A stretch of DNA of 64,000 nt from Candidatus Eiseniibacteriota bacterium (GCA_963725865.1 CAVSAC010000010.1:451736-515735); one strand, 5' to 3'; positions 1-64,000 are shown, numbered from the stretch's first letter. A program made the numbers and translations. The notes: generated by a model not told the origin, from the letters alone.

Positions 1-975
1 ACGCGGCGAGCCGACGCGGAAGCCGTACTCGTCCGCCAGCGCCAGCATACGTGCGGTCTGCCGCAGCGACTTCGCGCGGATCGACTCGACGCCGATGCGC
101 GCGACGATCGCGTAGCCGGGCTCGGCCGCCGCGAACGCCACCACCGCCGGGGTGCCGGTCCAGAACCGCCGCGCGCCGTCGTCGCGGCGCGTGGGCCCCG
201 GGTCGAAGTCGAACGGCCGGGCGTGGGCCATCCAGCCGGTGATCGCCGGCTCGAGGCCGGCGGCCACGCGCGGGCTCACGTAGAGGTAGCCCGCGCCGGG
301 TCCGCCGCACAGCCACTTCACCGAGCCGCCGGTCATCAGGTCGATGCCGGCCGCCCGCACGTCCACCGGCAGAGTGCCGACCGACTGGTAGGCGTCGATC
401 AGGGTGCGCGCGCCGCACGCGCGCGCTCGCGCGACGATCGGCGCCAGGTCGAGCACCTGGGCGGTGCGGAACAGCACGTGCGAGATCGCCACCACCGCGG
501 TGCGCTCGTCGATCGCCGCGACCACGTCGGCCTCCTCGATCGCGTGCCCCGTCCGCGCGCGCACCCGCACGACCTCGGCACCGCGACGCACCAGCCCCTC
601 GTACAGGTAGAGCACCGAGGGAAAGTCCTCGTCGGTGCACACCAGCCGGTTGCGCGGCGCGCGAAAGTCGATCGCCGAGAGCGCGAGCGCCTGTGCGTCG
701 GTCACGTTCTGGTGCATCGAGACCGAGCCGGGCTCGGCGTTGACGATGGTGCCGAGCAGATCGCCGACGCGAGTCGGCAGCGCGAACCACTCCTCCTCCC
801 ACGCGCGGATGCCGCGCGACTTCCAGGCCAGCGCGTACCGCCGCAGCGCCTCCTCGACCCCGCGTGGCATCGCGCCCAGCGAGTGCGAGATGAAGTGCAG
901 GGTCGATTCGACGGTCGGGAACTCGGTCCGCCATTCGAGCAGGCGGTCCTCGGTGGCGCGGGGCTCGGGGCTCAT
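1..975 (-). CDS. kynU: Kynureninase (PLP-dependent), N-terminal ~325 aa; 3' end runs off the window
   Basis: Hand translation of the minus strand from ATG at ~975 gives MSPEP...HFISHSLGAMP...VKWLCGGPGAGYLYVSP...ITGWMAH. These motifs match kynureninase (YKYLNGGPG / LSGWFGH regions). No stop occurs before position 1, so it is absent from the ORF track. Confidence 0.7.
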   Translation of the reverse strand, partial: MSPEPRATEDRLLEWRTEFPTVESTLHFISHSLGAMPRGVEEALRRYALAWKSRGIRAWEEEWFALPTRVGDLLGTIVNAEPGSVSMHQNVTDAQALALSAIDFRAPRNRLVCTDEDFPSVLYLYEGLVRRGAEVVRVRARTGHAIEEADVVAAIDERTAVVAISHVLFRTAQVLDLAPIVARARACGARTLIDAYQSVGTLPVDVRAAGIDLMTGGSVKWLCGGPGAGYLYVSPRVAAGLEPAITGWMAHARPFDFDPGPTRRDDGARRFWTGTPAVVAFAAAEPGYAIVARIGVESIRAKSLRQTARMLALADEYGFRVGSPR

Positions 976-1000
976 CGCTCGACCTCCCGATGGGTGCGGC

Positions 1001-1558
1001 TCAGCGGCGCACGCCGCTCGCGGCGCCCTCGAGCACCGCGCGCGCGCCCGCGGCCGCGGTGCGCGCGATGCGGACGTGTTCGAACATCTCCGGGTACACT
1101 AGCTGCGGATGGCGCTGGACGGCCAACCATGCCTCCCACGGCTCCCCGACCAGCACGAACGGGGCGGCGGGCCGCCCGCCCGCGGCGAGCAGGTTCCAGG
1201 TCAGGAACAGCTCGGCGAGCGTGCCCACGCTGCCGGGCAGCACCAGGAAACCGTCGGCGCGCGTGACGATCGTGCGCAGGCGCTCGAACAGATCGGCGGT
1301 GTGCACGCGCTCGCGGACCCAGGCGTTGGCGGGGCCGCGGGCCTCGAACAGCTCGACCGTCACGCCCACCGTATGGCCGCCCGCCTCCGCCGCGCCGCGC
1401 GAGCAGGCCTCCATCACGCCCGAGTAGCCGCCGGTCATCACGTCGGCGCCGCCTGTCGCCAGCGCACGCCCGAGCTCGAAGGCGAGCGTGTACACCGGCT
1501 CGCCCGGCTGGACGGTCGCGCTGCCGTACACCGCGATCAGGGGTCGTCGTGCGGACAT
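1001..1558 (-). CDS. LOG family protein (cytokinin riboside 5'-monophosphate phosphoribohydrolase-like / Rossmann nucleotide-binding, TIGR00730)
   Basis: C-terminal 185 aa of track ORF 1001..2611: MSARRPLIAVYGSA...TGGYSGVMEA...GFLVLPGSVGTLAELF, the LOG-family signature. The upstream Arg/Gly-rich part of the ORF is read-through of non-coding sequence. ATG at 1558. Confidence 0.75.
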   Translation of the reverse strand: MSARRPLIAVYGSATVQPGEPVYTLAFELGRALATGGADVMTGGYSGVMEACSRGAAEAGGHTVGVTVELFEARGPANAWVRERVHTADLFERLRTIVTRADGFLVLPGSVGTLAELFLTWNLLAAGGRPAAPFVLVGEPWEAWLAVQRHPQLVYPEMFEHVRIARTAAAGARAVLEGAASGVRR

Positions 1559-1632
1559 CGGTCCTCCCTGCGAGGGGGTCGAGGGACGCAGTGTGCCACG
1601 GTGCCGGTCGCCGCCGCCAGCCGCGAGTCCGA

Positions 1633-2078
1633 TCAGCGCCGCTCGAACGGCAGCTCGCGCGCGCCGAGCAGGGCCAGCCACGCCGCGACCGCGGTCGCCC
1701 ACACCACCGTGTCGCGCAGGTTCGCCGCCACCGACTGGAGCCCCGCCGCCGCGGCCGGATGCGTGACCGCGCGATAGTCGAGCCCCAGCGCCACCACCGC
1801 CACCACCAACTCGACGCCGACCAGCAGCGGGACTCCCACCGCCAACGCACGCAGCCGTTCGCGCATGCGCGCGCGCCCACTCGCCAGACAGAGGGCCGCG
1901 AACAGCCCGAGCTCGAACGGCATCGCGACCCCGAGACCGGTGACCCGGATCGGCATGCCGAGCAGCTGCAGGACGACGGTCGCCACCGCGCCGAGCGCGC
2001 GCTGGTACGGCAGCGCGACGAACCAGCACAGCACGGAGAGCAGCGTGGCCCAGCCGAGCAGGCGCAGGAACCAGCTCA
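1633..2078 (-). CDS. Hypothetical polytopic membrane protein (~148 aa), divergent from the exosortase-like gene
   Basis: Internal ATG (MSWFLRLLGW...) of track ORF 1633..2163. Several hydrophobic helices and very high GC3 support coding. No family recognised. Confidence 0.4.
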
Positions 2079-2417
2079 TCGCATCCCCCGGGCCGAATCG
2101 GCAGCGCGACGCAAGGGCGCGCGGCGCGCGCCGCCGCGCCGCGGCGTGCGCCCCGGGCGGCACGGCACGCGGGTGCGGTCACGCGCTGCCGAAACCCGCA
2201 GCCCGACTCCCGCCCCCGATCCAGAAAGGCCTCGCGCCTGGCTCCGCGGCCGCGGTAGCGTCGCGGGGCCACGAGTCGGATCCACCCGAGAGGACGAACG
2301 GACATGAGACCTGCGGGCCCCCGAGGTCGCGGACGCGAGCGGGCGGAGGCGCGCGGCGGCGCGGCCGCGCCCAACGCGGGCCGCCGCGGCGGGCCGTCGC
2401 GCGCGCTGGCCGCCTTC

Positions 2418-2903
2418 ATGGTGCGCCTCGTCGTCGGGTTCGTGGCCTGCCTGTGGATCCATGCGCGGACGCCGCAGCTCGATCGGTGGGCGGTCGACGC
2501 CACGGTGGCCTCGATCACCGCCGTGTTCGGGATCTTCCGCGCGCCGCTGGTGCTGATGGGAAACACGATCTCGATCGGAACCACGTCGCTGACCATCGTC
2601 CCCGACTGCACGCCGCTGATGCCGGCGCTGCTGGCAACGATCGCGATCCTCGCCTTCCCGGCGCCCTGGCCGGCCCGCCTCGGCGGCGTGGTGGGCGCCG
2701 CGATCGCGCTCTGGGGCTACAACCTGATCCGCATCGCGGTGCTGTTCGGCGTGATGATCCGCTGGCCCGGCGCATTCGGCTTCGTGCACGTCTACCTCTG
2801 GCAGACCGTCACCGTGGTGGTGGTCGTGGTGCTCTTCATGGCGTGGCTGCGGCTTTGCGAACGGATCCTCCCGGCGGCCGGCCGGCTCCCCCGAGTCGCG
2901 TGA
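2418..2903 (+). CDS. Minimal exosortase/archaeosortase-family membrane protein (alternative start 2304)
   Basis: Track ORF 2304..2903. The hydrophobic core ...LMGNTISIGTTSLTIVPDCTPLMPALL...IALWGYNLIRIAVLFGV...FGFVHVYLW carries the exosortase-like motifs: a Cys after a Gly/Thr-rich helix, a conserved N-x-x-R-I motif, and a downstream His. It is only ~160-200 aa, shorter than canonical EpsH/XrtA. Confidence 0.45.
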   Translation: MVRLVVGFVACLWIHARTPQLDRWAVDATVASITAVFGIFRAPLVLMGNTISIGTTSLTIVPDCTPLMPALLATIAILAFPAPWPARLGGVVGAAIALWGYNLIRIAVLFGVMIRWPGAFGFVHVYLWQTVTVVVVVVLFMAWLRLCERILPAAGRLPRVA

Positions 2904-3042
2904 GATCAAACCTCGCACGAATAGCGGACGATTGTCAGCGGAATGTCCGGTGGGAGCGACTAGGCTCCGCCCTCGTGCCGCGGCAAGGGCGACCATCGAC
3001 CTGGACGCCCCGTCCATCGAGTTCAGCACAGAGGAGGCATGC

Positions 3043-3630
3043 ATGCGCACTCGTCTCGGACTCATCGCGGTCGTCCTCGGGCTCCTCGCGGCCTCGACGG
3101 CGAGCGCGGGACACCATCTCTGGGACTTCACGGAGGCCTTCTCCAACGCGGACGGCTCGGTGCAGTTCGTCGAGCTCTTCACCGCGGCGGCGAGCGAGCA
3201 GGGAGTCGGCCCGTTCACGGTCACCTCGAACAGCAACACGTTCAACTTCGTGACCAACCTCCCCAGCTCGGCGACCGCCAACACGTGGATCCTGATCGCG
3301 ACGTCGAACTTCGCGAGCAAGCCCGGCGCGGTCACGCCCGACTACATCATCCCCGCCAACTTCCTCTCGACCAGCGGCGGAACGCTCAACTACGCGAGCG
3401 GCGTGAAGATCTGGAGCCACGGCGCCCTGCCGACCGATGGTCTGCACTCCCTGCTCCGCAACGGCTCGACGGCCGTCAACTCGCCGACCAACTTCGCCGG
3501 TCAGGCCGGATCGGTGAACCTCGCGGCGTCGGTCCCGATGCTCCCGACCTGGGGCCTGATCCTGCTGGTCGGCGCGATCCTGTTCATGGCGAGCGGGCTG
3601 CTCCGCACGCGCGAGGCTCCCACCGCCTGA
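3043..3630 (+). CDS. Secreted protein with a PEP-CTERM-like C-terminal sorting signal (VPMLP + TM helix + RTR)
   Basis: Signal peptide MRTRLGLIAVVLGLLAASTASA at the internal start of ORF 2932..3630. The C-terminus ...SVPMLPTWGLILLVGAILFMASGLLRTREAPTA is a Pro-containing motif followed by a TM helix and a basic cluster, as in exosortase substrates. It lies immediately downstream of the exosortase-like gene. Confidence 0.55.
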   Translation: MRTRLGLIAVVLGLLAASTASAGHHLWDFTEAFSNADGSVQFVELFTAAASEQGVGPFTVTSNSNTFNFVTNLPSSATANTWILIATSNFASKPGAVTPDYIIPANFLSTSGGTLNYASGVKIWSHGALPTDGLHSLLRNGSTAVNSPTNFAGQAGSVNLAASVPMLPTWGLILLVGAILFMASGLLRTREAPTA

Positions 3631-3706
3631 CGGGCAGCCGGAGCGATTCGATCCCGGGTGGGCACGGGGCGGGCGGAGTTCCTTCGCCCGCCCCTTCCCG
3701 TGGCGC

Positions 3707-4855
3707 TCAGCGCCGCGAGAACAGCGAGAGCGTGAACGTGCGCTCCAGCACCCAGACCACCGCGACCCACGCGATCCCGAGCGATCCGAGCCCCATCACG
3801 ATGCGCGGATACCAACGCCGCCGCGAACCGGCATAGATCAGCGGCATGACGACCGCCACCACCCCGAGCTGGCCCACCTCGACCCCGATGTTGAACGCCG
3901 CGAGCGCCAGCGCGTGCGCGTTGCGAGGCAACGACAGGTTGTTCAACGCGCCGGCGAAACCCAGCCCGTGCACCAGCCCGAAGCCGAACGCCATCACCCA
4001 CGCCCGCCCGGGCAGGAACGGGCGCAGGTTGTTCCACGCCGCCGCGAACACGGACAGCGCGATGCCGACCTCGACCCACTGTTCCCGGATGCGCACGAGC
4101 CCGAAGAACGAGAGGGCGAGCGTCAGGGAGTGCGCCACCGTGAACGCGGTGACGACCTTCAGGACCTCCTGGGTCGACGGCCAGATTCCCGCCCGCGGCG
4201 TCCAGCCGCGTCCCGCGCGCAGCAGTGGCGCGGGCAGCAGCAGGGACGTCAGGAAGAGCATGTGGTCGAGGCCGCTCCAGATGTGCCCGATGCCGTCCCG
4301 GATGAACTCGAGCGTCACCTGCACGAGGTGGAACTGCTTCACCGCGAACGTGGCCGTGCGCTGGTCGGCGTGGAACGCGCCGACGCTGGTGACGCGCGCG
4401 TCCTCGACCGAGAAGTAGGCGCGGTGCGTGGGATCGCGGTCGAACAGCAGGTCGCAGTGCATGCGGAGCCGGGTCGGAGACTTCGCGCAATCGGCGACGA
4501 GGTGGAATCGCACCGAGCTGGTCGCCTCGTTCCACTCCATGGGAGCCGCGGTCAGCTCGAGCGGACATGCCAGGCTGTCGGACTCGATCGTGAGCGAGCG
4601 TGCGAGCAGCGCGCGCAGCTCCGACTCGTGCGGCTGCAGATCGCGCCACCCCACCGTCCCGCCGAGCGACGTGTCGAGCCCGAGCGCGAGCCGCGCGTCG
4701 CGCAGGTGCAGGTCCCAATCGCCTTCCAGGTGCGCCCCTTCGACCCGCAGGCGCAGCTGGCTCATCCCGACCCCGTGCGACGCGGCGGGTCCCGCCGCGC
4801 ACGCCAGACCGACGAGGACCGCGAGTGCCGCCGACCATCCGAGGGGTTTCCGCAT
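3707..4855 (-). CDS. HupE/UreJ family membrane protein (Ni/Co transporter-like) with N-terminal periplasmic domain
   Basis: Track ORF 3707..4870. Motifs GHIWSGLDHMLFL and AFGFGLVHGLGFAGAL plus multiple TM helices. An N-terminal signal peptide follows MRKPLGW. Confidence 0.65.
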   Translation of the reverse strand: MRKPLGWSAALAVLVGLACAAGPAASHGVGMSQLRLRVEGAHLEGDWDLHLRDARLALGLDTSLGGTVGWRDLQPHESELRALLARSLTIESDSLACPLELTAAPMEWNEATSSVRFHLVADCAKSPTRLRMHCDLLFDRDPTHRAYFSVEDARVTSVGAFHADQRTATFAVKQFHLVQVTLEFIRDGIGHIWSGLDHMLFLTSLLLPAPLLRAGRGWTPRAGIWPSTQEVLKVVTAFTVAHSLTLALSFFGLVRIREQWVEVGIALSVFAAAWNNLRPFLPGRAWVMAFGFGLVHGLGFAGALNNLSLPRNAHALALAAFNIGVEVGQLGVVAVVMPLIYAGSRRRWYPRIVMGLGSLGIAWVAVVWVLERTFTLSLFSRR

Positions 4856-5045
4856 GACGCAGCATCGCATGCCCGGGAGCCCGGACGCATCGACATCGGT
4901 CGCCCCACCCGAACGCCGACCCGGAATCCGCCGCGGATTTTCGCATCACTAAACGGCGGGCCGGCCGGCGGGGCGAGGGCTGGCGGAGAGGCCGGCGGCG
5001 GGTGATGCTCGCCCCCACGCCGGCCCACCCCTCACGCGTCCCGAG

Positions 5046-5999
5046 GTGCTCGCCATGCCCGTCCCGTCATCGCGCTGGTCACTCCGGCCCCACATCGCCC
5101 GCATCGCCACCGCGCTCCTGCTGCTCGCGACACCCGTCGGTGCGCTCGCCCAGCCGGCGGTCGGCTTCATGGAGAGTTTTCCCGGCACGCTGACCTCTGG
5201 CTGGGGCGGAGGCGCCGTGGTCTCCAATCCCGGCACCGGCGGCGCGCTCGGGGCAGGCGACGGCTTCCTGCGTATCGCGGTGCCCGGACCGCTGCCCGGG
5301 AATCTCGGCTCGTTCGTCCAGACCCCGGCGTACGTCGGCGACTGGACCGCCGTCGGCATCCACCAGGTCGATCTGTGGCTGAACGACGTCGGCGAGCTGG
5401 ACACGCTCGAGATGCACTTCGTGATCGGGAACGCGGTGGCCGAGAATATCTGGGAGTACAGCCTCGGGTTCGTGCCGCCGGCCGGCCAGTGGGCGCACTT
5501 CGTCGTCGATCTGAGGGACTCGGCGTCGTTCTCGCGGATCGGCACCGGACCCGGCAACTACACCCAGGCCTTGACCCAGGTGGACCGCATCCTCGTGCGC
5601 CACGACTTCGCGCCGTACACGCGGTTCCCCGACACCGTGGTCGGCGACGTCGGGCTCGACGAGCTGCTGCTGAGCGGGGGCACCACCGGCGTGGGCGACG
5701 GCGGGCCGCGCTCGCGGCCGCGCGCGGTCCAACTCGCGCCCCCGATGCCCAACCCGGCGCGCGGTCGCGTGACGCTGCGGATGGAGACGCGCGAGGCCGC
5801 GCCGGTGCGCATCCAGATCGTGGATGCCCTGGGCCGGCTGGTCCGCCACGCCGAGCTGCCGGCCGCGGCACCCGGCGCCCGCACCTGGACGTGGGATGGC
5901 GTGGACGACCGCGGCAGCCGGGCGGCCGCGGGCGTCTATCGCGTCCGCGCCGTGGGACCCGGCGGCGGCACCAGCCGGCCGCTCGTGCTGCTCCGCTAG
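5046..5999 (+). CDS. Secreted protein with C-terminal FlgD-Ig-like / T9SS-type sorting domain
   Basis: Signal peptide (…ALLLLATPVGALA). The C-terminus LAPPMPNPARGRVTLRMETREAAPVRIQIVDALGRLVRH...GVYRVRAVGPG resembles the TIGR04183 / FlgD-Ig CTD. Confidence 0.5.
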   Translation: MLAMPVPSSRWSLRPHIARIATALLLLATPVGALAQPAVGFMESFPGTLTSGWGGGAVVSNPGTGGALGAGDGFLRIAVPGPLPGNLGSFVQTPAYVGDWTAVGIHQVDLWLNDVGELDTLEMHFVIGNAVAENIWEYSLGFVPPAGQWAHFVVDLRDSASFSRIGTGPGNYTQALTQVDRILVRHDFAPYTRFPDTVVGDVGLDELLLSGGTTGVGDGGPRSRPRAVQLAPPMPNPARGRVTLRMETREAAPVRIQIVDALGRLVRHAELPAAAPGARTWTWDGVDDRGSRAAAGVYRVRAVGPGGGTSRPLVLLR

Positions 6000-6075
6000 G
6001 CCGCTGCGCGCGGCCGCCGTGCGCCGACCGCTGCGGCGATCACCCGCGCCGGTGCCGTCGCGGTCCGCGCACGCT

Positions 6076-6456
6076 ATGCTGCGCCCCATGTCGAATCCGG
6101 GGGAGACCGCGGTGCAGGTGCTGCCGGACGCGCGACGCGTCGGCGAGACGCAGGGCGTGCGCTTCCGCGTGACGCTCGAGGGCGTGTCGTACGACGCGTT
6201 CGCGGTCCGCTGGAGCGGGCGGCTTCACGCCTACGTGAATCGCTGCCCCCACCAGGGCAACGCGCTCGACTTCGGCGATGCGGTGTTCTTCGACGAAGCG
6301 TGCGACGCGCTGGTCTGCACCCACCACGGCGCGCGCTTCCATCCGGCGGATGGCCTCTGCGTGGATGGTCCGTGTCGCGGCGGGCGCCTCACGGCGCTGG
6401 CGCTCGAGCTGCGCGACGGCGCGCTCTGGTGCGTGGGCCGCGCCCTGCGTCCCTGA
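6076..6456 (+). CDS. Rieske [2Fe-2S] domain protein
   Basis: CPHQG...17 aa...CTHHGARF fits the Rieske CxH-X15-17-CxxH cluster motif. Internal ATG of track ORF 5824..6456. Confidence 0.65.
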   Translation: MLRPMSNPGETAVQVLPDARRVGETQGVRFRVTLEGVSYDAFAVRWSGRLHAYVNRCPHQGNALDFGDAVFFDEACDALVCTHHGARFHPADGLCVDGPCRGGRLTALALELRDGALWCVGRALRP

Positions 6457-6510
6457 GCGCGAGCGGGCCGCGGACGACCGGCGCCCGCGGCCCGCTCACG
6501 CCCGCGCGGA

Positions 6511-7185
6511 TCAGCGCCGCGCCGGCGCGTTGAGATTCGCGATCACGCCCTTGTCGTTCAGGTCGAGATAGCCGACCAGCCGCGCGCTGCGGCGCACCGC
6601 GTCCGACAACGTGGCCGCCTTGCGGTCGGCCACGATCGCCCGCGCGAGCGCGGGGGTGAGCGCCAGCGGATGGCCGCGCTCGCCCTTGAAGCGCGGCACC
6701 AGGGCGTACGAGAAGCGGGTGCGCTCGCGGGCGTTGCGGTTGGCGGCGAGCGCCTGGAGCAGGACGTTGCCGATCGAGGCGACGGTGGTCGCCGCCACGT
6801 GCGGGTGGTCGACCGGCAGCACCAGCAGCCCCGCGGGCTTGCGCTTGAGCGCGGCGGCAAGCCCCGACTGCACGCTCGACAGCATCCCGCGCTGCCAGCG
6901 CGCGTTGATCACGAACTGGCACTCGAGCCCCGGCGCCCCGTGGCCGTGCGCGTGGGCGAGGTCGGGATGCAGCCGGCCGTGCTCCACCAGCGTCTCGAAC
7001 TCCGCGATGATGGCGCGCTGCACGGCGGTCGCATGGGCCCCCAGCACCACCACCACGTCGTCACACGCGGCCCACAGATGCCGCACGCCGTGGACGGCGA
7101 ACGACGCCGCCCCGGTGCGGACGAGCGCCTTGTCGTGTCCCATCCGGCGCGACGCGCCGGCGGCCAGCAGGACTCCCGCGAGCAT
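6511..7185 (-). CDS. mocA: MobA-like NTP transferase / molybdenum cofactor cytidylyltransferase (MocA family)
   Basis: MLAGVLLAAGASRRMGHDKAL... is the N-terminal signature of MocA/MobA nucleotidyltransferases. It is adjacent to xdhC and the Mo-hydroxylase subunits. Confidence 0.65.
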   Translation of the reverse strand: MLAGVLLAAGASRRMGHDKALVRTGAASFAVHGVRHLWAACDDVVVVLGAHATAVQRAIIAEFETLVEHGRLHPDLAHAHGHGAPGLECQFVINARWQRGMLSSVQSGLAAALKRKPAGLLVLPVDHPHVAATTVASIGNVLLQALAANRNARERTRFSYALVPRFKGERGHPLALTPALARAIVADRKAATLSDAVRRSARLVGYLDLNDKGVIANLNAPARR

Positions 7186-7188
7186 GAT

Positions 7189-8178
7189 CTACCTCCCTGT
7201 CGGGTCCGCGTCCTCGGTCCCCGCCTCCGCGGGGGCCGCATCGTGCATCTCCATGTCGGCCGGCCGCACGCCCGCGCGCGCGGGCGGCACCCAGCCGCGT
7301 TCGATCCCGAGCCCGCGTCGCACCGCGATGATCTGCGCCATCACGCTGACCGCGATCTCCTCGGGACCGTCGGCGCCGATCGCCAGCCCGACCGGCGCGT
7401 GCAGGCGCGCGATTTCCTCGTCGCTGAAGCCCTTCGCCCGCAGCCGCAACGCGAACTTGCGCTGCTTGGCGGTGCTGCCGAGCATGCCGAGGAAGCGCAG
7501 CGGCCGCCGCAGCAGCCCCTGCACCAGGCGCTGGTCGATGGCGTGGTCGTGGGTGGTGATCACGGCGTAGTCCCCGGGCTGCGTGGCGAGCGAGCGCAGG
7601 AAGTCCTCGGGGTCCTGCACCGCCACCCGGGCCGTCGGGAAGCGCTCGGCGGTCGCCCACTCCGGGCGGCCGTCGATCACGGTCACGTCGAAGCCGCAGC
7701 CGGCGGCGATCGCCGCGAGCGGCTTGGCGATGTAGCCGGCGCCGAACACCCACAGCCGCGGCGCCATCTCGACCACTTCGAGGAACACGCTCATCTCGCC
7801 TCCACAGCACATGCCGAGGTCCCGCGTGAGGTGGCGCTCGACGAGCGCGGTGCCGCCGCGCTCGAACAGCTCGCGCGCGGCCGCCAGCACCTCGTGCTCG
7901 ATCGCGCCGCCGCCGATGGTGCCGACGGTCAGGCCGTCGGCGGCGATCAGCATCCGCGCGCCGGCCTTGCGCGGGGTGTAGCCGCGCGCGGCGGTGACGG
8001 TGGCCATCACGAAGCGGCGCTGCTCGGCCCGCCAGCGCGCCAGCGCCTCCCAGACCTCGCCCTCGCGGGTGCGGCGCGGCAGGTCGATGCCGGGCGTGCC
8101 CCCGGTGCCGGTGGGCTCGCCCCCGCAGCGCTGCGCGCGATCGTGCTCGTCGAATTCCTCGGGTTCGCTCGGACTCAT
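7189..8178 (-). CDS. xdhC: XdhC/CoxI family Mo-hydroxylase maturation protein
   Basis: MSPSEPEEF...GYTPRKAGARMLI...FGAGYIAKPLAAIAAGCGFDVTVIDGRPE shows the XdhC N- and C-terminal Rossmann domains. Its ATG overlaps the coxM stop (ATGA). Confidence 0.75.
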   Translation of the reverse strand: MSPSEPEEFDEHDRAQRCGGEPTGTGGTPGIDLPRRTREGEVWEALARWRAEQRRFVMATVTAARGYTPRKAGARMLIAADGLTVGTIGGGAIEHEVLAAARELFERGGTALVERHLTRDLGMCCGGEMSVFLEVVEMAPRLWVFGAGYIAKPLAAIAAGCGFDVTVIDGRPEWATAERFPTARVAVQDPEDFLRSLATQPGDYAVITTHDHAIDQRLVQGLLRRPLRFLGMLGSTAKQRKFALRLRAKGFSDEEIARLHAPVGLAIGADGPEEIAVSVMAQIIAVRRGLGIERGWVPPARAGVRPADMEMHDAAPAEAGTEDADPTGR

Positions 8179-9167
8179 GGCTGCTCGCTCGCGAGGGCGT
8201 CGCGCACCGTGCGGGTGACCATCACCGGCACCATGGCGCGCCGCCACTCGGTATCGTACGGCACATTGGACAGCGGGTGACACTGCTGGTGGGCGGCATT
8301 GGCGAGGGCCGCGAGCGCCGCGTCGTCCAGCGGACGCCCGTTCAGCAGCGCGTCCAGTCCGGCGACCACGCGCGGCTTGGCCGCCAGCGCGCTCACCACC
8401 AGCCGCGCCTCGGCGCAGATGCCGCCCTCCAGGCGGGTCGCGAACGCCACCGACAGCATCGGGAAGTCGATCGCCTTCCGCGGGCGCAGCTTGCGGTACG
8501 CGCTCCGCATCGCGCGGGCGCGCGCCGGCACCACCACGCGCGTCACCAGTTCGTCGGGGCGGCGCACCGTGTTGTGCACTCCATCGCCGACGAAGAAGTC
8601 GTCGAGCTTCACGGTGCGCGTGCCGGCGTGGCTCGACAGCTCGACCGCGGCGTCGAGCGCGATCAACATCGGCGCGACGTCCGAGGAGTGTGCCGCCACG
8701 CACCGACGGCCCTGCGGCACCACGTGGCAGACGGTGCCCGACTTCTTCAGGCAGTAGCCGATGGCCCCGCGCCAGAACAGCGTCTGGTTGTAGTACGTGC
8801 AGCGCGTGTCGAGGCACAGGTTGCCGCCCAGCGTGCCCATGTTGCGGATCTGGGGCGAGGCCACCTGCGACGCCGCGCGCGCCAGACCGGGCAGCTCGCG
8901 GGCGACCACCGGGTGCGCGGCCAAAGCGGCCAGCGTCGTCAGCGGACCCAGCACGAGGTCGCCGCCCTCCTCGCGCACGAAGCGCAGCGCGTCGAGCCCG
9001 CCGATGTGGATCACGCGCCGCGGCTCGTGCAGGCCGTGCTTGAGATTGGGCACCGCGTCGGTGCCGCCGGCCACCACCAGGCTCTCCTCGGGACGCTCGG
9101 CCAGCAGCGCGAGCGCCGCCTCCACCGTCGCGGGGTGCGTCCACTCGAAGCGCGGCAGCGTCAGCAT
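8175..9167 (-). CDS. Mo-hydroxylase FAD-binding medium subunit (CoxM/XdhB family)
   Basis: MLTLPRFEWTHPATVEAALALL...VVAGGTDAVPNLK is the FAD-binding PCMH domain typical of CoxM/XdhB. Confidence 0.8.
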   Translation of the reverse strand: MLTLPRFEWTHPATVEAALALLAERPEESLVVAGGTDAVPNLKHGLHEPRRVIHIGGLDALRFVREEGGDLVLGPLTTLAALAAHPVVARELPGLARAASQVASPQIRNMGTLGGNLCLDTRCTYYNQTLFWRGAIGYCLKKSGTVCHVVPQGRRCVAAHSSDVAPMLIALDAAVELSSHAGTRTVKLDDFFVGDGVHNTVRRPDELVTRVVVPARARAMRSAYRKLRPRKAIDFPMLSVAFATRLEGGICAEARLVVSALAAKPRVVAGLDALLNGRPLDDAALAALANAAHQQCHPLSNVPYDTEWRRAMVPVMVTRTVRDALASEQP

Positions 9168-9174
9168 CGCGCCC

Positions 9175-11651
9175 TCATCGTGCCGCTCCCGTGGCGCGCC
9201 GCTGGGCGCGCGCCCGCTCCCACGCGGCCCGCGCATCGGTCTCCTTCAGCAGGCCGAGCACCCGCGGCGGATGGAACGGGAGCCGCTGACAACGGATGCC
9301 GAGCGCGTCGTGGATGGCGTTCGCGATCGCGGGGATGCTCGGATGCAGCGGCCCTTCGCCCGCCTCCTTGGCGCCGTAGGGACCCTCGGGGTCCACCGAC
9401 TCGACGATGAACGACTCCAGCGCTGGGGTATCGAGCGTGGTCGGGATGCGGTAGTCGAGCAGCGAGGGACCGTGGTGGATCCCCGGTCCGTGTCCGGGGG
9501 CGGCGGGCTTGAACGCCTGCTCCTCGAACAGCGCCTCGCCGAAGCCCATGTAGGCGCTGCCCTCCATCTGCCCTTCGACCGTGACCGGGTTGAGCGCGCG
9601 CCCGCAGTCGTGCGCGACCCAGATGTGCGTGACGTCGACGAAGCCGGTCTCGGGGTCGCATTCCACCTCGGCGACGTGCGCGGTGAACGAGTAGGCGGGC
9701 GAGGCGCCGATGGTGCCGCCGCGGTAGTCGCCGCCCAGCCGGGGGCTCTGGTACCAGCCCACCGCGCCGAGCGTGCCGTGACGCGCCTCCGCCAGCTGGA
9801 ACGCCTCCCGCACGCTCATGCTGGCGCGCTGCGGGTCGCGGGTGTTGCACGCGACTCCCTGCGCGAGCGCGACCTCGCCGGGAGCGCAGCCCCAGCGCTC
9901 CGCGAGCGCATCGGCGACGCGCTCGCGCACCGTGCGCGCGGCGTCGAGGCAGGCGTTGCCGGCCATGAACGTCTCGCGGCTGGAGTACGAGCCGAGGTCC
10001 ACCGGGGTGAGATCGGTATCGGCAGCCACCACGCGCACGTCACCGAGCTCGAGCCCCAGCTCCTCGCAAACGATCAGCGCGAGCATCGAGTCGCTGCCCT
10101 GGCCGATGTCGGAGGCGCCGCAGAACACCGTGGCGCGCCCGCTGCGGTCGACCTTGAGCTGCACCGCGCTCTGCGGCATCTCGTTCGGGTAGATGCAGTA
10201 GTTGGTGCCGCTGATGTACATGCTGCCGGCGACCCCGACCCCGCGGCCGTAGGGCATCCGGCGAAACTTCTCCTTCCAGCCCGAGGCGCGCTCCACCGCG
10301 TCGAGGCACTCGAGGAAGCCGTTCGAGGTGATGCGCATGCCGTTGACGGTGCGCGTGTGCTCGCCGATGGAGTTGCGCCGGCGCACCTCGATCGGATCGA
10401 GCCCGGCGGCCTCGGCGAGCCGGTCGATCTGGCACTCGAACGCGAACCGCGGCTGCACCGAGCCGTGGCCGCGCTTGGGCCCGCAGCACGGCTTGTTCGT
10501 GAACACGCGGGTCGAGTCAAAGTGGTAGGCGCCGATCCGGTAGGGCGCGGTCAGCAGTTGGCCCGAGTAATACGTGGTCACCAGTCCGAACGAGGAGTAC
10601 GCGCCGCCGTCGAGCTGGATGCGCGCGTCGACGCCGGTCAGCGTGCCGTCGCGCTGCATGCCGGTGCGGTAGTGCAGCCGCATCGGGTGACGCCCGCGGT
10701 GCGCGTAGAAGACCTCCTCGCGGGTGTAGAGGATCTTGACCGGCCGCCCAGTCTGCATCGAGAGCCTCGCGGCGCAGAACTCGAGCGAGAACGGCTCGCT
10801 CTTGCCGCCGAACGCCCCGCCGATCACCGGCTGGATCACGCGCACGCGCTGGGTCGGCAGTCCCAGCACCTTCGCGAGGTCGCGGTGCAGGTAGTGCGCG
10901 ACCTGGGTGCTGGACCAGACCGTGAGCAGTCCGCTCGGGTCGAAGTCCGCCACGCAGCAGTGCGGCTCGATCGCCGCGTGGGTGGAGCCCTCGTACCAGT
11001 ACTCGGCCTCGACCACGTGGTCGCTCGCGGCCAGCGCCGCGTCGGTGTCGCCGAACGACAGCTCCACGTGCTTGGAGATGTTGCCCTCGCGCACGTGGTC
11101 GTGGAGCTTGCGCTCGGGATGACCGAGCGCCTCGTCGATCGAGGTCACCGCTGGTAGCACCTCGTAGTCCACGCGGACCAGCGCCAGCGCCTCCTCGGCC
11201 AGCCGCTCGGAATCGGCCGCCACCGCGGCGACCGCGTCGCCGACGTAGCGCACCCGGTCCTCGCACAGCGCCTGCTCGTCCTCGGTCCACGGGATGATGC
11301 CGTAGCGGATCGGCAGGTCGCGTCCGGTGATGACCGCGCGCACGCCCGGCAGCGCGAGCGCCGCGGAGGCATCGATCGCCAGGATGCGCGCGTGCGCGTG
11401 GGGGCTGCGCAGCAGCTTGGCGTGCAGCATGCGCGGCAGCACCAGGTCGTCGGCGTAGACCGCGCGCCCGGTGACCTTGGCGAGCCCCTCGATCTTGCGG
11501 TTGCGGCGCCCCACCACCGCGAACGATCCGTTGGGCGGCGCGCTGCGGCCCCCGGGCCACGCCGGCGGGCTCAGGCGCTCCTCGCGGGGCATCTGGCGGC
11601 CGACCGGCACCGCCATGTCCGGGCGTGCGGCGCCTTCGTGCTCGCCGTCGC

Positions 11652-11655
<4 letters not shown>
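9175..11655 (-). CDS. Mo-hydroxylase molybdopterin-binding large subunit (xanthine dehydrogenase/aldehyde oxidase family)
   Basis: ~826 aa from MSDGEHEG. Contains the KVTGRAVYADD N-terminal a/b-hammerhead and the GGAFGGK motif. The active-site loop reads PCCGPKRGHGS, neither the CODH form I VAYRCSFR nor the form II AYRGAGR. Its ATG overlaps the small-subunit stop. Confidence 0.85.
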
Positions 11656-12143
<488 letters not shown>

Positions 12144-12291
12144 CTCGCGCGGGCCGGGCGGTATCCACAGCAGGACCGTGCGATTGAAGCCGCTCGGCGC
12201 GCGGGTGTCAACGCGCCGGAACCTCGCGGACCGCCGCGCGACCGCGGGCGACTTGCGGGGCCTCCACGCCGCGGTCCACAATCACATCCGC

Positions 12292-13551
12292 ATGGACCCG
12301 TCGAATCCACATCCGGCCTCTCTGTGGTGGGTCGATCCCGGACCACCGTTCGCCACGCTGTCCGGCGAGCTCGACGCCGACGTCGTGATCCTCGGCGGCG
12401 GCATCAGCGGCATCACCCTCGCCCATACGATCGCGGAGCAGGGCGGGACCGTGATCCTGCTGGATGTCGGGCCGCTCGCGGGCGCCGCCAGCGGTCGCAA
12501 CGCCGGTTTCTTGCTCGCGATGCCGGCCGAACCCTACAGCGAGGGCATCGCTCTGTGGGGCCGCGCCGGCGCCCGCGCGGTGCTGGAGACCGGACGACGC
12601 TCGCACCAGCGCGTGCGTTCGCTGGTCGAGTCGCTGGGCCTCGATTGCGACTACCAGGCCCGCGGCTCCTACCGCCTCGCGCGCACCGAGGAGGAGGCCG
12701 AGGATCTGCGCGCCTCGCTCCCGCTGATGCACGCGGACGGGTTCGCGATGCGCGAGGTGCCGGCGATCGAGGCGCTCCCGAACCCGGCGGTCGCCGCGCG
12801 CTTCGTCGCCGCGTTCGAGGTGGCCGAGGACGGTGAGATCCACCCGGTGCGATTCCTCCACGGCGTCGCGCGGGCGGCGATCCAGCGCGGCGCCCGGCTG
12901 TTCGAGCACTCGCCCGCGCTGGGCGCGCGCTGGCAGGGCGGACTCTGGGAGGTGCGCGCGGAACGCGGCGTCGCGCGCGCGCGCGCGCTGGTGCTGGCGA
13001 CCAACGCGTACGCCCCGCGGCTCTGCCCCGGGCTCGGCGCCCTCATCCAACCGCGGCGCGGGCAGATGCTCAGCACCGCGCCGATCGGCCGCGCGATCTC
13101 GACCCGGCCCGTCTATGCGCACTGGGGCTACCAGTACTGGCGCCAGCTCGCCGATGGGCGGCTGGTGATCGGTGGCTGGCGCGACGTCGACCTCGACGGC
13201 GAGACCGGCTTCGGCGACGAACCCACGGCGCGCATCCAGTCGGCGATCGAGCGCGGACTCGCGGAGCTGGTGCCCGAGGGGATCGCGATCGAGCGCCGCT
13301 GGGCGGGCACGATGGGCTTCGCGCGCGATGGCCGCCCGTTGGTGGGCTGGCTCGACGCGCAGCATCACCTCGCGATCTGCGCCGGCTTCACCGGCCACGG
13401 CATGGGCATGGCCGCCGCATGTACCGTCGACCTCGCGCAGGTGTTGGCGTTCCGCCGCGCGCCCGGGATCGAGACCTACGACCCGTCGCGCTTCCCCGAA
13501 CTGCGCGCGACCCGCGACGGCGTCACGGCATTGGGCACCGCGAGCGGCTGA
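12292..13551 (+). CDS. FAD-dependent oxidoreductase (DAO family; sarcosine/D-amino-acid oxidase-like)
   Basis: VVILGGGISGITLA...GRNAGF is the dinucleotide-binding motif. ~420 aa. Internal ATG (MDPSNPHP) of track ORF 11716..13551. Confidence 0.7.
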   Translation: MDPSNPHPASLWWVDPGPPFATLSGELDADVVILGGGISGITLAHTIAEQGGTVILLDVGPLAGAASGRNAGFLLAMPAEPYSEGIALWGRAGARAVLETGRRSHQRVRSLVESLGLDCDYQARGSYRLARTEEEAEDLRASLPLMHADGFAMREVPAIEALPNPAVAARFVAAFEVAEDGEIHPVRFLHGVARAAIQRGARLFEHSPALGARWQGGLWEVRAERGVARARALVLATNAYAPRLCPGLGALIQPRRGQMLSTAPIGRAISTRPVYAHWGYQYWRQLADGRLVIGGWRDVDLDGETGFGDEPTARIQSAIERGLAELVPEGIAIERRWAGTMGFARDGRPLVGWLDAQHHLAICAGFTGHGMGMAAACTVDLAQVLAFRRAPGIETYDPSRFPELRATRDGVTALGTASG

Positions 13552-13698
13552 GGCTCGGCGCGCCCGATCGACTCCGATCCCGGTCGCTCACGGAGCTTCA
13601 CGCCCCTTCTCGCGGCGCGCTATACTGCGTCCGCCTTCATGCACTCCGCCCTTCTGACGACCATTCGGCGCCCGTCGGCGCCAGGGAGACGCCGCGAT

Positions 13699-15090
13699 AT
13701 GGAACTCAAGACGCTCGATGAAATCCGCATTGCCGCCGCCGCGATCGCCACCGGGAATGGTGATGCGCTCGATCGCCTCGTATGGACCGGTGTGTTCGGC
13801 GCGGTCGAGTTGCGCGACGCCGCGCGGGCCGCGGTGCTGGGCCAGTGCCGCTCGGCCGACATCTATCCGGCCTCGATCCACGGCGTGTACACCGCCCGCG
13901 GCCGTGGCGAGGCCCCGTGCGACTTCACGGTTCCCGCGATCAACATCCGCGGCCTCGCCTACGACACCGCCCGCGCACTGATGCGCGCGCGCAAGGCGCT
14001 GGATGCGGGCGCGGTGATCTGCGAGATCGCGCGCTCCGAGATCGTGTACACCGATCAGCGTCCCGCCGAGTACGTCTTCGTCGTGATGGCCGCCGCGCTG
14101 CGCGAGGGCGTTCAGGGTCCGTTGTTCATCCAGGGCGACCACTTCCAGGTGAACGCCAAGAAGTACGCCGCCGACCCGGCCGCCGAGCTGAAGGCGGTCA
14201 AGGACATCACCGCGCAGGGGATCGTGGCGGGCTTCTACAACATCGACGTGGACACCTCGACGCTGGTCGATCTCTCGAAGGACGGTCACGAGGCACAGCA
14301 GCAGCTCAACGGCGGACTGTGCGCCGAGCTGACGGCGTACATCCGCCAGATCGAGCCGCGGAGCGTGACGGTGTCGGTGGGCGGCGAGATCGGCGAGGTG
14401 GGGTCCAAGAACTCGACGCCCGAAGAGCTCGACGCGTTCATGAAGGTCTACCAGGCGGCACTCGCGAAGCACGCCCCGGGCAAGCCCGGCATCAGCAAGA
14501 TCTCGATCCAGACCGGCACCTCGCACGGCGGCGTGCCGCTTCCGGACGGCACGATCGCGCAGGTCAAGATCGACTTCGACGCGATCGACCGCATCTCCAA
14601 GCTCGCGCGCGAGCGGTATGCGATGGGCGGCGCGGTGCAGCACGGCGCCTCGACCCTGCCGGCCGAGCTGTTCGACCGCTTCCCGGCGCTGGGCGCCTGC
14701 GAGATCCACCTGGCGACCGAGTTCCAGAACATGCTGTTCGACCACCCCGCGTTCCCGGCGGAGCTCAAGCAGGCGATCTACGCGAAGCTGCGCGAGACCG
14801 ACGCGGGCGACCGCAAGGCGACCGACACCGACGAGCAGTTCTTCTACAAGACTCGCAAGAAGGCGACCGGCGCCTGGAAGCGCCAGCTGTGGTCGCTGCC
14901 CGCCGACGTGCGCGGCGCGATCGGCAAGTCGCTCGAGGACAAGTTCCGGTTCCTGCTCCAGAAGCTGCGCGTCAACGGCACCGCGGCGATGGCGGCGAAG
15001 TTCGCACCGTACGTCGAGGGCAGCTTCCCGAGCCTCGGGGCCGCGCTCGTCGCGCACGCGCCCGAGGACGTCTCGGGGCTGTCGGACTGA
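13699..15090 (+). CDS. Class II (metal-dependent) fructose/ketose-bisphosphate aldolase family, long form
   Basis: The SIQTGTSHGG motif matches the class II aldolase GTSHG signature. ~460 aa. It is directly followed by a class-1 FBPase. Confidence 0.55.
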   Translation: MELKTLDEIRIAAAAIATGNGDALDRLVWTGVFGAVELRDAARAAVLGQCRSADIYPASIHGVYTARGRGEAPCDFTVPAINIRGLAYDTARALMRARKALDAGAVICEIARSEIVYTDQRPAEYVFVVMAAALREGVQGPLFIQGDHFQVNAKKYAADPAAELKAVKDITAQGIVAGFYNIDVDTSTLVDLSKDGHEAQQQLNGGLCAELTAYIRQIEPRSVTVSVGGEIGEVGSKNSTPEELDAFMKVYQAALAKHAPGKPGISKISIQTGTSHGGVPLPDGTIAQVKIDFDAIDRISKLARERYAMGGAVQHGASTLPAELFDRFPALGACEIHLATEFQNMLFDHPAFPAELKQAIYAKLRETDAGDRKATDTDEQFFYKTRKKATGAWKRQLWSLPADVRGAIGKSLEDKFRFLLQKLRVNGTAAMAAKFAPYVEGSFPSLGAALVAHAPEDVSGLSD

Positions 15091-15109
15091 GCCGGCCGCG
15101 AGCTCGACC

Positions 15110-16150
15110 GTGGACCACCGCGCCGTCACGCTGCACCAGTTCGTGCTCCAGCAGGAGCGGCTGCATCCCGGAGCGACCGGGGAGTTCACCGGCGTGCTCA
15201 TCGACATCGCGCTCGCGGCCAAGCTGATCAACCGCGAGGTGGTGCGCGCCGGACTGGTCGACATCCTGGGCTACACCGGGAGCTCGAACGTCCACGGCGA
15301 GAAGGTGCAGAAGCTGGACCGCTTCGCCCACGAGACCATCTACCGCGTGCTGGGCTCGACCGGCCAGCTCGCGGTACTGGCCTCGGAGGAGGACGAGAAC
15401 GTCATCCACGTGCCCGAGGACCAGCCGATCGGCAAGTACGTGGTGAACTTCGATCCGCTCGACGGGTCCTCGAACATCAACGCGAATGTGAACATCGGGA
15501 CGATCTTCTCGATCCTCCCGCGCGTCACCAGCGGCGGGGGCGGGGCGCTGCGCGACTGCCTGCAGCCGGGCTCGCACCAGGTCTGCGCGGGATACGTGAT
15601 GTACGGCTCGAGCACCATGCTGGTCTACACCACCGGCCAGGGCGTCCACGGATTCACGTACGAGCCGAGCGTGGGCGAGTTCCTGCTGTCGCATGCCGCG
15701 ATCCGCACGCCGCGGCGTGGGCGCATCTACAGCGTGAACGAGGGCAACTACGTCCACTGGGACGACGGCGTCAAGCGCTACGTCGACTGGCTCAAGGGCG
15801 ACGACGCCGCGACCGGACGACCCTACAGCGCCCGCTACGTGGGCTCGCTGGTGGCGGACTTCCACCGCAATCTGCTCTACGGCGGCATCTACCTGTATCC
15901 CGCCGACGGCAAGAGCGCGCGGGGCAAGCTGCGCGTGCTCTACGAGTGCGCGCCGCTCGCCTTCATCGCCGAGCAGGCCGGAGGCGCCGCCAGCGACGGC
16001 CACCGCCGCATCATGGAGCTGGAGCCCGAGACGCTGCACGAGCGCACGCCGCTGTTCCTCGGCAGCTGCGAGGACGTTGCAGAGTGCGAGCGCTTCGTGC
16101 AGGGCCACCACCCGGCGATCACCCAGGACCGGCGCGCCCGGCACACCTAG
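15110..16150 (+). CDS. fbp: Fructose-1,6-bisphosphatase class 1
   Basis: ...GEFTGVLIDIALAAKLI...FDPLDGSSNID-like NFDPLDGSSNINANVNIGTIF...YGGIYLYP are canonical FBPase I motifs. GTG start within track ORF 14618..16150. Confidence 0.8.
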   Translation: MDHRAVTLHQFVLQQERLHPGATGEFTGVLIDIALAAKLINREVVRAGLVDILGYTGSSNVHGEKVQKLDRFAHETIYRVLGSTGQLAVLASEEDENVIHVPEDQPIGKYVVNFDPLDGSSNINANVNIGTIFSILPRVTSGGGGALRDCLQPGSHQVCAGYVMYGSSTMLVYTTGQGVHGFTYEPSVGEFLLSHAAIRTPRRGRIYSVNEGNYVHWDDGVKRYVDWLKGDDAATGRPYSARYVGSLVADFHRNLLYGGIYLYPADGKSARGKLRVLYECAPLAFIAEQAGGAASDGHRRIMELEPETLHERTPLFLGSCEDVAECERFVQGHHPAITQDRRARHT

Positions 16151-16177
16151 CGGCCGCGGGCCTCCCGAGCGTTCGAG

Positions 16178-16634
16178 CTACTGGTCGCCCGGCGGCCACA
16201 GCGAGGCCACCCGCCAGCGGATCTCGTCCCGCACGTCGCGGAACACGCGCTCGGCCTCCTGCGCGCTCGCGCGCGACGGGTCGGGCAGCGGCCAGTGCAC
16301 CTTCCGCACCAGCGGGCCGACCGCGGGGCACACCTCGTCGCTCTCGCCGCACAGCGTGACGACGGTGTCCGCCTGATCCCAGGGCACCTGGTCGAGCGGC
16401 TTGGAGTGCTGACCGCCGAGGTCGATATCCACCTCGGCCATGACGTGGATCGCCATTGGATGCACCTTCCCGGGCCGGGTGCCGGCGCTCCACACCTCGA
16501 CGCCGACCGGTGCCATGGTGCGCGCGAAGCCTTCGGCCATCTGACTGCGGGCGGCGTTGTGGAGGCAGATGAACACCACGCGCTGCGGCGGCGCCGTGAT
16601 GAAGGCGGGTGGGCGGACAGGCGACTCGGACATC
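16178..16634 (-). CDS. arsC: Arsenate reductase, LMW-PTP (thioredoxin-coupled ArsC) family
   Basis: The CLHNAARSQMAEG P-loop (C-X5-R-S) and downstream Cys pair match this family. Internal ATG (MSESPV) of ORF 16178..16702. Confidence 0.7.
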
Positions 16635-16714
16635 GAACCTCCGTGAGGGCCGGCGTGACGGCGCACGACGCACTGTAGCGCATCGGCCCCCGCGCGCCGC
16701 AAGGCGCGACGCGA

Positions 16715-17524
16715 TCAGGCCAACACGCCCTGGCGGCGCAGCAGCTCCTGCATGAGCTTCGCGCTCCGCGCTGCCTGTCCGGCGTGGCAGTTGTTGAAGA
16801 ACACGTAGGTCTGGCGCGACTGCCGCGCGAGCTCGGCGATGCGCGCGGTCCACTCGCCGAGTTCGCGCTCCGAGTAGTCGTAGTCGTAGCGGTCCCCCCC
16901 GCCGCGGCCCCACCAGTTGGCGGCGTTGCGGCCATGGAAGCGCACGTAGGAGGTGTCGGTGGTGCGCAGGGCGAGTGGAGGCATGAGGCCGGGCAGCGCG
17001 GGCTCGTCCACCGCGCAGTAGCCGATGCCGAGCCGGCCGAGCAGCTCGCCGAGCCCCGGGGCGGCCCACGAGTCGTGGCGGAACTCGGCGAACAGCGGGC
17101 CGTCCGGGAAGCGCTCGCGCAATGCCGCGAGGTGCGCCTCGTGCTCGCGCGTACGGCGGAACGCCCACGGGAACTGGGCCAGCAGCCCGTCGTACTTGCC
17201 GGCGGCCTGCAGGGGCGCGATCGCGGCGAGGAACTCGCGCACCTGCGACGCGTCGAGCGATCCCTCGTGCGTGAAGGACTGGTGGAGCTTCACCACGAAC
17301 CGGAATCCGTCCGGGGTCTTGCGCTCCATCTGCTCGAGTACGCGCGGATGCGGGATGCGGTAATAGGTCGCGTTCACCTCGACCCCGTCGAAGTGCTCGG
17401 AGTAGTGGCGCAGGAAGTCGGCCGGCCGGGTCCCGGGCGGATAGAACGGTCCGACCCAGTCGGCGAACGAGTAGCCCGATGTGCCGATCAGCACGCCACC
17501 GGTCCCCACGGGCGCTGCCATCAT
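16715..17524 (-). CDS. DUF72 (UPF0759/YecE-like) family protein
   Basis: MMAAPVGTGGVLIGTSGYSFADWVGPFYP...YVRFHGRN...YVFFNN is the DUF72 signature. GGGAGGG RBS. Its ATG overlaps the dinB stop (ATGA). Confidence 0.7.
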   Translation of the reverse strand: MMAAPVGTGGVLIGTSGYSFADWVGPFYPPGTRPADFLRHYSEHFDGVEVNATYYRIPHPRVLEQMERKTPDGFRFVVKLHQSFTHEGSLDASQVREFLAAIAPLQAAGKYDGLLAQFPWAFRRTREHEAHLAALRERFPDGPLFAEFRHDSWAAPGLGELLGRLGIGYCAVDEPALPGLMPPLALRTTDTSYVRFHGRNAANWWGRGGGDRYDYDYSERELGEWTARIAELARQSRQTYVFFNNCHAGQAARSAKLMQELLRRQGVLA

Positions 17525-18777
17525 CCCTCCCGCTGAGATCCGCCGTGGGGCGGACGCGTCGCGGCGCGCCGCGCCTGTTCGCGGGCGGCTCCAAACGGCA
17601 CGTGCCCGAGGGTATGCCGATGCGTGAGCGAGCCGGCCGGGACCACCGCGGACTCTCCGAGGCGGTCGCGCACGCGATCGAGGGCTTCGAGCAGGCGGCG
17701 CGCGCGATCGTCGGTCTCGAACAGCTCCGACTGGGGTGCGTCGGGACGCTGCACCAGGCCCGCCACGCTCACACCGATGAGGCGCACCGGCGTGCCCCGC
17801 CAGTTGGAGTGCAGCAGCGCGCGCGCGACCTCGAACACGCGAGCGCCGTCGTCGGTCACCGGAGTCAGCACCCGCTGCCGGGTGATGGTGCGGAACCGAT
17901 GATCGCGCAGCTTGAGCGCCACCGTGGCGCCCAGGAACCCCTCGCCCCGCAGACGGCGCGCGACCTGATCCGAGAGTCGCAACAGCGTCCCTTCGAGGAA
18001 CGCGGGGTCGTCGCAATCCTCGGGCAGCGTGACTTCGTGCCCCATCGACTTGGGATCGACTCCCTCGTGGTACGGCACCAGCGGCGTCGCGTCGTTTCCG
18101 TGCGCCGCCTCGCGCAGGTGCTCGCCCACCACGCCGAACTCCGAACGCAGGATCGGCAGTGGAGCGCGCGCCAGATCCCCGATGGTCGAGATCCCGAGCA
18201 CGCGCAAGCGCTCCGCGAGCCGCGGCCCGACCCCCCACAGCTCCTGCACGTCCAACGGCCAGAATCGGGTGCGGAACGCGGGAGCGTCGAGCACCGTGAG
18301 TCCGCGCGGCTTGGAGACTCCGGAGGCCATCTTGGCGATCAGCTTGTTGGGGCCCACGCCGATCGAGGCCGACAGCTGGAAGCGCGCCGTGATCTCGTCC
18401 TGGAGCACGCGCGCCAGCAGTTCCCCCTCGAGGAGGGAGTCGCGGCTGCCCGCCAGGCCCACGAACGCCTCGTCGACGCTGAACGGCTCCACGTCGGGGG
18501 TGTGCTCGAGATAGAGCTCGAGCAAGCGCAGCGAGATCTCGACGTACTTCGAGGGATCGCCCTCGACGCATTCCGCCTGGGGGCAGAGGCGCCGCGCCTC
18601 GGCGAGCGGCATGCCGGCGTGCACGCCGAACGGACGCGCCTCGTACGACGCCGCGGTGACGACGCCGCGCCGCTGAGGGTCGCCGCACACGATCACCGGC
18701 AGGCCGCGCAGGTGCGGATGGTGCGCCTGCTCGACCGATGCGAAGAAGGCATCCATGTCCACCAGCAGCAGGGTCAC
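17521..18777 (-). CDS. dinB: DNA polymerase IV (Y-family)
   Basis: ...LLLVDMDAFFASVEQ...SIGVGPNKLIAKMASG... are DinB motifs. GTG start within track ORF 17521..18990. Confidence 0.85.
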   Translation of the reverse strand: MTLLLVDMDAFFASVEQAHHPHLRGLPVIVCGDPQRRGVVTAASYEARPFGVHAGMPLAEARRLCPQAECVEGDPSKYVEISLRLLELYLEHTPDVEPFSVDEAFVGLAGSRDSLLEGELLARVLQDEITARFQLSASIGVGPNKLIAKMASGVSKPRGLTVLDAPAFRTRFWPLDVQELWGVGPRLAERLRVLGISTIGDLARAPLPILRSEFGVVGEHLREAAHGNDATPLVPYHEGVDPKSMGHEVTLPEDCDDPAFLEGTLLRLSDQVARRLRGEGFLGATVALKLRDHRFRTITRQRVLTPVTDDGARVFEVARALLHSNWRGTPVRLIGVSVAGLVQRPDAPQSELFETDDRARRLLEALDRVRDRLGESAVVPAGSLTHRHTLGHVPFGAAREQARRAATRPPHGGSQREG

Positions 18778-18778
18778 G

Positions 18779-19039
18779 TCAGCCTCCGTCGCCTCCGCAC
18801 CACACCCGGGTGAGGGTCCAGCTCGGACCGCGCGGGTCGTAGCACAGCTCGTAGCTCTCCTCCGCCGGACCGTCGACCGAGAAGCAGCGCAGCAAGGTCT
18901 GCCCATCGCGCCGCGTCCAGTGGCCGTTGACGCGCCGGATCGCCACGACGCTTCCCCGCCGGCGGAACCTGAGCGGGCGCATGGATCCATCGACGAACGC
19001 GGTCAGCACGTCGACCGGCTCGTGCAGGCTCTCGAACAT
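18779..19039 (-). CDS. Hypothetical small protein (86 aa) immediately upstream of dinB
   Basis: ATG within track ORF 18779..19201 (MFESLHEPVDVLTAFVDG...). GC3 is strongly biased. The stop lies 1 nt before the dinB GTG. No family recognised. Confidence 0.3.
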   Translation of the reverse strand: MFESLHEPVDVLTAFVDGSMRPLRFRRRGSVVAIRRVNGHWTRRDGQTLLRCFSVDGPAEESYELCYDPRGPSWTLTRVWCGGDGG

Positions 19040-19067
19040 GTCGTGATCGGCACCGCAGACACCGTAC

Positions 19068-19081
19068 TGCACATTCGTGCA
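19068..19081. promoter_or_regulatory. Perfect 14-bp palindrome TGCACATTCGTGCA, ~29 nt upstream of the small ORF/dinB operon start; candidate operator
   Basis: Read directly from the sequence. The position is appropriate for a repressor site overlapping the promoter of a DNA-damage polymerase operon. Confidence 0.25.
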
Positions 19082-19186
19082 TCTCACAAGAGCGAAACCA
19101 CGGGCCGCCGTGCTCACGCGTGCGATCAGCGGGATCGATGCCGCGGCGCGACGAAAGGATCGAGGAGCGTCTCCTGGCGCAACGCG

Positions 19187-19215
19187 CGGGGGCGGGCGCA
19201 ACGCGCCCGCCCCCG
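19187..19215. terminator. 13-bp GC stem / 3-nt loop hairpin downstream of the NHL-repeat gene
   Basis: CGGGGGCGGGCGC-AAC-GCGCCCGCCCCCG lies just past the NHL gene stop at 19240. Confidence 0.3.
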
Positions 19216-19239
19216 GTGCACTTCCATTCGACCGTCAGA

Positions 19240-20208
19240 TCAACGATAGAGCGACTTCACACGCCCCCACGTCATCGTCTCGGTCGGCGTGACCGGGTCG
19301 CCGAACTTCTCGACGCGGCTGTTGTTCCGGTCCGCCACGAAGATGTGACCGAACGTGTCCGTGGTGACCCCCAGCGGGATGTTGAATTCGTCGTCGTTGA
19401 GGCCGGGGACGCCCCACTTGACCAGGAACGTGCCCGCACTCGAGAACTCCTGGATGCGATTGTTGGACTGATCGCAGACATAGATGTTCCCGCCATTGTC
19501 CACGTGCGGAGCACCCGGGTTCTGAAACTGCCCGTCGCCCGTTCCGGCGGAGCCGAACGCGAACAGGAACGCCCCCGTCGGGGAGAAGACCTGGATCCGG
19601 TTGTTGACCATGTCCGCCACGACCACGTTGCCCGAGGTCGGGTCCACCGCGACGCCGTACGGGAACCGGAACTGCCCGGGGCCCGACCCGACAGTGCCCC
19701 ACTTCATGATGAACGTGCCGTCGTTCGCGAACTTCTGCACCCGGTGATTGAAGTAGTCGGTGACGTAGACGTCGCCCGTGGTCTGATCGACCGCCACTCC
19801 GGTCGCCTTGCGGAAGAGGCCGTTGCCCGTCCCGGTGCCGCCGAACGCGTTGAACGCGATTCCATCGGGACCCAGGACGTAGACCGCGTCGTCCACGCCG
19901 TCGGCGACGAAGACGTTGCCCGCAGCGTCGCAGGACAGCGCGGTCGGCTGGGTGATGTCGCCGTCCCCGCCGGACATGATGAACGCACCATTGGTGGAGA
20001 ACTGCTGAATGCGGGCGCCGCCGAAGTCACCGACCCAGAGCTCACCGGTCGGCGCGCGGGTGATCCCCTGCGCGAACTGGAACTGCCCGTCCGCGGCCCC
20101 CAGCGACCCCCAGGTGGAAATGAAGATCGGCGGTGTCACGGCACTGGCCAACGAAGCGATCATCAATGCGACTGCGGTCGCAATTCCAATTCGAGTGACC
20201 TTTTTCAT
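19240..20208 (-). CDS. Secreted NHL-repeat beta-propeller protein
   Basis: Signal peptide MKKVTRIGIATAVALMIASLASA. Repeated units follow (GQFQFAQGI..., GLFRKATGVAVD..., GQFRFPYGVAVD..., GQFQNPGAPHVD..., DEFNIPLGVTTD...). Local GC is noticeably lower than in the flanks. Confidence 0.65.
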   Translation of the reverse strand: MKKVTRIGIATAVALMIASLASAVTPPIFISTWGSLGAADGQFQFAQGITRAPTGELWVGDFGGARIQQFSTNGAFIMSGGDGDITQPTALSCDAAGNVFVADGVDDAVYVLGPDGIAFNAFGGTGTGNGLFRKATGVAVDQTTGDVYVTDYFNHRVQKFANDGTFIMKWGTVGSGPGQFRFPYGVAVDPTSGNVVVADMVNNRIQVFSPTGAFLFAFGSAGTGDGQFQNPGAPHVDNGGNIYVCDQSNNRIQEFSSAGTFLVKWGVPGLNDDEFNIPLGVTTDTFGHIFVADRNNSRVEKFGDPVTPTETMTWGRVKSLYR

Positions 20209-20632
20209 GTCCTCGCCCTTTCCTGGATGTGAGCCCGACGGAGTCGCGTCGGACCAATGGCTGTGTTTGAGGAGCGGAGACTCGTCGGGACACGCTGATG
20301 TCCGATCCACCCTCCTTGCGTCATCCCGGCATGCGGCCGACAGCGGACGACGCTTCACCTCGGAGCGAATTCCCGGGATCGACGGGGGGCGCCAGTGTCC
20401 TGGCGCGAACGATACGGGTCTATCGGCTGGGGGGAGGTGACCTCATGTGCACCCTGCCGTGACGCTGTACGCTCCGAGAGAGTCACGACAACAACCAAAC
20501 CGTAGGCCTTCCGCCTGCACAGGTCAACCGGCTTTCGACCGGCTCGTGCGCGAAGCGCACGTGTGCGGCTCGTTCCTCGACCGGCGCGGCATCCCGCGAC
20601 GCTCGCCGGGCGCGACCGAGCGGGGAGCGCCC

Positions 20633-20661
20633 GGCGGCCGTCGCATCACGCGACGGCCGCC
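20633..20661. terminator. 12-bp GC hairpin downstream of ccmF
   Basis: GGCGGCCGTCGC-ATCAC-GCGACGGCCGCC lies 13 nt past the ccmF stop at 20674. Confidence 0.3.
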
Positions 20662-20673
20662 CAGCGCGACCGG

Positions 20674-22998
20674 TCAAGCCGCGGTGCGGCGCAGATCCAG
20701 GATGCGCCGCGTCATCGCCAGCAGGGCGCTGGCCACCATCAGGATCGCGCCCACCCACACGAAGTTGATGAGCGGCTTGGTACTCACCTCGACCGCCAGG
20801 ATGCCACCCGGCGGCGCACCGGAGGAGACCCCCGGCAGCACGAGCGCCACTCGTCCACCCTCGTTGGGGTCGACGGCGGCGATCATGATCTGTCCGCCAC
20901 CCGGCATGTAGTCGGCCGTCTGGCGCGGCTGTCCCGTGGCCATGTCCATCTCGTAGGTCGGCTTGAGCGGAACCGTGCGTCCGCTCAGCTCGGCCGTCAC
21001 GCGCGCCACCAGACGCACCTTGCCATCGCCCATCTCGCGGTCGAAGTCCTCGAACGTGTACTTCACCTGTCCGAGCTGCCGCGTCTCGCCCTTGCGGAAC
21101 CAGGTGGCATTCGACGCGGGATCGTTGCCGACCAGGTCGAGCGGCGAGATGTACACGTCGTGCGAGAAGTAGCGCTCGATGTGCGGCTTCTTCATATAGC
21201 CCTGGTTGAACTCGCTCCAGTACATCGAGGGGCGCGCGCTGAACTTCGTGCGCTGGTCCTGGGTCGTCACCGCGATGACGGCGTGGTCCTTGCCGTCGGC
21301 GGCCTTGTCCATGCCCTTGAACGTCATCCAATAGCCGAGCGCCGCCCGCGGCTGGCCCTGCGGGAGCTGCACCTGCACGGCGTCGCCGTAGTTGGAGGAC
21401 GCCACGACGCCGAGCAGCAGGACCGACGCGCCGGCGTGCGACAGGAAGGCGACCCCGTGCTTCCAGCCGGCACGGAACCCCTTCGTCGTGACCACGGCGT
21501 TCGACGCCAGTGCGAACGCCGCCGCGAACACCATCCCGGCCGGCAGGACGTCCCGGACACCGAGGACGAAGCCCGTGATCACGGCCGCCAGCGCGATCAG
21601 CAGCGACGGGAGCACCGACCGCATCAGCGCGTTGGTCTCCTGCTGGCGCCAGCGCATGAGCGGCGCGATGCCGAGCAACAGGCACATCGCGATCCCGAGG
21701 GGCGCATTCACGAGGTTGTAGTAGGTGGTCTGAACGTTCGACGGCGGACCAAACAGCCGGGTGATGAGCGGCGCGCTCATGCCCACCGCGGTCAGGGTGC
21801 ACATCAGCATGAACGTGAGCTGGCCGAGCCACATCATCGACTCGCGCGAGAAGTTTCCGAGCGGCTGTGTGGGCTTCGGGATGTCGCGCAGACGCCAGAG
21901 CAGCGTGCCGTAGCCGACGACGATCGCCAGGAACAGGAACGACAGCAGGAATCCGTTCAGGCCGAGGTTCACGAACGAGTGCACCGAGAAGTCGGCGAGC
22001 ACGCCGCTGCGGGTGAGGAACGACGCGTACAGCACCAGCACGTAGGACGTCACCGCGAGGAAGAAGTTCGTGCGCCGCAGGCTCCCGGTCACGCGCTGGA
22101 CCAGCAGCCCGTGCAGCAGGGCGATGTTGGAGAGCCACGGGATGAGCGACCCGTTCTCGACCGGGTCCCAGCCCCAGTAGCCGCCCCACCCCAGCACCTT
22201 GTACGCCCACACGCCGCCCATGATGAAGCCGCACGAGAGGATCGCGGTCGAGAACACCACCCAGGGCATCACCGGCTTGAGCCAGCCGTCGTAGTCCCGC
22301 TTCACGAGACCCGCCATCGCGAGCGAGAACGGCAGCGCGAGCGACGAGAAGCCCGTGAACAGGACCGGTGGATGGATGGTCATCCAGGGATCCTGCAGCA
22401 GCGGATTGAGCCCGTTGCCGTCCACCGGGATCTGGCCGGCCGCGAACGTGAGGAATGGCCCGCGCATCACGCCCACGAGACCCAGCATCACGAGCGGCAG
22501 GTTCAGGAAGAACATCGCCGGGGTCGTGAGCGGGCTCCGGGTCCGCATGAGGAACAGCCCCAGCGTGGTCGTGATCAGCGCCCACAGCATGAACGTCCCC
22601 TCCTGCCCGCCCCAGAACGCCGCGTACACGTAGTGCGGCGGCATCGAGAGCGAGGAGTAGGACGCGACGTACTGGAAGCGGAACTGGTGGGTGAAGAGGA
22701 TGTGCCAGAGGTAGACCGCCCCCGCCACGAGCGCCACCCACTGGATCCGGTACGCGACCCGCGCGGGGACCAGCGCCGACTGGCGACCCAGCGTCGCGGC
22801 GAGGTACGACAACGCCGCGACGACGCCGGCGAGGAATGCGATCCAGAGGAACGTCTGCCCGGTGTTGAGCAGGCCCGCCGCGCCGAGCGCGGCGGGGATC
22901 AGGAGGATGGGGAGTGCGGCGGCCAGGCCGAGCGTGACGGGCCGCCCCGTCACGAGGTCTTTCCCTGCTCGGCCATCGCCTGGTACTTGGACGGGCAC
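20674..22998 (-). CDS. ccmF: Cytochrome c-type biogenesis heme lyase CcmF (NrfE family)
   Basis: The WGGYWGWDPVENGSLIPWL WWD domain with many TM helices. 774 aa. Confidence 0.8.
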   Translation of the reverse strand: MPVQVPGDGRAGKDLVTGRPVTLGLAAALPILLIPAALGAAGLLNTGQTFLWIAFLAGVVAALSYLAATLGRQSALVPARVAYRIQWVALVAGAVYLWHILFTHQFRFQYVASYSSLSMPPHYVYAAFWGGQEGTFMLWALITTTLGLFLMRTRSPLTTPAMFFLNLPLVMLGLVGVMRGPFLTFAAGQIPVDGNGLNPLLQDPWMTIHPPVLFTGFSSLALPFSLAMAGLVKRDYDGWLKPVMPWVVFSTAILSCGFIMGGVWAYKVLGWGGYWGWDPVENGSLIPWLSNIALLHGLLVQRVTGSLRRTNFFLAVTSYVLVLYASFLTRSGVLADFSVHSFVNLGLNGFLLSFLFLAIVVGYGTLLWRLRDIPKPTQPLGNFSRESMMWLGQLTFMLMCTLTAVGMSAPLITRLFGPPSNVQTTYYNLVNAPLGIAMCLLLGIAPLMRWRQQETNALMRSVLPSLLIALAAVITGFVLGVRDVLPAGMVFAAAFALASNAVVTTKGFRAGWKHGVAFLSHAGASVLLLGVVASSNYGDAVQVQLPQGQPRAALGYWMTFKGMDKAADGKDHAVIAVTTQDQRTKFSARPSMYWSEFNQGYMKKPHIERYFSHDVYISPLDLVGNDPASNATWFRKGETRQLGQVKYTFEDFDREMGDGKVRLVARVTAELSGRTVPLKPTYEMDMATGQPRQTADYMPGGGQIMIAAVDPNEGGRVALVLPGVSSGAPPGGILAVEVSTKPLINFVWVGAILMVASALLAMTRRILDLRRTAA

Positions 22999-23333
22999 TT
23001 CACCAGCAGCTGGTCGGCCTCGAAGTGGTCGGCCTTGTACCGTCCGATCGCGACGATCGAGGTCGCCTGATCGAAGTTACCCGGTACCACGCCGCGATAC
23101 ACCACCTTGAGCACCTCCGAATTCGAGTCCTTGAGATTGAACTCGAGGAATTGCTCGTCCTTCTTCAGGACGTAGTTCTTGTCCGCCAGCGTTCCGTTGA
23201 CCTGCACCATCCCCGAGGAGCGCCGGGCCTCCGCGAACGAAATGTAGGGAGTCACCGATTTCTTGAAGCTGGTCACGCCGATGGTCACGGCCACGACCAG
23301 CAACGCGAGCGCCACGATCGCCTTGGGATTCAT
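22950..23333 (-). CDS. ccmE: Cytochrome c-type biogenesis heme chaperone CcmE
   Basis: MNPKAIVALALLVVAVTIG...VQVNGTL...VVYRGVVP...FEADQLLVKCPSKY is the CcmE OB-fold signature. Internal ATG of ORF 22950..23396. Confidence 0.8.
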   Translation of the reverse strand: MNPKAIVALALLVVAVTIGVTSFKKSVTPYISFAEARRSSGMVQVNGTLADKNYVLKKDEQFLEFNLKDSNSEVLKVVYRGVVPGNFDQATSIVAIGRYKADHFEADQLLVKCPSKYQAMAEQGKTS

Positions 23334-23452
23334 CGTCTCTCCAACTCTTTGATGCGCCGCTCGAGGCGCAGCACGTAGAAGAACAGCAGACCCCATACCA
23401 GCAGGGCCACGAGCAGTACCGCAGTATCGTCAGGTCCGAGCGGGAACTTCAG
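23330..23452 (-). CDS. ccmD: Heme exporter protein CcmD (~40 aa, probable non-ATG start)
   Basis: Hand translation between ccmC and ccmE gives LKFPLGPDDTAVLLVALLVWGLLFFYVLRLERRIKELERR*, a single TM. GGAAGGAGG RBS. The stop overlaps the ccmE ATG (ATGA). Not in the ORF track, since there is no ATG/GTG start. Confidence 0.4.
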   Translation of the reverse strand: MKFPLGPDDTAVLLVALLVWGLLFFYVLRLERRIKELERR

Positions 23453-23471
23453 GGCAACCTCCTTCCGGCCG

Positions 23472-24197
23472 TCAGGCCGTCGCGGCCGCTTCCAGGCGCT
23501 CGCGCTCGATGCGTCCGAGTCGTACTCGCAGCGAGAGCAGCCAGAAGAACAGGGCGGTGAAGCCGATCAGCATCATCGAGAACGCGATGCTGATGCGCTT
23601 GTCCATGTCCACCTTCCCCGAGCTGTTGATGATGGGGTCCGGGTGGAGGGTGGCCAGCATGCGCGGTACCACGAAGATGAGGAACGGCACCGACACGAAC
23701 GCCACCGCGGAGTAGACCGCCGACAGTCGGGCCCGCTTGCGCTCGTCGTCGATCGCGCTGCGCAAGGCCAGGTAGGCTCCATAGATCAGGAGCAGGAAGA
23801 AGATCGAGGTCTCCCGAGGGTCCCAGTTCCAGTACGCCCCCCACTTGGCCTTGGCCCAGATCGCCCCGCTGACGGTCGCCCCGACGCAGAACAGCAGTCC
23901 CAGCTCCGCGGCCCCGGCGGCGTGGTCGTCGTGATGCATCCGGTTGGTACGCAGGTAGGCGATGCTGTGCCCCATCGACCAGGCCAGCGCCACCACCGTG
24001 ATCCACGCACAGGGAATGTGCAGGTAGAGCACGCGGGTGGTGTTCCCGAGCACCGGCACGACCGGAGCCAGGAACGCGGCGATCAGCCAGCCGGCGATCC
24101 ACAGGAACAGCACGAGCCGCAGGATCAAGGGGGTCCTCCTAGTCGTCCCAGAGATGATCGTAGAGTAGCAGGCTGGCGGCCAGGAGTGCGACCGCAT
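23472..24197 (-). CDS. ccmC: Heme exporter protein CcmC
   Basis: WGAYWNWDPRE WWD motif and YLHIP. The start is either ATG 24197, overlapping ccmB by ~58 nt, or TTG ~24128 right after the ccmB stop. Confidence 0.8.
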   Translation of the reverse strand: MRSHSWPPACYSTIISGTTRRTPLILRLVLFLWIAGWLIAAFLAPVVPVLGNTTRVLYLHIPCAWITVVALAWSMGHSIAYLRTNRMHHDDHAAGAAELGLLFCVGATVSGAIWAKAKWGAYWNWDPRETSIFFLLLIYGAYLALRSAIDDERKRARLSAVYSAVAFVSVPFLIFVVPRMLATLHPDPIINSSGKVDMDKRISIAFSMMLIGFTALFFWLLSLRVRLGRIERERLEAAATA

Positions 24198-24813
24198 ACG
24201 CGGCCAGCAGCCGCGCCTCCCCGTCGGCCGACCCACCCGCCCATTGCGCCTTGGTGCCGCTCACCGCGGCGGCCAGCACCGGCAGCAGGATCGGGAACGA
24301 CGCGCCCGCGAACAGCGCCCCGCGCCCGCGCGTCTGCGCGATGATGCCGGCCACCAGCGTCGCGGCCGTCGCGAGCGCCAGACTCCCGAGCGCCATCAGC
24401 CCGAGGAACGTCCCCCAGTGCGGCGGCGGCGCGCCCATCAGCATCATGTAGAGCGGCACGGTCACCAGCTCGATCACGCCCAGAAACAGGATGTTGAACA
24501 TCAGTTTGCCCAGGGCGATCGCGGTCGGGGACGCCACCAGACGCAGCATCGTGTCCGTTCGCCCCTCGACCTCGCGCACGAACGCGTGGCTGAGCGACGA
24601 GAGCGCCGCGAACAGCAGCACCACCCACAGCAGCGCCGACAGCAGGTCGGTCCGGTCGGTCAGCCGGCCGACGGTGAAGCTCACCGCCGTCAGGGTCGTG
24701 ACCGCGAACAGCAGGGCGGCGTTGAGTCCGTAGCGCGTGCGCCATTCGCTCCGGCACTCCTTACGCAGGATCGCCCAGACCGCGCCCGACGAGTTCGATG
24801 CGGCGTCCGGCAA
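24139..24813 (-). CDS. ccmB: Heme exporter permease CcmB
   Basis: ABC-2 type permease, six TM. AVWAILRKE... is the N-terminal CcmB signature. It sits between ccmA and ccmC. Confidence 0.75.
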   Translation of the reverse strand: MPDAASNSSGAVWAILRKECRSEWRTRYGLNAALLFAVTTLTAVSFTVGRLTDRTDLLSALLWVVLLFAALSSLSHAFVREVEGRTDTMLRLVASPTAIALGKLMFNILFLGVIELVTVPLYMMLMGAPPPHWGTFLGLMALGSLALATAATLVAGIIAQTRGRGALFAGASFPILLPVLAAAVSGTKAQWAGGSADGEARLLAAYAVALLAASLLLYDHLWDD

Positions 24814-25438
24814 GTCTCCACTCCCTTTCTTCGTTGGTGGCGATGAGCACCAGCCCGCTGCGGGCGTGCTCGGCGACGAACCCCTCCATGACGCGTCGCC
24901 CCTCCTCGTCCATGTGCGAGCCCGGCTCGTCGAGCAGCAGCACCGGCGGCCGATGGAGCAGCGCGAACGCGAGCCGCAGGCGTTGCTTCATCCCCGAGGA
25001 CAGGGCCGCGACGCGATCGTCCGCGCGCGCGCCCAGCCCGACGCGCTCGAGCGCGGCGCGCGCGGCCGCGGCCGGCGCCGCGAGCCCGTGCGCCGACGCG
25101 GCGAAGGCCAGGTTCTCGTGGCTGCTGAACTCGGGGTAGAACGCCAGCTCCGGAGTGGCCAGGCCGACGTGGCGACGGCGATCTGCCGGGAGGATCTCGC
25201 GGCCATCGCGGATCAGCCGCACCACGCCGTCGGTGGGCCGCAGCAGTCCCGAGAGGATGCGCAGCAGCGTGCTCTTGCCGGAGCCGTTCGCGCCGGTCAC
25301 CGCGACCACACCGGGCGCCGCGACCTCGAACGACACCGGCTGCAGACCGCGCCGGCCGCCGTAGCGGTGGGCGAGCCGCTCCGCCGCGATCGTGACCGCG
25401 GTCGCGACCGCGGTCGCCGCCGGGGCCGCCGCGCTCAC
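24761..25438 (-). CDS. ccmA: Heme exporter ATP-binding protein CcmA
   Basis: Walker A GANGSGKST, signature LSSGMKQR, Walker B LLLDEP. GTG start within track ORF 24761..25579. Confidence 0.75.
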   Translation of the reverse strand: MSAAAPAATAVATAVTIAAERLAHRYGGRRGLQPVSFEVAAPGVVAVTGANGSGKSTLLRILSGLLRPTDGVVRLIRDGREILPADRRRHVGLATPELAFYPEFSSHENLAFAASAHGLAAPAAAARAALERVGLGARADDRVAALSSGMKQRLRLAFALLHRPPVLLLDEPGSHMDEEGRRVMEGFVAEHARSGLVLIATNEEREWRLAGRRIELVGRGLGDPA

Positions 25439-26457
25439 GACTCCCCTCCCGCGCGCGCCGCCGCCGCCCCCAGCAGGTCCACCACCGCGGGCAGGATGGC
25501 CTCGCGCGCCTCGCGCCGGCTCGACCGCAGCAGGACGCCGGCCGCGTGCGGATGACCGCCGCCACCGAGCCGCGCGCACACCTGGTCGATCGATACGCGC
25601 CCGGTGGAGCGCAGCGAGACCTTGACCCTGCCCGGCTCGACCTCGGAGAACAGCGCCACCACGTCGACTCCCGCGATGTTGCGCGGCATGTCCACCAGCC
25701 CTTCGGTGTCGGCGCCCACCAGGCCATGGCGCTGGAACTGCTCGGGCGCGGCCTCCAGCACCACGATGCGCCCGTCGGCCAGCAACTCGATCGCCGCCAG
25801 GACCTCGCCGAAGAAGCGCAGCCGGCCGGCCGAGGCGTGCGAGTGCACCATCGAGTGCATGCGCTGCGGATCGACGCCGACCGCCAGCAGCTCGGCCGCC
25901 ATCCGATGCGCGTGGCTGTCGGTGTTCGAGAAACGGAACGAGCCGGTGTCGGTCATCAGCGCCACGTAGAGCGCCTCCGCCATCGGCAGGGTCAGCGTGC
26001 CACCTGCTTCGCGCACGAGGTCGAAGACGATCTCGCCGGTCGACGATGCTTCGGGCTCGATCACGTCAACCTCGCCGAACCCGTGCTGATGCGTGACGTG
26101 GTGATCCACCACCGCGAGCGCGATCGCATGGCGGTCGAGCAGCGGAGCGAGCCGGCCGATGCGCTGGCGGTTGCTGGTGTCGAGCACGATGAGCGCGTCG
26201 GCGCCCGCGAAGCGCTCCTCGGCCAGCGCGGGCTCGAAGACCTCGAGCGGCTGCTCGCGGGTGAGGAACGTGAACGCGGCCGGCACCACCGAGTCGTTGA
26301 GCACCTGCACCTGCTTGCCCTGCGCGCGCAGCCACAGCGACATCGCGACCTCGCTGCCGAGACCGTCGCCATCCGGGTTGATGTGCGTGGTGAGCAGGAA
26401 CCGGCGGTGCTTCGCCACGAACGCATGGAACGCCTGGCGCTCCGGAGTCGAGGTCAC
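25435..26457 (-). CDS. nrnA: DHH-family phosphoesterase (NrnA-like oligoribonuclease/pAp phosphatase)
   Basis: ...LLTTHINPDGDGLGS...VVDHH... shows the DHH and DHHA1 motifs. GTG start within track ORF 25435..26796. Confidence 0.7.
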   Translation of the reverse strand: MTSTPERQAFHAFVAKHRRFLLTTHINPDGDGLGSEVAMSLWLRAQGKQVQVLNDSVVPAAFTFLTREQPLEVFEPALAEERFAGADALIVLDTSNRQRIGRLAPLLDRHAIALAVVDHHVTHQHGFGEVDVIEPEASSTGEIVFDLVREAGGTLTLPMAEALYVALMTDTGSFRFSNTDSHAHRMAAELLAVGVDPQRMHSMVHSHASAGRLRFFGEVLAAIELLADGRIVVLEAAPEQFQRHGLVGADTEGLVDMPRNIAGVDVVALFSEVEPGRVKVSLRSTGRVSIDQVCARLGGGGHPHAAGVLLRSSRREAREAILPAVVDLLGAAAARAGGES

Positions 26458-27086
26458 GCCATGCCCCGCACGGCCGCCGGATCCGCGGCGAGTCCGGCGA
26501 CCGTGGCCAGGAACCAGAGATGGAAGCGCGGGTCGGGCGTCAGCTCGGGATGGAACGTCAGCCCCACGATCCGGCCCTGGCGGACGCCCACCGTCTCGCC
26601 GGCGTGGGTCGCGATCACCTCGACCCCCGGGCCGATCCGACGGATGCGCGGCGCGCGGATGAACACACCGTCGAACGGCGCGCCCAGCACGGGGGCGTCG
26701 ACGCGATCGCTGAACGACGCGATCTGCCGACCGTACGCGTTGCGCACGACCGTCACGTCGAGCGCCCCGAGGGGTGGGTGCGGCAGGCGCTCGCACTCGG
26801 TCGACAGCAGGATCACGCCCGCGCAGGTGCCGAGGACCGGCTTCTCGCGGACGAAGCGCTCGAGCGGCGCCCGCAGGCCGGTGGACTCGAGCAGTCGCAG
26901 CATGGTCGAGGACTCCCCGCCCGGCATCACGAGCGCTTCGAGGTCACGCAGATGATCGGGCTGGGACACGCGCACCGGCTCCACGCCGTGCACGAGCAGG
27001 GCGCGCGAATGGAGCGCGTAGTCCCCCTGCAGGGACAGCACGCCCACCCGGGCCCCGGCCCTGGGCGCGAGGTCCCAGTCGGTCAT
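26454..27086 (-). CDS. pdxT: Pyridoxal 5'-phosphate synthase glutaminase subunit PdxT
   Basis: VGVLSLQGDYALH...LGTCAGVILL... is the class I glutamine amidotransferase triad. Adjacent to pdxS. Confidence 0.8.
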   Translation of the reverse strand: MTDWDLAPRAGARVGVLSLQGDYALHSRALLVHGVEPVRVSQPDHLRDLEALVMPGGESSTMLRLLESTGLRAPLERFVREKPVLGTCAGVILLSTECERLPHPPLGALDVTVVRNAYGRQIASFSDRVDAPVLGAPFDGVFIRAPRIRRIGPGVEVIATHAGETVGVRQGRIVGLTFHPELTPDPRFHLWFLATVAGLAADPAAVRGMA

Positions 27087-27090
27087 CCGG

Positions 27091-28005
27091 TCACCATCCA
27101 CGCTTCGCGAGCAGCTGGTCCTCGGGCAGACTCTCGATCGAGATCCCGCGCATCGCCTGCGGCAGCCCGGTGCTCACCTCGGCGACCAGCTTCGCGTCGT
27201 CCCAGTTCGCCACCGCCTTGACGATCGCGCTCGCGACCTGGAGCTGAGCCTTGCGCTGCTCCTTGGGTGCGAGGTCCTTGCCGATCTCGAAGATGCCCGA
27301 GCCCACGAACACCGCCTCGGCCCCGAGCTGCATCATGAGGACCGCGTCGGCCGGGATCGCCACGCCGCCGGCGGCGAAGTTCGGCACCGGCAGCTTCCCG
27401 GTGCTCGCCACCTGGCGCACCAGTTCGAACGGCGCGCCCAGTTCCTTGGCCTCGTGCATGAGCTCGTCCGCGGTCAGCGTGGGCAGCCGCTTCAGCTGGC
27501 GCTGCACGGTGCGCATGTGGCGCACCGCCTCGACGATGTTGCCGGTGCCGGCCTCGCCCTTGGTGCGGATCATCGCGGCGCCCTCGCCGATGCGGCGCAG
27601 GGCCTCGCCCAGGTCGCGGCAGCCGCACACGAACGGCACCTTGAAGGCGTGCTTCCAGATGTGGTTCTCGTCGTCGGCGGGCGTGAGCACCTCGCTCTCG
27701 TCGATGAAATCGACCTCGAGCACCTCGAGCACCCGCGCCTCACCGATGTGCCCGATGCGGCACTTCGCCATCACGGGGATGTCCACCGACCGCTCGATCT
27801 CCTGGATCATCGCCGGATCGCTCATGCGAGCGACCCCGCCGTGCCGACGGATCTCGGAGGGGATGCGTTCGAGCGCCATCACCGCCGACGCGCCCGCCTC
27901 CTGGGCGATCTTGGCCTGGTCGGCGGTCATCACGTCCATGATGACGCCGCCCTTGAGCATCTCCGCCAGGCCCACCTTGAGCCGGAACTGTTCCTGATGG
28001 TCCAC
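27091..28005 (-). CDS. pdxS: Pyridoxal 5'-phosphate synthase lyase subunit PdxS
   Basis: ...[31 protein letters not shown]...KCRIGH... are highly conserved PdxS/SNZ motifs. Confidence 0.9.
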
Positions 28006-28026
28006 GGTATCCCTCCTTCCGCGCGC

Positions 28027-29212
28027 TCAGGCGCTGTGCGGCACTGCCGGCCGGTCGAGCGCGCGCAGGCGCTCCACCGCGGGCGGCGTGATGTCCAGGA
28101 TCCGGTCCACGTCCGCGTCGTCGTTGCCGTCACCGAGCGAGAACCGCACGCTGGCGTGCGCGTCCTCGGGCCGCAGCCCCATGGCCAACAGCACGTGGGA
28201 CGGCCCGCTGGTGCCGGCGCTGCACGCCGAACCGGTCGAGACCGTCACCCCGAGCCGGTCGAGCTCGTGCAGCAGCGCCTCGCCGTCCACCCCCTCGATG
28301 CAGAGGTTCACGACGCTCTCCACCCGCGGGGCCCCCGCGCCGTTGACGCGCGCGCCCCGCAGTACCGCCACCAGCCCGGAGGCCAGACGGCTGCCGCGCG
28401 ATTCTAACCGCTCGGGGCCGTCGCCCGCGAGCCAGTGCCGGGCGCGCTCGGCGGCGGCCCCGAAGCCCACGATCGCGGGCAGGTTCTCGGTCCCGGCGCG
28501 GCGCCCGCGCTCCTGGTGCCCGCCGTGCACCAGCGGCACCACGCGAACGCGCCGCCGCACGACCAGCGCCGCCGCGCCGAGCGGGCCGCGCAGCTTGTGC
28601 GCCGCCAGCGTCAGCAGGTCCGCGCCCAGCTCCTCGATCGCGAGCGGTCGCTTGCCCGCCGCCTGCACGGCGTCGACGTGCAGGCGCGCGCCGCATGCGT
28701 GGGCCAGCTCGGCGGCGGCCGCCACCGGCTGGATCGTCCCGACTTCGTTGTTGACCGCCATCAGCGAGACCAGCGCCACGTCCGGCCCCATCGCCGCGCG
28801 GAGCGCCTCGAGGTCCACCACGCCCGTGATCGTGACGGGCACCACGGTCAGCGCGGTGCCGCGCGCCTCCAGATGGCGGGCGGTCTCCAGCACCGACGGG
28901 TGCTCGATCGCGGTCACGACCAGCCGAGTGCGCCCGGGCGGCGCCGCCATCACGGCGCCCTTCAGCGCCAGGTTGTTCCCCTCCGAGCCGCTGGCGGTGA
29001 ACACCACCTCCTCGGGCAGCGCGCCGACCAGCGTCGCCACCTGCAGGCGGGCGTGCTCGATCGCCTCGCGCGCGGCCTCGCCGCGGCGATGCACCGAGGA
29101 GGCGTTGCCGAAGCGCTCGCCCAGATACGGACGCATCGCCTCGATCACCTCCGGCGCCGGCGGCGTGGTTGCCGCCCAATCGGCGTAGACCTCGCGCATC
29201 ATGCTCCCGGGG
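28027..29212 (-). CDS. Cysteine desulfurase (NifS/IscS family, class V aminotransferase)
   Basis: MMREVYADWAATTP...SGSEGNNLALKG...AAHKLRGPLG (PLP Lys)...STGSACS. Internal ATG of track ORF 28027..30411. Confidence 0.8.
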
Positions 29213-30269
29213 CGACCGACAGGGTCTGGATCGACACGCGCTGCGCCAGATGCCCGGCGATGCGGCGCAGCGCTTTCGAGTACTCGGTGTCGGGCTTCTC
29301 GGCGACCACCGGGCGGCCGCTGTCCCCGCCGATGCGGACGTCGGGGTGCAGCGGAATGGCACCCAGGAACGGCAGCCCCATCGCGAGCGCACGCGTCTCG
29401 GCGTCGCCGCTCGAGAAAATGTCGTGGCGCGAGTGGCAATCCGGGCACACGAAGTAGGACATGTTCTCGATCACCCCCAGCACCGGCACCTGGAGCTTCT
29501 CGAACATGCTGACCGCCTTGACACCGTCTTCGATCGCGACCATCGACGGCGTGGTCACCACCACCGCCCCCGACACCACGGTCTGCTGGATGAGCGAGAG
29601 CTGCACGTCTCCGGTCCCCGGCGGCAGGTCGACGAGCAGGTAGTCGAGGTCGCCCCAGTCCACGTCGTGCAGGAAGGACTTGATGGCGCCGTGCAGCATC
29701 GGCCCGCGCCACACCACCGCCTCGCCCTGCTCGACCAGCAGCCCCATCGACATGAACTGGAGCCCCCAGGCCTCGACCGGGGCGATCTTGCCGCCCCGCT
29801 GCGAGGGCTGGCGGCGCACGCCGAGCATGCGCGGCAGGTTGGGCCCGTAGATGTCGCCGTCGAGCAGGCCCACCTTGGCCCCCGACATGGCCAGCGCCAC
29901 CGCCAGGTTCGCGGCCACGGTGGACTTGCCCACGCCACCCTTGCCGCTGCCGATCGCCACCACGTGGCCCACTCCCGCGAGCGCCTTGCGGTCCGCGCTC
30001 GGGTCCTTGGGCTTGCGCACGCGCGACGTGGTGGTGATGCGCACCGCGCCCACACCCGGCACCGCGGCGACCGCGGCCCTCGCCTCGCTCTCGATCTGCT
30101 CCTTCAGCGGACAGGCGGCCGTGGTCAGCACCAGGGTGAACGCCACGGCGTCGCCCTCGACGGCGAGATCCTCGATCATGCCGAGGGTGACGAGGTCGCG
30201 GTGCAGGTCGGGATCGTTCACCGTCCGCAAGGCCGCGAGCACGGTTTCCTGGGTCGGGATGGCCATGGG
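29199..30269 (-). CDS. apbC: Fe-S cluster carrier ATPase ApbC/Mrp (NBP35) with N-terminal DUF59/MIP18
   Basis: ...VVAIGSGKGGVGKSTVAANLA... deviant Walker A, CPDC motif, N-terminal DUF59. Internal ATG (MAIPTQE). Confidence 0.8.
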   Translation of the reverse strand, partial: PMAIPTQETVLAALRTVNDPDLHRDLVTLGMIEDLAVEGDAVAFTLVLTTAACPLKEQIESEARAAVAAVPGVGAVRITTTSRVRKPKDPSADRKALAGVGHVVAIGSGKGGVGKSTVAANLAVALAMSGAKVGLLDGDIYGPNLPRMLGVRRQPSQRGGKIAPVEAWGLQFMSMGLLVEQGEAVVWRGPMLHGAIKSFLHDVDWGDLDYLLVDLPPGTGDVQLSLIQQTVVSGAVVVTTPSMVAIEDGVKAVSMFEKLQVPVLGVIENMSYFVCPDCHSRHDIFSSGDAETRALAMGLPFLGAIPLHPDVRIGGDSGRPVVAEKPDTEYSKALRRIAGHLAQRVSIQTLSVAPGA

Positions 30270-30535
30270 TTCCCCGGGTGGAGACGCGCGGGCGCGCGCG
30301 ATCGGCGCCCCGCCGGTTCGTGACAGTCTGTTGGATGCCTCGCCGCGCGGCCGATGCATGCGGACATCTCGCTCCCGTCGGGCTTCGTGAAGAGGGTCTG
30401 GGTGGGGGCACCCTCGCCTTACCTAGCCCATAGTGGGAGAACGGGTTAGATTAGCGGCGCACGGGTGGGAGGTCAACGCCCCCCCGCGCGCGCGGCGAGC
30501 GCATCGCTCGCGACCTCCATCCATCCGAAAGAACC

Positions 30536-31456
30536 ATGGCCCCGCCCGCACCCCTGGATCCCGCTCCGCTCGCCCTGCTGCCCGCGGCACCCGCGGACGA
30601 CGTTCCCGCCGCGCCGTGGCGCGGACTCGACGCGCTCTGGATCCAGGTCGCGGGCACGCTGTGCAATCTTGCGTGCACGCACTGCTTCGTTGCGTGCGGC
30701 CCGGGCGACCTGCACCACGCGCTCATGAGCCGCGCGGAGGTCGCGGCGCGGGTGGCCGAGGGACTCTCACTCGGCGTCCGCGAGGTCTACCTGACCGGCG
30801 GCGAGCCGTTCCTGCACCACGACCTGCTCGACATCCTGGCCGATACGCTGGCGGTCGCGCCGTGCACCGTGCTCACCAACGGCACCCTGTTCACGGCCGC
30901 GCGGCTCGCGGCACTGCGGCAGCTCTCGGACGCCGCGGCGTACGCGCTCGAGCTGCGGGTGAGCCTGGACGGGGCGGACGCCGAGACGCACGACCGTTTC
31001 CGCGGCGCGGGCACGTTCGCGCGCACGCTCGCGGGACTGCGCGCCTGCGAGGCGCACGGCCTGCTGCCGATCGTGACGGTGACCCAGACCGAAGCGGAGG
31101 ACCCGCTGGCGTTCCGCGAGCGCGTCGTCGCCCAGCTGCGCGCCGCGGGGCTCGCGCGTCCGCGGTTGAAGGTCCTGCCGCTGTTCCGGCTCGGGCGCGA
31201 GCGCGCGCGCACGCGCGACTACGACGCCACCGAGACGCTCGCCGGCCTGCCCCCGGAGCAGTTCGACCCGACGCGGCTCCAGTGCACGAGCGGCCGCGCG
31301 GTCACCGCGCGCGGCGTCTACGTCTGCCCGCTGCTGGTCGACGCGCCCGCCGCGCGCATGGGCAACACGCTCGCCGCGGCGCAGCGGCCGTTCCCGCTCG
31401 CGTACGGCGCGTGCTTCACCTGCCACGTGACCGGCATGAGCTGCGGCAACGGATGA
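30536..31456 (+). CDS. Radical SAM enzyme with C-terminal SPASM/twitch-like Cys cluster
   Basis: CNLACTHCF (CxxxCxxC), a GGEPF glycine-rich SAM motif, and C-terminal CPLL...CFTCHVTGMSCGN cysteines. Confidence 0.65.
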   Translation: MAPPAPLDPAPLALLPAAPADDVPAAPWRGLDALWIQVAGTLCNLACTHCFVACGPGDLHHALMSRAEVAARVAEGLSLGVREVYLTGGEPFLHHDLLDILADTLAVAPCTVLTNGTLFTAARLAALRQLSDAAAYALELRVSLDGADAETHDRFRGAGTFARTLAGLRACEAHGLLPIVTVTQTEAEDPLAFRERVVAQLRAAGLARPRLKVLPLFRLGRERARTRDYDATETLAGLPPEQFDPTRLQCTSGRAVTARGVYVCPLLVDAPAARMGNTLAAAQRPFPLAYGACFTCHVTGMSCGNG

Positions 31457-32238
31457 GCGCCGTGCGGCTCGCGCTGTTCGGGGGCGTCTACAGCAACGAC
31501 CTCGCCCTCGCGGCCACGCTCGCGGACGTGGCGACGCGCGGCGCCGACGCGACCTGGTGCCTCGGAGATCTCGGCGGCTTCGGCCCGCATCCCGATCGCG
31601 CGGCCGCGCGGATGCGCGAGGCCGGGGTGCCGATGCTGCGCGGCAACTACGATGACTCGATCGGCCACGCGCGCGCCGACTGCGCGTGCGGCTACAGCGA
31701 CCCGCGCGACGAGCACTTCGCGCAGCGCTCCTACGACTACACCCTCGCGCGGACGGCCGAAGCGCATCGCGCGTGGATGCGCGGGCTGCCCGAGCAGCAC
31801 CGCTTCGTCGCCGGCGACCGGCGAGTGCTGCTGTGCCACGGCTCGCCGCGGCGCGTGAACGAGTTCCTGTGGGCGAGCACCTGCTCGGACGCGTTCCTCG
31901 AGCGGCTGTGCGACGAGCACGCGGCCGACGTGATCGCGTGCACGCACACCGGGCTCCACTGGCATCGGGCGCTGCCATCGGGCCGTCATGTGGTGAACGT
32001 GGGCGCGATCGGGCGCCCCGCGAACGACGGCGGCCCGCACGTGTGGTACGCGGTACTCGTGCTCAGTGCGGACGTGCGCGTGGAGTTCCGCCGCGTGGAC
32101 TACGACCACGAGGCGCTGGCGCGCGAGATGGAGTCCGAGGGCCTGCCCGACGAGTTCGTCGCCACCATCCGCAGCGGCTGGTGGACCACCTGCCTCGAGA
32201 ACCTGCCCGCCAAGGAGCGCCGCGCCGGGCGGTTCTAG
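31453..32238 (+). CDS. Metallophosphoesterase (calcineurin-like; YfcE/MJ0936-like)
   Basis: GDLGGFGP, GNYD, CHGSP and THTG metal-ligand motifs. Its ATG overlaps the radical SAM stop (ATGA). Internal start of track ORF 30433..32238. Confidence 0.65.
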   Translation: MSAVRLALFGGVYSNDLALAATLADVATRGADATWCLGDLGGFGPHPDRAAARMREAGVPMLRGNYDDSIGHARADCACGYSDPRDEHFAQRSYDYTLARTAEAHRAWMRGLPEQHRFVAGDRRVLLCHGSPRRVNEFLWASTCSDAFLERLCDEHAADVIACTHTGLHWHRALPSGRHVVNVGAIGRPANDGGPHVWYAVLVLSADVRVEFRRVDYDHEALAREMESEGLPDEFVATIRSGWWTTCLENLPAKERRAGRF

Positions 32239-32383
32239 CGGCCGCCCGCCCCCCCCGGCCTGCGGGGGTCGCGCCCGCATCCTCTCCTCAAGCCCGCCCC
32301 CGCCAAGGCCGATCACCTCGAGACGTCATCATCCGGGGGGGCCGCGTATGTCTCCCGGTCCGTCCCACCCCCACGGGAGGACC

Positions 32384-35300
32384 ATGGTCGGCTTCCGAGC
32401 CAAAGCGTTGCTGATCGCGAGCATCGCCCTCGGCGGCGCGCTGTCCGCGGCGGCCGCCCCGGCGGGGTCCGGCTCCGCCGCGGGCCGGCCTGCGGGTGCC
32501 ACGCTGCTCGGCTCGATCGACGTGAGCGCCTCGCAGACGGGCCGCACGCTGCGCCCCGGCGACGCGCGGGTGCCGGTGTACGTGCTGGCGATGACGTACA
32601 ACGCCCTGCTGGTGGGCTCGGAGACAGTCACCGAGATCGCGTTCGAGAACCGGACCGCCGGCCCCGGCAACACGGCGCAGAAGGACACCGAGTGGCAGTC
32701 GCTCGCGCTCTCGTGGAGCCGCAGGGCCGCCGACGCGCTCAGTCCGGCGAGTGCCACCCGCGCCGCCGCCTGGACGGGCGGCACGGTGCGCTTCACGGGG
32801 CTCAACATCCCGTTCGGCATCGGCGACTCGGCGTACGTCGTCGTCTGGGGGGCACCCTCGCTCGCCGCACGTGACGCGGACGCGCTCGATCTCCGTATCC
32901 CGTCCACCGGATCGATCCTCACCGGAGGCGGCTCGTCGGTGAACGTGACGAACGGCAGCACGCTGGATCCGGCCGCGAGCTTCCCGGTGGACGGCATGTC
33001 CGCCGCGCAGGTCATGCTGAGCCCGGTGCTCACGCCGTACTTCCCGATCGGCGCCGCCGGACAGCTCGCGCTCGCGGTGCGCGTCCCGCCCAACGGCTAC
33101 GCGGCGGACCGCCTCGAGCGACTCGAGTTCGTCAACCTGGGCACCGCCGCGGTCCACTCCGACATCGCCGCGCTCGATGCGTGGATCGACGACGGCGACG
33201 GGATCTACGAACCCGGTCAGGAGGCGTGGCTCGGCGCTCCGGCGTTCACGGGCACCAGCTGGGTGCTCGGGCTGGCGAGCCCGATCGACCTCCCGCTGCC
33301 CACGGGCGCGTGGATCTACCTGACCGTCGACGTCTCCGAGCAGGCGAAGGAGGGCGCCACCGTCCAGCTCGCGCTCCCGGGCGGTTCCGCCGGCACGCAG
33401 GCGTTCACCGTGACGAGCGGCAATGACGGTCCGAACGACCGCGCGATCGCCAATCCGGCCCAGAGCGTGATCAGCCTGGTCGACCGCGTCGTGGTCTCGC
33501 CCATCCCGCTGCCCTCGGGATTCGCGCGGCCGGGCGAGGCGCGCGTGCCGCTGTTCGCGATGACGGCGACCAACGTCTACACCGACGCGCGCGCGCTGAC
33601 CGGCCTCGTGCTCACGCACGCCACGTCCGGGCCCGGCACCGCCGCCGAGCGCGACGCCGAGATCCAGCGCGTCGAGCTGCGGCTGGACGGGAACTCCGAC
33701 GGCGTGCTCGGAGACTTCGTCAGCGACCCGGTGCTCGCCACCGCGGTGTTCGCGAACGGGCGCGCCAGCTTCTCCGGATTCTCGGTCTCCCTCGCGCCGG
33801 GCGCCAAGCGCTCCCTGTTCGTGACCGGCGACGTCTCGCTCCTCCACGCCGCCGACGGCGACCCGCTCGCGGCGACCGTCGGCACGCGCGAGGACCTCGC
33901 GTTCGACCGCAGCACCACGCTGTCGGGCTCCTTCCCGCTCTCCTCGGCGAACGCCTGGACGGTCGACGGCATGATCGCGGCCCAGGTGGGCAACGCCGGC
34001 GCGCCGCCGCAGACGCTCGCGCCGAACGACGGCCCGCGCGAGGCGCTCGATCTGCTGGTGCACGGCAATGGCTACCAGGACGACGTCCTCCAGCGGCTCT
34101 CGGTGACCAACCTCGGCACCGCCGGCACCACGGACCTCGCCGAGGTGCGGCTGTGGCGCGACGGGGGTGACGGGGCGTTCAACGCGGGCGCGGGCGACGA
34201 CGCCGACCTCGGAGCGATGGCCGCGGGAGCGGACACGTGGGACAGCGGAGCGCTGGCGGTCGCGCTGGGCCCGGCCGGGACCCGTCTGTTCGTCTCCGTG
34301 AGCGCCGGCGGCGCGCCGGCCGACTCCGCCACCGTGCGCCTCGCGGTGCCGGTGAAGGGCATCGCCGTGGCGTCCGGGAACGACGGCCCGGTCGACGTGC
34401 CCGTCGCCAATCCGGACGCGCTGCTGCTCGCCAACCGCGGCCTGCTCGCGAGCCTCGCGTTCGACGCCGCGGCGGTGACCGCGGGCCAGACCGTCACACT
34501 CACGATGACGGTGCGCAGCACCGCGTCGGAGTCCCTCCTCGCGGTGACTCCGAGCGCACCGGCGCTCGCCGGCAGCGCCCGGCTCGGCCCGCTGTCCGGA
34601 CCGAGCCCCGCGAGCCGCGCGCTGGCACCGGGCGCCAGCGGCGCGTTCGCCTGGACGTACTCCGCCGACAGCGCGGGCACGGTCCACGCCATCGCGAACG
34701 CCGCGGGCACCGGCGCCTCGAGCGGGCAGCCGGTGTCGTCGCTCGACACCCGGTCGGGCGCGCTTCGCGTGTTCGCGCGTGCCGACAGTCTCCCGCTGCA
34801 GGTCTTCGACGCCATGCCGCAGTCGGTGACCCGCGGCCAGCGCGGCGTGCTGCCGCTCTACCTGACGTTCGTCCATCCCGATCCCGACGGCAGCCCGGTG
34901 AAGGTGACGGGATTCACCGTGCGGCTCGAACGCGAGGATGGCTCGGACGTGGCGCCGGCCTCGCTGCTCGCGCGCGCCGTGGTGCTCGCCGCCTCCGAGA
35001 CGCTGCTCACCCGCTCCACGCTCGAGACCAGCGGCGCGGACCTGGATCTGGCGCTGGCGATCCCCGCCATCGTGGCGGGATCGGATCCCACCACCCTGGT
35101 GCTGGCGCTCGACGTCGCCGATTCCACCGTGGTGCCCGACTTCCGCATCGTGATCGCCGCGGCGAGCCGGGTGCGCGCCGAGGACGGCGCGACCGGTGCT
35201 CCCGTCACGATCCGGCTCCAGTCGCCGACCTGGCCGGTGCGCAGCGGGCTCGCCCGCGTCCAGGCCGGCGCCACCCAGCTCGAAGTCGCGGCGGCGCCGC

Positions 35301-37051
35301 TGCCGCCGGTGCGCGCGAGCCGCGGCCAGACCGAGGTGCCGCTCGGCACGTTCACGCTGTGGAGCCCGGGGGTGGGCGGCGTCACCACCGACGTGCGGGT
35401 CGGAGCGCTCGATCTCAAGCTCGCCGACACGCTCGGGGCGCGGATCGACCGGCCCGGCCGCATCGTGCGCCGGCTGCGCCTGCGCAGCGGCACGCAGCTG
35501 CTGGCCGACCGGCTGGTCGCCGCCGGCGCCGACAGCGTGCTGGCGCTCACGCTCTCGCCGCTGCTCGCGGTGCCGGTGAACACTCCGACCGAGATGCGGC
35601 TCACCGCCGAGCTCTCCGACACCGCCTCGCTGGGACCGTTCCGGCTCGAGCTCGGGGACAGCGCGCGCTTCGACGCCCGCGATCCCAACACCGGCAACCG
35701 GGTGCCCATCCGGTTCGCGAGCCCGCCGCTGCACGGCCCCGCGGTGCTGGTGGAGGAGCGTGCGGATTCGGCGTGGGTGCTGGGCGTGCCGGAGCTGCCC
35801 GCGGAGGTCGGGCTGGGCGCGCGCGGGGTGACGGCGCTCTCGGTGCGCCTGAGGCACCCGGGTGGTGCGCGCACCGGCCGGCTGCGAGTCGACTCGCTGG
35901 TCGTGCGCTGCGTCGACGCCTCGGGCACGGGCTTGGCGCCGGCGCCCTACCTCGACCGGCTGCAGGTGCTGTGGAACGGAGCGCTCGCCGCAACGGTCTC
36001 CGATCCACCCGCCACCGGCAGCACGCTGCTCGCGATGCTGCCCGGCTTCACGCTCGAGAGCGGCGACAGCGCGCGCGTGACGTTCGTGCTGGACTTCGAG
36101 TCCGCCGCCCCGACCACCACCTTCGCACTCGAGCTGGGCGCCGCGGGGCTCGACATCGACGACGCCAACCTCGACCTGCCGGCGCTGCCGGTGGTGGAGA
36201 ACGACGGGGAGTTCCCACTGCGCTCGGGCGTGGCGCGTCTGGTGGCGCCCTCGCGCCTGGTCCAGGTGGACCTCGACGACGCGATGCCCGCGGTGCTCGC
36301 GCCCGACGGCCAGCTGCGGACGGCGGGTGTCGTGCGGCTGACGAACGGCGCGGCGCCGGGCTCGGGCCCGGTGCGGATCTCCTATCTCGCGGTGCGCGCC
36401 CGCGGCGCCGCCGGCGACGTGCCGCTCGGCGGCGAGGTCTGGCGCGTGCAGCTGACCCGGGACGGCGTGCTGTTCGCGAGCGGCGCGGCGCTCACCTCCG
36501 ACTCGCTCACGTCCGTGGTCTCGTTCCCCACCGAGCTGCAGCTCGAGCCCGGGGTGCCCGTGGATCTGACGCTGCGCTTCGCGACCCGCCCGGGGCCCGC
36601 GCTGGCCTCGTTCGCGCTCGCGCTCGAGGCGGCCGACATCGGCGTGGTGCAGCCGGGCAGTCCGCTGCTCGACGTCTCGGTGCTGCCGACTCCGGGGCGC
36701 ACCTTCCCGCTCGCGACCTCGGTCGGCAGCTATGCCGCCGCGTCGCTGGCCGGGAGCTGGTCGAGCTTCCCGAATCCGTTCGTGCCCGAGCAGGGCGGCA
36801 CCACGTTCGCCTACTACCTGCCGGCGGCGGGGCGCGTTTCGCTCGCGATCTGGACCGCGCGCGGCGAGCGCGTCGCCACGTTGCTCGACGGCGAGGCGCG
36901 CGCGGCGGGACTCCACCAGAGCGACGTCTGGAACGGCCGCAACGGGCGCGGCGCGCTGGTGCAGCCGGGCGTGTACGTGGCCGAGCTGACGGTGCGGCTC
37001 GACGACGGCCGCTCCGAGCAGCTGCGACGCAAGGTGGCGGTGGTCCGGTGA
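32384..37051 (+). CDS. Giant (~1555 aa) secreted repeat protein with C-terminal FlgD-Ig-like / T9SS-type sorting domain
   Basis: GGGAGG RBS then ATG MVGFRAKALLIASIALGGALSAAAA, a signal peptide. Two ~330-aa tandem repeats each end in ...TSGNDGP. A distinct C-terminal half follows. The C-terminus ...SFPNPFVPEQGGTTFAYYLPAAGRVSLAIWTARGERVATL... is T9SS-CTD-like. Confidence 0.6.
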   Translation: MVGFRAKALLIASIALGGALSAAAAPAGSGSAAGRPAGATLLGSIDVSASQTGRTLRPGDARVPVYVLAMTYNALLVGSETVTEIAFENRTAGPGNTAQKDTEWQSLALSWSRRAADALSPASATRAAAWTGGTVRFTGLNIPFGIGDSAYVVVWGAPSLAARDADALDLRIPSTGSILTGGGSSVNVTNGSTLDPAASFPVDGMSAAQVMLSPVLTPYFPIGAAGQLALAVRVPPNGYAADRLERLEFVNLGTAAVHSDIAALDAWIDDGDGIYEPGQEAWLGAPAFTGTSWVLGLASPIDLPLPTGAWIYLTVDVSEQAKEGATVQLALPGGSAGTQAFTVTSGNDGPNDRAIANPAQSVISLVDRVVVSPIPLPSGFARPGEARVPLFAMTATNVYTDARALTGLVLTHATSGPGTAAERDAEIQRVELRLDGNSDGVLGDFVSDPVLATAVFANGRASFSGFSVSLAPGAKRSLFVTGDVSLLHAADGDPLAATVGTREDLAFDRSTTLSGSFPLSSANAWTVDGMIAAQVGNAGAPPQTLAPNDGPREALDLLVHGNGYQDDVLQRLSVTNLGTAGTTDLAEVRLWRDGGDGAFNAGAGDDADLGAMAAGADTWDSGALAVALGPAGTRLFVSVSAGGAPADSATVRLAVPVKGIAVASGNDGPVDVPVANPDALLLANRGLLASLAFDAAAVTAGQTVTLTMTVRSTASESLLAVTPSAPALAGSARLGPLSGPSPASRALAPGASGAFAWTYSADSAGTVHAIANAAGTGASSGQPVSSLDTRSGALRVFARADSLPLQVFDAMPQSVTRGQRGVLPLYLTFVHPDPDGSPVKVTGFTVRLEREDGSDVAPASLLARAVVLAASETLLTRSTLETSGADLDLALAIPAIVAGSDPTTLVLALDVADSTVVPDFRIVIAAASRVRAEDGATGAPVTIRLQSPTWPVRSGLARVQAGATQLEVAAAPLPPVRASRGQTEVPLGTFTLWSPGVGGVTTDVRVGALDLKLADTLGARIDRPGRIVRRLRLRSGTQLLADRLVAAGADSVLALTLSPLLAVPVNTPTEMRLTAELSDTASLGPFRLELGDSARFDARDPNTGNRVPIRFASPPLHGPAVLVEERADSAWVLGVPELPAEVGLGARGVTALSVRLRHPGGARTGRLRVDSLVVRCVDASGTGLAPAPYLDRLQVLWNGALAATVSDPPATGSTLLAMLPGFTLESGDSARVTFVLDFESAAPTTTFALELGAAGLDIDDANLDLPALPVVENDGEFPLRSGVARLVAPSRLVQVDLDDAMPAVLAPDGQLRTAGVVRLTNGAAPGSGPVRISYLAVRARGAAGDVPLGGEVWRVQLTRDGVLFASGAALTSDSLTSVVSFPTELQLEPGVPVDLTLRFATRPGPALASFALALEAADIGVVQPGSPLLDVSVLPTPGRTFPLATSVGSYAAASLAGSWSSFPNPFVPEQGGTTFAYYLPAAGRVSLAIWTARGERVATLLDGEARAAGLHQSDVWNGRNGRGALVQPGVYVAELTVRLDDGRSEQLRRKVAVVR

Positions 37052-39087
37052 GCGCCCCGACCGCGACCCGTCGCCGCGTCGCCCTGGCCCGCGCGGCATG
37101 CGTGCTGGCGCTGGTGTCCTGCGCCGCGGGCCACTCGCGGGCCGCCGACGACGCGGGCACCCGGTCGGTGTTCGCGACCGGCGCCGGCAACCGCGCCCTC
37201 GCGCTCGGATCCGCGTTCTGCGCGCTGGCCGACGACGCCTCGGCGCTGCTCTGGAACCCGGGCGGACTCGGCGGCGTGGAGCGCGCGGAGTTCCAGGTCG
37301 GCGAGGCGAGCCTCAACGACCTCGGCTTCCGCGAGACGTTCGTGGGCTACGTCCATCCCGACTGGCGCTGGGGCACCGCCGCACTCGCGGTGCGGCACTA
37401 CGGCGTGGACGGGATCGACGGCCGCGACGCGCGCAACCTGCCGACCGGCGAGTTCGGGGACCGCGAGACCGAGTTGGCGCTCGGCTACGGCCGGGCGCTG
37501 GGCGAGGCCTTCCGCGTCGGCCTCGCGGGGCGCGTGCGGCGACAGGATCTGGCGGGCCGCTCCGGCATGGGCGTGGGGGCCGATGCCGGGGTCGAGTTCC
37601 GGCCCGGCGCGGTGTTCGACTCCGAGGCGGGCTGGATGCGCGACCTGCAGGTGGGCGTGGCGCTGCAGAACCTGATCGAGCCCTCGATCCGGCTGGACCG
37701 CGCGAGCGTGCCCGATCCCCTCACGCTGCGCGCCGGGCTGTCGATCGCGCGTCCGCTCGCGCTGGGCGGCGTGATCGCGAGCGTCGAGCTCGAGCAGGTG
37801 CGCGACGTGGGCGCGCGCGCCCACGCCGGGATCGAGTGGAACGCGCATCCGCTGCTGTCGCTGCGCAGCGGCCTGGACGACGGCGTGCTGACCGCAGGCT
37901 TGGGCATTCGACTCGGCTCGAGCGCGTTCGAGTACGCGTTCGCCGATCCCGCCACCGGTCCCACCCATCGCGCCGGACTGACATGGCGCTTCGGCCGCTC
38001 GGTGACCGACGCGCGGCAGTTCGCGGAGCGTGCCGAGGAGGAGCGCGTGCAGCAGCGGCTGGTGGCGCTCGAGCGCGAGCGCGAGCGCGATCGCGTCGCG
38101 AACCTGATGGCCGGCGCCGAGGCGGCGCGCGCCGCCGGGCGCTCGGAGGAGGCGCTCGAGGCGCTCGCCACGCTGCTCGCGATCGATTCGACGTTCGCGC
38201 CGGCGCGCGCGCTGCGGGTGGCGAGTCTGGGCGACCGCGCGCGCGCGCTCGAGTCCGCGGGCGACTGGGCCGAGGCGTCGGTGGCGTGGGCGCGCGCGCT
38301 CGGCGAGGCCCCCGGGGACACCACCGCCGCCGCGGGTCTCGCCCGCACCCGCGCCGAGAGCGATCTGCGAGCCGTGCGCTCGGCGGAGATCCGCAAGGCC
38401 TTCGCCGCCGCGCTGGACGCGTTCGCGGCCGACGACCTGGCGGGCGCGCGCGCGGGCCTCGCCCGCATCCTCGCGCAGAACCCGGGCGACGGCGAGGTGC
38501 AGGCGATGCTGAGGCGCGTGGAGGCGGCGATCGGACGGCGGACCGAGGCGTGGCTGCGGCAGGCGGACGCCCTGCGGCAGGCCGGCTCGCTCGACGAGGC
38601 CGCCGCCCTGATCGAGCGCGCGCGCAGCCTCGACCCGCGCACGCCCGGACTCGCGGCGGCGACCGGCGCGCTCGCGCGCGCCGCGGCGCCGGGCACTCCG
38701 CCGCGCGCGAGCGCGCCGGCCCGGACCGCGCGGCCCGCGGCACCGGCCGCCCCGGCGGTCCTCTCGCACGAATCGGAGCGCCAGGTCGCGGAACTCTATC
38801 GGCGCGGCCTCGACGCCCTCCAGCACGGCCAGTCGGACGACGCGCTGCGCGCGCTCGAGCAGGTGCGCGCGCTGCGCCCGGGCTACGCGCGCGTGGACGA
38901 GGTGCTCAAGCGCGAGTACCTGACGCGCGGCATGGAGCTGTTCTCGACCGGGCGCCTGGACGCCGCGGTGCGGATGTGGGAGAGCGCGCTCCGGGTGGAT
39001 CCGCACGATCCGCGCGCGCTCGGGTACCTGGCGCGCGCGCACGAGCAGCTGGCGCGCTCGCGCGAGATCTCGCAGGACGAGCCATGA
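37048..39087 (+). CDS. PorV/PorP(SprF)-like outer-membrane beta-barrel fused to a C-terminal coiled-coil/TPR domain
   Basis: GTG overlapping the upstream stop (GTGA). Signal peptide is present. The N-terminus ...FATGAGNRALALGSAFCALADDASALLWNPGGLG matches the PorV/PorP N-terminal signature. The barrel ends ~aa 350 with ...AGLTWRFGRS. About 330 aa of Ala/Arg/Glu-rich TPR-like repeats follow. Confidence 0.55.
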   Translation: MSAPTATRRRVALARAACVLALVSCAAGHSRAADDAGTRSVFATGAGNRALALGSAFCALADDASALLWNPGGLGGVERAEFQVGEASLNDLGFRETFVGYVHPDWRWGTAALAVRHYGVDGIDGRDARNLPTGEFGDRETELALGYGRALGEAFRVGLAGRVRRQDLAGRSGMGVGADAGVEFRPGAVFDSEAGWMRDLQVGVALQNLIEPSIRLDRASVPDPLTLRAGLSIARPLALGGVIASVELEQVRDVGARAHAGIEWNAHPLLSLRSGLDDGVLTAGLGIRLGSSAFEYAFADPATGPTHRAGLTWRFGRSVTDARQFAERAEEERVQQRLVALERERERDRVANLMAGAEAARAAGRSEEALEALATLLAIDSTFAPARALRVASLGDRARALESAGDWAEASVAWARALGEAPGDTTAAAGLARTRAESDLRAVRSAEIRKAFAAALDAFAADDLAGARAGLARILAQNPGDGEVQAMLRRVEAAIGRRTEAWLRQADALRQAGSLDEAAALIERARSLDPRTPGLAAATGALARAAAPGTPPRASAPARTARPAAPAAPAVLSHESERQVAELYRRGLDALQHGQSDDALRALEQVRALRPGYARVDEVLKREYLTRGMELFSTGRLDAAVRMWESALRVDPHDPRALGYLARAHEQLARSREISQDEP

Positions 39088-41147
39088 GCGCCCGCGCCCG
39101 CATCAGCATGCGCGTGGTGGTGATCTCGGCGACGGTGGCGATCGTGGCCGCGGCGGTGCTGTGCGTCGGAGCGGTCGCCGAACGCAACACGCGGCAGGCC
39201 CTCACCCGCGAGGCGCAGGCGCGACTGCTGCTGGAGGCCCGCAACCTCGCGCTCACCGGGGCCGGCGCGCTGCTGAGCGAGCTGCCCGAGCTCACGCTCT
39301 GCCCGGTGGTGCGCGAGCTCACCGAGTCGCGGCCCGAGCTGGCGTTCGCGGTGGTGCTCGATCACCGCGGCGTGGTCCAGGGCCACCGCGACGCGCGCGC
39401 CCTGGGGGGCACGTGGCGCCTGCCCGCAGGGCTCGCGCCGGTCGCCACCACCGCCCGCCTGCGCGCGGGCGAGGCGCTGCTCGGCGATCCCGACCTGCTG
39501 GTGGCCTCGGTGCCCGTGGCCAGCGCCGCCGGGCAGCGGCTGGGCCTCGCGGTGGTCGGCCTGCGCCGCGCCTACGTCGAGCAGACCGTCGCCGCCGCGC
39601 GGCGACAGCAGCTGCTGCTGGTCGCGCTGGTGCTGGCGGCGGGGAGCGTGCTCGCGTTCCTGCTGCTGACCGCGCTGCTGCGTCCCATCGGGGCGCTGCG
39701 CGCGGGCCTCGAGCGCATCGGGCGCGGCGACCTCGATGCCCCGATCGCGCTCCGCAGCGGGACCGAGCTGGGACTGCTCGCCGACGCGGTCGACGACATG
39801 GCGGCCCGCCTCAAGGTCGCGCGGCACGAGATGGTCGAGAAGGAACGGCTGGCGCGCGACGTCGAGCTGGCGCGTCAGATCCAGGAGCACCTGCTGCCGG
39901 CCGGCTCCCGCACGGTCGGCGACTTCACGCTGTGCGGCTCGCACCGCGCCGCGGCCGAGGTCGGCGGCGACTACTTCGATCTGCTCCCGCTCGCGGACGG
40001 ACGCTGGGCGGTCGCGATCGCCGATGTCTCCGGCAAGGGGCTGGGCGGCTGCCTGGTGATGTCGATGGTGTCCGCGCTGCTGCGGGCGCTGCGCGCCGAG
40101 CATCACTCGCCGGCCGCGCTGCTCGCGGCACTCGAGGAGCAGCTCGCTCCCACCCTGACCCCCGGCACCTTCGTGACGATGTTCTACGGCACCCTCGACC
40201 CGGCGAGCGGCACGCTTCAGTACGCCTCGGCCGGCCACTCCCCGCTGCTGGTGTGGCGCGCGGCCGCGGCCCAGGTCGAGTGGCACCCCACGCGCGGCAT
40301 CCCGATCGGCGCGGTGCGCGGCGGAGTGCTGCGCGGCACGCTGGAGGATCGCACCGTGACGCTGGAGCCCGGCGACCTGCTGTTCCAGTTCACCGACGGC
40401 GCCAGCGAGGCCACCGACCCGGCCGAGCGGGAGTTCGGCTTCGACGGCATCGAACGCGTCGTGATCGAGCACGCCGCCCGCGGTGCCGAGGCGGTGGTCG
40501 CGGCACTCGGCGACGCGCTCGCGCGGTGGTCCGGCGGCGGGGCGCCGGCCGACGACCAGACCCTGCTCGCGGTGGCGCGCGCCGCGCCGCTCGCCGGCGC
40601 GATCCCGGCGCGAGCCCCGCTCGCGGCCGCCGACCCGCTCGCGCTGCTCGAGCACGCGCGCGCGCGCGGCCATCGACTGGAGCTCGCTCCGCGGCTCGCG
40701 GCGCTCGAGGCGCTGGGCCCGTGGATCGCCGGCCTCCCCGACGTCGGCGCGCTCGACGCGGACGCGCGCCTGGTCATCGAGTCGGCGCTCCACGAGCTGT
40801 GCGCCAACGTGGTGGAGCACGGATCGGCGCCGGGCGCCGAGGCGCCGCTCGAGCTCTGGTGGCTCCCGGCCATCGATCCGGCCGGCGGAACCGCCGAGCG
40901 CGTGCGGGCCGGGTGCTTCGTGCTCCGCGACCGCGGCTTCCCGTTCCGCCCCGAGCGGCGCCATCCGTTCGATCCCGCGCACCACGAGGCGTGGCGTCGC
41001 GGGCGTGGTCTGGGGCTCGAGCTGATCCACCGCGCGCTGAGCGAAGTGGTCTTCCGGCCGGGGACGGCCGCCGGCAATCTCACGCTGCTGGCGTTCGATC
41101 CCGGACGCGCCGTTGTCCAACCCGAGGAGCGACGACATGGCGGATGA
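39084..41147 (+). CDS. Membrane sensor: TM + HAMP + PP2C (SpoIIE/RsbU-type) phosphatase fused to HATPase_c (RsbW-like Ser kinase)
   Basis: Its ATG overlaps the upstream stop (ATGA). Two TM helices flank a periplasmic region. HAMP (…LRPIGALRAGLERIGRGDLDAPI…), PP2C motifs (GGDYFDL, ADVSGKG, QFTDGASEA), and a C-terminal LVIESALHELCANVVEHG H-box/N-box. Confidence 0.75.
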   Translation: MSARARISMRVVVISATVAIVAAAVLCVGAVAERNTRQALTREAQARLLLEARNLALTGAGALLSELPELTLCPVVRELTESRPELAFAVVLDHRGVVQGHRDARALGGTWRLPAGLAPVATTARLRAGEALLGDPDLLVASVPVASAAGQRLGLAVVGLRRAYVEQTVAAARRQQLLLVALVLAAGSVLAFLLLTALLRPIGALRAGLERIGRGDLDAPIALRSGTELGLLADAVDDMAARLKVARHEMVEKERLARDVELARQIQEHLLPAGSRTVGDFTLCGSHRAAAEVGGDYFDLLPLADGRWAVAIADVSGKGLGGCLVMSMVSALLRALRAEHHSPAALLAALEEQLAPTLTPGTFVTMFYGTLDPASGTLQYASAGHSPLLVWRAAAAQVEWHPTRGIPIGAVRGGVLRGTLEDRTVTLEPGDLLFQFTDGASEATDPAEREFGFDGIERVVIEHAARGAEAVVAALGDALARWSGGGAPADDQTLLAVARAAPLAGAIPARAPLAAADPLALLEHARARGHRLELAPRLAALEALGPWIAGLPDVGALDADARLVIESALHELCANVVEHGSAPGAEAPLELWWLPAIDPAGGTAERVRAGCFVLRDRGFPFRPERRHPFDPAHHEAWRRGRGLGLELIHRALSEVVFRPGTAAGNLTLLAFDPGRAVVQPEERRHGG

Positions 41148-41487
41148 CTTCGAGATCGAGATCGATCGCAGCCACCCACCGGCCACCGTGGTGCGCGTGC
41201 GCGGCCGCGTCGATGGCCGCACCGCCCCGCGCCTGCTGCGCGAGAGCCTGGCGGCTCGCCGCGCGGGTGCGCTGCTGCTGCTGAACCTCGCCGAGGTGCG
41301 TTTCATCTCCTCGGCCGGAGTCGGCGCGCTCATGGTGCTGGCCGAGACGCTCGGCAAGGAAGGTGGCGGACTGCGGCTGGCTCCGGTGTCGGGCGCGGTG
41401 CGGACCGTGCTCGGCCTGCTCAACCTGGACCAGTTCCTCAGGATCGGCGAGACCGAGGACGAAGCGCTCGGCCGGCTGGGCAGCTGA
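41137..41487 (+). CDS. STAS-domain anti-sigma-factor antagonist (RsbV/SpoIIAA-like)
   Basis: MADDFEIEIDRSHPPATVVRVRGRVDGRTAPRL...LNLAEVRFISSAGVGALM, a STAS fold with the phosphorylatable Ser in the FISSAG motif. GAGGAG RBS. Overlaps the upstream gene by 11 nt. Confidence 0.7.
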   Translation: MADDFEIEIDRSHPPATVVRVRGRVDGRTAPRLLRESLAARRAGALLLLNLAEVRFISSAGVGALMVLAETLGKEGGGLRLAPVSGAVRTVLGLLNLDQFLRIGETEDEALGRLGS

Positions 41488-41488
41488 C

Positions 41489-42820
41489 ATGGGCGAGCCC
41501 GCACGCGATCGCACTCCAGGCCGCGGCCGGCGCCCGCGGCCGCCGCGGCTGACGCCGCTCCCGCCGGGACCGCGCGAGTTGCCGGACGCGCGGCTGGCGG
41601 AGCGGCGCGAGAACTCGCTGATGGCACTGTTCGAGCTGAGTCACGAACTCGATCTGTCGCGCGACCCGTTCGCGATGGGCGAGCTCGCGCTCCTCAATCT
41701 GCTGGGACACTTCGGGACGCCGCGCGCCGCGGTGTGGGGCTTCCCCGCGGACGATCCCGACGCGGCCGTGCCGCTGGCGGCCTTCGGGCTGCCGGAGGGC
41801 GAGGCGGCCGCACTCGGACCGCGGCTGCGGCAGGCGCCCGAGCCGGCGGGCGCGGCCGACGGCGAACCGAAGGAGCTCGAGCTGCCGGCCGCGGCGCGAC
41901 AGGCGGGATTCGCGGCAGTGGTGCCGATCCTCGCGCGCGATCGGCGCATCGGCGTGCTGGCGCTCGGCGCGCGGGTGGGCGGCGAGCCCTACCGGAGCCT
42001 CGACCTCGACCACCTGCGGACCGCGGCGCGCATGCTGGGCGCGGCGCTCGAGAACGCCCGCCTCCAGCAGCACACCGCCGAAGTCAACCGCCGGCTGCGC
42101 CGCGCGAACGAGGAGCTCACCCAGGCCGACCACCTCAAGGCGCAGTTCGTCCAGAACGTGAACCACGAGATGCGCACGCCACTCGCGGTGCTGCAGGGCT
42201 ACCTCGAGATCCTGGCGGACGCCGAGGGCGCGAGCGAGCTCCAGATGCGCGCGTGCGAGGCGATGCTGGTGCAGATCGAGCGGCTGACGCGCATGGTGCG
42301 GGACCTGCTCGAATACTCCGCGCTCTCCGACGGGGCCGGACGCGCGACGCTCGAACCGGTGGCTTTGCCGGCCGCGCTCGAGCGCTACGCCGCCGAGCGC
42401 CGCCCCGGCGTGCTCGCGGGGCTGCGCACGCTCGAGACGCGGATCGAGGAACCCCTGCCGGCCGCGCTGGCCGATCCCCGCCGTCTCGAGCGCACGCTCG
42501 ACGCGCTGGTCGACAACGCGATGCGCTTCACCCCGCCCGGCACCCGGATCGTGATCCGCGCCGCCGTGCTCCAGCGCGCGGACGAGCGCTGGCTGGGGAT
42601 CGAGGTCGTGGACGACGGTCCGGGGATCGAGCCGGACCGTCTCGAGCGGCTGTTCGACGCGTTCCGCCAGGGGGACGGCTCGAGCACCCGCACCGTCGGT
42701 GGCCTCGGCCTCGGGCTCGCGCTGGCGCGCGAGCAGGCGGCCAGCATGGAAGGCGGGCTGGAGGCCGAGAGCACGCCCGGTCGGGGGGCCACGTTCCGAC
42801 TGCTGCTGCGGCCGGCGTGA
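41489..42820 (+). CDS. GAF-domain sensor histidine kinase (HisKA + HATPase_c), no adjacent response regulator
   Basis: VNHEMRTPLAVLQGYLEIL H-box and DDGPGI...GGLGLGLAL G-boxes. N-terminal GAF-like region. Its ATG is 1 nt after the STAS gene stop. Confidence 0.8.
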   Translation: MGEPARDRTPGRGRRPRPPRLTPLPPGPRELPDARLAERRENSLMALFELSHELDLSRDPFAMGELALLNLLGHFGTPRAAVWGFPADDPDAAVPLAAFGLPEGEAAALGPRLRQAPEPAGAADGEPKELELPAAARQAGFAAVVPILARDRRIGVLALGARVGGEPYRSLDLDHLRTAARMLGAALENARLQQHTAEVNRRLRRANEELTQADHLKAQFVQNVNHEMRTPLAVLQGYLEILADAEGASELQMRACEAMLVQIERLTRMVRDLLEYSALSDGAGRATLEPVALPAALERYAAERRPGVLAGLRTLETRIEEPLPAALADPRRLERTLDALVDNAMRFTPPGTRIVIRAAVLQRADERWLGIEVVDDGPGIEPDRLERLFDAFRQGDGSSTRTVGGLGLGLALAREQAASMEGGLEAESTPGRGATFRLLLRPA

Positions 42821-42826
42821 TCCGCG

Positions 42827-42848
42827 GGCGCGCGTGGTACCGCGCGCC
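42827..42848. terminator. Bidirectional GC hairpin between the convergent HK and rarA genes
   Basis: GGCGCGCG-TGGTAC-CGCGCGCC is a perfect 8-bp stem. Confidence 0.4.
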
Positions 42849-42850
42849 GC

Positions 42851-44212
42851 TCAGCGCGACTCGCCGCCGGCCTCGCCGCCCGCGGTGCCTTCTTGCGCGC
42901 GCTTCGCCAGCAGGGCCTCCCACGCCCGCATGCGGCGCGCGATCTCGGCCTCGTGCCCGTGAGTCGTCGGCTCGTAGAAGCGCCGGCCCACCAGCTCGTC
43001 CGGCAGGTGCTGCTGGTCGGCGATGCCGCCGGCCTCGTCGTGCGCGTAGCGGTAGCCGGCGCCGTAGCCGAGCTCCTTCATCAGGCGCGTGGGCGCGTTG
43101 CGGATCACCAGCGGCGGCGCCAGCGAGCCGCTCTCCTCGACCTCGGCCTGCGCCTTGCCCAGGCCCAGGTACACGGCGTTGCTCTTGGCCGCGGTCGCCA
43201 GGTAGGCGCAGCATTGGGCGATCGCCAGCTCGCCCTCGGGGGTGCCGAGCTGGTGATAGGCCTGGAACGCGGCCACCGCGATCACCAGCGCCTGGGGGTC
43301 GGCGTTGCCCACGTCCTCGCTCGCGAAGCGCACCAGCCGGCGCGCGACGTACAGCGGATCCTCGCCGGCGGCGAACATGCGCGCCAGCCAGTAGAGCCCG
43401 GCGTGCGGGTCGGAGTCGCGCAGCGACTTGTGGAGCGCCGAGATCAGGTTGTAGTGCTCCTCGCCCGCGCGGTCGTAACGCAGGTGGCGGCGCGCGAGCG
43501 CCTGGCGCGCGCTGTCGAGCGTGATGCGCCCCTGCACCGCCGCGGCCGCCGCCAGCTCGAGCGCCCCGAGCGCGCGCCGCGCGTCGCCGTCGCCGGCGTT
43601 CGCCAGCAGGTCGAGCGCCTCGGGATCGGCGGTGAGCGAGCCGCCGATGCCGCGCTCGGGGTCGGCGAGCGCGCGCTCCAGCAGCGTGCGCAGGTCGGCG
43701 GGCGCGAGATCCTTCAGCACCACCACGCGGGCGCGCGAGAGCAGCGCCGCATTCACCTCGAAGGAGGGGTTCTCGGTGGTGGCGCCGATCAGCACGATGT
43801 CGCCCTTCTCGACGTGCGAGAGGAACGCGTCCTGCTGAGCCTTGTTGAAGCGGTGGATCTCGTCCACGAACAGCAGCGTCGGCCGGCCCGAGCGGCGGCG
43901 CTCGAGCACCGCGCGCTCCATGGTCTCGCGCACCTCCTTCACGCCCGAGAGCACGGCGCTGAACTGCACGAACCGCACGCCGGCGGTCTGCGCGAGCAGG
44001 CGCGCGATGGTGGTCTTGCCGGTGCCCGGCGGACCCCACAGCACGACGGAGGCGAGGTGCTTGCCGTCGCGCATGAGCGCGAGCGGCGAGCCCGGCGCGA
44101 ACAGGTGCTCCTGCCCGACCAGCTCGTCGAACGTCCGCGGGCGCATGCGGTCGGCGAGCGGGCTGCGGCTCGCGGACTCAGGCGCTACACCGCCGAACAG
44201 GTCCTCGCTCAT
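42851..44212 (-). CDS. rarA: Replication-associated recombination protein A (RarA/MgsA AAA+ ATPase)
   Basis: MSEDLFGG...[16 protein letters not shown]...[15 protein letters not shown]...[18 protein letters not shown]. Internal ATG of track ORF 42851..45040. Its ATG overlaps the cbiO stop. Confidence 0.85.
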
Positions 44213-45066
44213 GACGCATCCGGCTCCCGCCGCGCGGCGAGGCCGCGCGCGAGTGTCTCGGCCGCCTCGTCGACCGAGGTCGGGCGGCCGAGCCTCAGGC
44301 CCTTCTCCTCGAGGCGCTGGAACAGCTCGGCCAGCACCGGCGGCTCGATGTTGCTGCGACGCAGCATGCCGGGATCGCGGAAGATGGTGGCGGGCGGCCC
44401 CTGCGCCACGATCTCGCCACCGCGCAGCAGCACGTAGACCTGGTCCGCCATCGCGGGGACCACGTTCACGTCGTGGGTCGCGATCACCAGCGAGACGCCG
44501 TGGTCGCGGTGCAGGCGGTTGAGCAGCTCGACCAGGTCGCTGCGCGACGCCGGATCGAGCCCTTCGAACGGCTCGTCGAGCACCAGCAGCTCGGGCTGCA
44601 ACACCAGCGCGCCGGCGAGCGCCACCTTGCGCTTCTCGCCGCCCGAGAGGTGATGGCAGACCTTGTGACGCAGGTGCGCGATGCCCACCATCCCGAGCGC
44701 CTCCTCGACCAGCCGCTCCACCTCGGCATCGGGGTAGCCGTACGAGCGCGGCGAGAACGACACGTCGTCCCACACCGTCGGCGCCAGGATCTGCTCCTCG
44801 ACGTTCTGCAGCAGCACGCCGATGCGCTCGCGGATGCGGTTGAAGTGGCGCGCGGGGCTGACCCCGAACACCGACACCTCGCCCTCGGCCGGCTCCAGCA
44901 GGCCCAGGATGTGGTAGAGCAGCGTGGTCTTGCCGCAGCCGTTCGGCCCCAGGATCACCACGCGCTCGGACGGCGCGACCACGAAGTCGAGCCCGCACAG
45001 GTGGACCTCGGTGCGGTCGGGGTACACGTGGCGCACGCACGAGACCCGGACGATCGGCTCGCTCAC
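44209..45066 (-). CDS. cbiO: ECF/cobalt transporter ATP-binding protein (CbiO)
   Basis: GPNGCGKTT Walker A, LSGGEKRKVALAG signature, LVLDEP Walker B. GTG start overlaps the cbiQ stop (GTGA). Confidence 0.8.
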   Translation of the reverse strand: MSEPIVRVSCVRHVYPDRTEVHLCGLDFVVAPSERVVILGPNGCGKTTLLYHILGLLEPAEGEVSVFGVSPARHFNRIRERIGVLLQNVEEQILAPTVWDDVSFSPRSYGYPDAEVERLVEEALGMVGIAHLRHKVCHHLSGGEKRKVALAGALVLQPELLVLDEPFEGLDPASRSDLVELLNRLHRDHGVSLVIATHDVNVVPAMADQVYVLLRGGEIVAQGPPATIFRDPGMLRRSNIEPPVLAELFQRLEEKGLRLGRPTSVDEAAETLARGLAARREPDAS

Positions 45067-45792
45067 GGCGTCCTCCACAGCAGAACGGCCGCCGCCGCCG
45101 CCGCGACGCCCGCCAGCGCCACGCCGAGGTCGGCGCGCGTCCACTCGGCCCAGTGCCGGCAGCCGCACATGCGCCCCGAGTGGCCGCGCAGCTGGAGGAC
45201 CGCGACCAGTCGTTCGCTGCGCTCGAATCCGTACAGCACGAGCGTTCCGAGGCCCTCGCCCGCGAGCGTGAGCCGGCGCGGTGGCGGCGCGCTCGTCCCG
45301 CCGCGCAGCCGCATCGCGCGCCACAGGCGCTCGATCCGCGCCAGCAGCTCGAACAGCGCCCGATAGGTCAGGAACAGGCCGTCGCCGGCCGCGCGCGGCA
45401 GCAATCGCGAGAGCGGGGCGAACAGGTCGGGGTAGGGCGTGGTCCCCACCAGCCACACCGCGGTGAGGCTCGCGGTGATCGGCCGCGCCAGCAGTCGCAG
45501 CGGCGTCGCCCAGGTGCCGTCCCAGGCGGCGAACACGAACACCAGCGAGAACACGATCGGGTATCCGGCGGCCGCGAGCACCAGCCGCACGGGCAGGCGG
45601 CTGGTGGCCGCCAGCGCGAGCGCGCACCCGAACAGCGCACCCACCAGCGCGAGCGACGGCGCCAGCACCGCGAGCGCGATGAGCCCGGCCGCGAGCAACA
45701 GCTTCGACAGCGCGCTCGCGCGGTGCCACAGCGTGCCCCCGGCGCTCGCGTACCAGTCGATGCGCGAGATGGTGTCGATCATCGCGTTCTCC
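45063..45792 (-). CDS. cbiQ: Cobalt ECF transporter T component (CbiQ)
   Basis: MIDTISRIDWYASAGGTLWHRASALSKLLLAA... are CbiQ-family TM helices. Sits between cbiM and cbiO. Confidence 0.75.
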
Positions 45793-46459
45793 CCGCAGTC
45801 GGCAGCAGATCGGGCCGCACCCGCGCCAGGAATCGTCCGGTCCCGTACGCGACCAGCGTCTCGATCGCGATCCCCAGCAGCCACATCGGCAGCGCCACCG
45901 CGCCGAGGGCCATCGTACGCCCGGCGTGGAGCGGATGGGCGCCGTGGAGCGGCTCGAACGCGAACCCGGGGCGCAGCTGCATCGCGGCCACGATCACCAC
46001 CACCCACAGCAGCCCGGACACCGCCTGGGCGCCTGCCGTGGCGGCCGCGAGCGCGCCCGGCGCGCTCATGCGGGCGGCGAAGGCGCGGTACAGCGGGCGC
46101 GCGAGCGCGGTGCCGGCCCCCAGCACCAGCGCGTTGAGCCCGATCACGGTGAAGCCGCCGTGCCCGACGAACGCCAGGATGGTGACCGCGATGAACACCA
46201 CCTGGTAGCCCCCCGCCGCACCCACCAGCACTCCGAGCGGGCCGATCAGGCTCAGATGGTACTCGAGCGGCCCGAGCGGGATCTCGATCGCCATCGCCGC
46301 CAGCACCAGGGCGCCGAGCGCGCTCTGGTAGCCCAGCCGTCGCCGCGCGTCGCCCTCGCCGCCGCGCGCGCTGATGGCCAACAGCACGAGCGCGAGCAAC
46401 AGGGCGGGCACCCACACCATCAGCGGCAGCAGCCCGTCGGGAATGTGCAGGTGGGCCAT
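45779..46459 (-). CDS. cbiM: Cobalt transport protein CbiM
   Basis: MAHLHIPDGLL is the N-terminal CbiM signature. Polytopic. Confidence 0.8.
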   Translation of the reverse strand: MAHLHIPDGLLPLMVWVPALLLALVLLAISARGGEGDARRRLGYQSALGALVLAAMAIEIPLGPLEYHLSLIGPLGVLVGAAGGYQVVFIAVTILAFVGHGGFTVIGLNALVLGAGTALARPLYRAFAARMSAPGALAAATAGAQAVSGLLWVVVIVAAMQLRPGFAFEPLHGAHPLHAGRTMALGAVALPMWLLGIAIETLVAYGTGRFLARVRPDLLPTAGRTR

Positions 46460-46460
46460 G

Positions 46461-47226
46461 TCACTGGGCCCAGGCGAGCGCGGCCGCGGCCGGCTCGGCG
46501 CCGGCGGCGGCGAGCGTGTCGAGGCACGACTCGAGCGTCGATCCGGTGGTGATCACGTCGTCCACCACCAGCACCCGCCGGCCCGCGACCCCAGCGGGCC
46601 GCGCGAGTCGGAATGCGCCCGCCAGGTTCGCGCGCCGCGCGCGCGCGTCGAGGCGCGCCTGCGCCCGGGTGGGCCGCACGCGCACCAGCGGCCCCTGCAG
46701 CAGCGGCACCCCGAGGCGCTCGGCCACCGCCGACGCGAGCAGCGCGGCCTGGTCGTAGCCGCGCTCGCGCCGGCGCGCCGCGTGCAGCGGCACCCCGATC
46801 ACCAGCTCGGGCGCCAGCGCGGGCGGCAGCGCCGCGGCGATCGCCGTGCCGAGCGACTCCGCGAGCGCGGGCCGCGCGGCGAACTTGAGCGCGTGCACCA
46901 CCAGCGCCGCACGCTCGTCGTAGATCCATGCCGGCCACACGACGTGCGCGGCGTGGCGCCGGCAGCCGACCGGCTCGCGGCCGCGCGCGAGGCATCGCGC
47001 GCAGAGCGCGATCGCCACGCGCGGGATGCGGGCGAGGCAGTCCGCGCACAGCAGCGCGCGGGGATCGGCGGCGGCTCCGCAGCCCGGGCAGCGCTGCGGG
47101 AGCGCGAACGCCTCGAGCACCTCCGCCAGCGGTCGCAGCGCGCGCGCGCCGGCGGCGAGCGCCGCCGGGCCCCGGCAGCCCGCGGTGGCGGCGAGGGCGG
47201 CGGCCGCGCCGCTCATCGGGGCCATC
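46461..47226 (-). CDS. comF: ComF family protein (phosphoribosyltransferase domain, Zn-finger N-terminus)
   Basis: CPGCG...C..C Zn ribbon and VLVVDDVITTGSTL PRTase motif. The long track ORF 46461..47672 includes non-coding read-through. Confidence 0.7.
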
Positions 47227-48013
47227 CGACCGCGCGCGCGAGCGGCTCCAGCGGCACTTCGCGCCCGGTCCAGATCGCGAGCGCCCGCCGCGCCTGGTGC
47301 ACCAGCAGTCCGAGGCCGTCGAAGGACTGGCGGCCGGCCGCGCGCGCCGCCAGCACCCACGGGGTCGGCTCGGGCCCGTACACCAGGTCCAGCACCAGCG
47401 CGGCGGGCGGGATGCGCTCCACGGGATAGGCACCGCTGAGGCCCGCGAGCGGCGTGCCGTTCACCACCACGTCGGCCACCGCCACCGCCGCGTGCACCGA
47501 CTCCGTGCCCCACGGGATCACCGCGGCACCGGCGATCTCGTGCCACGCGGCGGCCGCCGCGGCGGGGCGCCGCGCCGCGACCGTGACCGACGCGCCCGCC
47601 TCGATGAGCGCGAGGCCGATGCTGCGCGCCGCTCCGCCGGCCCCCAGCAGCACGACGCGCAGGCCATCGCACGCGCGACCCTGGGCGCGCAGCAGATCGA
47701 TGAAGCCGGCGCCGTCGGTGGTGTCGCCGCGCACGGCGTCGGCGTCGAACGAGACCGTGTTCACCGACCGCGCGCGCCGCGCGGACGGCGCGATCGCGCC
47801 GACGTGCCCGAGCGCGGCCTCCTTGAGCGGAGACGTGAGGTTCACGCCGCGGAACCCCGCCGCGATCAGCTCGGCGAACACGCTGCCGAGCCGCGCGGGC
47901 GTCACCCGGAGCGGTTCGGACTCGCCGTGCAGGCCGAGTGCCGCGAGCCCCGCGCGATGGAGTTCGGGCGAGCGGGTGTAGCTCAGCGGATCACCGAGGA
48001 CCGCGAGGCGCAC
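47213..48013 (-). CDS. aroE: Shikimate dehydrogenase
   Basis: MRLAVLGDPLSYTRSPELH...NVTSPLK...LLGAGGAARS is the AroE signature. Confidence 0.8.
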   Translation of the reverse strand: MRLAVLGDPLSYTRSPELHRAGLAALGLHGESEPLRVTPARLGSVFAELIAAGFRGVNLTSPLKEAALGHVGAIAPSARRARSVNTVSFDADAVRGDTTDGAGFIDLLRAQGRACDGLRVVLLGAGGAARSIGLALIEAGASVTVAARRPAAAAAAWHEIAGAAVIPWGTESVHAAVAVADVVVNGTPLAGLSGAYPVERIPPAALVLDLVYGPEPTPWVLAARAAGRQSFDGLGLLVHQARRALAIWTGREVPLEPLARAVGWPR

Positions 48014-48022
48014 GGCGGGCGC

Positions 48023-48805
48023 TCACGCCGGCACGCTGCGCCGCAGGCGCAGCATCATGAGCACGCCGAACAGCGCGAGCGCGACGCTGGTGAGCTGACT
48101 CTCGGTGAACGGCACCCCGCCGATCGTCGCGAGCACGGCGCCGGGCTCGTAGGCGCGCGTCAGGTCGATCGGGATGCGCACCAGGGAGAACGCCAGCACG
48201 AAGCCCCAGAACAGCGTGCCGGGGGGCGCCAGCCGCTTGCGCAGCGCCCAGGCCAGCGCGAACAGCCCCAGTCCGGCGGCGGCGTTGTAGAGCTGCGACG
48301 GATGCACGGGCACCGTCCCGTAGTCGAGCCCCGCGAAGGAGTCGGCCGGGAACTCGACGCCCCACGGCAGCCGGGTGGGGCGCCCGTAGCAGCAACCGTT
48401 GAGGAAGCATCCGACGCGCCCGAACATGGTGCCCAGGGCCAGCGACGGGGTGAGCGCGTCGGCCACGGTCCACATCGGCTGGTGGAGCCGCCGCGCGACC
48501 AGCAGGCCGGCCACCGTGCCGCCCACGATGCCGCCATAGAGCGTGAGCCCGCCCTGCCACAGTGCCAGCACGCTGCCCCACTGGCGGCGGAAGTCCTCGA
48601 GGTGCTCCATCACGTAAAGCAGCCGCGCCCCCAGCACCGAGCACACGAGCGTGGCCAGGATGATGGTCACCAGCGCGTCCTCGTCGATCCGCAGCCGGCG
48701 CGCCTCGCGCAGCGCCAGCCAGGTGCCGAACAGGAACGCGATCGCGAGCATCAGGCCGTAGGAGCGGATGTGAAGCGCCCCCCAGTGGAGGATTTCGGGA
48801 TGCAC
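48023..48805 (-). CDS. lgt: Prolipoprotein diacylglyceryl transferase
   Basis: ...RSYGLMLAIAFLFG...GARLLYV...MFGRVGCFLNGCCYGRPT (Lgt signature G-x-x-GCF-x-GCC-x-G). Probable GTG start (VHPEILHW) 4 nt after the rodA stop; alternative ATG at 48853. Confidence 0.75.
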   Translation of the reverse strand: MHPEILHWGALHIRSYGLMLAIAFLFGTWLALREARRLRIDEDALVTIILATLVCSVLGARLLYVMEHLEDFRRQWGSVLALWQGGLTLYGGIVGGTVAGLLVARRLHQPMWTVADALTPSLALGTMFGRVGCFLNGCCYGRPTRLPWGVEFPADSFAGLDYGTVPVHPSQLYNAAAGLGLFALAWALRKRLAPPGTLFWGFVLAFSLVRIPIDLTRAYEPGAVLATIGGVPFTESQLTSVALALFGVLMMLRLRRSVPA

Positions 48806-48809
48806 GGAA

Positions 48810-49991
48810 TCAGAACTCCCGGCGCCGCAGCGCCACGTTCTGGAGCAGGCCAAGCTGGACGCCGTTCACGATCAGCGCGGTCCCGCCGTACGACAGCAAC
48901 GGCAGCGGCAGCCCGGTCACCGGCGCCCAGCCGATGGTCATGAGCATGTTCACCATCACCTGGTAGAACAGGGCGGACACCAAGCCCACCGCCATCAGGC
49001 TGGCGAACGCACCGCGTGCGATCACCGCGAGGCGGAACCCACGCAGGATGACGACCGCGTACAGTAGCACCACCGTCAACGAGCCCAGCAGCCCCAGCTC
49101 CTCGCCCACCACCGAGAAGATGAAGTCGGTGTGACGCATGGGCAGGAAGGCGAGCGCCTTCTGAGTGCCCTTCAGGTAGCCCTTCCCCAGCACGCCGCCG
49201 GAGCCGATCGCGATCCGCGACTGGATGATCTGATACCCGGACCCGTACGGATCGTTGTCCGGATTCAGAAACGTCTCGATGCGGCGCTTCTGATATTCCT
49301 CGAGATGGTTCCAGATGCGCGGCATCGAGGCACCCACCGCCACGTTCATGACCAGCACCGCGATCAGCAGCGGCAGCCGCGGGCGCGCGAACGCCAGCAG
49401 CGCCACGAACAGCCCGCCGAACCACCACAGCGAGCCGGTGATGAAGAACAGCACCACGTTGAACACCGGCGACAGCCCCAGCAGCAGGCTGCCGAGCGGC
49501 ATGCCCGCCCAGAAATACATCGCCACGAGGATCACCGGGAACGACAGCGAGGTGCCGAGGTCGGGCTCCTTGGCGACCAGCGCGAACGGGATCAGCACCA
49601 GGATCAGCGGCGGCACCCAGTGGCCGACCTTGCGCAGGTCGAGCTTGGGATCGTCGAAGCGGCGCGCGAGCAGCACGACGGTGGCGATCTTCGCCAGCTC
49701 GGAAGGCTGGAACTTGATCGGGCCCAGGTCGAGCCAGCGCTTGGCACCCATCGCGCTGTGACCGATCACCAGCACCGCCACGAGCAGCAGCAGCGCGACT
49801 CCGTAGAACGGCCACGCCAGCGAGTCGTACACGCGCAGCGGGATGGCGGCCGCCACCCACGCCGCGACGAGCGCCACGCCGGCCCACAGCAGCTGGCGCG
49901 TCCACAGGCCCTCGTGCGCCCCCGGCACCGAGGTGGCGCTGAACACGATCGCGAGGCCGATGAACACCAGGCCGAGCGCCGCGAGCGCCAT
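48810..49991 (-). CDS. rodA: SEDS-family peptidoglycan glycosyltransferase RodA
   Basis: FtsW/RodA motifs (…LGPIKFQPSELAKI…, …YGGTALIVN…). Follows mrdA-mreCD. Internal ATG (MALAALGL) of track ORF 48810..50228. Confidence 0.8.
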   Translation of the reverse strand: MALAALGLVFIGLAIVFSATSVPGAHEGLWTRQLLWAGVALVAAWVAAAIPLRVYDSLAWPFYGVALLLLVAVLVIGHSAMGAKRWLDLGPIKFQPSELAKIATVVLLARRFDDPKLDLRKVGHWVPPLILVLIPFALVAKEPDLGTSLSFPVILVAMYFWAGMPLGSLLLGLSPVFNVVLFFITGSLWWFGGLFVALLAFARPRLPLLIAVLVMNVAVGASMPRIWNHLEEYQKRRIETFLNPDNDPYGSGYQIIQSRIAIGSGGVLGKGYLKGTQKALAFLPMRHTDFIFSVVGEELGLLGSLTVVLLYAVVILRGFRLAVIARGAFASLMAVGLVSALFYQVMVNMLMTIGWAPVTGLPLPLLSYGGTALIVNGVQLGLLQNVALRRREF

Positions 49992-50025
49992 TGGCGTGTC
50001 GAGCGGCGGAACGTGCAGGCGGAGT

Positions 50026-51897
50026 CTAGTCGGCAACGGTGTCCCCCGTGGTGTCGGGCATGACGTGCGTGACGGCCGCGCGCGGGTGGAGCAGCGCGGT
50101 GGCGACCGAGTCCGGCAGCAGCACGCGCGCGAGCACGCGCCGGGCGCGCGGCGCGGCCACGCTGCCGCCGTGTCCACTGTTTTCGACCACCATCGCGATC
50201 GCGATCCGCGGGTCCTCGACCGGGGCATAGCACACGAACAGCGCGTGGTCCTTGCCGTGCGGATTCTGCGCCGTCCCGGTCTTGCCGGCCACCCGCACGC
50301 CCGGTATGCGCGCCGCCGTGCCGGTGCCCGAGTCGATCACCAATTCGAGCCCCTCGTGGATCGCCGCCCAGGTCTCGGCGCTCGCCGTCACCCCGCTCTG
50401 GGTCGGGCGCTCGACCCTGAAGTCGCGCGCGCCGCTCACGTGGTCGACGATGTGCGGGCGCAGTGCGCGGCCGCTCTCGGCGATCTCCGCGGTCATCAGA
50501 GCCAGCTGCAGGGGCGTGAGCAGCAGCTCGCCCTGGCCGATCGCGAGGTTCAGCATCACGCCCTTGCGCATCCCTCCCTTGCCCCACCGCCGCTCGTACC
50601 ACGCGGCATCCGGGATCAGCCCGCGCCGCTCCTGCGGCAGGTCGATGCCGGTGCGGTCGCCGAGTCCCAGGTCCTTGGCGGTGCGCGAGAGCGCGTCGAG
50701 CCCGAGGCGGATGCCGATCTGGTAGAAGTACACGTCGCAGGAGTGCTGCAGGGCGCCGACGAAATCGAGCGAGCCGTGCCCGCGCGGGTTCCAGCAGCCG
50801 AACGCGCGGCCGCCGAACACGTAGTGCCCGGAGCACGGCGCCAGCCGCGTCGCGCGAGTGGCCACCCCGCTGCGCAGGGCGGCGGTCATGGTCACGATCT
50901 TGAACGTGGAGCCGGGCGGATAGACGCCCTGCAGCGCGCGGTCGAGCAGCGGATTCGAGCCGCCGCTCGAGATCTCCTCCCAGCGCGCGCGCGTGAGCCC
51001 GTAGGAGAACTCGTTCGGGTCGTAGGCCGGCCGGCTCACCAGCGCGAGCACCCCGCCATCGCGCGGATCCAGCACCACGGCCGCGCCCCGCTCGACGCCG
51101 TCCATCGCCTCCTCGAGCGCGCGCTGCACCTTCAGGTCGAGCGTCAGCCGCAGATCGTGGCCCGCCACCGGCGGCCGCGGCGGTCCCTCGGTCAGGGTCG
51201 AGACCCGCCGCCCCATGGCGTTGACCACCACGAACTCCGCGCCGTCCACCCCGCGCAGGATGTCCTCGTACGCCCGCTCGACGCCGGTGCGCCCGATCAA
51301 GTCTCCGGGGCGGTAGCCGAGCACTCCCCGCTCCACGAGCTCCTGATCGTTGATCTCGCCCGCGTAGCCGAGCAGGTGGGCCGCCAGCGTGCCGTTGGGA
51401 TAGCGCCGGATCGGCTCGACCTGCACCTCGAGCCCCGGCAGCTCGCCGCGCACCTCCTCGACCGCGGCCAGGACCTCGAACGGCGCGGTGCGTCGCAGCA
51501 CCGCGGACTTCCCGGTGGCGTTCGCCTCCGCGACGCGGCGGCGCAACAGCAGGGTATCGAGGCCGACCACCGCGCTGACGCGCGAGATCCACTCCTCGGA
51601 GCGCGTCTCGCGGATACGGTGCGCGCTCTCCGCCGGGAACGGGCGAAACACGATGGTGAACGAGGGGGCGCTGTCGGCGAGCAGCTCGCCGTTGCGATCG
51701 TAGATCGCCCCGCGCGGCGCGCGCAGCACCTCGAGCCGCACGCGGTTCTCCTTCGCCAGCTCGCGGTAGCGGTCGTGCTCGACCACCTGCAACCGCAGCA
51801 GGCCCAGCACCACGAGCGCGAATCCGCTGCCCGCGAGCGCCGCGAGCAGCCGGAAGCGCTCCTCCCTAAGCGGACGGACGCGAACCGACGGCTGCAT
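50026..51897 (-). CDS. mrdA: Penicillin-binding protein 2 (transpeptidase, MrdA)
   Basis: N-terminal PBP dimerisation domain plus transpeptidase STFK, SGN and KTGT motifs. 623 aa. Confidence 0.85.
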
Positions 51898-52378
51898 GAC
51901 CGAACAGGGGTTGCCCGCTGACCTGGCGAACGATGCCGAGCAGCGCGGTGCCCGCGAGTGCGCTGACCGCCGAGCCCAGCAGCGCCCGGCCCGCCAGCAG
52001 CAGGAGCGCGGAGGGCGTGCCCGACTCGAACAGCATCGCCCAGGTCTGGTGCACCAGCGTCGCGACGAAGAACAGCACCAGCTGGGTGCGCGCGCTGTCG
52101 CGCACCAGCGTGCGGCTGAGTCGGCCGACGACGTAGCCGATCAACGCCAGCATCAGGGCGTGCCGCCCGAGCCAGTGGGCAACGTCGAGATCTGCGAACA
52201 GCCCCAGCACGAATCCGAACGTGGAGCCCCACGACTCGTGGTGGCGCAGCGCCCACACCACGGTGACGAACGCCAGCACGTCGAGCGTGAGCCCGCGGGC
52301 CGCCAGCGCGCTCAGCGCGGTGGAGCGCAGCAGCAGCGCGACGAACGCGAGGATCAGCAGCGAGAGCACGGCCTTCAT
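51866..52378 (-). CDS. mreD: Rod shape-determining protein MreD
   Basis: [17 protein letters not shown]... is a small polytopic protein. GGGAGG RBS. Its ATG overlaps the mreC stop. Confidence 0.7.
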
Positions 52379-53184
52379 CGTGTCCTCCCGGCGCCGGCCG
52401 GACGCACCAGCACGAACGCGTGGCGGATGCGCGACAGCCGCGCCGCCGGTTCGATCTCGACCTCTTGCGTGAGGCCGCTCGGATCGCGCACGGCGCGCAC
52501 CACGCGCCCGACCGGCAGCCCGCGCGGGTAGCGGGCGGTGAGGCCCGACGTGATCACGCGCTGGCCGCTGCGCACGGTGTCCGAGAGCGGCACGCCCGTC
52601 AGCACCAGGTGCGGGTCGGGCGCCGGCGCGGCCCGCAGCACGCCGAGCACGCCCGTGCTCTCGACCTCGCAGGCGACCGCCGAGTTGGGATCGGTCAGGA
52701 GCACCACCCGCGCGAGCGAGGGCCACGCCTCGCCGACGCGGCCGAGCAGGCCTTCGCGCGTGATCACCACGTCGCCCTCCTGCACACCCTGGCGCCGGCC
52801 GGCGCTCACCGTGGCCGCGAGCGGCGGTGCGTCGCCCGCGAGCGCCAGCACCTCCACCGGCCGCAGCGTCATGCCCGAAGGGACCGGCAGCTCGAGGCTG
52901 TCGCGCAGCCGCAGGTTCTCCACCCCCGCCACGCGCAGGCGCTGGTTCTCGATCTCGAGCTCGGCGAGGCGCTGGTGGAGCTGCTGGTTCTCGCGCCAGG
53001 CGGCCGCGATGCGGTCGGCCGACAGCACCACGCGGTCGAACGGCGAGAACACCCACGCGCCGATCCCGCGCAGCGCGCCCTGCGGGATGTGGTCGCCGAC
53101 GATCAGCAGAAGCAGCGAGAGCGCCGCGTAGGCGCCCAACAGGACGCTGCTGCGGCGCTCCGCCGGCGGGAGGAAGCCTCCCAT
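52375..53184 (-). CDS. mreC: Rod shape-determining protein MreC
   Basis: N-terminal TM, a coiled-coil (LELENQRLR-like [11 protein letters not shown]) and a beta-barrel domain. Confidence 0.8.
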
Positions 53185-53187
53185 CGA

Positions 53188-54378
<1,191 letters not shown>

Positions 54379-54591
54379 TCATCGCCCTCCGCGTTCGCGC
54401 CCCGCCGTGGACCGCATCGATCGGCGCGTTCCGTGGGCCTCGCAGCCCGCCGGGCGACTCGGGAGAACGCGACTTTTCGGGCGCAGGACGGCGGTCCCGG
54501 GGTATGCCCAGTGGTGCCCGCGGTCGTTGACCGGGTTTCCGCGCCGATGCTAGCCTGCCCACTCGATGAATCCGGCCCGTCCCGAGCCCGC

Positions 54592-56733
54592 ATGATGCAC
54601 CCGAGCCGTCTCGCGGTCCTCCTCGTCCCGATCGTGCTGGGCCTGCTCGCCGCCACCCTTCCGGGCCGCGCCCAGACCCCCGTCCGGTACTACGCCAACG
54701 CCGACACCACGCTGCTCCGGGACACCCTGGGGCTCAAGTTCGACACGCTGTTCCCGCTCGCGGACAGCCTGCGGGTCACCGCCGACACCCTGCGCGCGCT
54801 CTCGATCCGCTACCGGGCGCCGCTGTGGCGGATCGTGAAGCTGGCCGACAGCCTGGCGGTCCCGATGGACAGCGTGGCCGCGGTGATGCAGCGCGAGCGC
54901 TTCAACCCGCTGGCGGCCACCGCGGACTTCACGAACCAGTTCGGGTACAACTCGACCTACGACATCCAGCGCACCTCGAGCAGCTGGCTGAGCGGGGCCC
55001 ACTGGAACTACGTCTCGCGCGCTCTGGTGCTCAACAACCAGACCACCATCACGATGGCGCGCATCAAGGACGCCAAGGGGAGCGCGCCACAGCAGACCCG
55101 CGACATGGTGACCGAGGCCGGGTGGCGCTTCTCGCGCGAATTCTCGGTCGGAGGTCGCGCGCACGTGTATCGCTACGATTACCCCGCGTCGACCGACGCG
55201 GCGGCCACGACGAACGAGTTCTCCGCCCCCGTGCGATTCAAGGCCCGCCCGACGAAGAACCTGAACACCGAGCTGAACGTGCTACCGGGCGCGGTGGACC
55301 TGACCGACGTGCGCCAGGTCAAGCGCGGGTCGAGCGCTCAGGTCGACGGACGCGTGCGCTACTCGCGCGGCGGATTTCTGACGGGAGACGTGAGCGGACT
55401 CCTGTCGGGCAACCTCACCCGGACGCGACAGCCCGAATCGGACGTCACGTTCCGCACCCGGGACTCGCGCCGGAACCTGAGCGGCACGCTCGGCCTGTTC
55501 ACGTCGTCCCCGGTGGGCGCCAATCTGAACTATCGGCTCTCGCGCTCGGTGACCGAGACCCCGCCGGCGCTGGACACTGCGCGCGTCCAGCAGCTCATCA
55601 ACCAGAACGATGGCGCCGAGCTCACGGTGCGCGGGCGGCTCGACAACGACCGCCTGGTGAACGTCACCGGCCGATGGTCGAAGACCCAGACCGCTCAGAA
55701 CGACGCGCTTGCGACGTTCACGACCGGCCGCACGCTCGGGATCAGCGCCGATGGCCGCTACATCGTCCTGAGCCTGCCCTTCGAGTGGCAGTTCTCGAAC
55801 GGCGTCACGAACAGCGACTACCCGCGCCGGGCCGCGACCGGTGGCTACGGCCAGCGCAGCCACGACCGCAGGATCCAGGTCTCCGTGGATCGACCGATCG
55901 CGGGCGGGCACCTGACCCTGCACGCCAAGGGCTCCGTGAGCCTGACCTCCGCGCGCTACACGACGATCGGGACCTACCCGACACCGCCGGTCGACAACGA
56001 CCGCTACGACCAGGGCTATCGCCTGGGAGCGGACTACGTGCCCACGCAGGACTTCAACACCGGGGTCGCGCTCGACGTGCAGCGCTCGCTGACCATCAAC
56101 ATCCCCTCGGGCAGCACCGGGGCCAACAGCCAGGACAATCGCTACGGGGCCGATTGGCGCTGGTCCTACCGCCTGTTCCCCGACCTCACGGTCAACCAGA
56201 GCAACGGCATCCTGGCCGACTACCTCACCTACGTCTATCGCCCGACCACCAATCGCCTGACCCTGCTCTACCGCACGACGACCACCATGTCCGCCGTGTT
56301 GTCCCCGCGATTCGAGTTCAGCATGACGCACAGCGCGGTCTACCAGCCTGGCGGGAACTACACGCTCCAGGCCGACGGCCAGGAGGGATTCACGAAGGCG
56401 GACGAGTCGAAGAACTACACGCTGGTCGGCCAGTTCTCCTACCGCCCGTCGCCCATGCTGGTGTTCGTGTTCGGCCCCAACTACACCTCCAGCGACCGCA
56501 AGAGCACTCAGAACGGTGCGCTGGCTCCCAGCCGGCGCGACCAGAGCTTCACGTTCTCCGGCGGTGCTACACTCAACGTCGCCCTGGGGAGCCGCGGGAA
56601 GCTCACGGGCAACATCAATCGGACCAGTTCGAACACCAGCGCCACCTCGTGGTCGCAGGGGATCCCGCAGGAGCAGCCGGGACTCTCGCAGGGCTTCTGG
56701 AACGGTCAGCTCCAACTCTCGTGGGACCTGTGA
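54592..56733 (+). CDS. Large (713 aa) predicted outer-membrane beta-barrel protein, hypothetical
   Basis: Signal peptide MMHPSRLAVLLVPIVLGLLAATLPGRAQT. Sequence is Ser/Thr/Asn/Tyr/Arg-rich with alternating-polarity stretches, ending ...GQLQLSWDL. Internal ATG of track ORF 54433..56733. Confidence 0.5.
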   Translation: MMHPSRLAVLLVPIVLGLLAATLPGRAQTPVRYYANADTTLLRDTLGLKFDTLFPLADSLRVTADTLRALSIRYRAPLWRIVKLADSLAVPMDSVAAVMQRERFNPLAATADFTNQFGYNSTYDIQRTSSSWLSGAHWNYVSRALVLNNQTTITMARIKDAKGSAPQQTRDMVTEAGWRFSREFSVGGRAHVYRYDYPASTDAAATTNEFSAPVRFKARPTKNLNTELNVLPGAVDLTDVRQVKRGSSAQVDGRVRYSRGGFLTGDVSGLLSGNLTRTRQPESDVTFRTRDSRRNLSGTLGLFTSSPVGANLNYRLSRSVTETPPALDTARVQQLINQNDGAELTVRGRLDNDRLVNVTGRWSKTQTAQNDALATFTTGRTLGISADGRYIVLSLPFEWQFSNGVTNSDYPRRAATGGYGQRSHDRRIQVSVDRPIAGGHLTLHAKGSVSLTSARYTTIGTYPTPPVDNDRYDQGYRLGADYVPTQDFNTGVALDVQRSLTINIPSGSTGANSQDNRYGADWRWSYRLFPDLTVNQSNGILADYLTYVYRPTTNRLTLLYRTTTTMSAVLSPRFEFSMTHSAVYQPGGNYTLQADGQEGFTKADESKNYTLVGQFSYRPSPMLVFVFGPNYTSSDRKSTQNGALAPSRRDQSFTFSGGATLNVALGSRGKLTGNINRTSSNTSATSWSQGIPQEQPGLSQGFWNGQLQLSWDL

Positions 56734-57413
56734 TGCGCCGTCGTGCCCCGATCCTCGCGTTGTGCCTGACCATCGGCTGGTCGACGTGCGTGGGATTCTC
56801 GGGTGGCTGCGATCTGTTCCGGCCGGCGACCGCCGAAGGCCCGCCGCCCTCCGCGGGATCCGGGATCCATGTCGACCTGACCGACCCCGAGCTCACGCTG
56901 GCCACCATGTCGCGCGCGGTCGAGAAGCATGCCATCGGCCTCGAGACCTGGATGGACTGTCTCGCGGACCCGTCGCGCGACAACGGACTCTCGTTCGTCG
57001 CGACGCTCGATCCGGCGGCCGTCCTGCTCTACAACCGGGGCGATCCGAGTCCGTGGGGCCGCGACCTGGAGCAGTTGTTCTACCCGCAGTTCATCAGCGT
57101 CTGGACCACCGGCGAAGACTCGCTCTACTGGTCGCCGATCGACAACCTGCCGGACCCGCAGTACCTGGGCGGCGACACCAAGGTGCTGATCCGGCACTAC
57201 GAACTCTGGAACATCCTCCAACAGTCGGGAGAGGTGACCCGTCAGCTCTTCGCGATCGGCTACGCGCAGATCACGTTCCGGCAGGTCGCGCGCGGCTGGG
57301 TGCTGCTCAGCTGGGAGGATCACGTCGACCCCGACGTCACCGTCAGCCCGCCCGCCGACCAGCAGGAATTTCGCTGCTTCTCGTGGCGCCGGCTGGAGTA
57401 TTCGGGACTGTGA
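56733..57413 (+). CDS. Hypothetical lipoprotein (NTF2-like fold suspected)
   Basis: Signal peptide plus lipobox (…GFSGGC). Its ATG overlaps the upstream stop (ATGA). Internal start of track ORF 54825..57413. Confidence 0.5.
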   Translation: MRRRAPILALCLTIGWSTCVGFSGGCDLFRPATAEGPPPSAGSGIHVDLTDPELTLATMSRAVEKHAIGLETWMDCLADPSRDNGLSFVATLDPAAVLLYNRGDPSPWGRDLEQLFYPQFISVWTTGEDSLYWSPIDNLPDPQYLGGDTKVLIRHYELWNILQQSGEVTRQLFAIGYAQITFRQVARGWVLLSWEDHVDPDVTVSPPADQQEFRCFSWRRLEYSGL

Positions 57414-57430
57414 CCGCACTGGAGCGAACG

Positions 57431-58168
57431 ATGCGCAGGATCGGAGCGGGAATCGTGCTGGCCGCACTCGTGGTGAGCCTCGGGGGATGCTTCAACCCGT
57501 TCTCGCCCCGGATCGCGACCGGGGTCGGGATCTCGGAGCCCAAGCCCGCGCCGCTCACGCCGGTCGGTGTGATCCAGCTCTTCCAGTGGTGCTACCGCAA
57601 CCGCGCGCTGGCGGAGTACAAGGAGCTCTTCACCGACGACTACGTGTTCACCTTCTCGGCGCTCGACCCCGAGGGCAACCCGTATCGCGAGCACCCCTAC
57701 CGCCGCGAGGAGGAACTGGCGTCGGCCGAGCACCTGTTCGTCACCGGCAACGCCACCGAGGAGGCGGCCTCCAGCATCACGCTCGACTTCACCAACACGC
57801 TGGTCGCCGTGCCCGACACGCGGCCAGGCAAGCGCGACCGGTGGCATCGCCAGTTGAACGTCGGCGTCGTGCTGGTGGTGCGCCGGCCGTCGAGCCAGCT
57901 CGAGGTGAAGGGCGAGGCGCGGTTCTTCGTGGTGCGCGGGGATACCGCGATCATCCCGCCGGAGCTGGGCCTGCGGCGCGACTCCACGCGCTGGTACATC
58001 GAGGGCTGGGAGGACTACACGGTGCAGAATAGCCCGGGTGCGGCGCGCCTGCTGCCCGCGGGGGCCGTGACGCGGGCGCCCCGGGCGGTCCGCCCGGCGA
58101 CGGTGACTTCCGATCCATTCGACGTCATCGACGTCACGTTCGGCGCGCTGAAGGCCCTGTACCGTTAG
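57431..58168 (+). CDS. Hypothetical lipoprotein, distant paralog of the preceding one
   Basis: MRRIGAGIVLAALVVSLGGCF is a signal peptide with lipobox. Internal start of track ORF 56516..58168. Confidence 0.5.
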   Translation: MRRIGAGIVLAALVVSLGGCFNPFSPRIATGVGISEPKPAPLTPVGVIQLFQWCYRNRALAEYKELFTDDYVFTFSALDPEGNPYREHPYRREEELASAEHLFVTGNATEEAASSITLDFTNTLVAVPDTRPGKRDRWHRQLNVGVVLVVRRPSSQLEVKGEARFFVVRGDTAIIPPELGLRRDSTRWYIEGWEDYTVQNSPGAARLLPAGAVTRAPRAVRPATVTSDPFDVIDVTFGALKALYR

Positions 58169-58231
58169 GCGAGGCACGATCGCGCCAGCGCGGGGCGAAC
58201 GCGTCGCGTCCCGCCTCCCGCCATGGACGCC

Positions 58232-58317
58232 GACGGCCCGCCGGGGGACTTCTCCGGCGGGCCGTCTCGTGAGCGGGCGCCGGACGACGACGGGGGCGCC
58301 CCGTGAAGGGCGCCCCC
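58232..58317. terminator. Two strong GC hairpins between convergent genes (13-bp stem at 58232-58266; 10-bp stem at 58292-58317)
   Basis: GACGGCCCGCCGG-GGGACTTCT-CCGGCGGGCCGTC and GGGGGCGCCC-CGTGAA-GGGCGCCCCC lie between the lipoprotein operon end and the porin gene end. Confidence 0.35.
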
Positions 58318-58340
58318 GCGTGTACGGCTCGCGCGATCGA

Positions 58341-59648
58341 CTAGAACGAGTAGGTCGCGGTGATCTTCGGGAACAGCGGGAAGTCGCTGAAGCTGTTCGT
58401 CGGGAGGTAGCTGCCCGGGTTGTTGAAGAAGTCCTGGGCCAGCACGCCGTCGAACTGCAGCGTCCCGACCTTGATGCCAGCACCGGTGTTGAAGCTGAAG
58501 GTGCTGCTGTTCTCCTTGGTGTCGTTCGCCACGCGCGGCGTGTTGTTGTCCTCGAACTTGTTCGAGTAGAACATCGTCTTGCGCGCGCCGAAGCGGATCG
58601 TGAGCCACGGATTCACGTGGGTCTCGAGCGCCGCGAACACCGACGGCATCTGGGACTCGGTGTACTTGAACTTGTTGGTCTTCTGGTCGTCCACGTTCGA
58701 GGCGAAGGTCACGCCCGCCACGAACAGGTCGTTCTGGTTGAGCGTCCAGTTGCCCGCGATACCAGCCGACCATGAACGCCACTGACGGTCGTTCGCCACA
58801 CCCGCCGTCGTCGGATCGTACTTGTACGACAGGTCGTACGATGCGTACTTGAACACCGGCACGACCAGCACGTTCGGCTCCCACTGCCACAGCATGCGAG
58901 CGCTGAACAGGTAAGCGCCGGCGCCGTCTTCGGTCTGCTTGGCGCCGCCGCCGAGCGGCGTGGTGAAGGTACGGCTCTGATACAGGAACGACAGCTCGGC
59001 GTGCGAATTCGGGTTGAGCTCGAAACCGATACCGCCGCCGAGCCCGAACTCGTTGCGCAGCGTGTTGCCGTTGCCTTCGGTCGTGGTCGTGTTGGTGCCG
59101 TCGTCCGACGTGAACTTGAAGTTCGCGCGGTTCAGCCGCAGGCCGACCGACGTGTTGCCGAACTTCTTGCCCCACATGACGTCGAACTGCTCGTAGCCGT
59201 AGAAGTTGTTCGGGTCGTAGCCGCCGTTATAGCCCGGGAAGGGCTGGCTGTAGCTGTCGCCCTGGCCCAGCTGGGGGGAGAACTCGCGCAGGTGGAACGA
59301 GATCGTCCCGTAGCGGCCGTCCCACAGGTTGCCGAGCACCGCGCCAACCGCACGGTCGTCGAGGCCGAAGTAGCCGTCCGACGGGTTGTACGTGTTGTCG
59401 AGCGGACCGGCCACGCGGTTCGGGGCCACCGGCTCGAGATAGAAGTCGCCCGTGTTGCCGAACTCGCCGTACACCAGATTGCCGACGGAGTTCACGCACG
59501 AGGTGAACGTGTAGATGTTCGTGTAGTCCTTGATGTAATCACCCTGGATGTTCATGCCCTCGACACGCGAGGTCTGGGCGAACGCCAGGACCGGGAGTGC
59601 GAGCGCGATGAGGGCCAGGGACATGCTCTTCAGAAGACGAGACTGCAT
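58341..59648 (-). CDS. Predicted outer-membrane porin-like beta-barrel protein
   Basis: Signal peptide MQSRLLKSMSLALIALALPVLAFAQT. Gly/Asn/Thr/Tyr-rich sequence. C-terminal ...ITATYSF ends in the terminal Phe typical of OMPs. Local GC is lower than in the flanks. Confidence 0.55.
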   Translation of the reverse strand: MQSRLLKSMSLALIALALPVLAFAQTSRVEGMNIQGDYIKDYTNIYTFTSCVNSVGNLVYGEFGNTGDFYLEPVAPNRVAGPLDNTYNPSDGYFGLDDRAVGAVLGNLWDGRYGTISFHLREFSPQLGQGDSYSQPFPGYNGGYDPNNFYGYEQFDVMWGKKFGNTSVGLRLNRANFKFTSDDGTNTTTTEGNGNTLRNEFGLGGGIGFELNPNSHAELSFLYQSRTFTTPLGGGAKQTEDGAGAYLFSARMLWQWEPNVLVVPVFKYASYDLSYKYDPTTAGVANDRQWRSWSAGIAGNWTLNQNDLFVAGVTFASNVDDQKTNKFKYTESQMPSVFAALETHVNPWLTIRFGARKTMFYSNKFEDNNTPRVANDTKENSSTFSFNTGAGIKVGTLQFDGVLAQDFFNNPGSYLPTNSFSDFPLFPKITATYSF

Positions 59649-59919
59649 ATCGGAAAGCCTCCTTGGCGAGAGAGAGCTTAGACGCCACGATGCAGATCAA
59701 GCCGGACTTCACGTGGCCAGTGCTACAACGCGGTCAGATTCCGAGCCCCACCTCCTTTCGCTGGATTCGCAAGATTCTCGATGACAAACCAAAGGCTCCA
59801 TCACTTCCCTGGGATGGAGCTCACGAGATAATGGCCAGGACAGAACCTCCTCCCGGGGAGGATCCTGGCGAACGCCCGGGTGCAAGGTAGGTAAGCCCCC
59901 AGAAGCTTGTCAAGGCGTT

Positions 59920-60762
59920 TCACCCCTCCCGGGGCTGCCGACGCCCCCCCGCACGGGGCCGTCTGATACCCACGCACTGGAGCGCCAGGTCCTTGTCGTA
60001 CAACGGGTTGTCAGGATCCATCGAGGTGATTCGCACCCGCCCCTGGGCGTGCGCGAAGTAGCCCCCGCCGAGGGCCAGACCGACGTGCGCGGCGCGCTCG
60101 CCGGGCGGGGCGAAGAACAGCAGATCGCCCGCGGCCACCTGGGAGCCGTGCGGCAGCGCCCGCGTCGCTCGCTGCTGCTGATGCGCGTCGCGCGGCAGGT
60201 CGATGCCCTGCTCGGCCAGCACCTGCTGGACGAACCCGGAGCAGTCGAACGCCGCGCTGCTCCGGCCGCCCCAGAGGTAGGGAACGCCCAGCAGCGACTC
60301 GACCCGGTCGGTCAGCCCCACGGGCGACCGCGTACCCGCGGCGAGGGCCGCGAGCGGGACCCACCCGCGGCGACCGTCGGGCAACTCCAGCTGGCGGTGG
60401 CCGGCGCGGGCCGCACCGGGGATGGCACGGGCATTCCAATGGAGCGGCGTCACGGTCAGCCCGGCTCCCGGACGCGCGAGCGCCACCACGGTCGGAACGA
60501 CCACGCGGGCGCGGGCGCGACGACGCCACCGCTCGATCCGAGCCGCCGGCGCCGCCACCAGCCCCCAGGCGCGCACCCAGCCGCGGTAGCCGTCGGAGTC
60601 GTTCTGGATCCGCCACCAGCGGCCCTCGTGGGCGCTCCCGAGCACGTGCACGGTCTCGCCCAGGAGCAGCTGGCTGCGCATCTCGCTGGCGTGGTCGGGA
60701 GCCCGGCGCAGGTCCAGCACCGGGCTGGCGACCACCGCTCGCGGGTGAGGCGGTCGGCTCAC
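59920..60762 (-). CDS. NlpC/P60 (C40) cell-wall peptidase with N-terminal SH3b-like domain
   Basis: ...YLWGGRSSAAFDCSGFVQQV... has the catalytic Cys; His is further downstream. GTG start overlaps the upstream stop (GTGA). C-terminal part of track ORF 59920..61398. Confidence 0.75.
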   Translation of the reverse strand: MSRPPHPRAVVASPVLDLRRAPDHASEMRSQLLLGETVHVLGSAHEGRWWRIQNDSDGYRGWVRAWGLVAAPAARIERWRRRARARVVVPTVVALARPGAGLTVTPLHWNARAIPGAARAGHRQLELPDGRRGWVPLAALAAGTRSPVGLTDRVESLLGVPYLWGGRSSAAFDCSGFVQQVLAEQGIDLPRDAHQQQRATRALPHGSQVAAGDLLFFAPPGERAAHVGLALGGGYFAHAQGRVRITSMDPDNPLYDKDLALQCVGIRRPRAGGRRQPREG

Positions 60763-62030
60763 TCGAGTCCTTCGCTGACCAGCGTGAAGCGGCCGAAGCC
60801 CTCGCGATCGACGAACACGAATCGCCGGTAGGGCTGGTTGTAGTACCAGATCTCGACCTGGTTGCTCACCATGCTCGCGGGCCGCGACTCGACCTGGTCG
60901 GCCGGCCCGTACTTGATGTAGATCCGCCCCATGTCCGATCGCCAGCCGGGCCCGAAGCCCTGGAAGTGCATCTCGGCGTAGCGCAGTCGGCGGAAGAACT
61001 CGAGCATCGCCTCGTTGCGCGGAGTGTCGGGCGACGGGTCGCGTCGGCGCCAGAACGCCTCCCAGCCCGCCGCCTGTTCCGCCGCCGGCAGCGCCCGCAG
61101 GTGCTCGATCTCCCCCGCCTCCGCGACGTAGCCGAGCGGTTCCAGCAGGCGCTCGAATTCCTTGCCGCGCGGCGGGCCGCTCTCCTCCACCTCGAACGAG
61201 CGCTCGATGCGCCACCGCGAGCGTCCCTCGCTCACCTCGATCTCGAACGTGTAGTCGCCAATGAACAGGTCGCTGCGCGACGGCCGCACGACCAGCGAGT
61301 CGGAGGGATGCGTGAGCGTGACGGTCTCGGCGCCCGTGACGACTTCGTCCTGGCTGTCGTCGAGGATCCGGTAGCGGAGCGGGTACGTGCGTGGCCACGC
61401 GCCCGGGCGCCGATCGAACATCACCACGCGGACGGCGAGCTTCGACACCTCGAGCCCGTAGCGGCGCCCCGGGATCGGAGTGAAACCCCGCGTCGAATCG
61501 GCGACCCCGAGCTCGAGTTCCGAGAAGCCGAAAGGCATCTTCGCGTAGTCCGGCAGTTCGAGCTCGTCGCTCGCACTCGAGAGTTCGCGCGACCCCAGGT
61601 CGCGGACCGAGACCTCGACGCGATACCGGCCGGGCGGGACCACGAGCGTGCGCCGCTCCGACAGGTTGGCGGCCGCGGAGCGCGTCTCGGCAAAGCTCGC
61701 GACCGCGATACGGCGGCTCCAGACGTCACCGTACAGTCGTCCGTTCCCGTGCGGCCGCAGTACCACGGTGAACTCCGCGCCGGCGGCGTACCCGGCGGGG
61801 ATCTTCAGCCACTGCAGCTCCCCGTGGGGCACCGTGAGGGTCACGCCGACGCCTGGATGCCCCTGGTCGTCGACCGAGATGGCGATGTCGGCGGTGAAGA
61901 GCGGCTGCCGATCCGAGCGCAGCGGCGGAATGTCGTCCGCGTGGGCCGGCAGGCGGCCGCCGGCGAGCCCGAGGGCGGCGGCGAGCAGGATGACGATGGG
62001 CGGCTGGACGCGCGGGATCAGGCGGAGCAC
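60759..62030 (-). CDS. GWxTD-domain secreted protein
   Basis: Signal peptide MLRLIPRVQPPIVILLAAALGLAGG. The C-terminal ...FQGFGPGWRSDMGRIYIKYGPADQVE...EIWYY matches the GWxTD domain signature. Confidence 0.65.
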   Translation of the reverse strand: MLRLIPRVQPPIVILLAAALGLAGGRLPAHADDIPPLRSDRQPLFTADIAISVDDQGHPGVGVTLTVPHGELQWLKIPAGYAAGAEFTVVLRPHGNGRLYGDVWSRRIAVASFAETRSAAANLSERRTLVVPPGRYRVEVSVRDLGSRELSSASDELELPDYAKMPFGFSELELGVADSTRGFTPIPGRRYGLEVSKLAVRVVMFDRRPGAWPRTYPLRYRILDDSQDEVVTGAETVTLTHPSDSLVVRPSRSDLFIGDYTFEIEVSEGRSRWRIERSFEVEESGPPRGKEFERLLEPLGYVAEAGEIEHLRALPAAEQAAGWEAFWRRRDPSPDTPRNEAMLEFFRRLRYAEMHFQGFGPGWRSDMGRIYIKYGPADQVESRPASMVSNQVEIWYYNQPYRRFVFVDREGFGRFTLVSEGLE

Positions 62031-62154
62031 GGCGGCACGCTAGCACAGCGAACGGGGCCCACAAAGCGCTTGACCTCACCCGGATGCCGTGGCCTCATAG
62101 AAGCGTCTCTGACCGAGGCGAGGCACCAGGACCAACCGGGTCCTTCGACGGGAT

Positions 62155-64000
62155 GTGAATACGAACCGCTCGATTCCGACGCTGATTCTCCGCCTGAGCG
62201 CGGCACTCGCCCTCCTCTTCGTCCTTGCCCCACCGCCGGCATGCGCCACCCAGCCCGTCGCGGGCGGGGTGCTGCCCGAGGCCGTACGGGAGGCCTTCCG
62301 CAGTGGCGCGTTCGACGTGCCGCCGGTGCTTGGGCTCGGGACCAGTGCGGCCCAGACCCAGACCACCTGGCGCGTTCCGATCATCATGATCGGCTTCACG
62401 GACGAGCCCCTGACCTACACGCCGGCGGAGTTCGATCAGGCGCTGTTCGACACCACCGGGGCGCTGCCGACGGGTTCCGCGGCCGAGTACTGGCGCTGGG
62501 CCTCGGGTGGCCGCATGAGCCTGTCGGGCCGGGTGGTCGCCACCGTCGCGTTGCCCCACGACGTCGCCTACTACGGGTTCGGTTACTGGGGCCTGCGCCT
62601 GACGTCGACCCCCAACAACATGTACGGCGCCATCCGCGACGCGCTCAACGCGTGCGAGGCGTCGGTGGACTGGTCGGAGTTCGACCAGGACCACGACGGC
62701 TACGTCGACATGCTCTGGATCCTGCACGCCGGTCCGGGCGGCGAGGCCCTGCGCGACTACAACTCGCTGTGGTCGGTCACCTCGCGGCTGAGCGCCGGCT
62801 GGTCCTCCGGTGGCGTGTACGTGACCTCGGACACGGTGCCGGGATCGACCACGCAGCGGATGCGAATCGACCGCTTCTCCTCGGTGCCCGAGGAGTCGGC
62901 GCTGCTGCCCGGACGCCGCTCGGAGATCGGCGTGTTCTGCCACGAGTTCGGCCACGCGCTCGGTCTGCCCGACTTCTACGACACCAGTTCGCTCGGCGGG
63001 GCCTCGAACTGCGGACCCGGCTGGTGGTCGCTGATGGCGATGGGCAACCAGGGGCCCGGCGGGCTCACGCCCGAAGCGCCGTCGCACCCGGGCGCGTGGG
63101 CGCTCAAGATGCTGGGCTGGCTGACGCCGGCACATCCGACCCGGGATTCCATCATCACGCTCGCGCCGATCGAGAGCGGAGGCGGCGCGGTCGAGGTGTC
63201 GTTCGAGGGCGAGCCGTCGCCGGAGTACTTCCTGGTCGAGAATCGCCAGCGGCTCGGGTTCGACCGCGCGCTGCTCTCCGAAGGCCTGATCGTCAGTCAT
63301 CTGGACGAGACCGGGATGGGCGCGAGCTACGCGGCCAACCGCATCAACACCGGGCTGACGCCCGGCTACATCGTGCTCGAGGCCGACGGACGGAACGATC
63401 TCTACCTGGGCCACAACCGCGGCGAGGCGAGCGATCCGTTCCCGGGCTCGCTCGGGGTCGCGAACCTCGACGAGTCGACGTGGCCCAACACCTCGACGAT
63501 CCTGGGCGCGCCCACCTCGGTCGCGCTGCGCGACATCACGCCGATCGGCGACGCCGTGCGATTCAGTCTCCAGGTCCAGGCGCCCGGCTGGCAGCCCGCG
63601 CGGGACCGCACGGAACCGGGCTACACGCCGGTCGAGGTCTACAGCACGGCGCGCACCGCGGTCGTGGACGTGGGAGGCACCATCTCGGCGGTTCGCAGCG
63701 AGGTCCTCGGCGGGATCCCTCAGATCGTGCTGCGCACCCGACGCGCCGGGACCTGGGGCAGCGGCGAGCCCGTCAGCGCCTCGAGCGGCTCGGCCCTGAG
63801 CCCGAGCATCACGGCACTGCCGGGGGGCGATTTGGCGACCGCCTGGAGCGACACCCGCGGTGGCGCATCACGGATCTTCTACCGCGCGCGGGTCGGCGGC
63901 GTGTGGGAGCAGGAGGTCGCGCTCGCCCCGCTTCCGGGCGAGGCATTCCGCCCGTCGATCGCCGCCGACGCCCACGGCGTGGTGTATGCGACCTGGCTGC
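62155..64000 (+). CDS. M6-family (immune inhibitor A-like) metallopeptidase, 5' portion; continues past the window end
   Basis: Hand translation from GTG ~62155 gives the signal peptide (…LRLSAALALLFVLAPPPACA), then ...VFCHEFGHALGLPDFYD..., an HExxH zinc motif in M6 context. No stop occurs before 64000, so it is absent from the ORF track. Confidence 0.6.
   Translation, partial: MNTNRSIPTLILRLSAALALLFVLAPPPACATQPVAGGVLPEAVREAFRSGAFDVPPVLGLGTSAAQTQTTWRVPIIMIGFTDEPLTYTPAEFDQALFDTTGALPTGSAAEYWRWASGGRMSLSGRVVATVALPHDVAYYGFGYWGLRLTSTPNNMYGAIRDALNACEASVDWSEFDQDHDGYVDMLWILHAGPGGEALRDYNSLWSVTSRLSAGWSSGGVYVTSDTVPGSTTQRMRIDRFSSVPEESALLPGRRSEIGVFCHEFGHALGLPDFYDTSSLGGASNCGPGWWSLMAMGNQGPGGLTPEAPSHPGAWALKMLGWLTPAHPTRDSIITLAPIESGGGAVEVSFEGEPSPEYFLVENRQRLGFDRALLSEGLIVSHLDETGMGASYAANRINTGLTPGYIVLEADGRNDLYLGHNRGEASDPFPGSLGVANLDESTWPNTSTILGAPTSVALRDITPIGDAVRFSLQVQAPGWQPARDRTEPGYTPVEVYSTARTAVVDVGGTISAVRSEVLGGIPQIVLRTRRAGTWGSGEPVSASSGSALSPSITALPGGDLATAWSDTRGGASRIFYRARVGGVWEQEVALAPLPGEAFRPSIAADAHGVVYATWL

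Follow-up and report, generated by a model that had tools for sequence, protein, structure and literature searches.

Several bacterial regulators combine a PP2C phosphatase and a Ser kinase on one chain. In HsbR of Pseudomonas aeruginosa and CrsR of Shewanella oneidensis, a PP2C domain is followed by an RsbW-type kinase/anti-sigma domain, and the adjacent STAS protein (HsbA and CrsA, respectively) is the target of both activities (PMC6482189). SypE of Vibrio fischeri directs opposing Ser kinase and PP2C activities at a STAS protein, SypA, whose target is not a sigma factor (PMC8256260, PMC12826045), and the HsbA-HsbD pair is another case of a nonsigma STAS target (PMC6482189). In the chlamydial switch, these roles fall to separate proteins: RsbU is the sensor phosphatase, RsbW the kinase/anti-sigma factor, and STAS proteins the anti-anti-sigma factors (PMC11619594). 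Stressosome (RsbRST) modules place STAS/RsbT switches upstream of c-di-GMP enzymes or HisKA/REC phosphorelays instead of a sigma factor (PMC9237108), and CheS of Sinorhizobium meliloti, a STAS-only protein, is described in a report citing Dogra 2012 (PMC12654446) as binding the kinase CheA and altering the CheA-response regulator interaction. Among HAMP-linked PPM phosphatases, control runs through a coiled-coil linker and effector domains are modularly exchangeable (PMC12143880). In type IX secretion (T9SS), the gene for the giant cargo SprB adjoins that of a dedicated FadL-type 14-strand barrel, SprF (PMC9143113), and the C-terminal domain of the cargo PorA is a periplasmic ligand of the inner-membrane sensor kinase PorY (PMC12152298).

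The locus described here lies in a 64-kb window (the whole stretch of DNA that was analyzed) and includes a gene for a single-chain PP2C-kinase protein. Such a fusion is not new, as HsbR, CrsR, SypE, and Rv1364c precede it; the novelty of this locus lies in its genomic context.

Organization of the five-gene unit

The unit encodes, in order, a giant protein, a PorV-like/TPR protein, a sensor, a STAS protein, and a GAF histidine kinase, with the STAS-switch genes at its end. Its features are as follows.

32348-37051, + strand: giant secreted protein gene, first in the unit, 1567 aa (GC3-based gene call)
37048-39087, + strand: gene for a PorV/PorQ-family-like outer-membrane barrel (~aa 35-320) with a helical/TPR C-terminal region
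39084-41147, + strand: bifunctional membrane sensor gene, 687 aa
aa 5-34: sensor TM1, hydrophobic segment (hydropathy)
39189-39602, aa 36-173: sensor sCache_3_2, periplasmic (Pfam E 6.8e-12)
aa 174-207: sensor TM2, hydrophobic segment (hydropathy)
39669-39815, aa 196-244: sensor HAMP (Pfam E 2.7e-11)
between HAMP and PP2C: sensor helical linker
39996-40577, aa 305-498: sensor PP2C/SpoIIE, PF07228 (Pfam E 6.4e-44)
40695-41087, aa 538-668: sensor RsbW-like GHKL Ser kinase, HATPase_c_2, PF13581 (Pfam E 1.7e-9)
41137-41487, + strand: single-domain STAS protein gene, 116 aa (Pfam STAS PF01740, E 2.4e-14)
41311-41313, + strand: predicted STAS phospho-site Ser59 (alignment with SpoIIAA Ser58)
41489-42820, + strand: soluble GAF-HisKA-HATPase_c histidine kinase gene, 443 aa (alternative start at 41621)
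41708-42049, + strand: kinase GAF (Pfam E 3.9e-5)
42137-42328, + strand: kinase HisKA (Pfam E 5.6e-16)
42164-42166, + strand: kinase His226, in the motif HEMRTP
42473-42811, + strand: kinase HATPase_c (Pfam E 1.5e-25)

The stop codon of the giant-protein gene and the GTG start of the PorV-like/TPR gene overlap as GTGA, and the stop codon of the latter overlaps the sensor ATG as ATGA. The last 11 nt of the sensor gene also belong to the STAS gene, and the ATG of the GAF kinase, at 41489, follows one base after the STAS stop codon. Judging from these junctions, the five genes are translationally coupled. Synteny of the five genes extends over Eisenbacteria, Latescibacterota, Krumholzibacteria, and metagenome-assembled genomes (MAGs) related to them, all from uncultured organisms, and the flanking genes vary. 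Giant-gene orthologues lie upstream in every related locus having upstream DNA, and the PorV-like/TPR gene invariably separates the giant gene from the sensor gene.

The giant protein has an N-terminal signal-like hydrophobic segment (aa 18-39), and over its whole length it matched no Pfam or NCBIfam family. The C-terminus has a weak T9SS/FlgD-Ig-like character: the last 99 aa match FlgD_ig (E 7.8e-5) at 23 bits, under the cut-off of 27, and the last 149 aa give a weak alignment to the PorU model at that model's C-terminal end (E 1.5e-4). The barrel protein matches NCBIfam PorV_fam (NF033709; E 2.1e-22) at 80.1 bits against a cut-off of 90, and its C-terminal region matches TPR families with E values down to 7e-17. 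In an alignment of its orthologues, the barrel is conserved and the C-terminal TPR region highly so.

The membrane sensor and its predicted STAS partner

Pfam and hydropathy recovered every element that the first-pass annotation had read from the DNA, at the coordinates it gave: two TMs, a HAMP linker, a PP2C domain, and an RsbW-type kinase in the sensor, followed by the STAS gene and a GAF-HisKA-HATPase kinase. The domain matches are far beyond chance, and the entire four-domain architecture of the sensor occurs in hundreds of orthologues at 47-75% identity. The periplasmic sCache_3_2 domain between the sensor TMs had been missed in that annotation; a profile of the sensor family also matched the DcuS periplasmic domain (PDB). 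In Pfam searches the sensor had no Response_reg match and no PAS domain, its N-terminus being TM-sCache-TM-HAMP, and the PP2C domain precedes the kinase.

The catalytic residues of both cytoplasmic domains are strongly conserved. Across 18 sensor orthologues, the PP2C Asp residues D296, D299, D314, D438, D490, and D491 are invariant, as are E571, N575, H579, G580, R641, G642, and G644 of the kinase domain, which include the motif ELCANVVEHG (aa 571-580) in part and the G2 box (R641-G642-x-G644) in full. The G1-box residues D616 and G618 are kept in at least 90% of these orthologues, with Pro in place of the second Gly in the sensor. The HATPase_c_2 match scored 38 bits against a cut-off of 27.4, and the N, G1, and G2 boxes line up with those of SpoIIAB (hhalign E 2.5e-4, at a probability of only 43% and with a SpoIIAB sequence entered by hand). 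Loss of these boxes had been named earlier as a result that would refute the proposed switch, and by both the orthologue and the SpoIIAB alignments the boxes are kept. An AF2 model of the sensor (mean pLDDT 83.9) returned as its best Foldseek match the crystal structure 3KE6, "RsbU and RsbW domains of Rv1364c," over 415 aligned columns, bearing out the analogy to Rv1364c that had been drawn from sequence. Other fold matches of the PP2C domain were RssB, SiaA, SpoIIE, and RsbX. An identification with SiaA of the SiaABCD type was rejected: the NF038263 score is 48.3 bits against a cut-off of 700, the partner is a STAS protein, and the unit holds no SiaB-, SiaC-, or SiaD-like genes.

The STAS protein scored 53.2 bits against TIGR00377, for which the cut-off is 53.45. 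The position of Ser59 is Ser in 49/49 properly aligned STAS orthologues, free and fused, and the STAS protein is the predicted substrate of the sensor kinase and phosphatase domains. Judged by their sequences, the two proteins share several features with the RsbU/RsbV/RsbW type, namely, PP2C with metal-binding Asp, an RsbW/SpoIIAB-type kinase, and a STAS protein with a phosphorylatable Ser.

Candidate targets of the switch

We found no sigma factor in the 64-kb window, whether by Pfam (46 of ~58 called genes) or by phmmer (all open reading frames [ORFs] of at least 70 aa), in agreement with the first-pass annotation. The 1.1 Mb of related loci (~60) plus the window yielded no sigma factor of the SigB/F/FliA type, nor did the precomputed Pfam annotation of four related neighborhoods; the sole sigma match among the ~60 related loci was one ECF sigma factor in one relative, 2.8 kb from the unit. 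The earlier step from a lack of nearby sigma genes to an output other than a sigma factor does not follow, however, since HsbR and CrsR, the nearest characterized fusions, which have the same PP2C-kinase fusion and an adjacent STAS protein, bind and sequester RpoS (PMC6482189). The RsbW-like domain of the sensor, which is intact, might similarly sequester a sigma factor encoded elsewhere on a contig of at least 1.16 Mb, of which 64 kb was inspected, and free it when dephosphorylated STAS binds, with the GAF kinase serving a co-regulated but separate pathway. We consider such a remote sigma factor unlikely. The related neighborhoods offer no SigB/F/FliA-like candidate, the kinase-STAS fusions and HD-GYP substitutions described below would go unexplained by a sigma output, and a sigma factor held at the membrane, although possible, explains the synteny no better. 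Instead, comparison with relatives suggests that the target of the switch is the neighboring histidine kinase rather than a sigma factor.

The GAF kinase adjoins STAS in ~32 of ~41 informative nonredundant loci with a PP2C-kinase sensor; its orthologues lie directly after STAS in ~25 nonredundant loci and are fused to STAS in frame in 6 to 7 more. Six lineages have the sensor and STAS but no adjacent kinase (L008, L011, L102, L121, L153, and L132), and in two lineages a different PAS kinase follows STAS; the kinase is therefore not an obligatory neighbor. The six lineages could be taken to mean that the GAF kinase is an unrelated neighbor whose adjacency has no functional meaning, a reading that we consider extremely improbable given synteny over several candidate phyla with different flanks, the 1-nt spacing, and above all the in-frame fusions. 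In one monophyletic clade, a single uninterrupted reading frame encodes kinase and STAS, and at least 35 independent database clusters (90% identity) comprise 526- to 574-aa proteins with HisKA, HATPase_c, and STAS, 34 of them 538 to 574 aa long and ~16 with a recorded GAF match. These fusions retain the phospho-Ser, and the accompanying sensors retain the PP2C and kinase domains. The synteny and the one-clade fusion lend comparative support to an earlier suggestion that the switch regulates the GAF kinase. Adjacency and fusion show a functional link without giving its direction; docking of the kinase on the sensor would be an equally good role for the fusion.

The kinase itself has both an H-box dimerization domain and a HATPase_c catalytic domain of the HisKA class and, by hydropathy, no TM segment. 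It had been described as an orphan, which holds locally in this genome: no receiver (REC) domain was found in the 64-kb window by Pfam (46 of ~58 called genes) or phmmer (all ORFs of at least 70 aa). It does not hold for some relatives: L005 has a hybrid kinase, and others have a second PAS kinase with one or two single-domain REC genes directly downstream.

Further evidence comes from replacements within the unit. In ~12 lineages, an sCache-HAMP-HD-GYP sensor lies behind the same giant and PorV/TPR genes, and these lineages carry no STAS or kinase gene. In L010, a DUF3369-HD-GYP (GAF-like) protein occupies the kinase slot after STAS. By this comparison of loci, the PP2C-kinase part of the sensor is interchangeable with an HD-GYP domain and, given both kinds of replacement, the slot after STAS behaves as an effector position. 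The kinase GAF and the DUF3369 of the L010 protein have no pairwise similarity, which gives no support for a common docking domain. What had been called a self-contained switch is instead the output end of a conserved five-gene unit with giant and PorV-like/TPR proteins.

With moderate confidence, we favor as the likeliest a model in which the phosphorylation of STAS is under the control of the sensor and the GAF kinase under that of STAS. The parts of a complete kinase/phosphatase/STAS cycle are present and conserved. Domains, conserved catalytic and phospho-site residues, synteny, fusions, and HD-GYP replacements form the basis of the model; the individual biochemical steps, which way regulation runs, and what the input is are all inferred from them. 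The sensor, STAS, and kinase genes would be the cytoplasmic output end of a five-gene envelope-signaling unit. A periplasmic signal, which might be a small ligand or might reflect the condition of the giant surface protein and of its PorV-like/TPR partner, would be read by the DcuS-like single-Cache domain of the inner-membrane sensor and pass through HAMP and the helical linker to PP2C. Ser59 of STAS would be phosphorylated by the RsbW-like kinase of the sensor and its phosphate removed by the PP2C domain, and through these opposing actions the sensor would set the phosphorylation state of STAS. For the soluble GAF histidine kinase, STAS would serve as regulatory subunit: in one state it would stay on the RsbW-like domain, and in the other it would bind or release the kinase, altering autophosphorylation or partner choice. 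The kinase would in turn signal to receiver proteins encoded elsewhere in the genome.

A related possibility is that STAS is a phosphorylation-controlled tether that brings the soluble GAF kinase to the sensor without regulating catalysis, so that the Cache-HAMP protein provides the input domain that the kinase lacks, or else is itself acted on by the kinase. In favor of this, the GAF kinase is a soluble protein that lacks a membrane sensor, STAS proteins in the unphosphorylated state are classic binding partners of their RsbW-type kinase, and through a kinase-STAS fusion the kinase would be delivered to the sensor's RsbW-like domain. However, all of this comparative evidence is common to the regulatory-subunit model, from which tethering differs in mechanism only, and under both readings the free STAS of most lineages needs a second kinase interface. 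We regard tethering alone as quite unlikely.

Since the sensor is near-obligately linked with the giant and PorV/TPR genes, another possibility is that STAS influences how the giant protein is secreted, anchored, or turned over, or else targets a remote c-di-GMP enzyme, with the kinase as an independent input or feedback element. The HD-GYP variants point to c-di-GMP, a usual regulator of surface adhesins, and both SypA and an Anabaena HenR-associated STAS protein act on polysaccharide/envelope functions (PMC8256260, PMC13555669). Yet STAS and the kinase are cytoplasmic, whereas the giant and PorV-like proteins are in the envelope; the five-gene unit contains no candidate cytoplasmic secretion component; and the kinase-STAS fusion physically ties STAS to the kinase. 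Control of the unit's own envelope proteins is, in our estimation, highly unlikely.

Returning to STAS as a kinase regulatory subunit, the upstream genes allow a broader reading, which we offer only tentatively. The locus may represent an undescribed trans-envelope system of Eisenbacteria-like phyla, in which a T9SS-type giant surface protein, together with the PorV-like/TPR outer-membrane partner dedicated to it, signals to an inner-membrane Cache-HAMP sensor, whose built-in partner switch phosphorylates a STAS domain, free or fused to a histidine kinase, with this domain as the kinase's regulatory subunit; Ser phosphorylation would then gate a two-component pathway and be interchangeable with HD-GYP. 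If so, STAS Ser phosphorylation would be a new way of gating a two-component pathway, and this gating would be evolutionarily interchangeable with direct c-di-GMP hydrolysis by HD-GYP on the same sensor.

Comparison with described systems

HsbR and CrsR resemble the present locus in carrying PP2C and then kinase on one chain beside a STAS gene. Their input is a cytoplasmic receiver fed by a phosphorelay, whereas here a membrane sCache-HAMP module has that role; they are known to partner with RpoS, FlgM, and the cyclase HsbD, whereas here the conserved neighbor is a GAF kinase that is sometimes fused to STAS. They are also proteobacterial, and the sensor family described here comes from Eisenbacteria and candidate phyla related to it. 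In both sequence-profile and fold comparisons the best match is Rv1364c of Mycobacterium tuberculosis (PDB 3KE6), with PP2C and RsbW aligning together. Rv1364c is cytoplasmic, with an N-terminal PAS domain and STAS on the same chain (PMC12143880), in contrast to the periplasmic input and separate or kinase-fused STAS seen here. SypE is likewise cytoplasmic, belongs to a polysaccharide locus, and has the order kinase-REC-PP2C, whereas the present protein is in the membrane, lacks REC, and has PP2C before the kinase.

Chlamydial RsbU resides in the membrane and combines a periplasmic sensor domain with a cytoplasmic HAMP-PP2C part. Chlamydial RsbW, however, is a separate protein, and neither a histidine kinase nor a giant protein is part of that context. 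Relative to stressosome modules, the present locus has no RsbR/RsbS/RsbT complex but a single membrane protein and one STAS protein. CheS is not known to be acted on by a kinase/phosphatase pair, and its partner CheA is a chemotaxis-class rather than a HisKA kinase. Compared with T9SS pairs, the barrel and C-terminal-domain assignments here fall under curated cut-offs, and the barrel bears a long TPR extension. Finally, where PorY is a histidine kinase, the inner-membrane sensor of this unit is a Cache-HAMP-PP2C-kinase protein.

A single-chain phosphatase-kinase sensor and its neighbors

Genes in the window, whose GC content ranges from 65 to 78%, were called by codon-position GC, yielding ~58 genes. 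Five of these form the unit considered here:

32348-37051, + strand, giant protein of 1567 aa with a signal-like N-terminus
37048-39087, + strand, PorV/PorQ-family-like barrel protein (NF033709, E = 2e-22, 80 bits against a cutoff of 90)
39084-41147, + strand, sensor of 687 aa
41137-41487, STAS protein of 116 aa (STAS, E = 2.4e-14)
from the ATG at 41489, kinase with GAF (E = 3.9e-5), HisKA (E = 5.6e-16), and HATPase_c (E = 1.5e-25) domains

The 5' end of the STAS gene shares 11 nt with the 3' end of the sensor gene, the kinase gene starts 1 base 3' of the STAS stop codon, and no transmembrane segment was found in the kinase. Along the sensor, the following segments and domains were recognized:

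aa 5-34 and 174-207, strongly hydrophobic segments
aa 36-173, periplasmic sCache_3_2 domain between both hydrophobic segments (E = 6.8e-12)
aa 196-244, HAMP (E = 2.7e-11)
aa 305-498, SpoIIE/PP2C (E = 6.4e-44)
aa 538-668, HATPase_c_2 (E = 1.7e-9, 38.2 bits against a cutoff of 27.4)

The first-pass annotation, made from the sequence alone, had described two transmembrane segments, a HAMP linker, a PP2C phosphatase, and an RsbW-type kinase; this description holds, but it overlooked the periplasmic Cache domain. In an alignment of 18 sensor orthologues (47 to 75% identity), the PP2C aspartates D296, D299, D314, D438, D490, and D491 are invariant, as are the kinase N box (E571, N575, H579, G580) and G2 box (R641-G642-x-G644), while the G1 box (D616-x-G618) is kept in at least 90% of sequences. 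Thus, all three boxes on which the RsbW-type reading had been made to depend are present. They also line up with those of Bacillus subtilis SpoIIAB in a profile comparison of modest score (hhalign E = 2.5e-4, probability 43%). With the RsbW-like domain as sole query, phmmer returned no match among PDB sequences; the domain is confirmed instead through Pfam, conserved motifs, hhalign, and Foldseek. An AlphaFold2 model of the sensor built from the orthologue alignment (mean pLDDT, 83.9) had as its best PDB match 3KE6, "the RsbU and RsbW domains of Rv1364c" (415 columns, E = 4e-19), followed by Pseudomonas aeruginosa RssB, SiaA-PP2C, SpoIIE, and RsbX. Membership in the SiaA family was rejected; SiaA was the top NCBIfam match, yet at 48 bits against a cutoff of 700. 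On the partner side, STAS Ser59 (nt 41311-41313) aligns to SpoIIAA Ser58 and is a serine in all 49 orthologues that align properly.

A probable five-gene envelope-signaling unit

The giant protein has no whole-protein family match; its C-terminal domain weakly matches a FlgD-Ig/T9SS-type domain (E = 7.8e-5, below the curated cutoff), and its C-terminal region weakly matches the C terminus of the PorU model. In the next gene, the PorV-like barrel is fused to ~350 aa of TPR/helical sequence. The giant/PorV-TPR and PorV-TPR/sensor junctions are GTGA and ATGA overlaps, respectively, and a convergent rarA lies 30 nt past the kinase stop codon. That 30-nt gap holds a perfect GC-rich inverted repeat (42828-42847; GCGCGCG-TGGTAC-CGCGCGC), possibly a terminator hairpin acting in both directions and lacking a T tract. 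A scan of 31400-43200 for sigma-70 promoters and intrinsic terminators reported none, not even this hairpin; such a negative carries no information in a non-model genome of 75% GC.

Hundreds of sensor orthologues carry the same four domains. The order giant protein, TPR/barrel protein, sensor, STAS, kinase is shared by four annotated neighborhoods (Eisenbacteria, Latescibacterota, and two other MAGs) whose flanking genes are unrelated, and tblastn found the five-gene arrangement in 13 further genome loci. It is a previously undescribed, probable envelope-signaling unit of uncultured phyla that joins an embedded bifunctional switch to two further proteins, one a giant surface protein and the other PorV-like. 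To our knowledge, almost nothing is known about the phyla that carry it. We found nothing in favor of a defense or mobile element; the flanking genes are housekeeping rarA, an ECF transporter, aroE, mre, and ccm.

Several observations concern the rest of the window. FlgD_ig-type C-terminal domains also occur on the product of gene 5055-5999 (+ strand; E = 6e-12) and on secreted proteins of relatives (loci L084 and L085); their recurrence on several secreted proteins would fit with T9SS-like sorting in these phyla. Two otherwise unrelated proteins, an NHL-repeat protein (19240-20163, - strand) ending in MTWGRVKSLYR and the product of 57431-58168 (+ strand) ending in VTFGALKALYR, have a common C-terminal motif that might serve as a tag for sorting or anchoring. 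Finally, mreB (53188-54228, - strand) contains two or three frameshifts within ~53450-53640, with its N-terminal, middle, and C-terminal thirds in different frames, reflecting either long-read assembly indel errors or a pseudogene. Other short open reading frames in the window should therefore be read with caution; the five unit genes are unbroken and align with their orthologues over the full length.

Two inputs to the sensor can be envisaged. The Cache domain is DcuS-like, with a QGHxDxR motif in which H101 and R105 are invariant and D103 is near-invariant among the aligned orthologues, and it might bind a small ligand. Alternatively, the signal could be a protein, delivered by the co-encoded envelope proteins, by analogy with systems in which a cargo protein has a cognate barrel (SprB-SprF; PMC9143113) and in which the sensor PorY has the C-terminal domain of PorA as its ligand in the periplasm (PMC12152298).

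Output classes among related loci

We searched metagenome contigs with a profile of the PorV/TPR protein and classified the gene that follows it, which makes for an unbiased sampling. Among the 79 loci recovered, this gene starts with an sCache-HAMP module wherever enough DNA follows, with the exception of a single lineage. In that lineage (L112, 7908-10648, and L113), the giant and PorV/TPR genes are followed not by a sensor but by a GNAT-like gene in the opposite orientation. Two classes of output were found behind the module. PP2C plus an RsbW-like kinase accounts for ~41 informative non-redundant loci, while in ~12 loci, HD-GYP is fused straight to HAMP (HD_5, E = 1e-37 to 1e-38), with no STAS gene or adjoining kinase in any of them. 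The arrangements are as follows.

Gene arrangements downstream of the PorV/TPR gene
HD-GYP sensor, same giant and PorV/TPR genes upstream: L017 (9899-11458), L031 (7864-9357), L106, L107, L111, L116, L123, L125, and L129-L131
PP2C-kinase sensor, STAS, then GAF kinase: ~25 loci, the window counted
PP2C-kinase sensor, GAF kinase continuing in frame into STAS with no intervening stop: 6-7 loci
PP2C-kinase sensor, STAS, then a different PAS kinase: 2 loci
PP2C-kinase sensor, STAS, then a DUF3369-HD-GYP protein of 413 aa, then a second STAS: 1 locus (L010, 12033-13988)
PP2C-kinase sensor, STAS, then unrelated genes: 6 loci

The kinase does not adjoin STAS in six lineages, and in one locus (L003) a second STAS gene follows the kinase. 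In a rough neighbor-joining tree made from the sensor N-terminal halves, the kinase-STAS fusion clade is monophyletic, HD-GYP sensors are basal or paraphyletic, and L010 branches beside them. Altogether, the unit combines a conserved core (giant protein, PorV-like/TPR protein, and Cache-HAMP sensor) with a modular output, which provides a clean natural experiment in output swapping between PP2C-kinase plus STAS plus kinase and HD-GYP. HAMP-linked PPM phosphatases are controlled via coiled-coil linkers, and their sensor modules swap among phosphatases, kinases, and cyclases (PMC12143880).

The in-frame fusions are not artifacts of open reading frame choice, since called database proteins show the same fusion. 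The L101 fusion, used as a query, returned at least 35 clusters (90% identity) of called proteins of 526-574 aa, with 34 falling between 538 and 574 aa; HisKA, HATPase_c, and STAS are found in each, together with a recorded GAF match in ~16. One of these fusions, TMQ67358.1, is annotated only as "anti-sigma factor antagonist." The fusions escaped a word-based search that had the window kinase as query and were recovered only with the L101 query. Sensors of the fusion clade retain both PP2C and kinase domains.

The histidine kinase as candidate target

Control of sigma factors is the textbook role of partner switches, and a few have been reported with other targets. Pfam scans of 46 genes of the window, which spans 64 kb of a contig of at least 1.16 Mb, revealed neither sigma nor anti-sigma factors, nor any receiver domain; the remaining genes are recognizable as ccm, pdx, mre, rodA, and PBP2. 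We also searched every open reading frame of 70 aa or longer in the window and ~100 related loci (1.1 Mb) by phmmer with RpoE, SigB, SigF, FliA, and CheY sequences; none of the five matched in the window, no SigB/F/FliA-type sigma factor was found anywhere in this set, and the only sigma factor was one of ECF type, 2.8 kb beyond the unit in L016. The first-pass annotation had concluded from the lack of a nearby sigma factor that the output is not one. This argument is weak, since HsbR and CrsR bind RpoS (PMC6482189), and the RsbW-like domain might likewise act on a sigma factor encoded elsewhere, which we consider unlikely.

We instead regard the GAF kinase as the leading candidate target of the switch, as judged from the pattern of genes in the effector position and from the kinase-STAS fusions. 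The earlier suggestion that the kinase is the regulated partner thereby gains strong comparative backing from synteny and fusion, which show that STAS and kinase are functionally linked, in whichever direction and by whatever mechanism. We infer every mechanistic step of the switch as follows. In the PP2C-kinase form, the sensor would govern phosphorylation of STAS, and the gene after STAS would occupy an effector position, usually held by the GAF kinase and once by a GAF-like HD-GYP protein; in the HD-GYP form, the sensor would hydrolyze c-di-GMP directly. BLASTP found no significant similarity between the GAF region of the kinase and the DUF3369 part of the HD-GYP protein from L010, and a shared docking domain is therefore not shown. 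The same comparative data would also be explained if STAS were a docking element for the kinase, a reading we hold to be improbable.

The kinase had also been called an orphan. This is true of the local arrangement in this genome, with no receiver found in the window, but not of the family, since relatives have receivers. The L005 kinase is a BarA-like hybrid, and in one subclade (L101, 13783-17912; L100, L133, L136, L138, L145, L146, and L155) an AtoS/NtrB-like PAS-HisKA kinase lies directly 3' of the unit together with one or two single-domain receivers, with a GAF-AAA+ sigma-54 activator also present in L101 and L138.

Comparative genomics thus names a concrete candidate target for a partner switch, a histidine kinase, and the natural kinase-STAS fusions are proteins directly testable in vitro. 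If true, the proposal would join Ser/Thr-type partner switching to two-component signaling. There are precedents for parts of it: the STAS protein CheS can bind the histidine kinase CheA (PMC12654446); HsbD and FlgM are non-sigma STAS partners (PMC6482189); the STAS protein SypA has a non-sigma target whose identity is still unknown (PMC8256260); and in some bacteria, stressosome switches lie upstream of c-di-GMP enzymes or phosphorelays (PMC9237108). As for the single-chain PP2C-kinase sensor with its STAS partner, the original observation is confirmed and its interpretation supported in part, but the fusion itself is an already known design: HsbR and Rv1364c are likewise bifunctional switches, of which the sensor described here is a membrane Cache-HAMP version.
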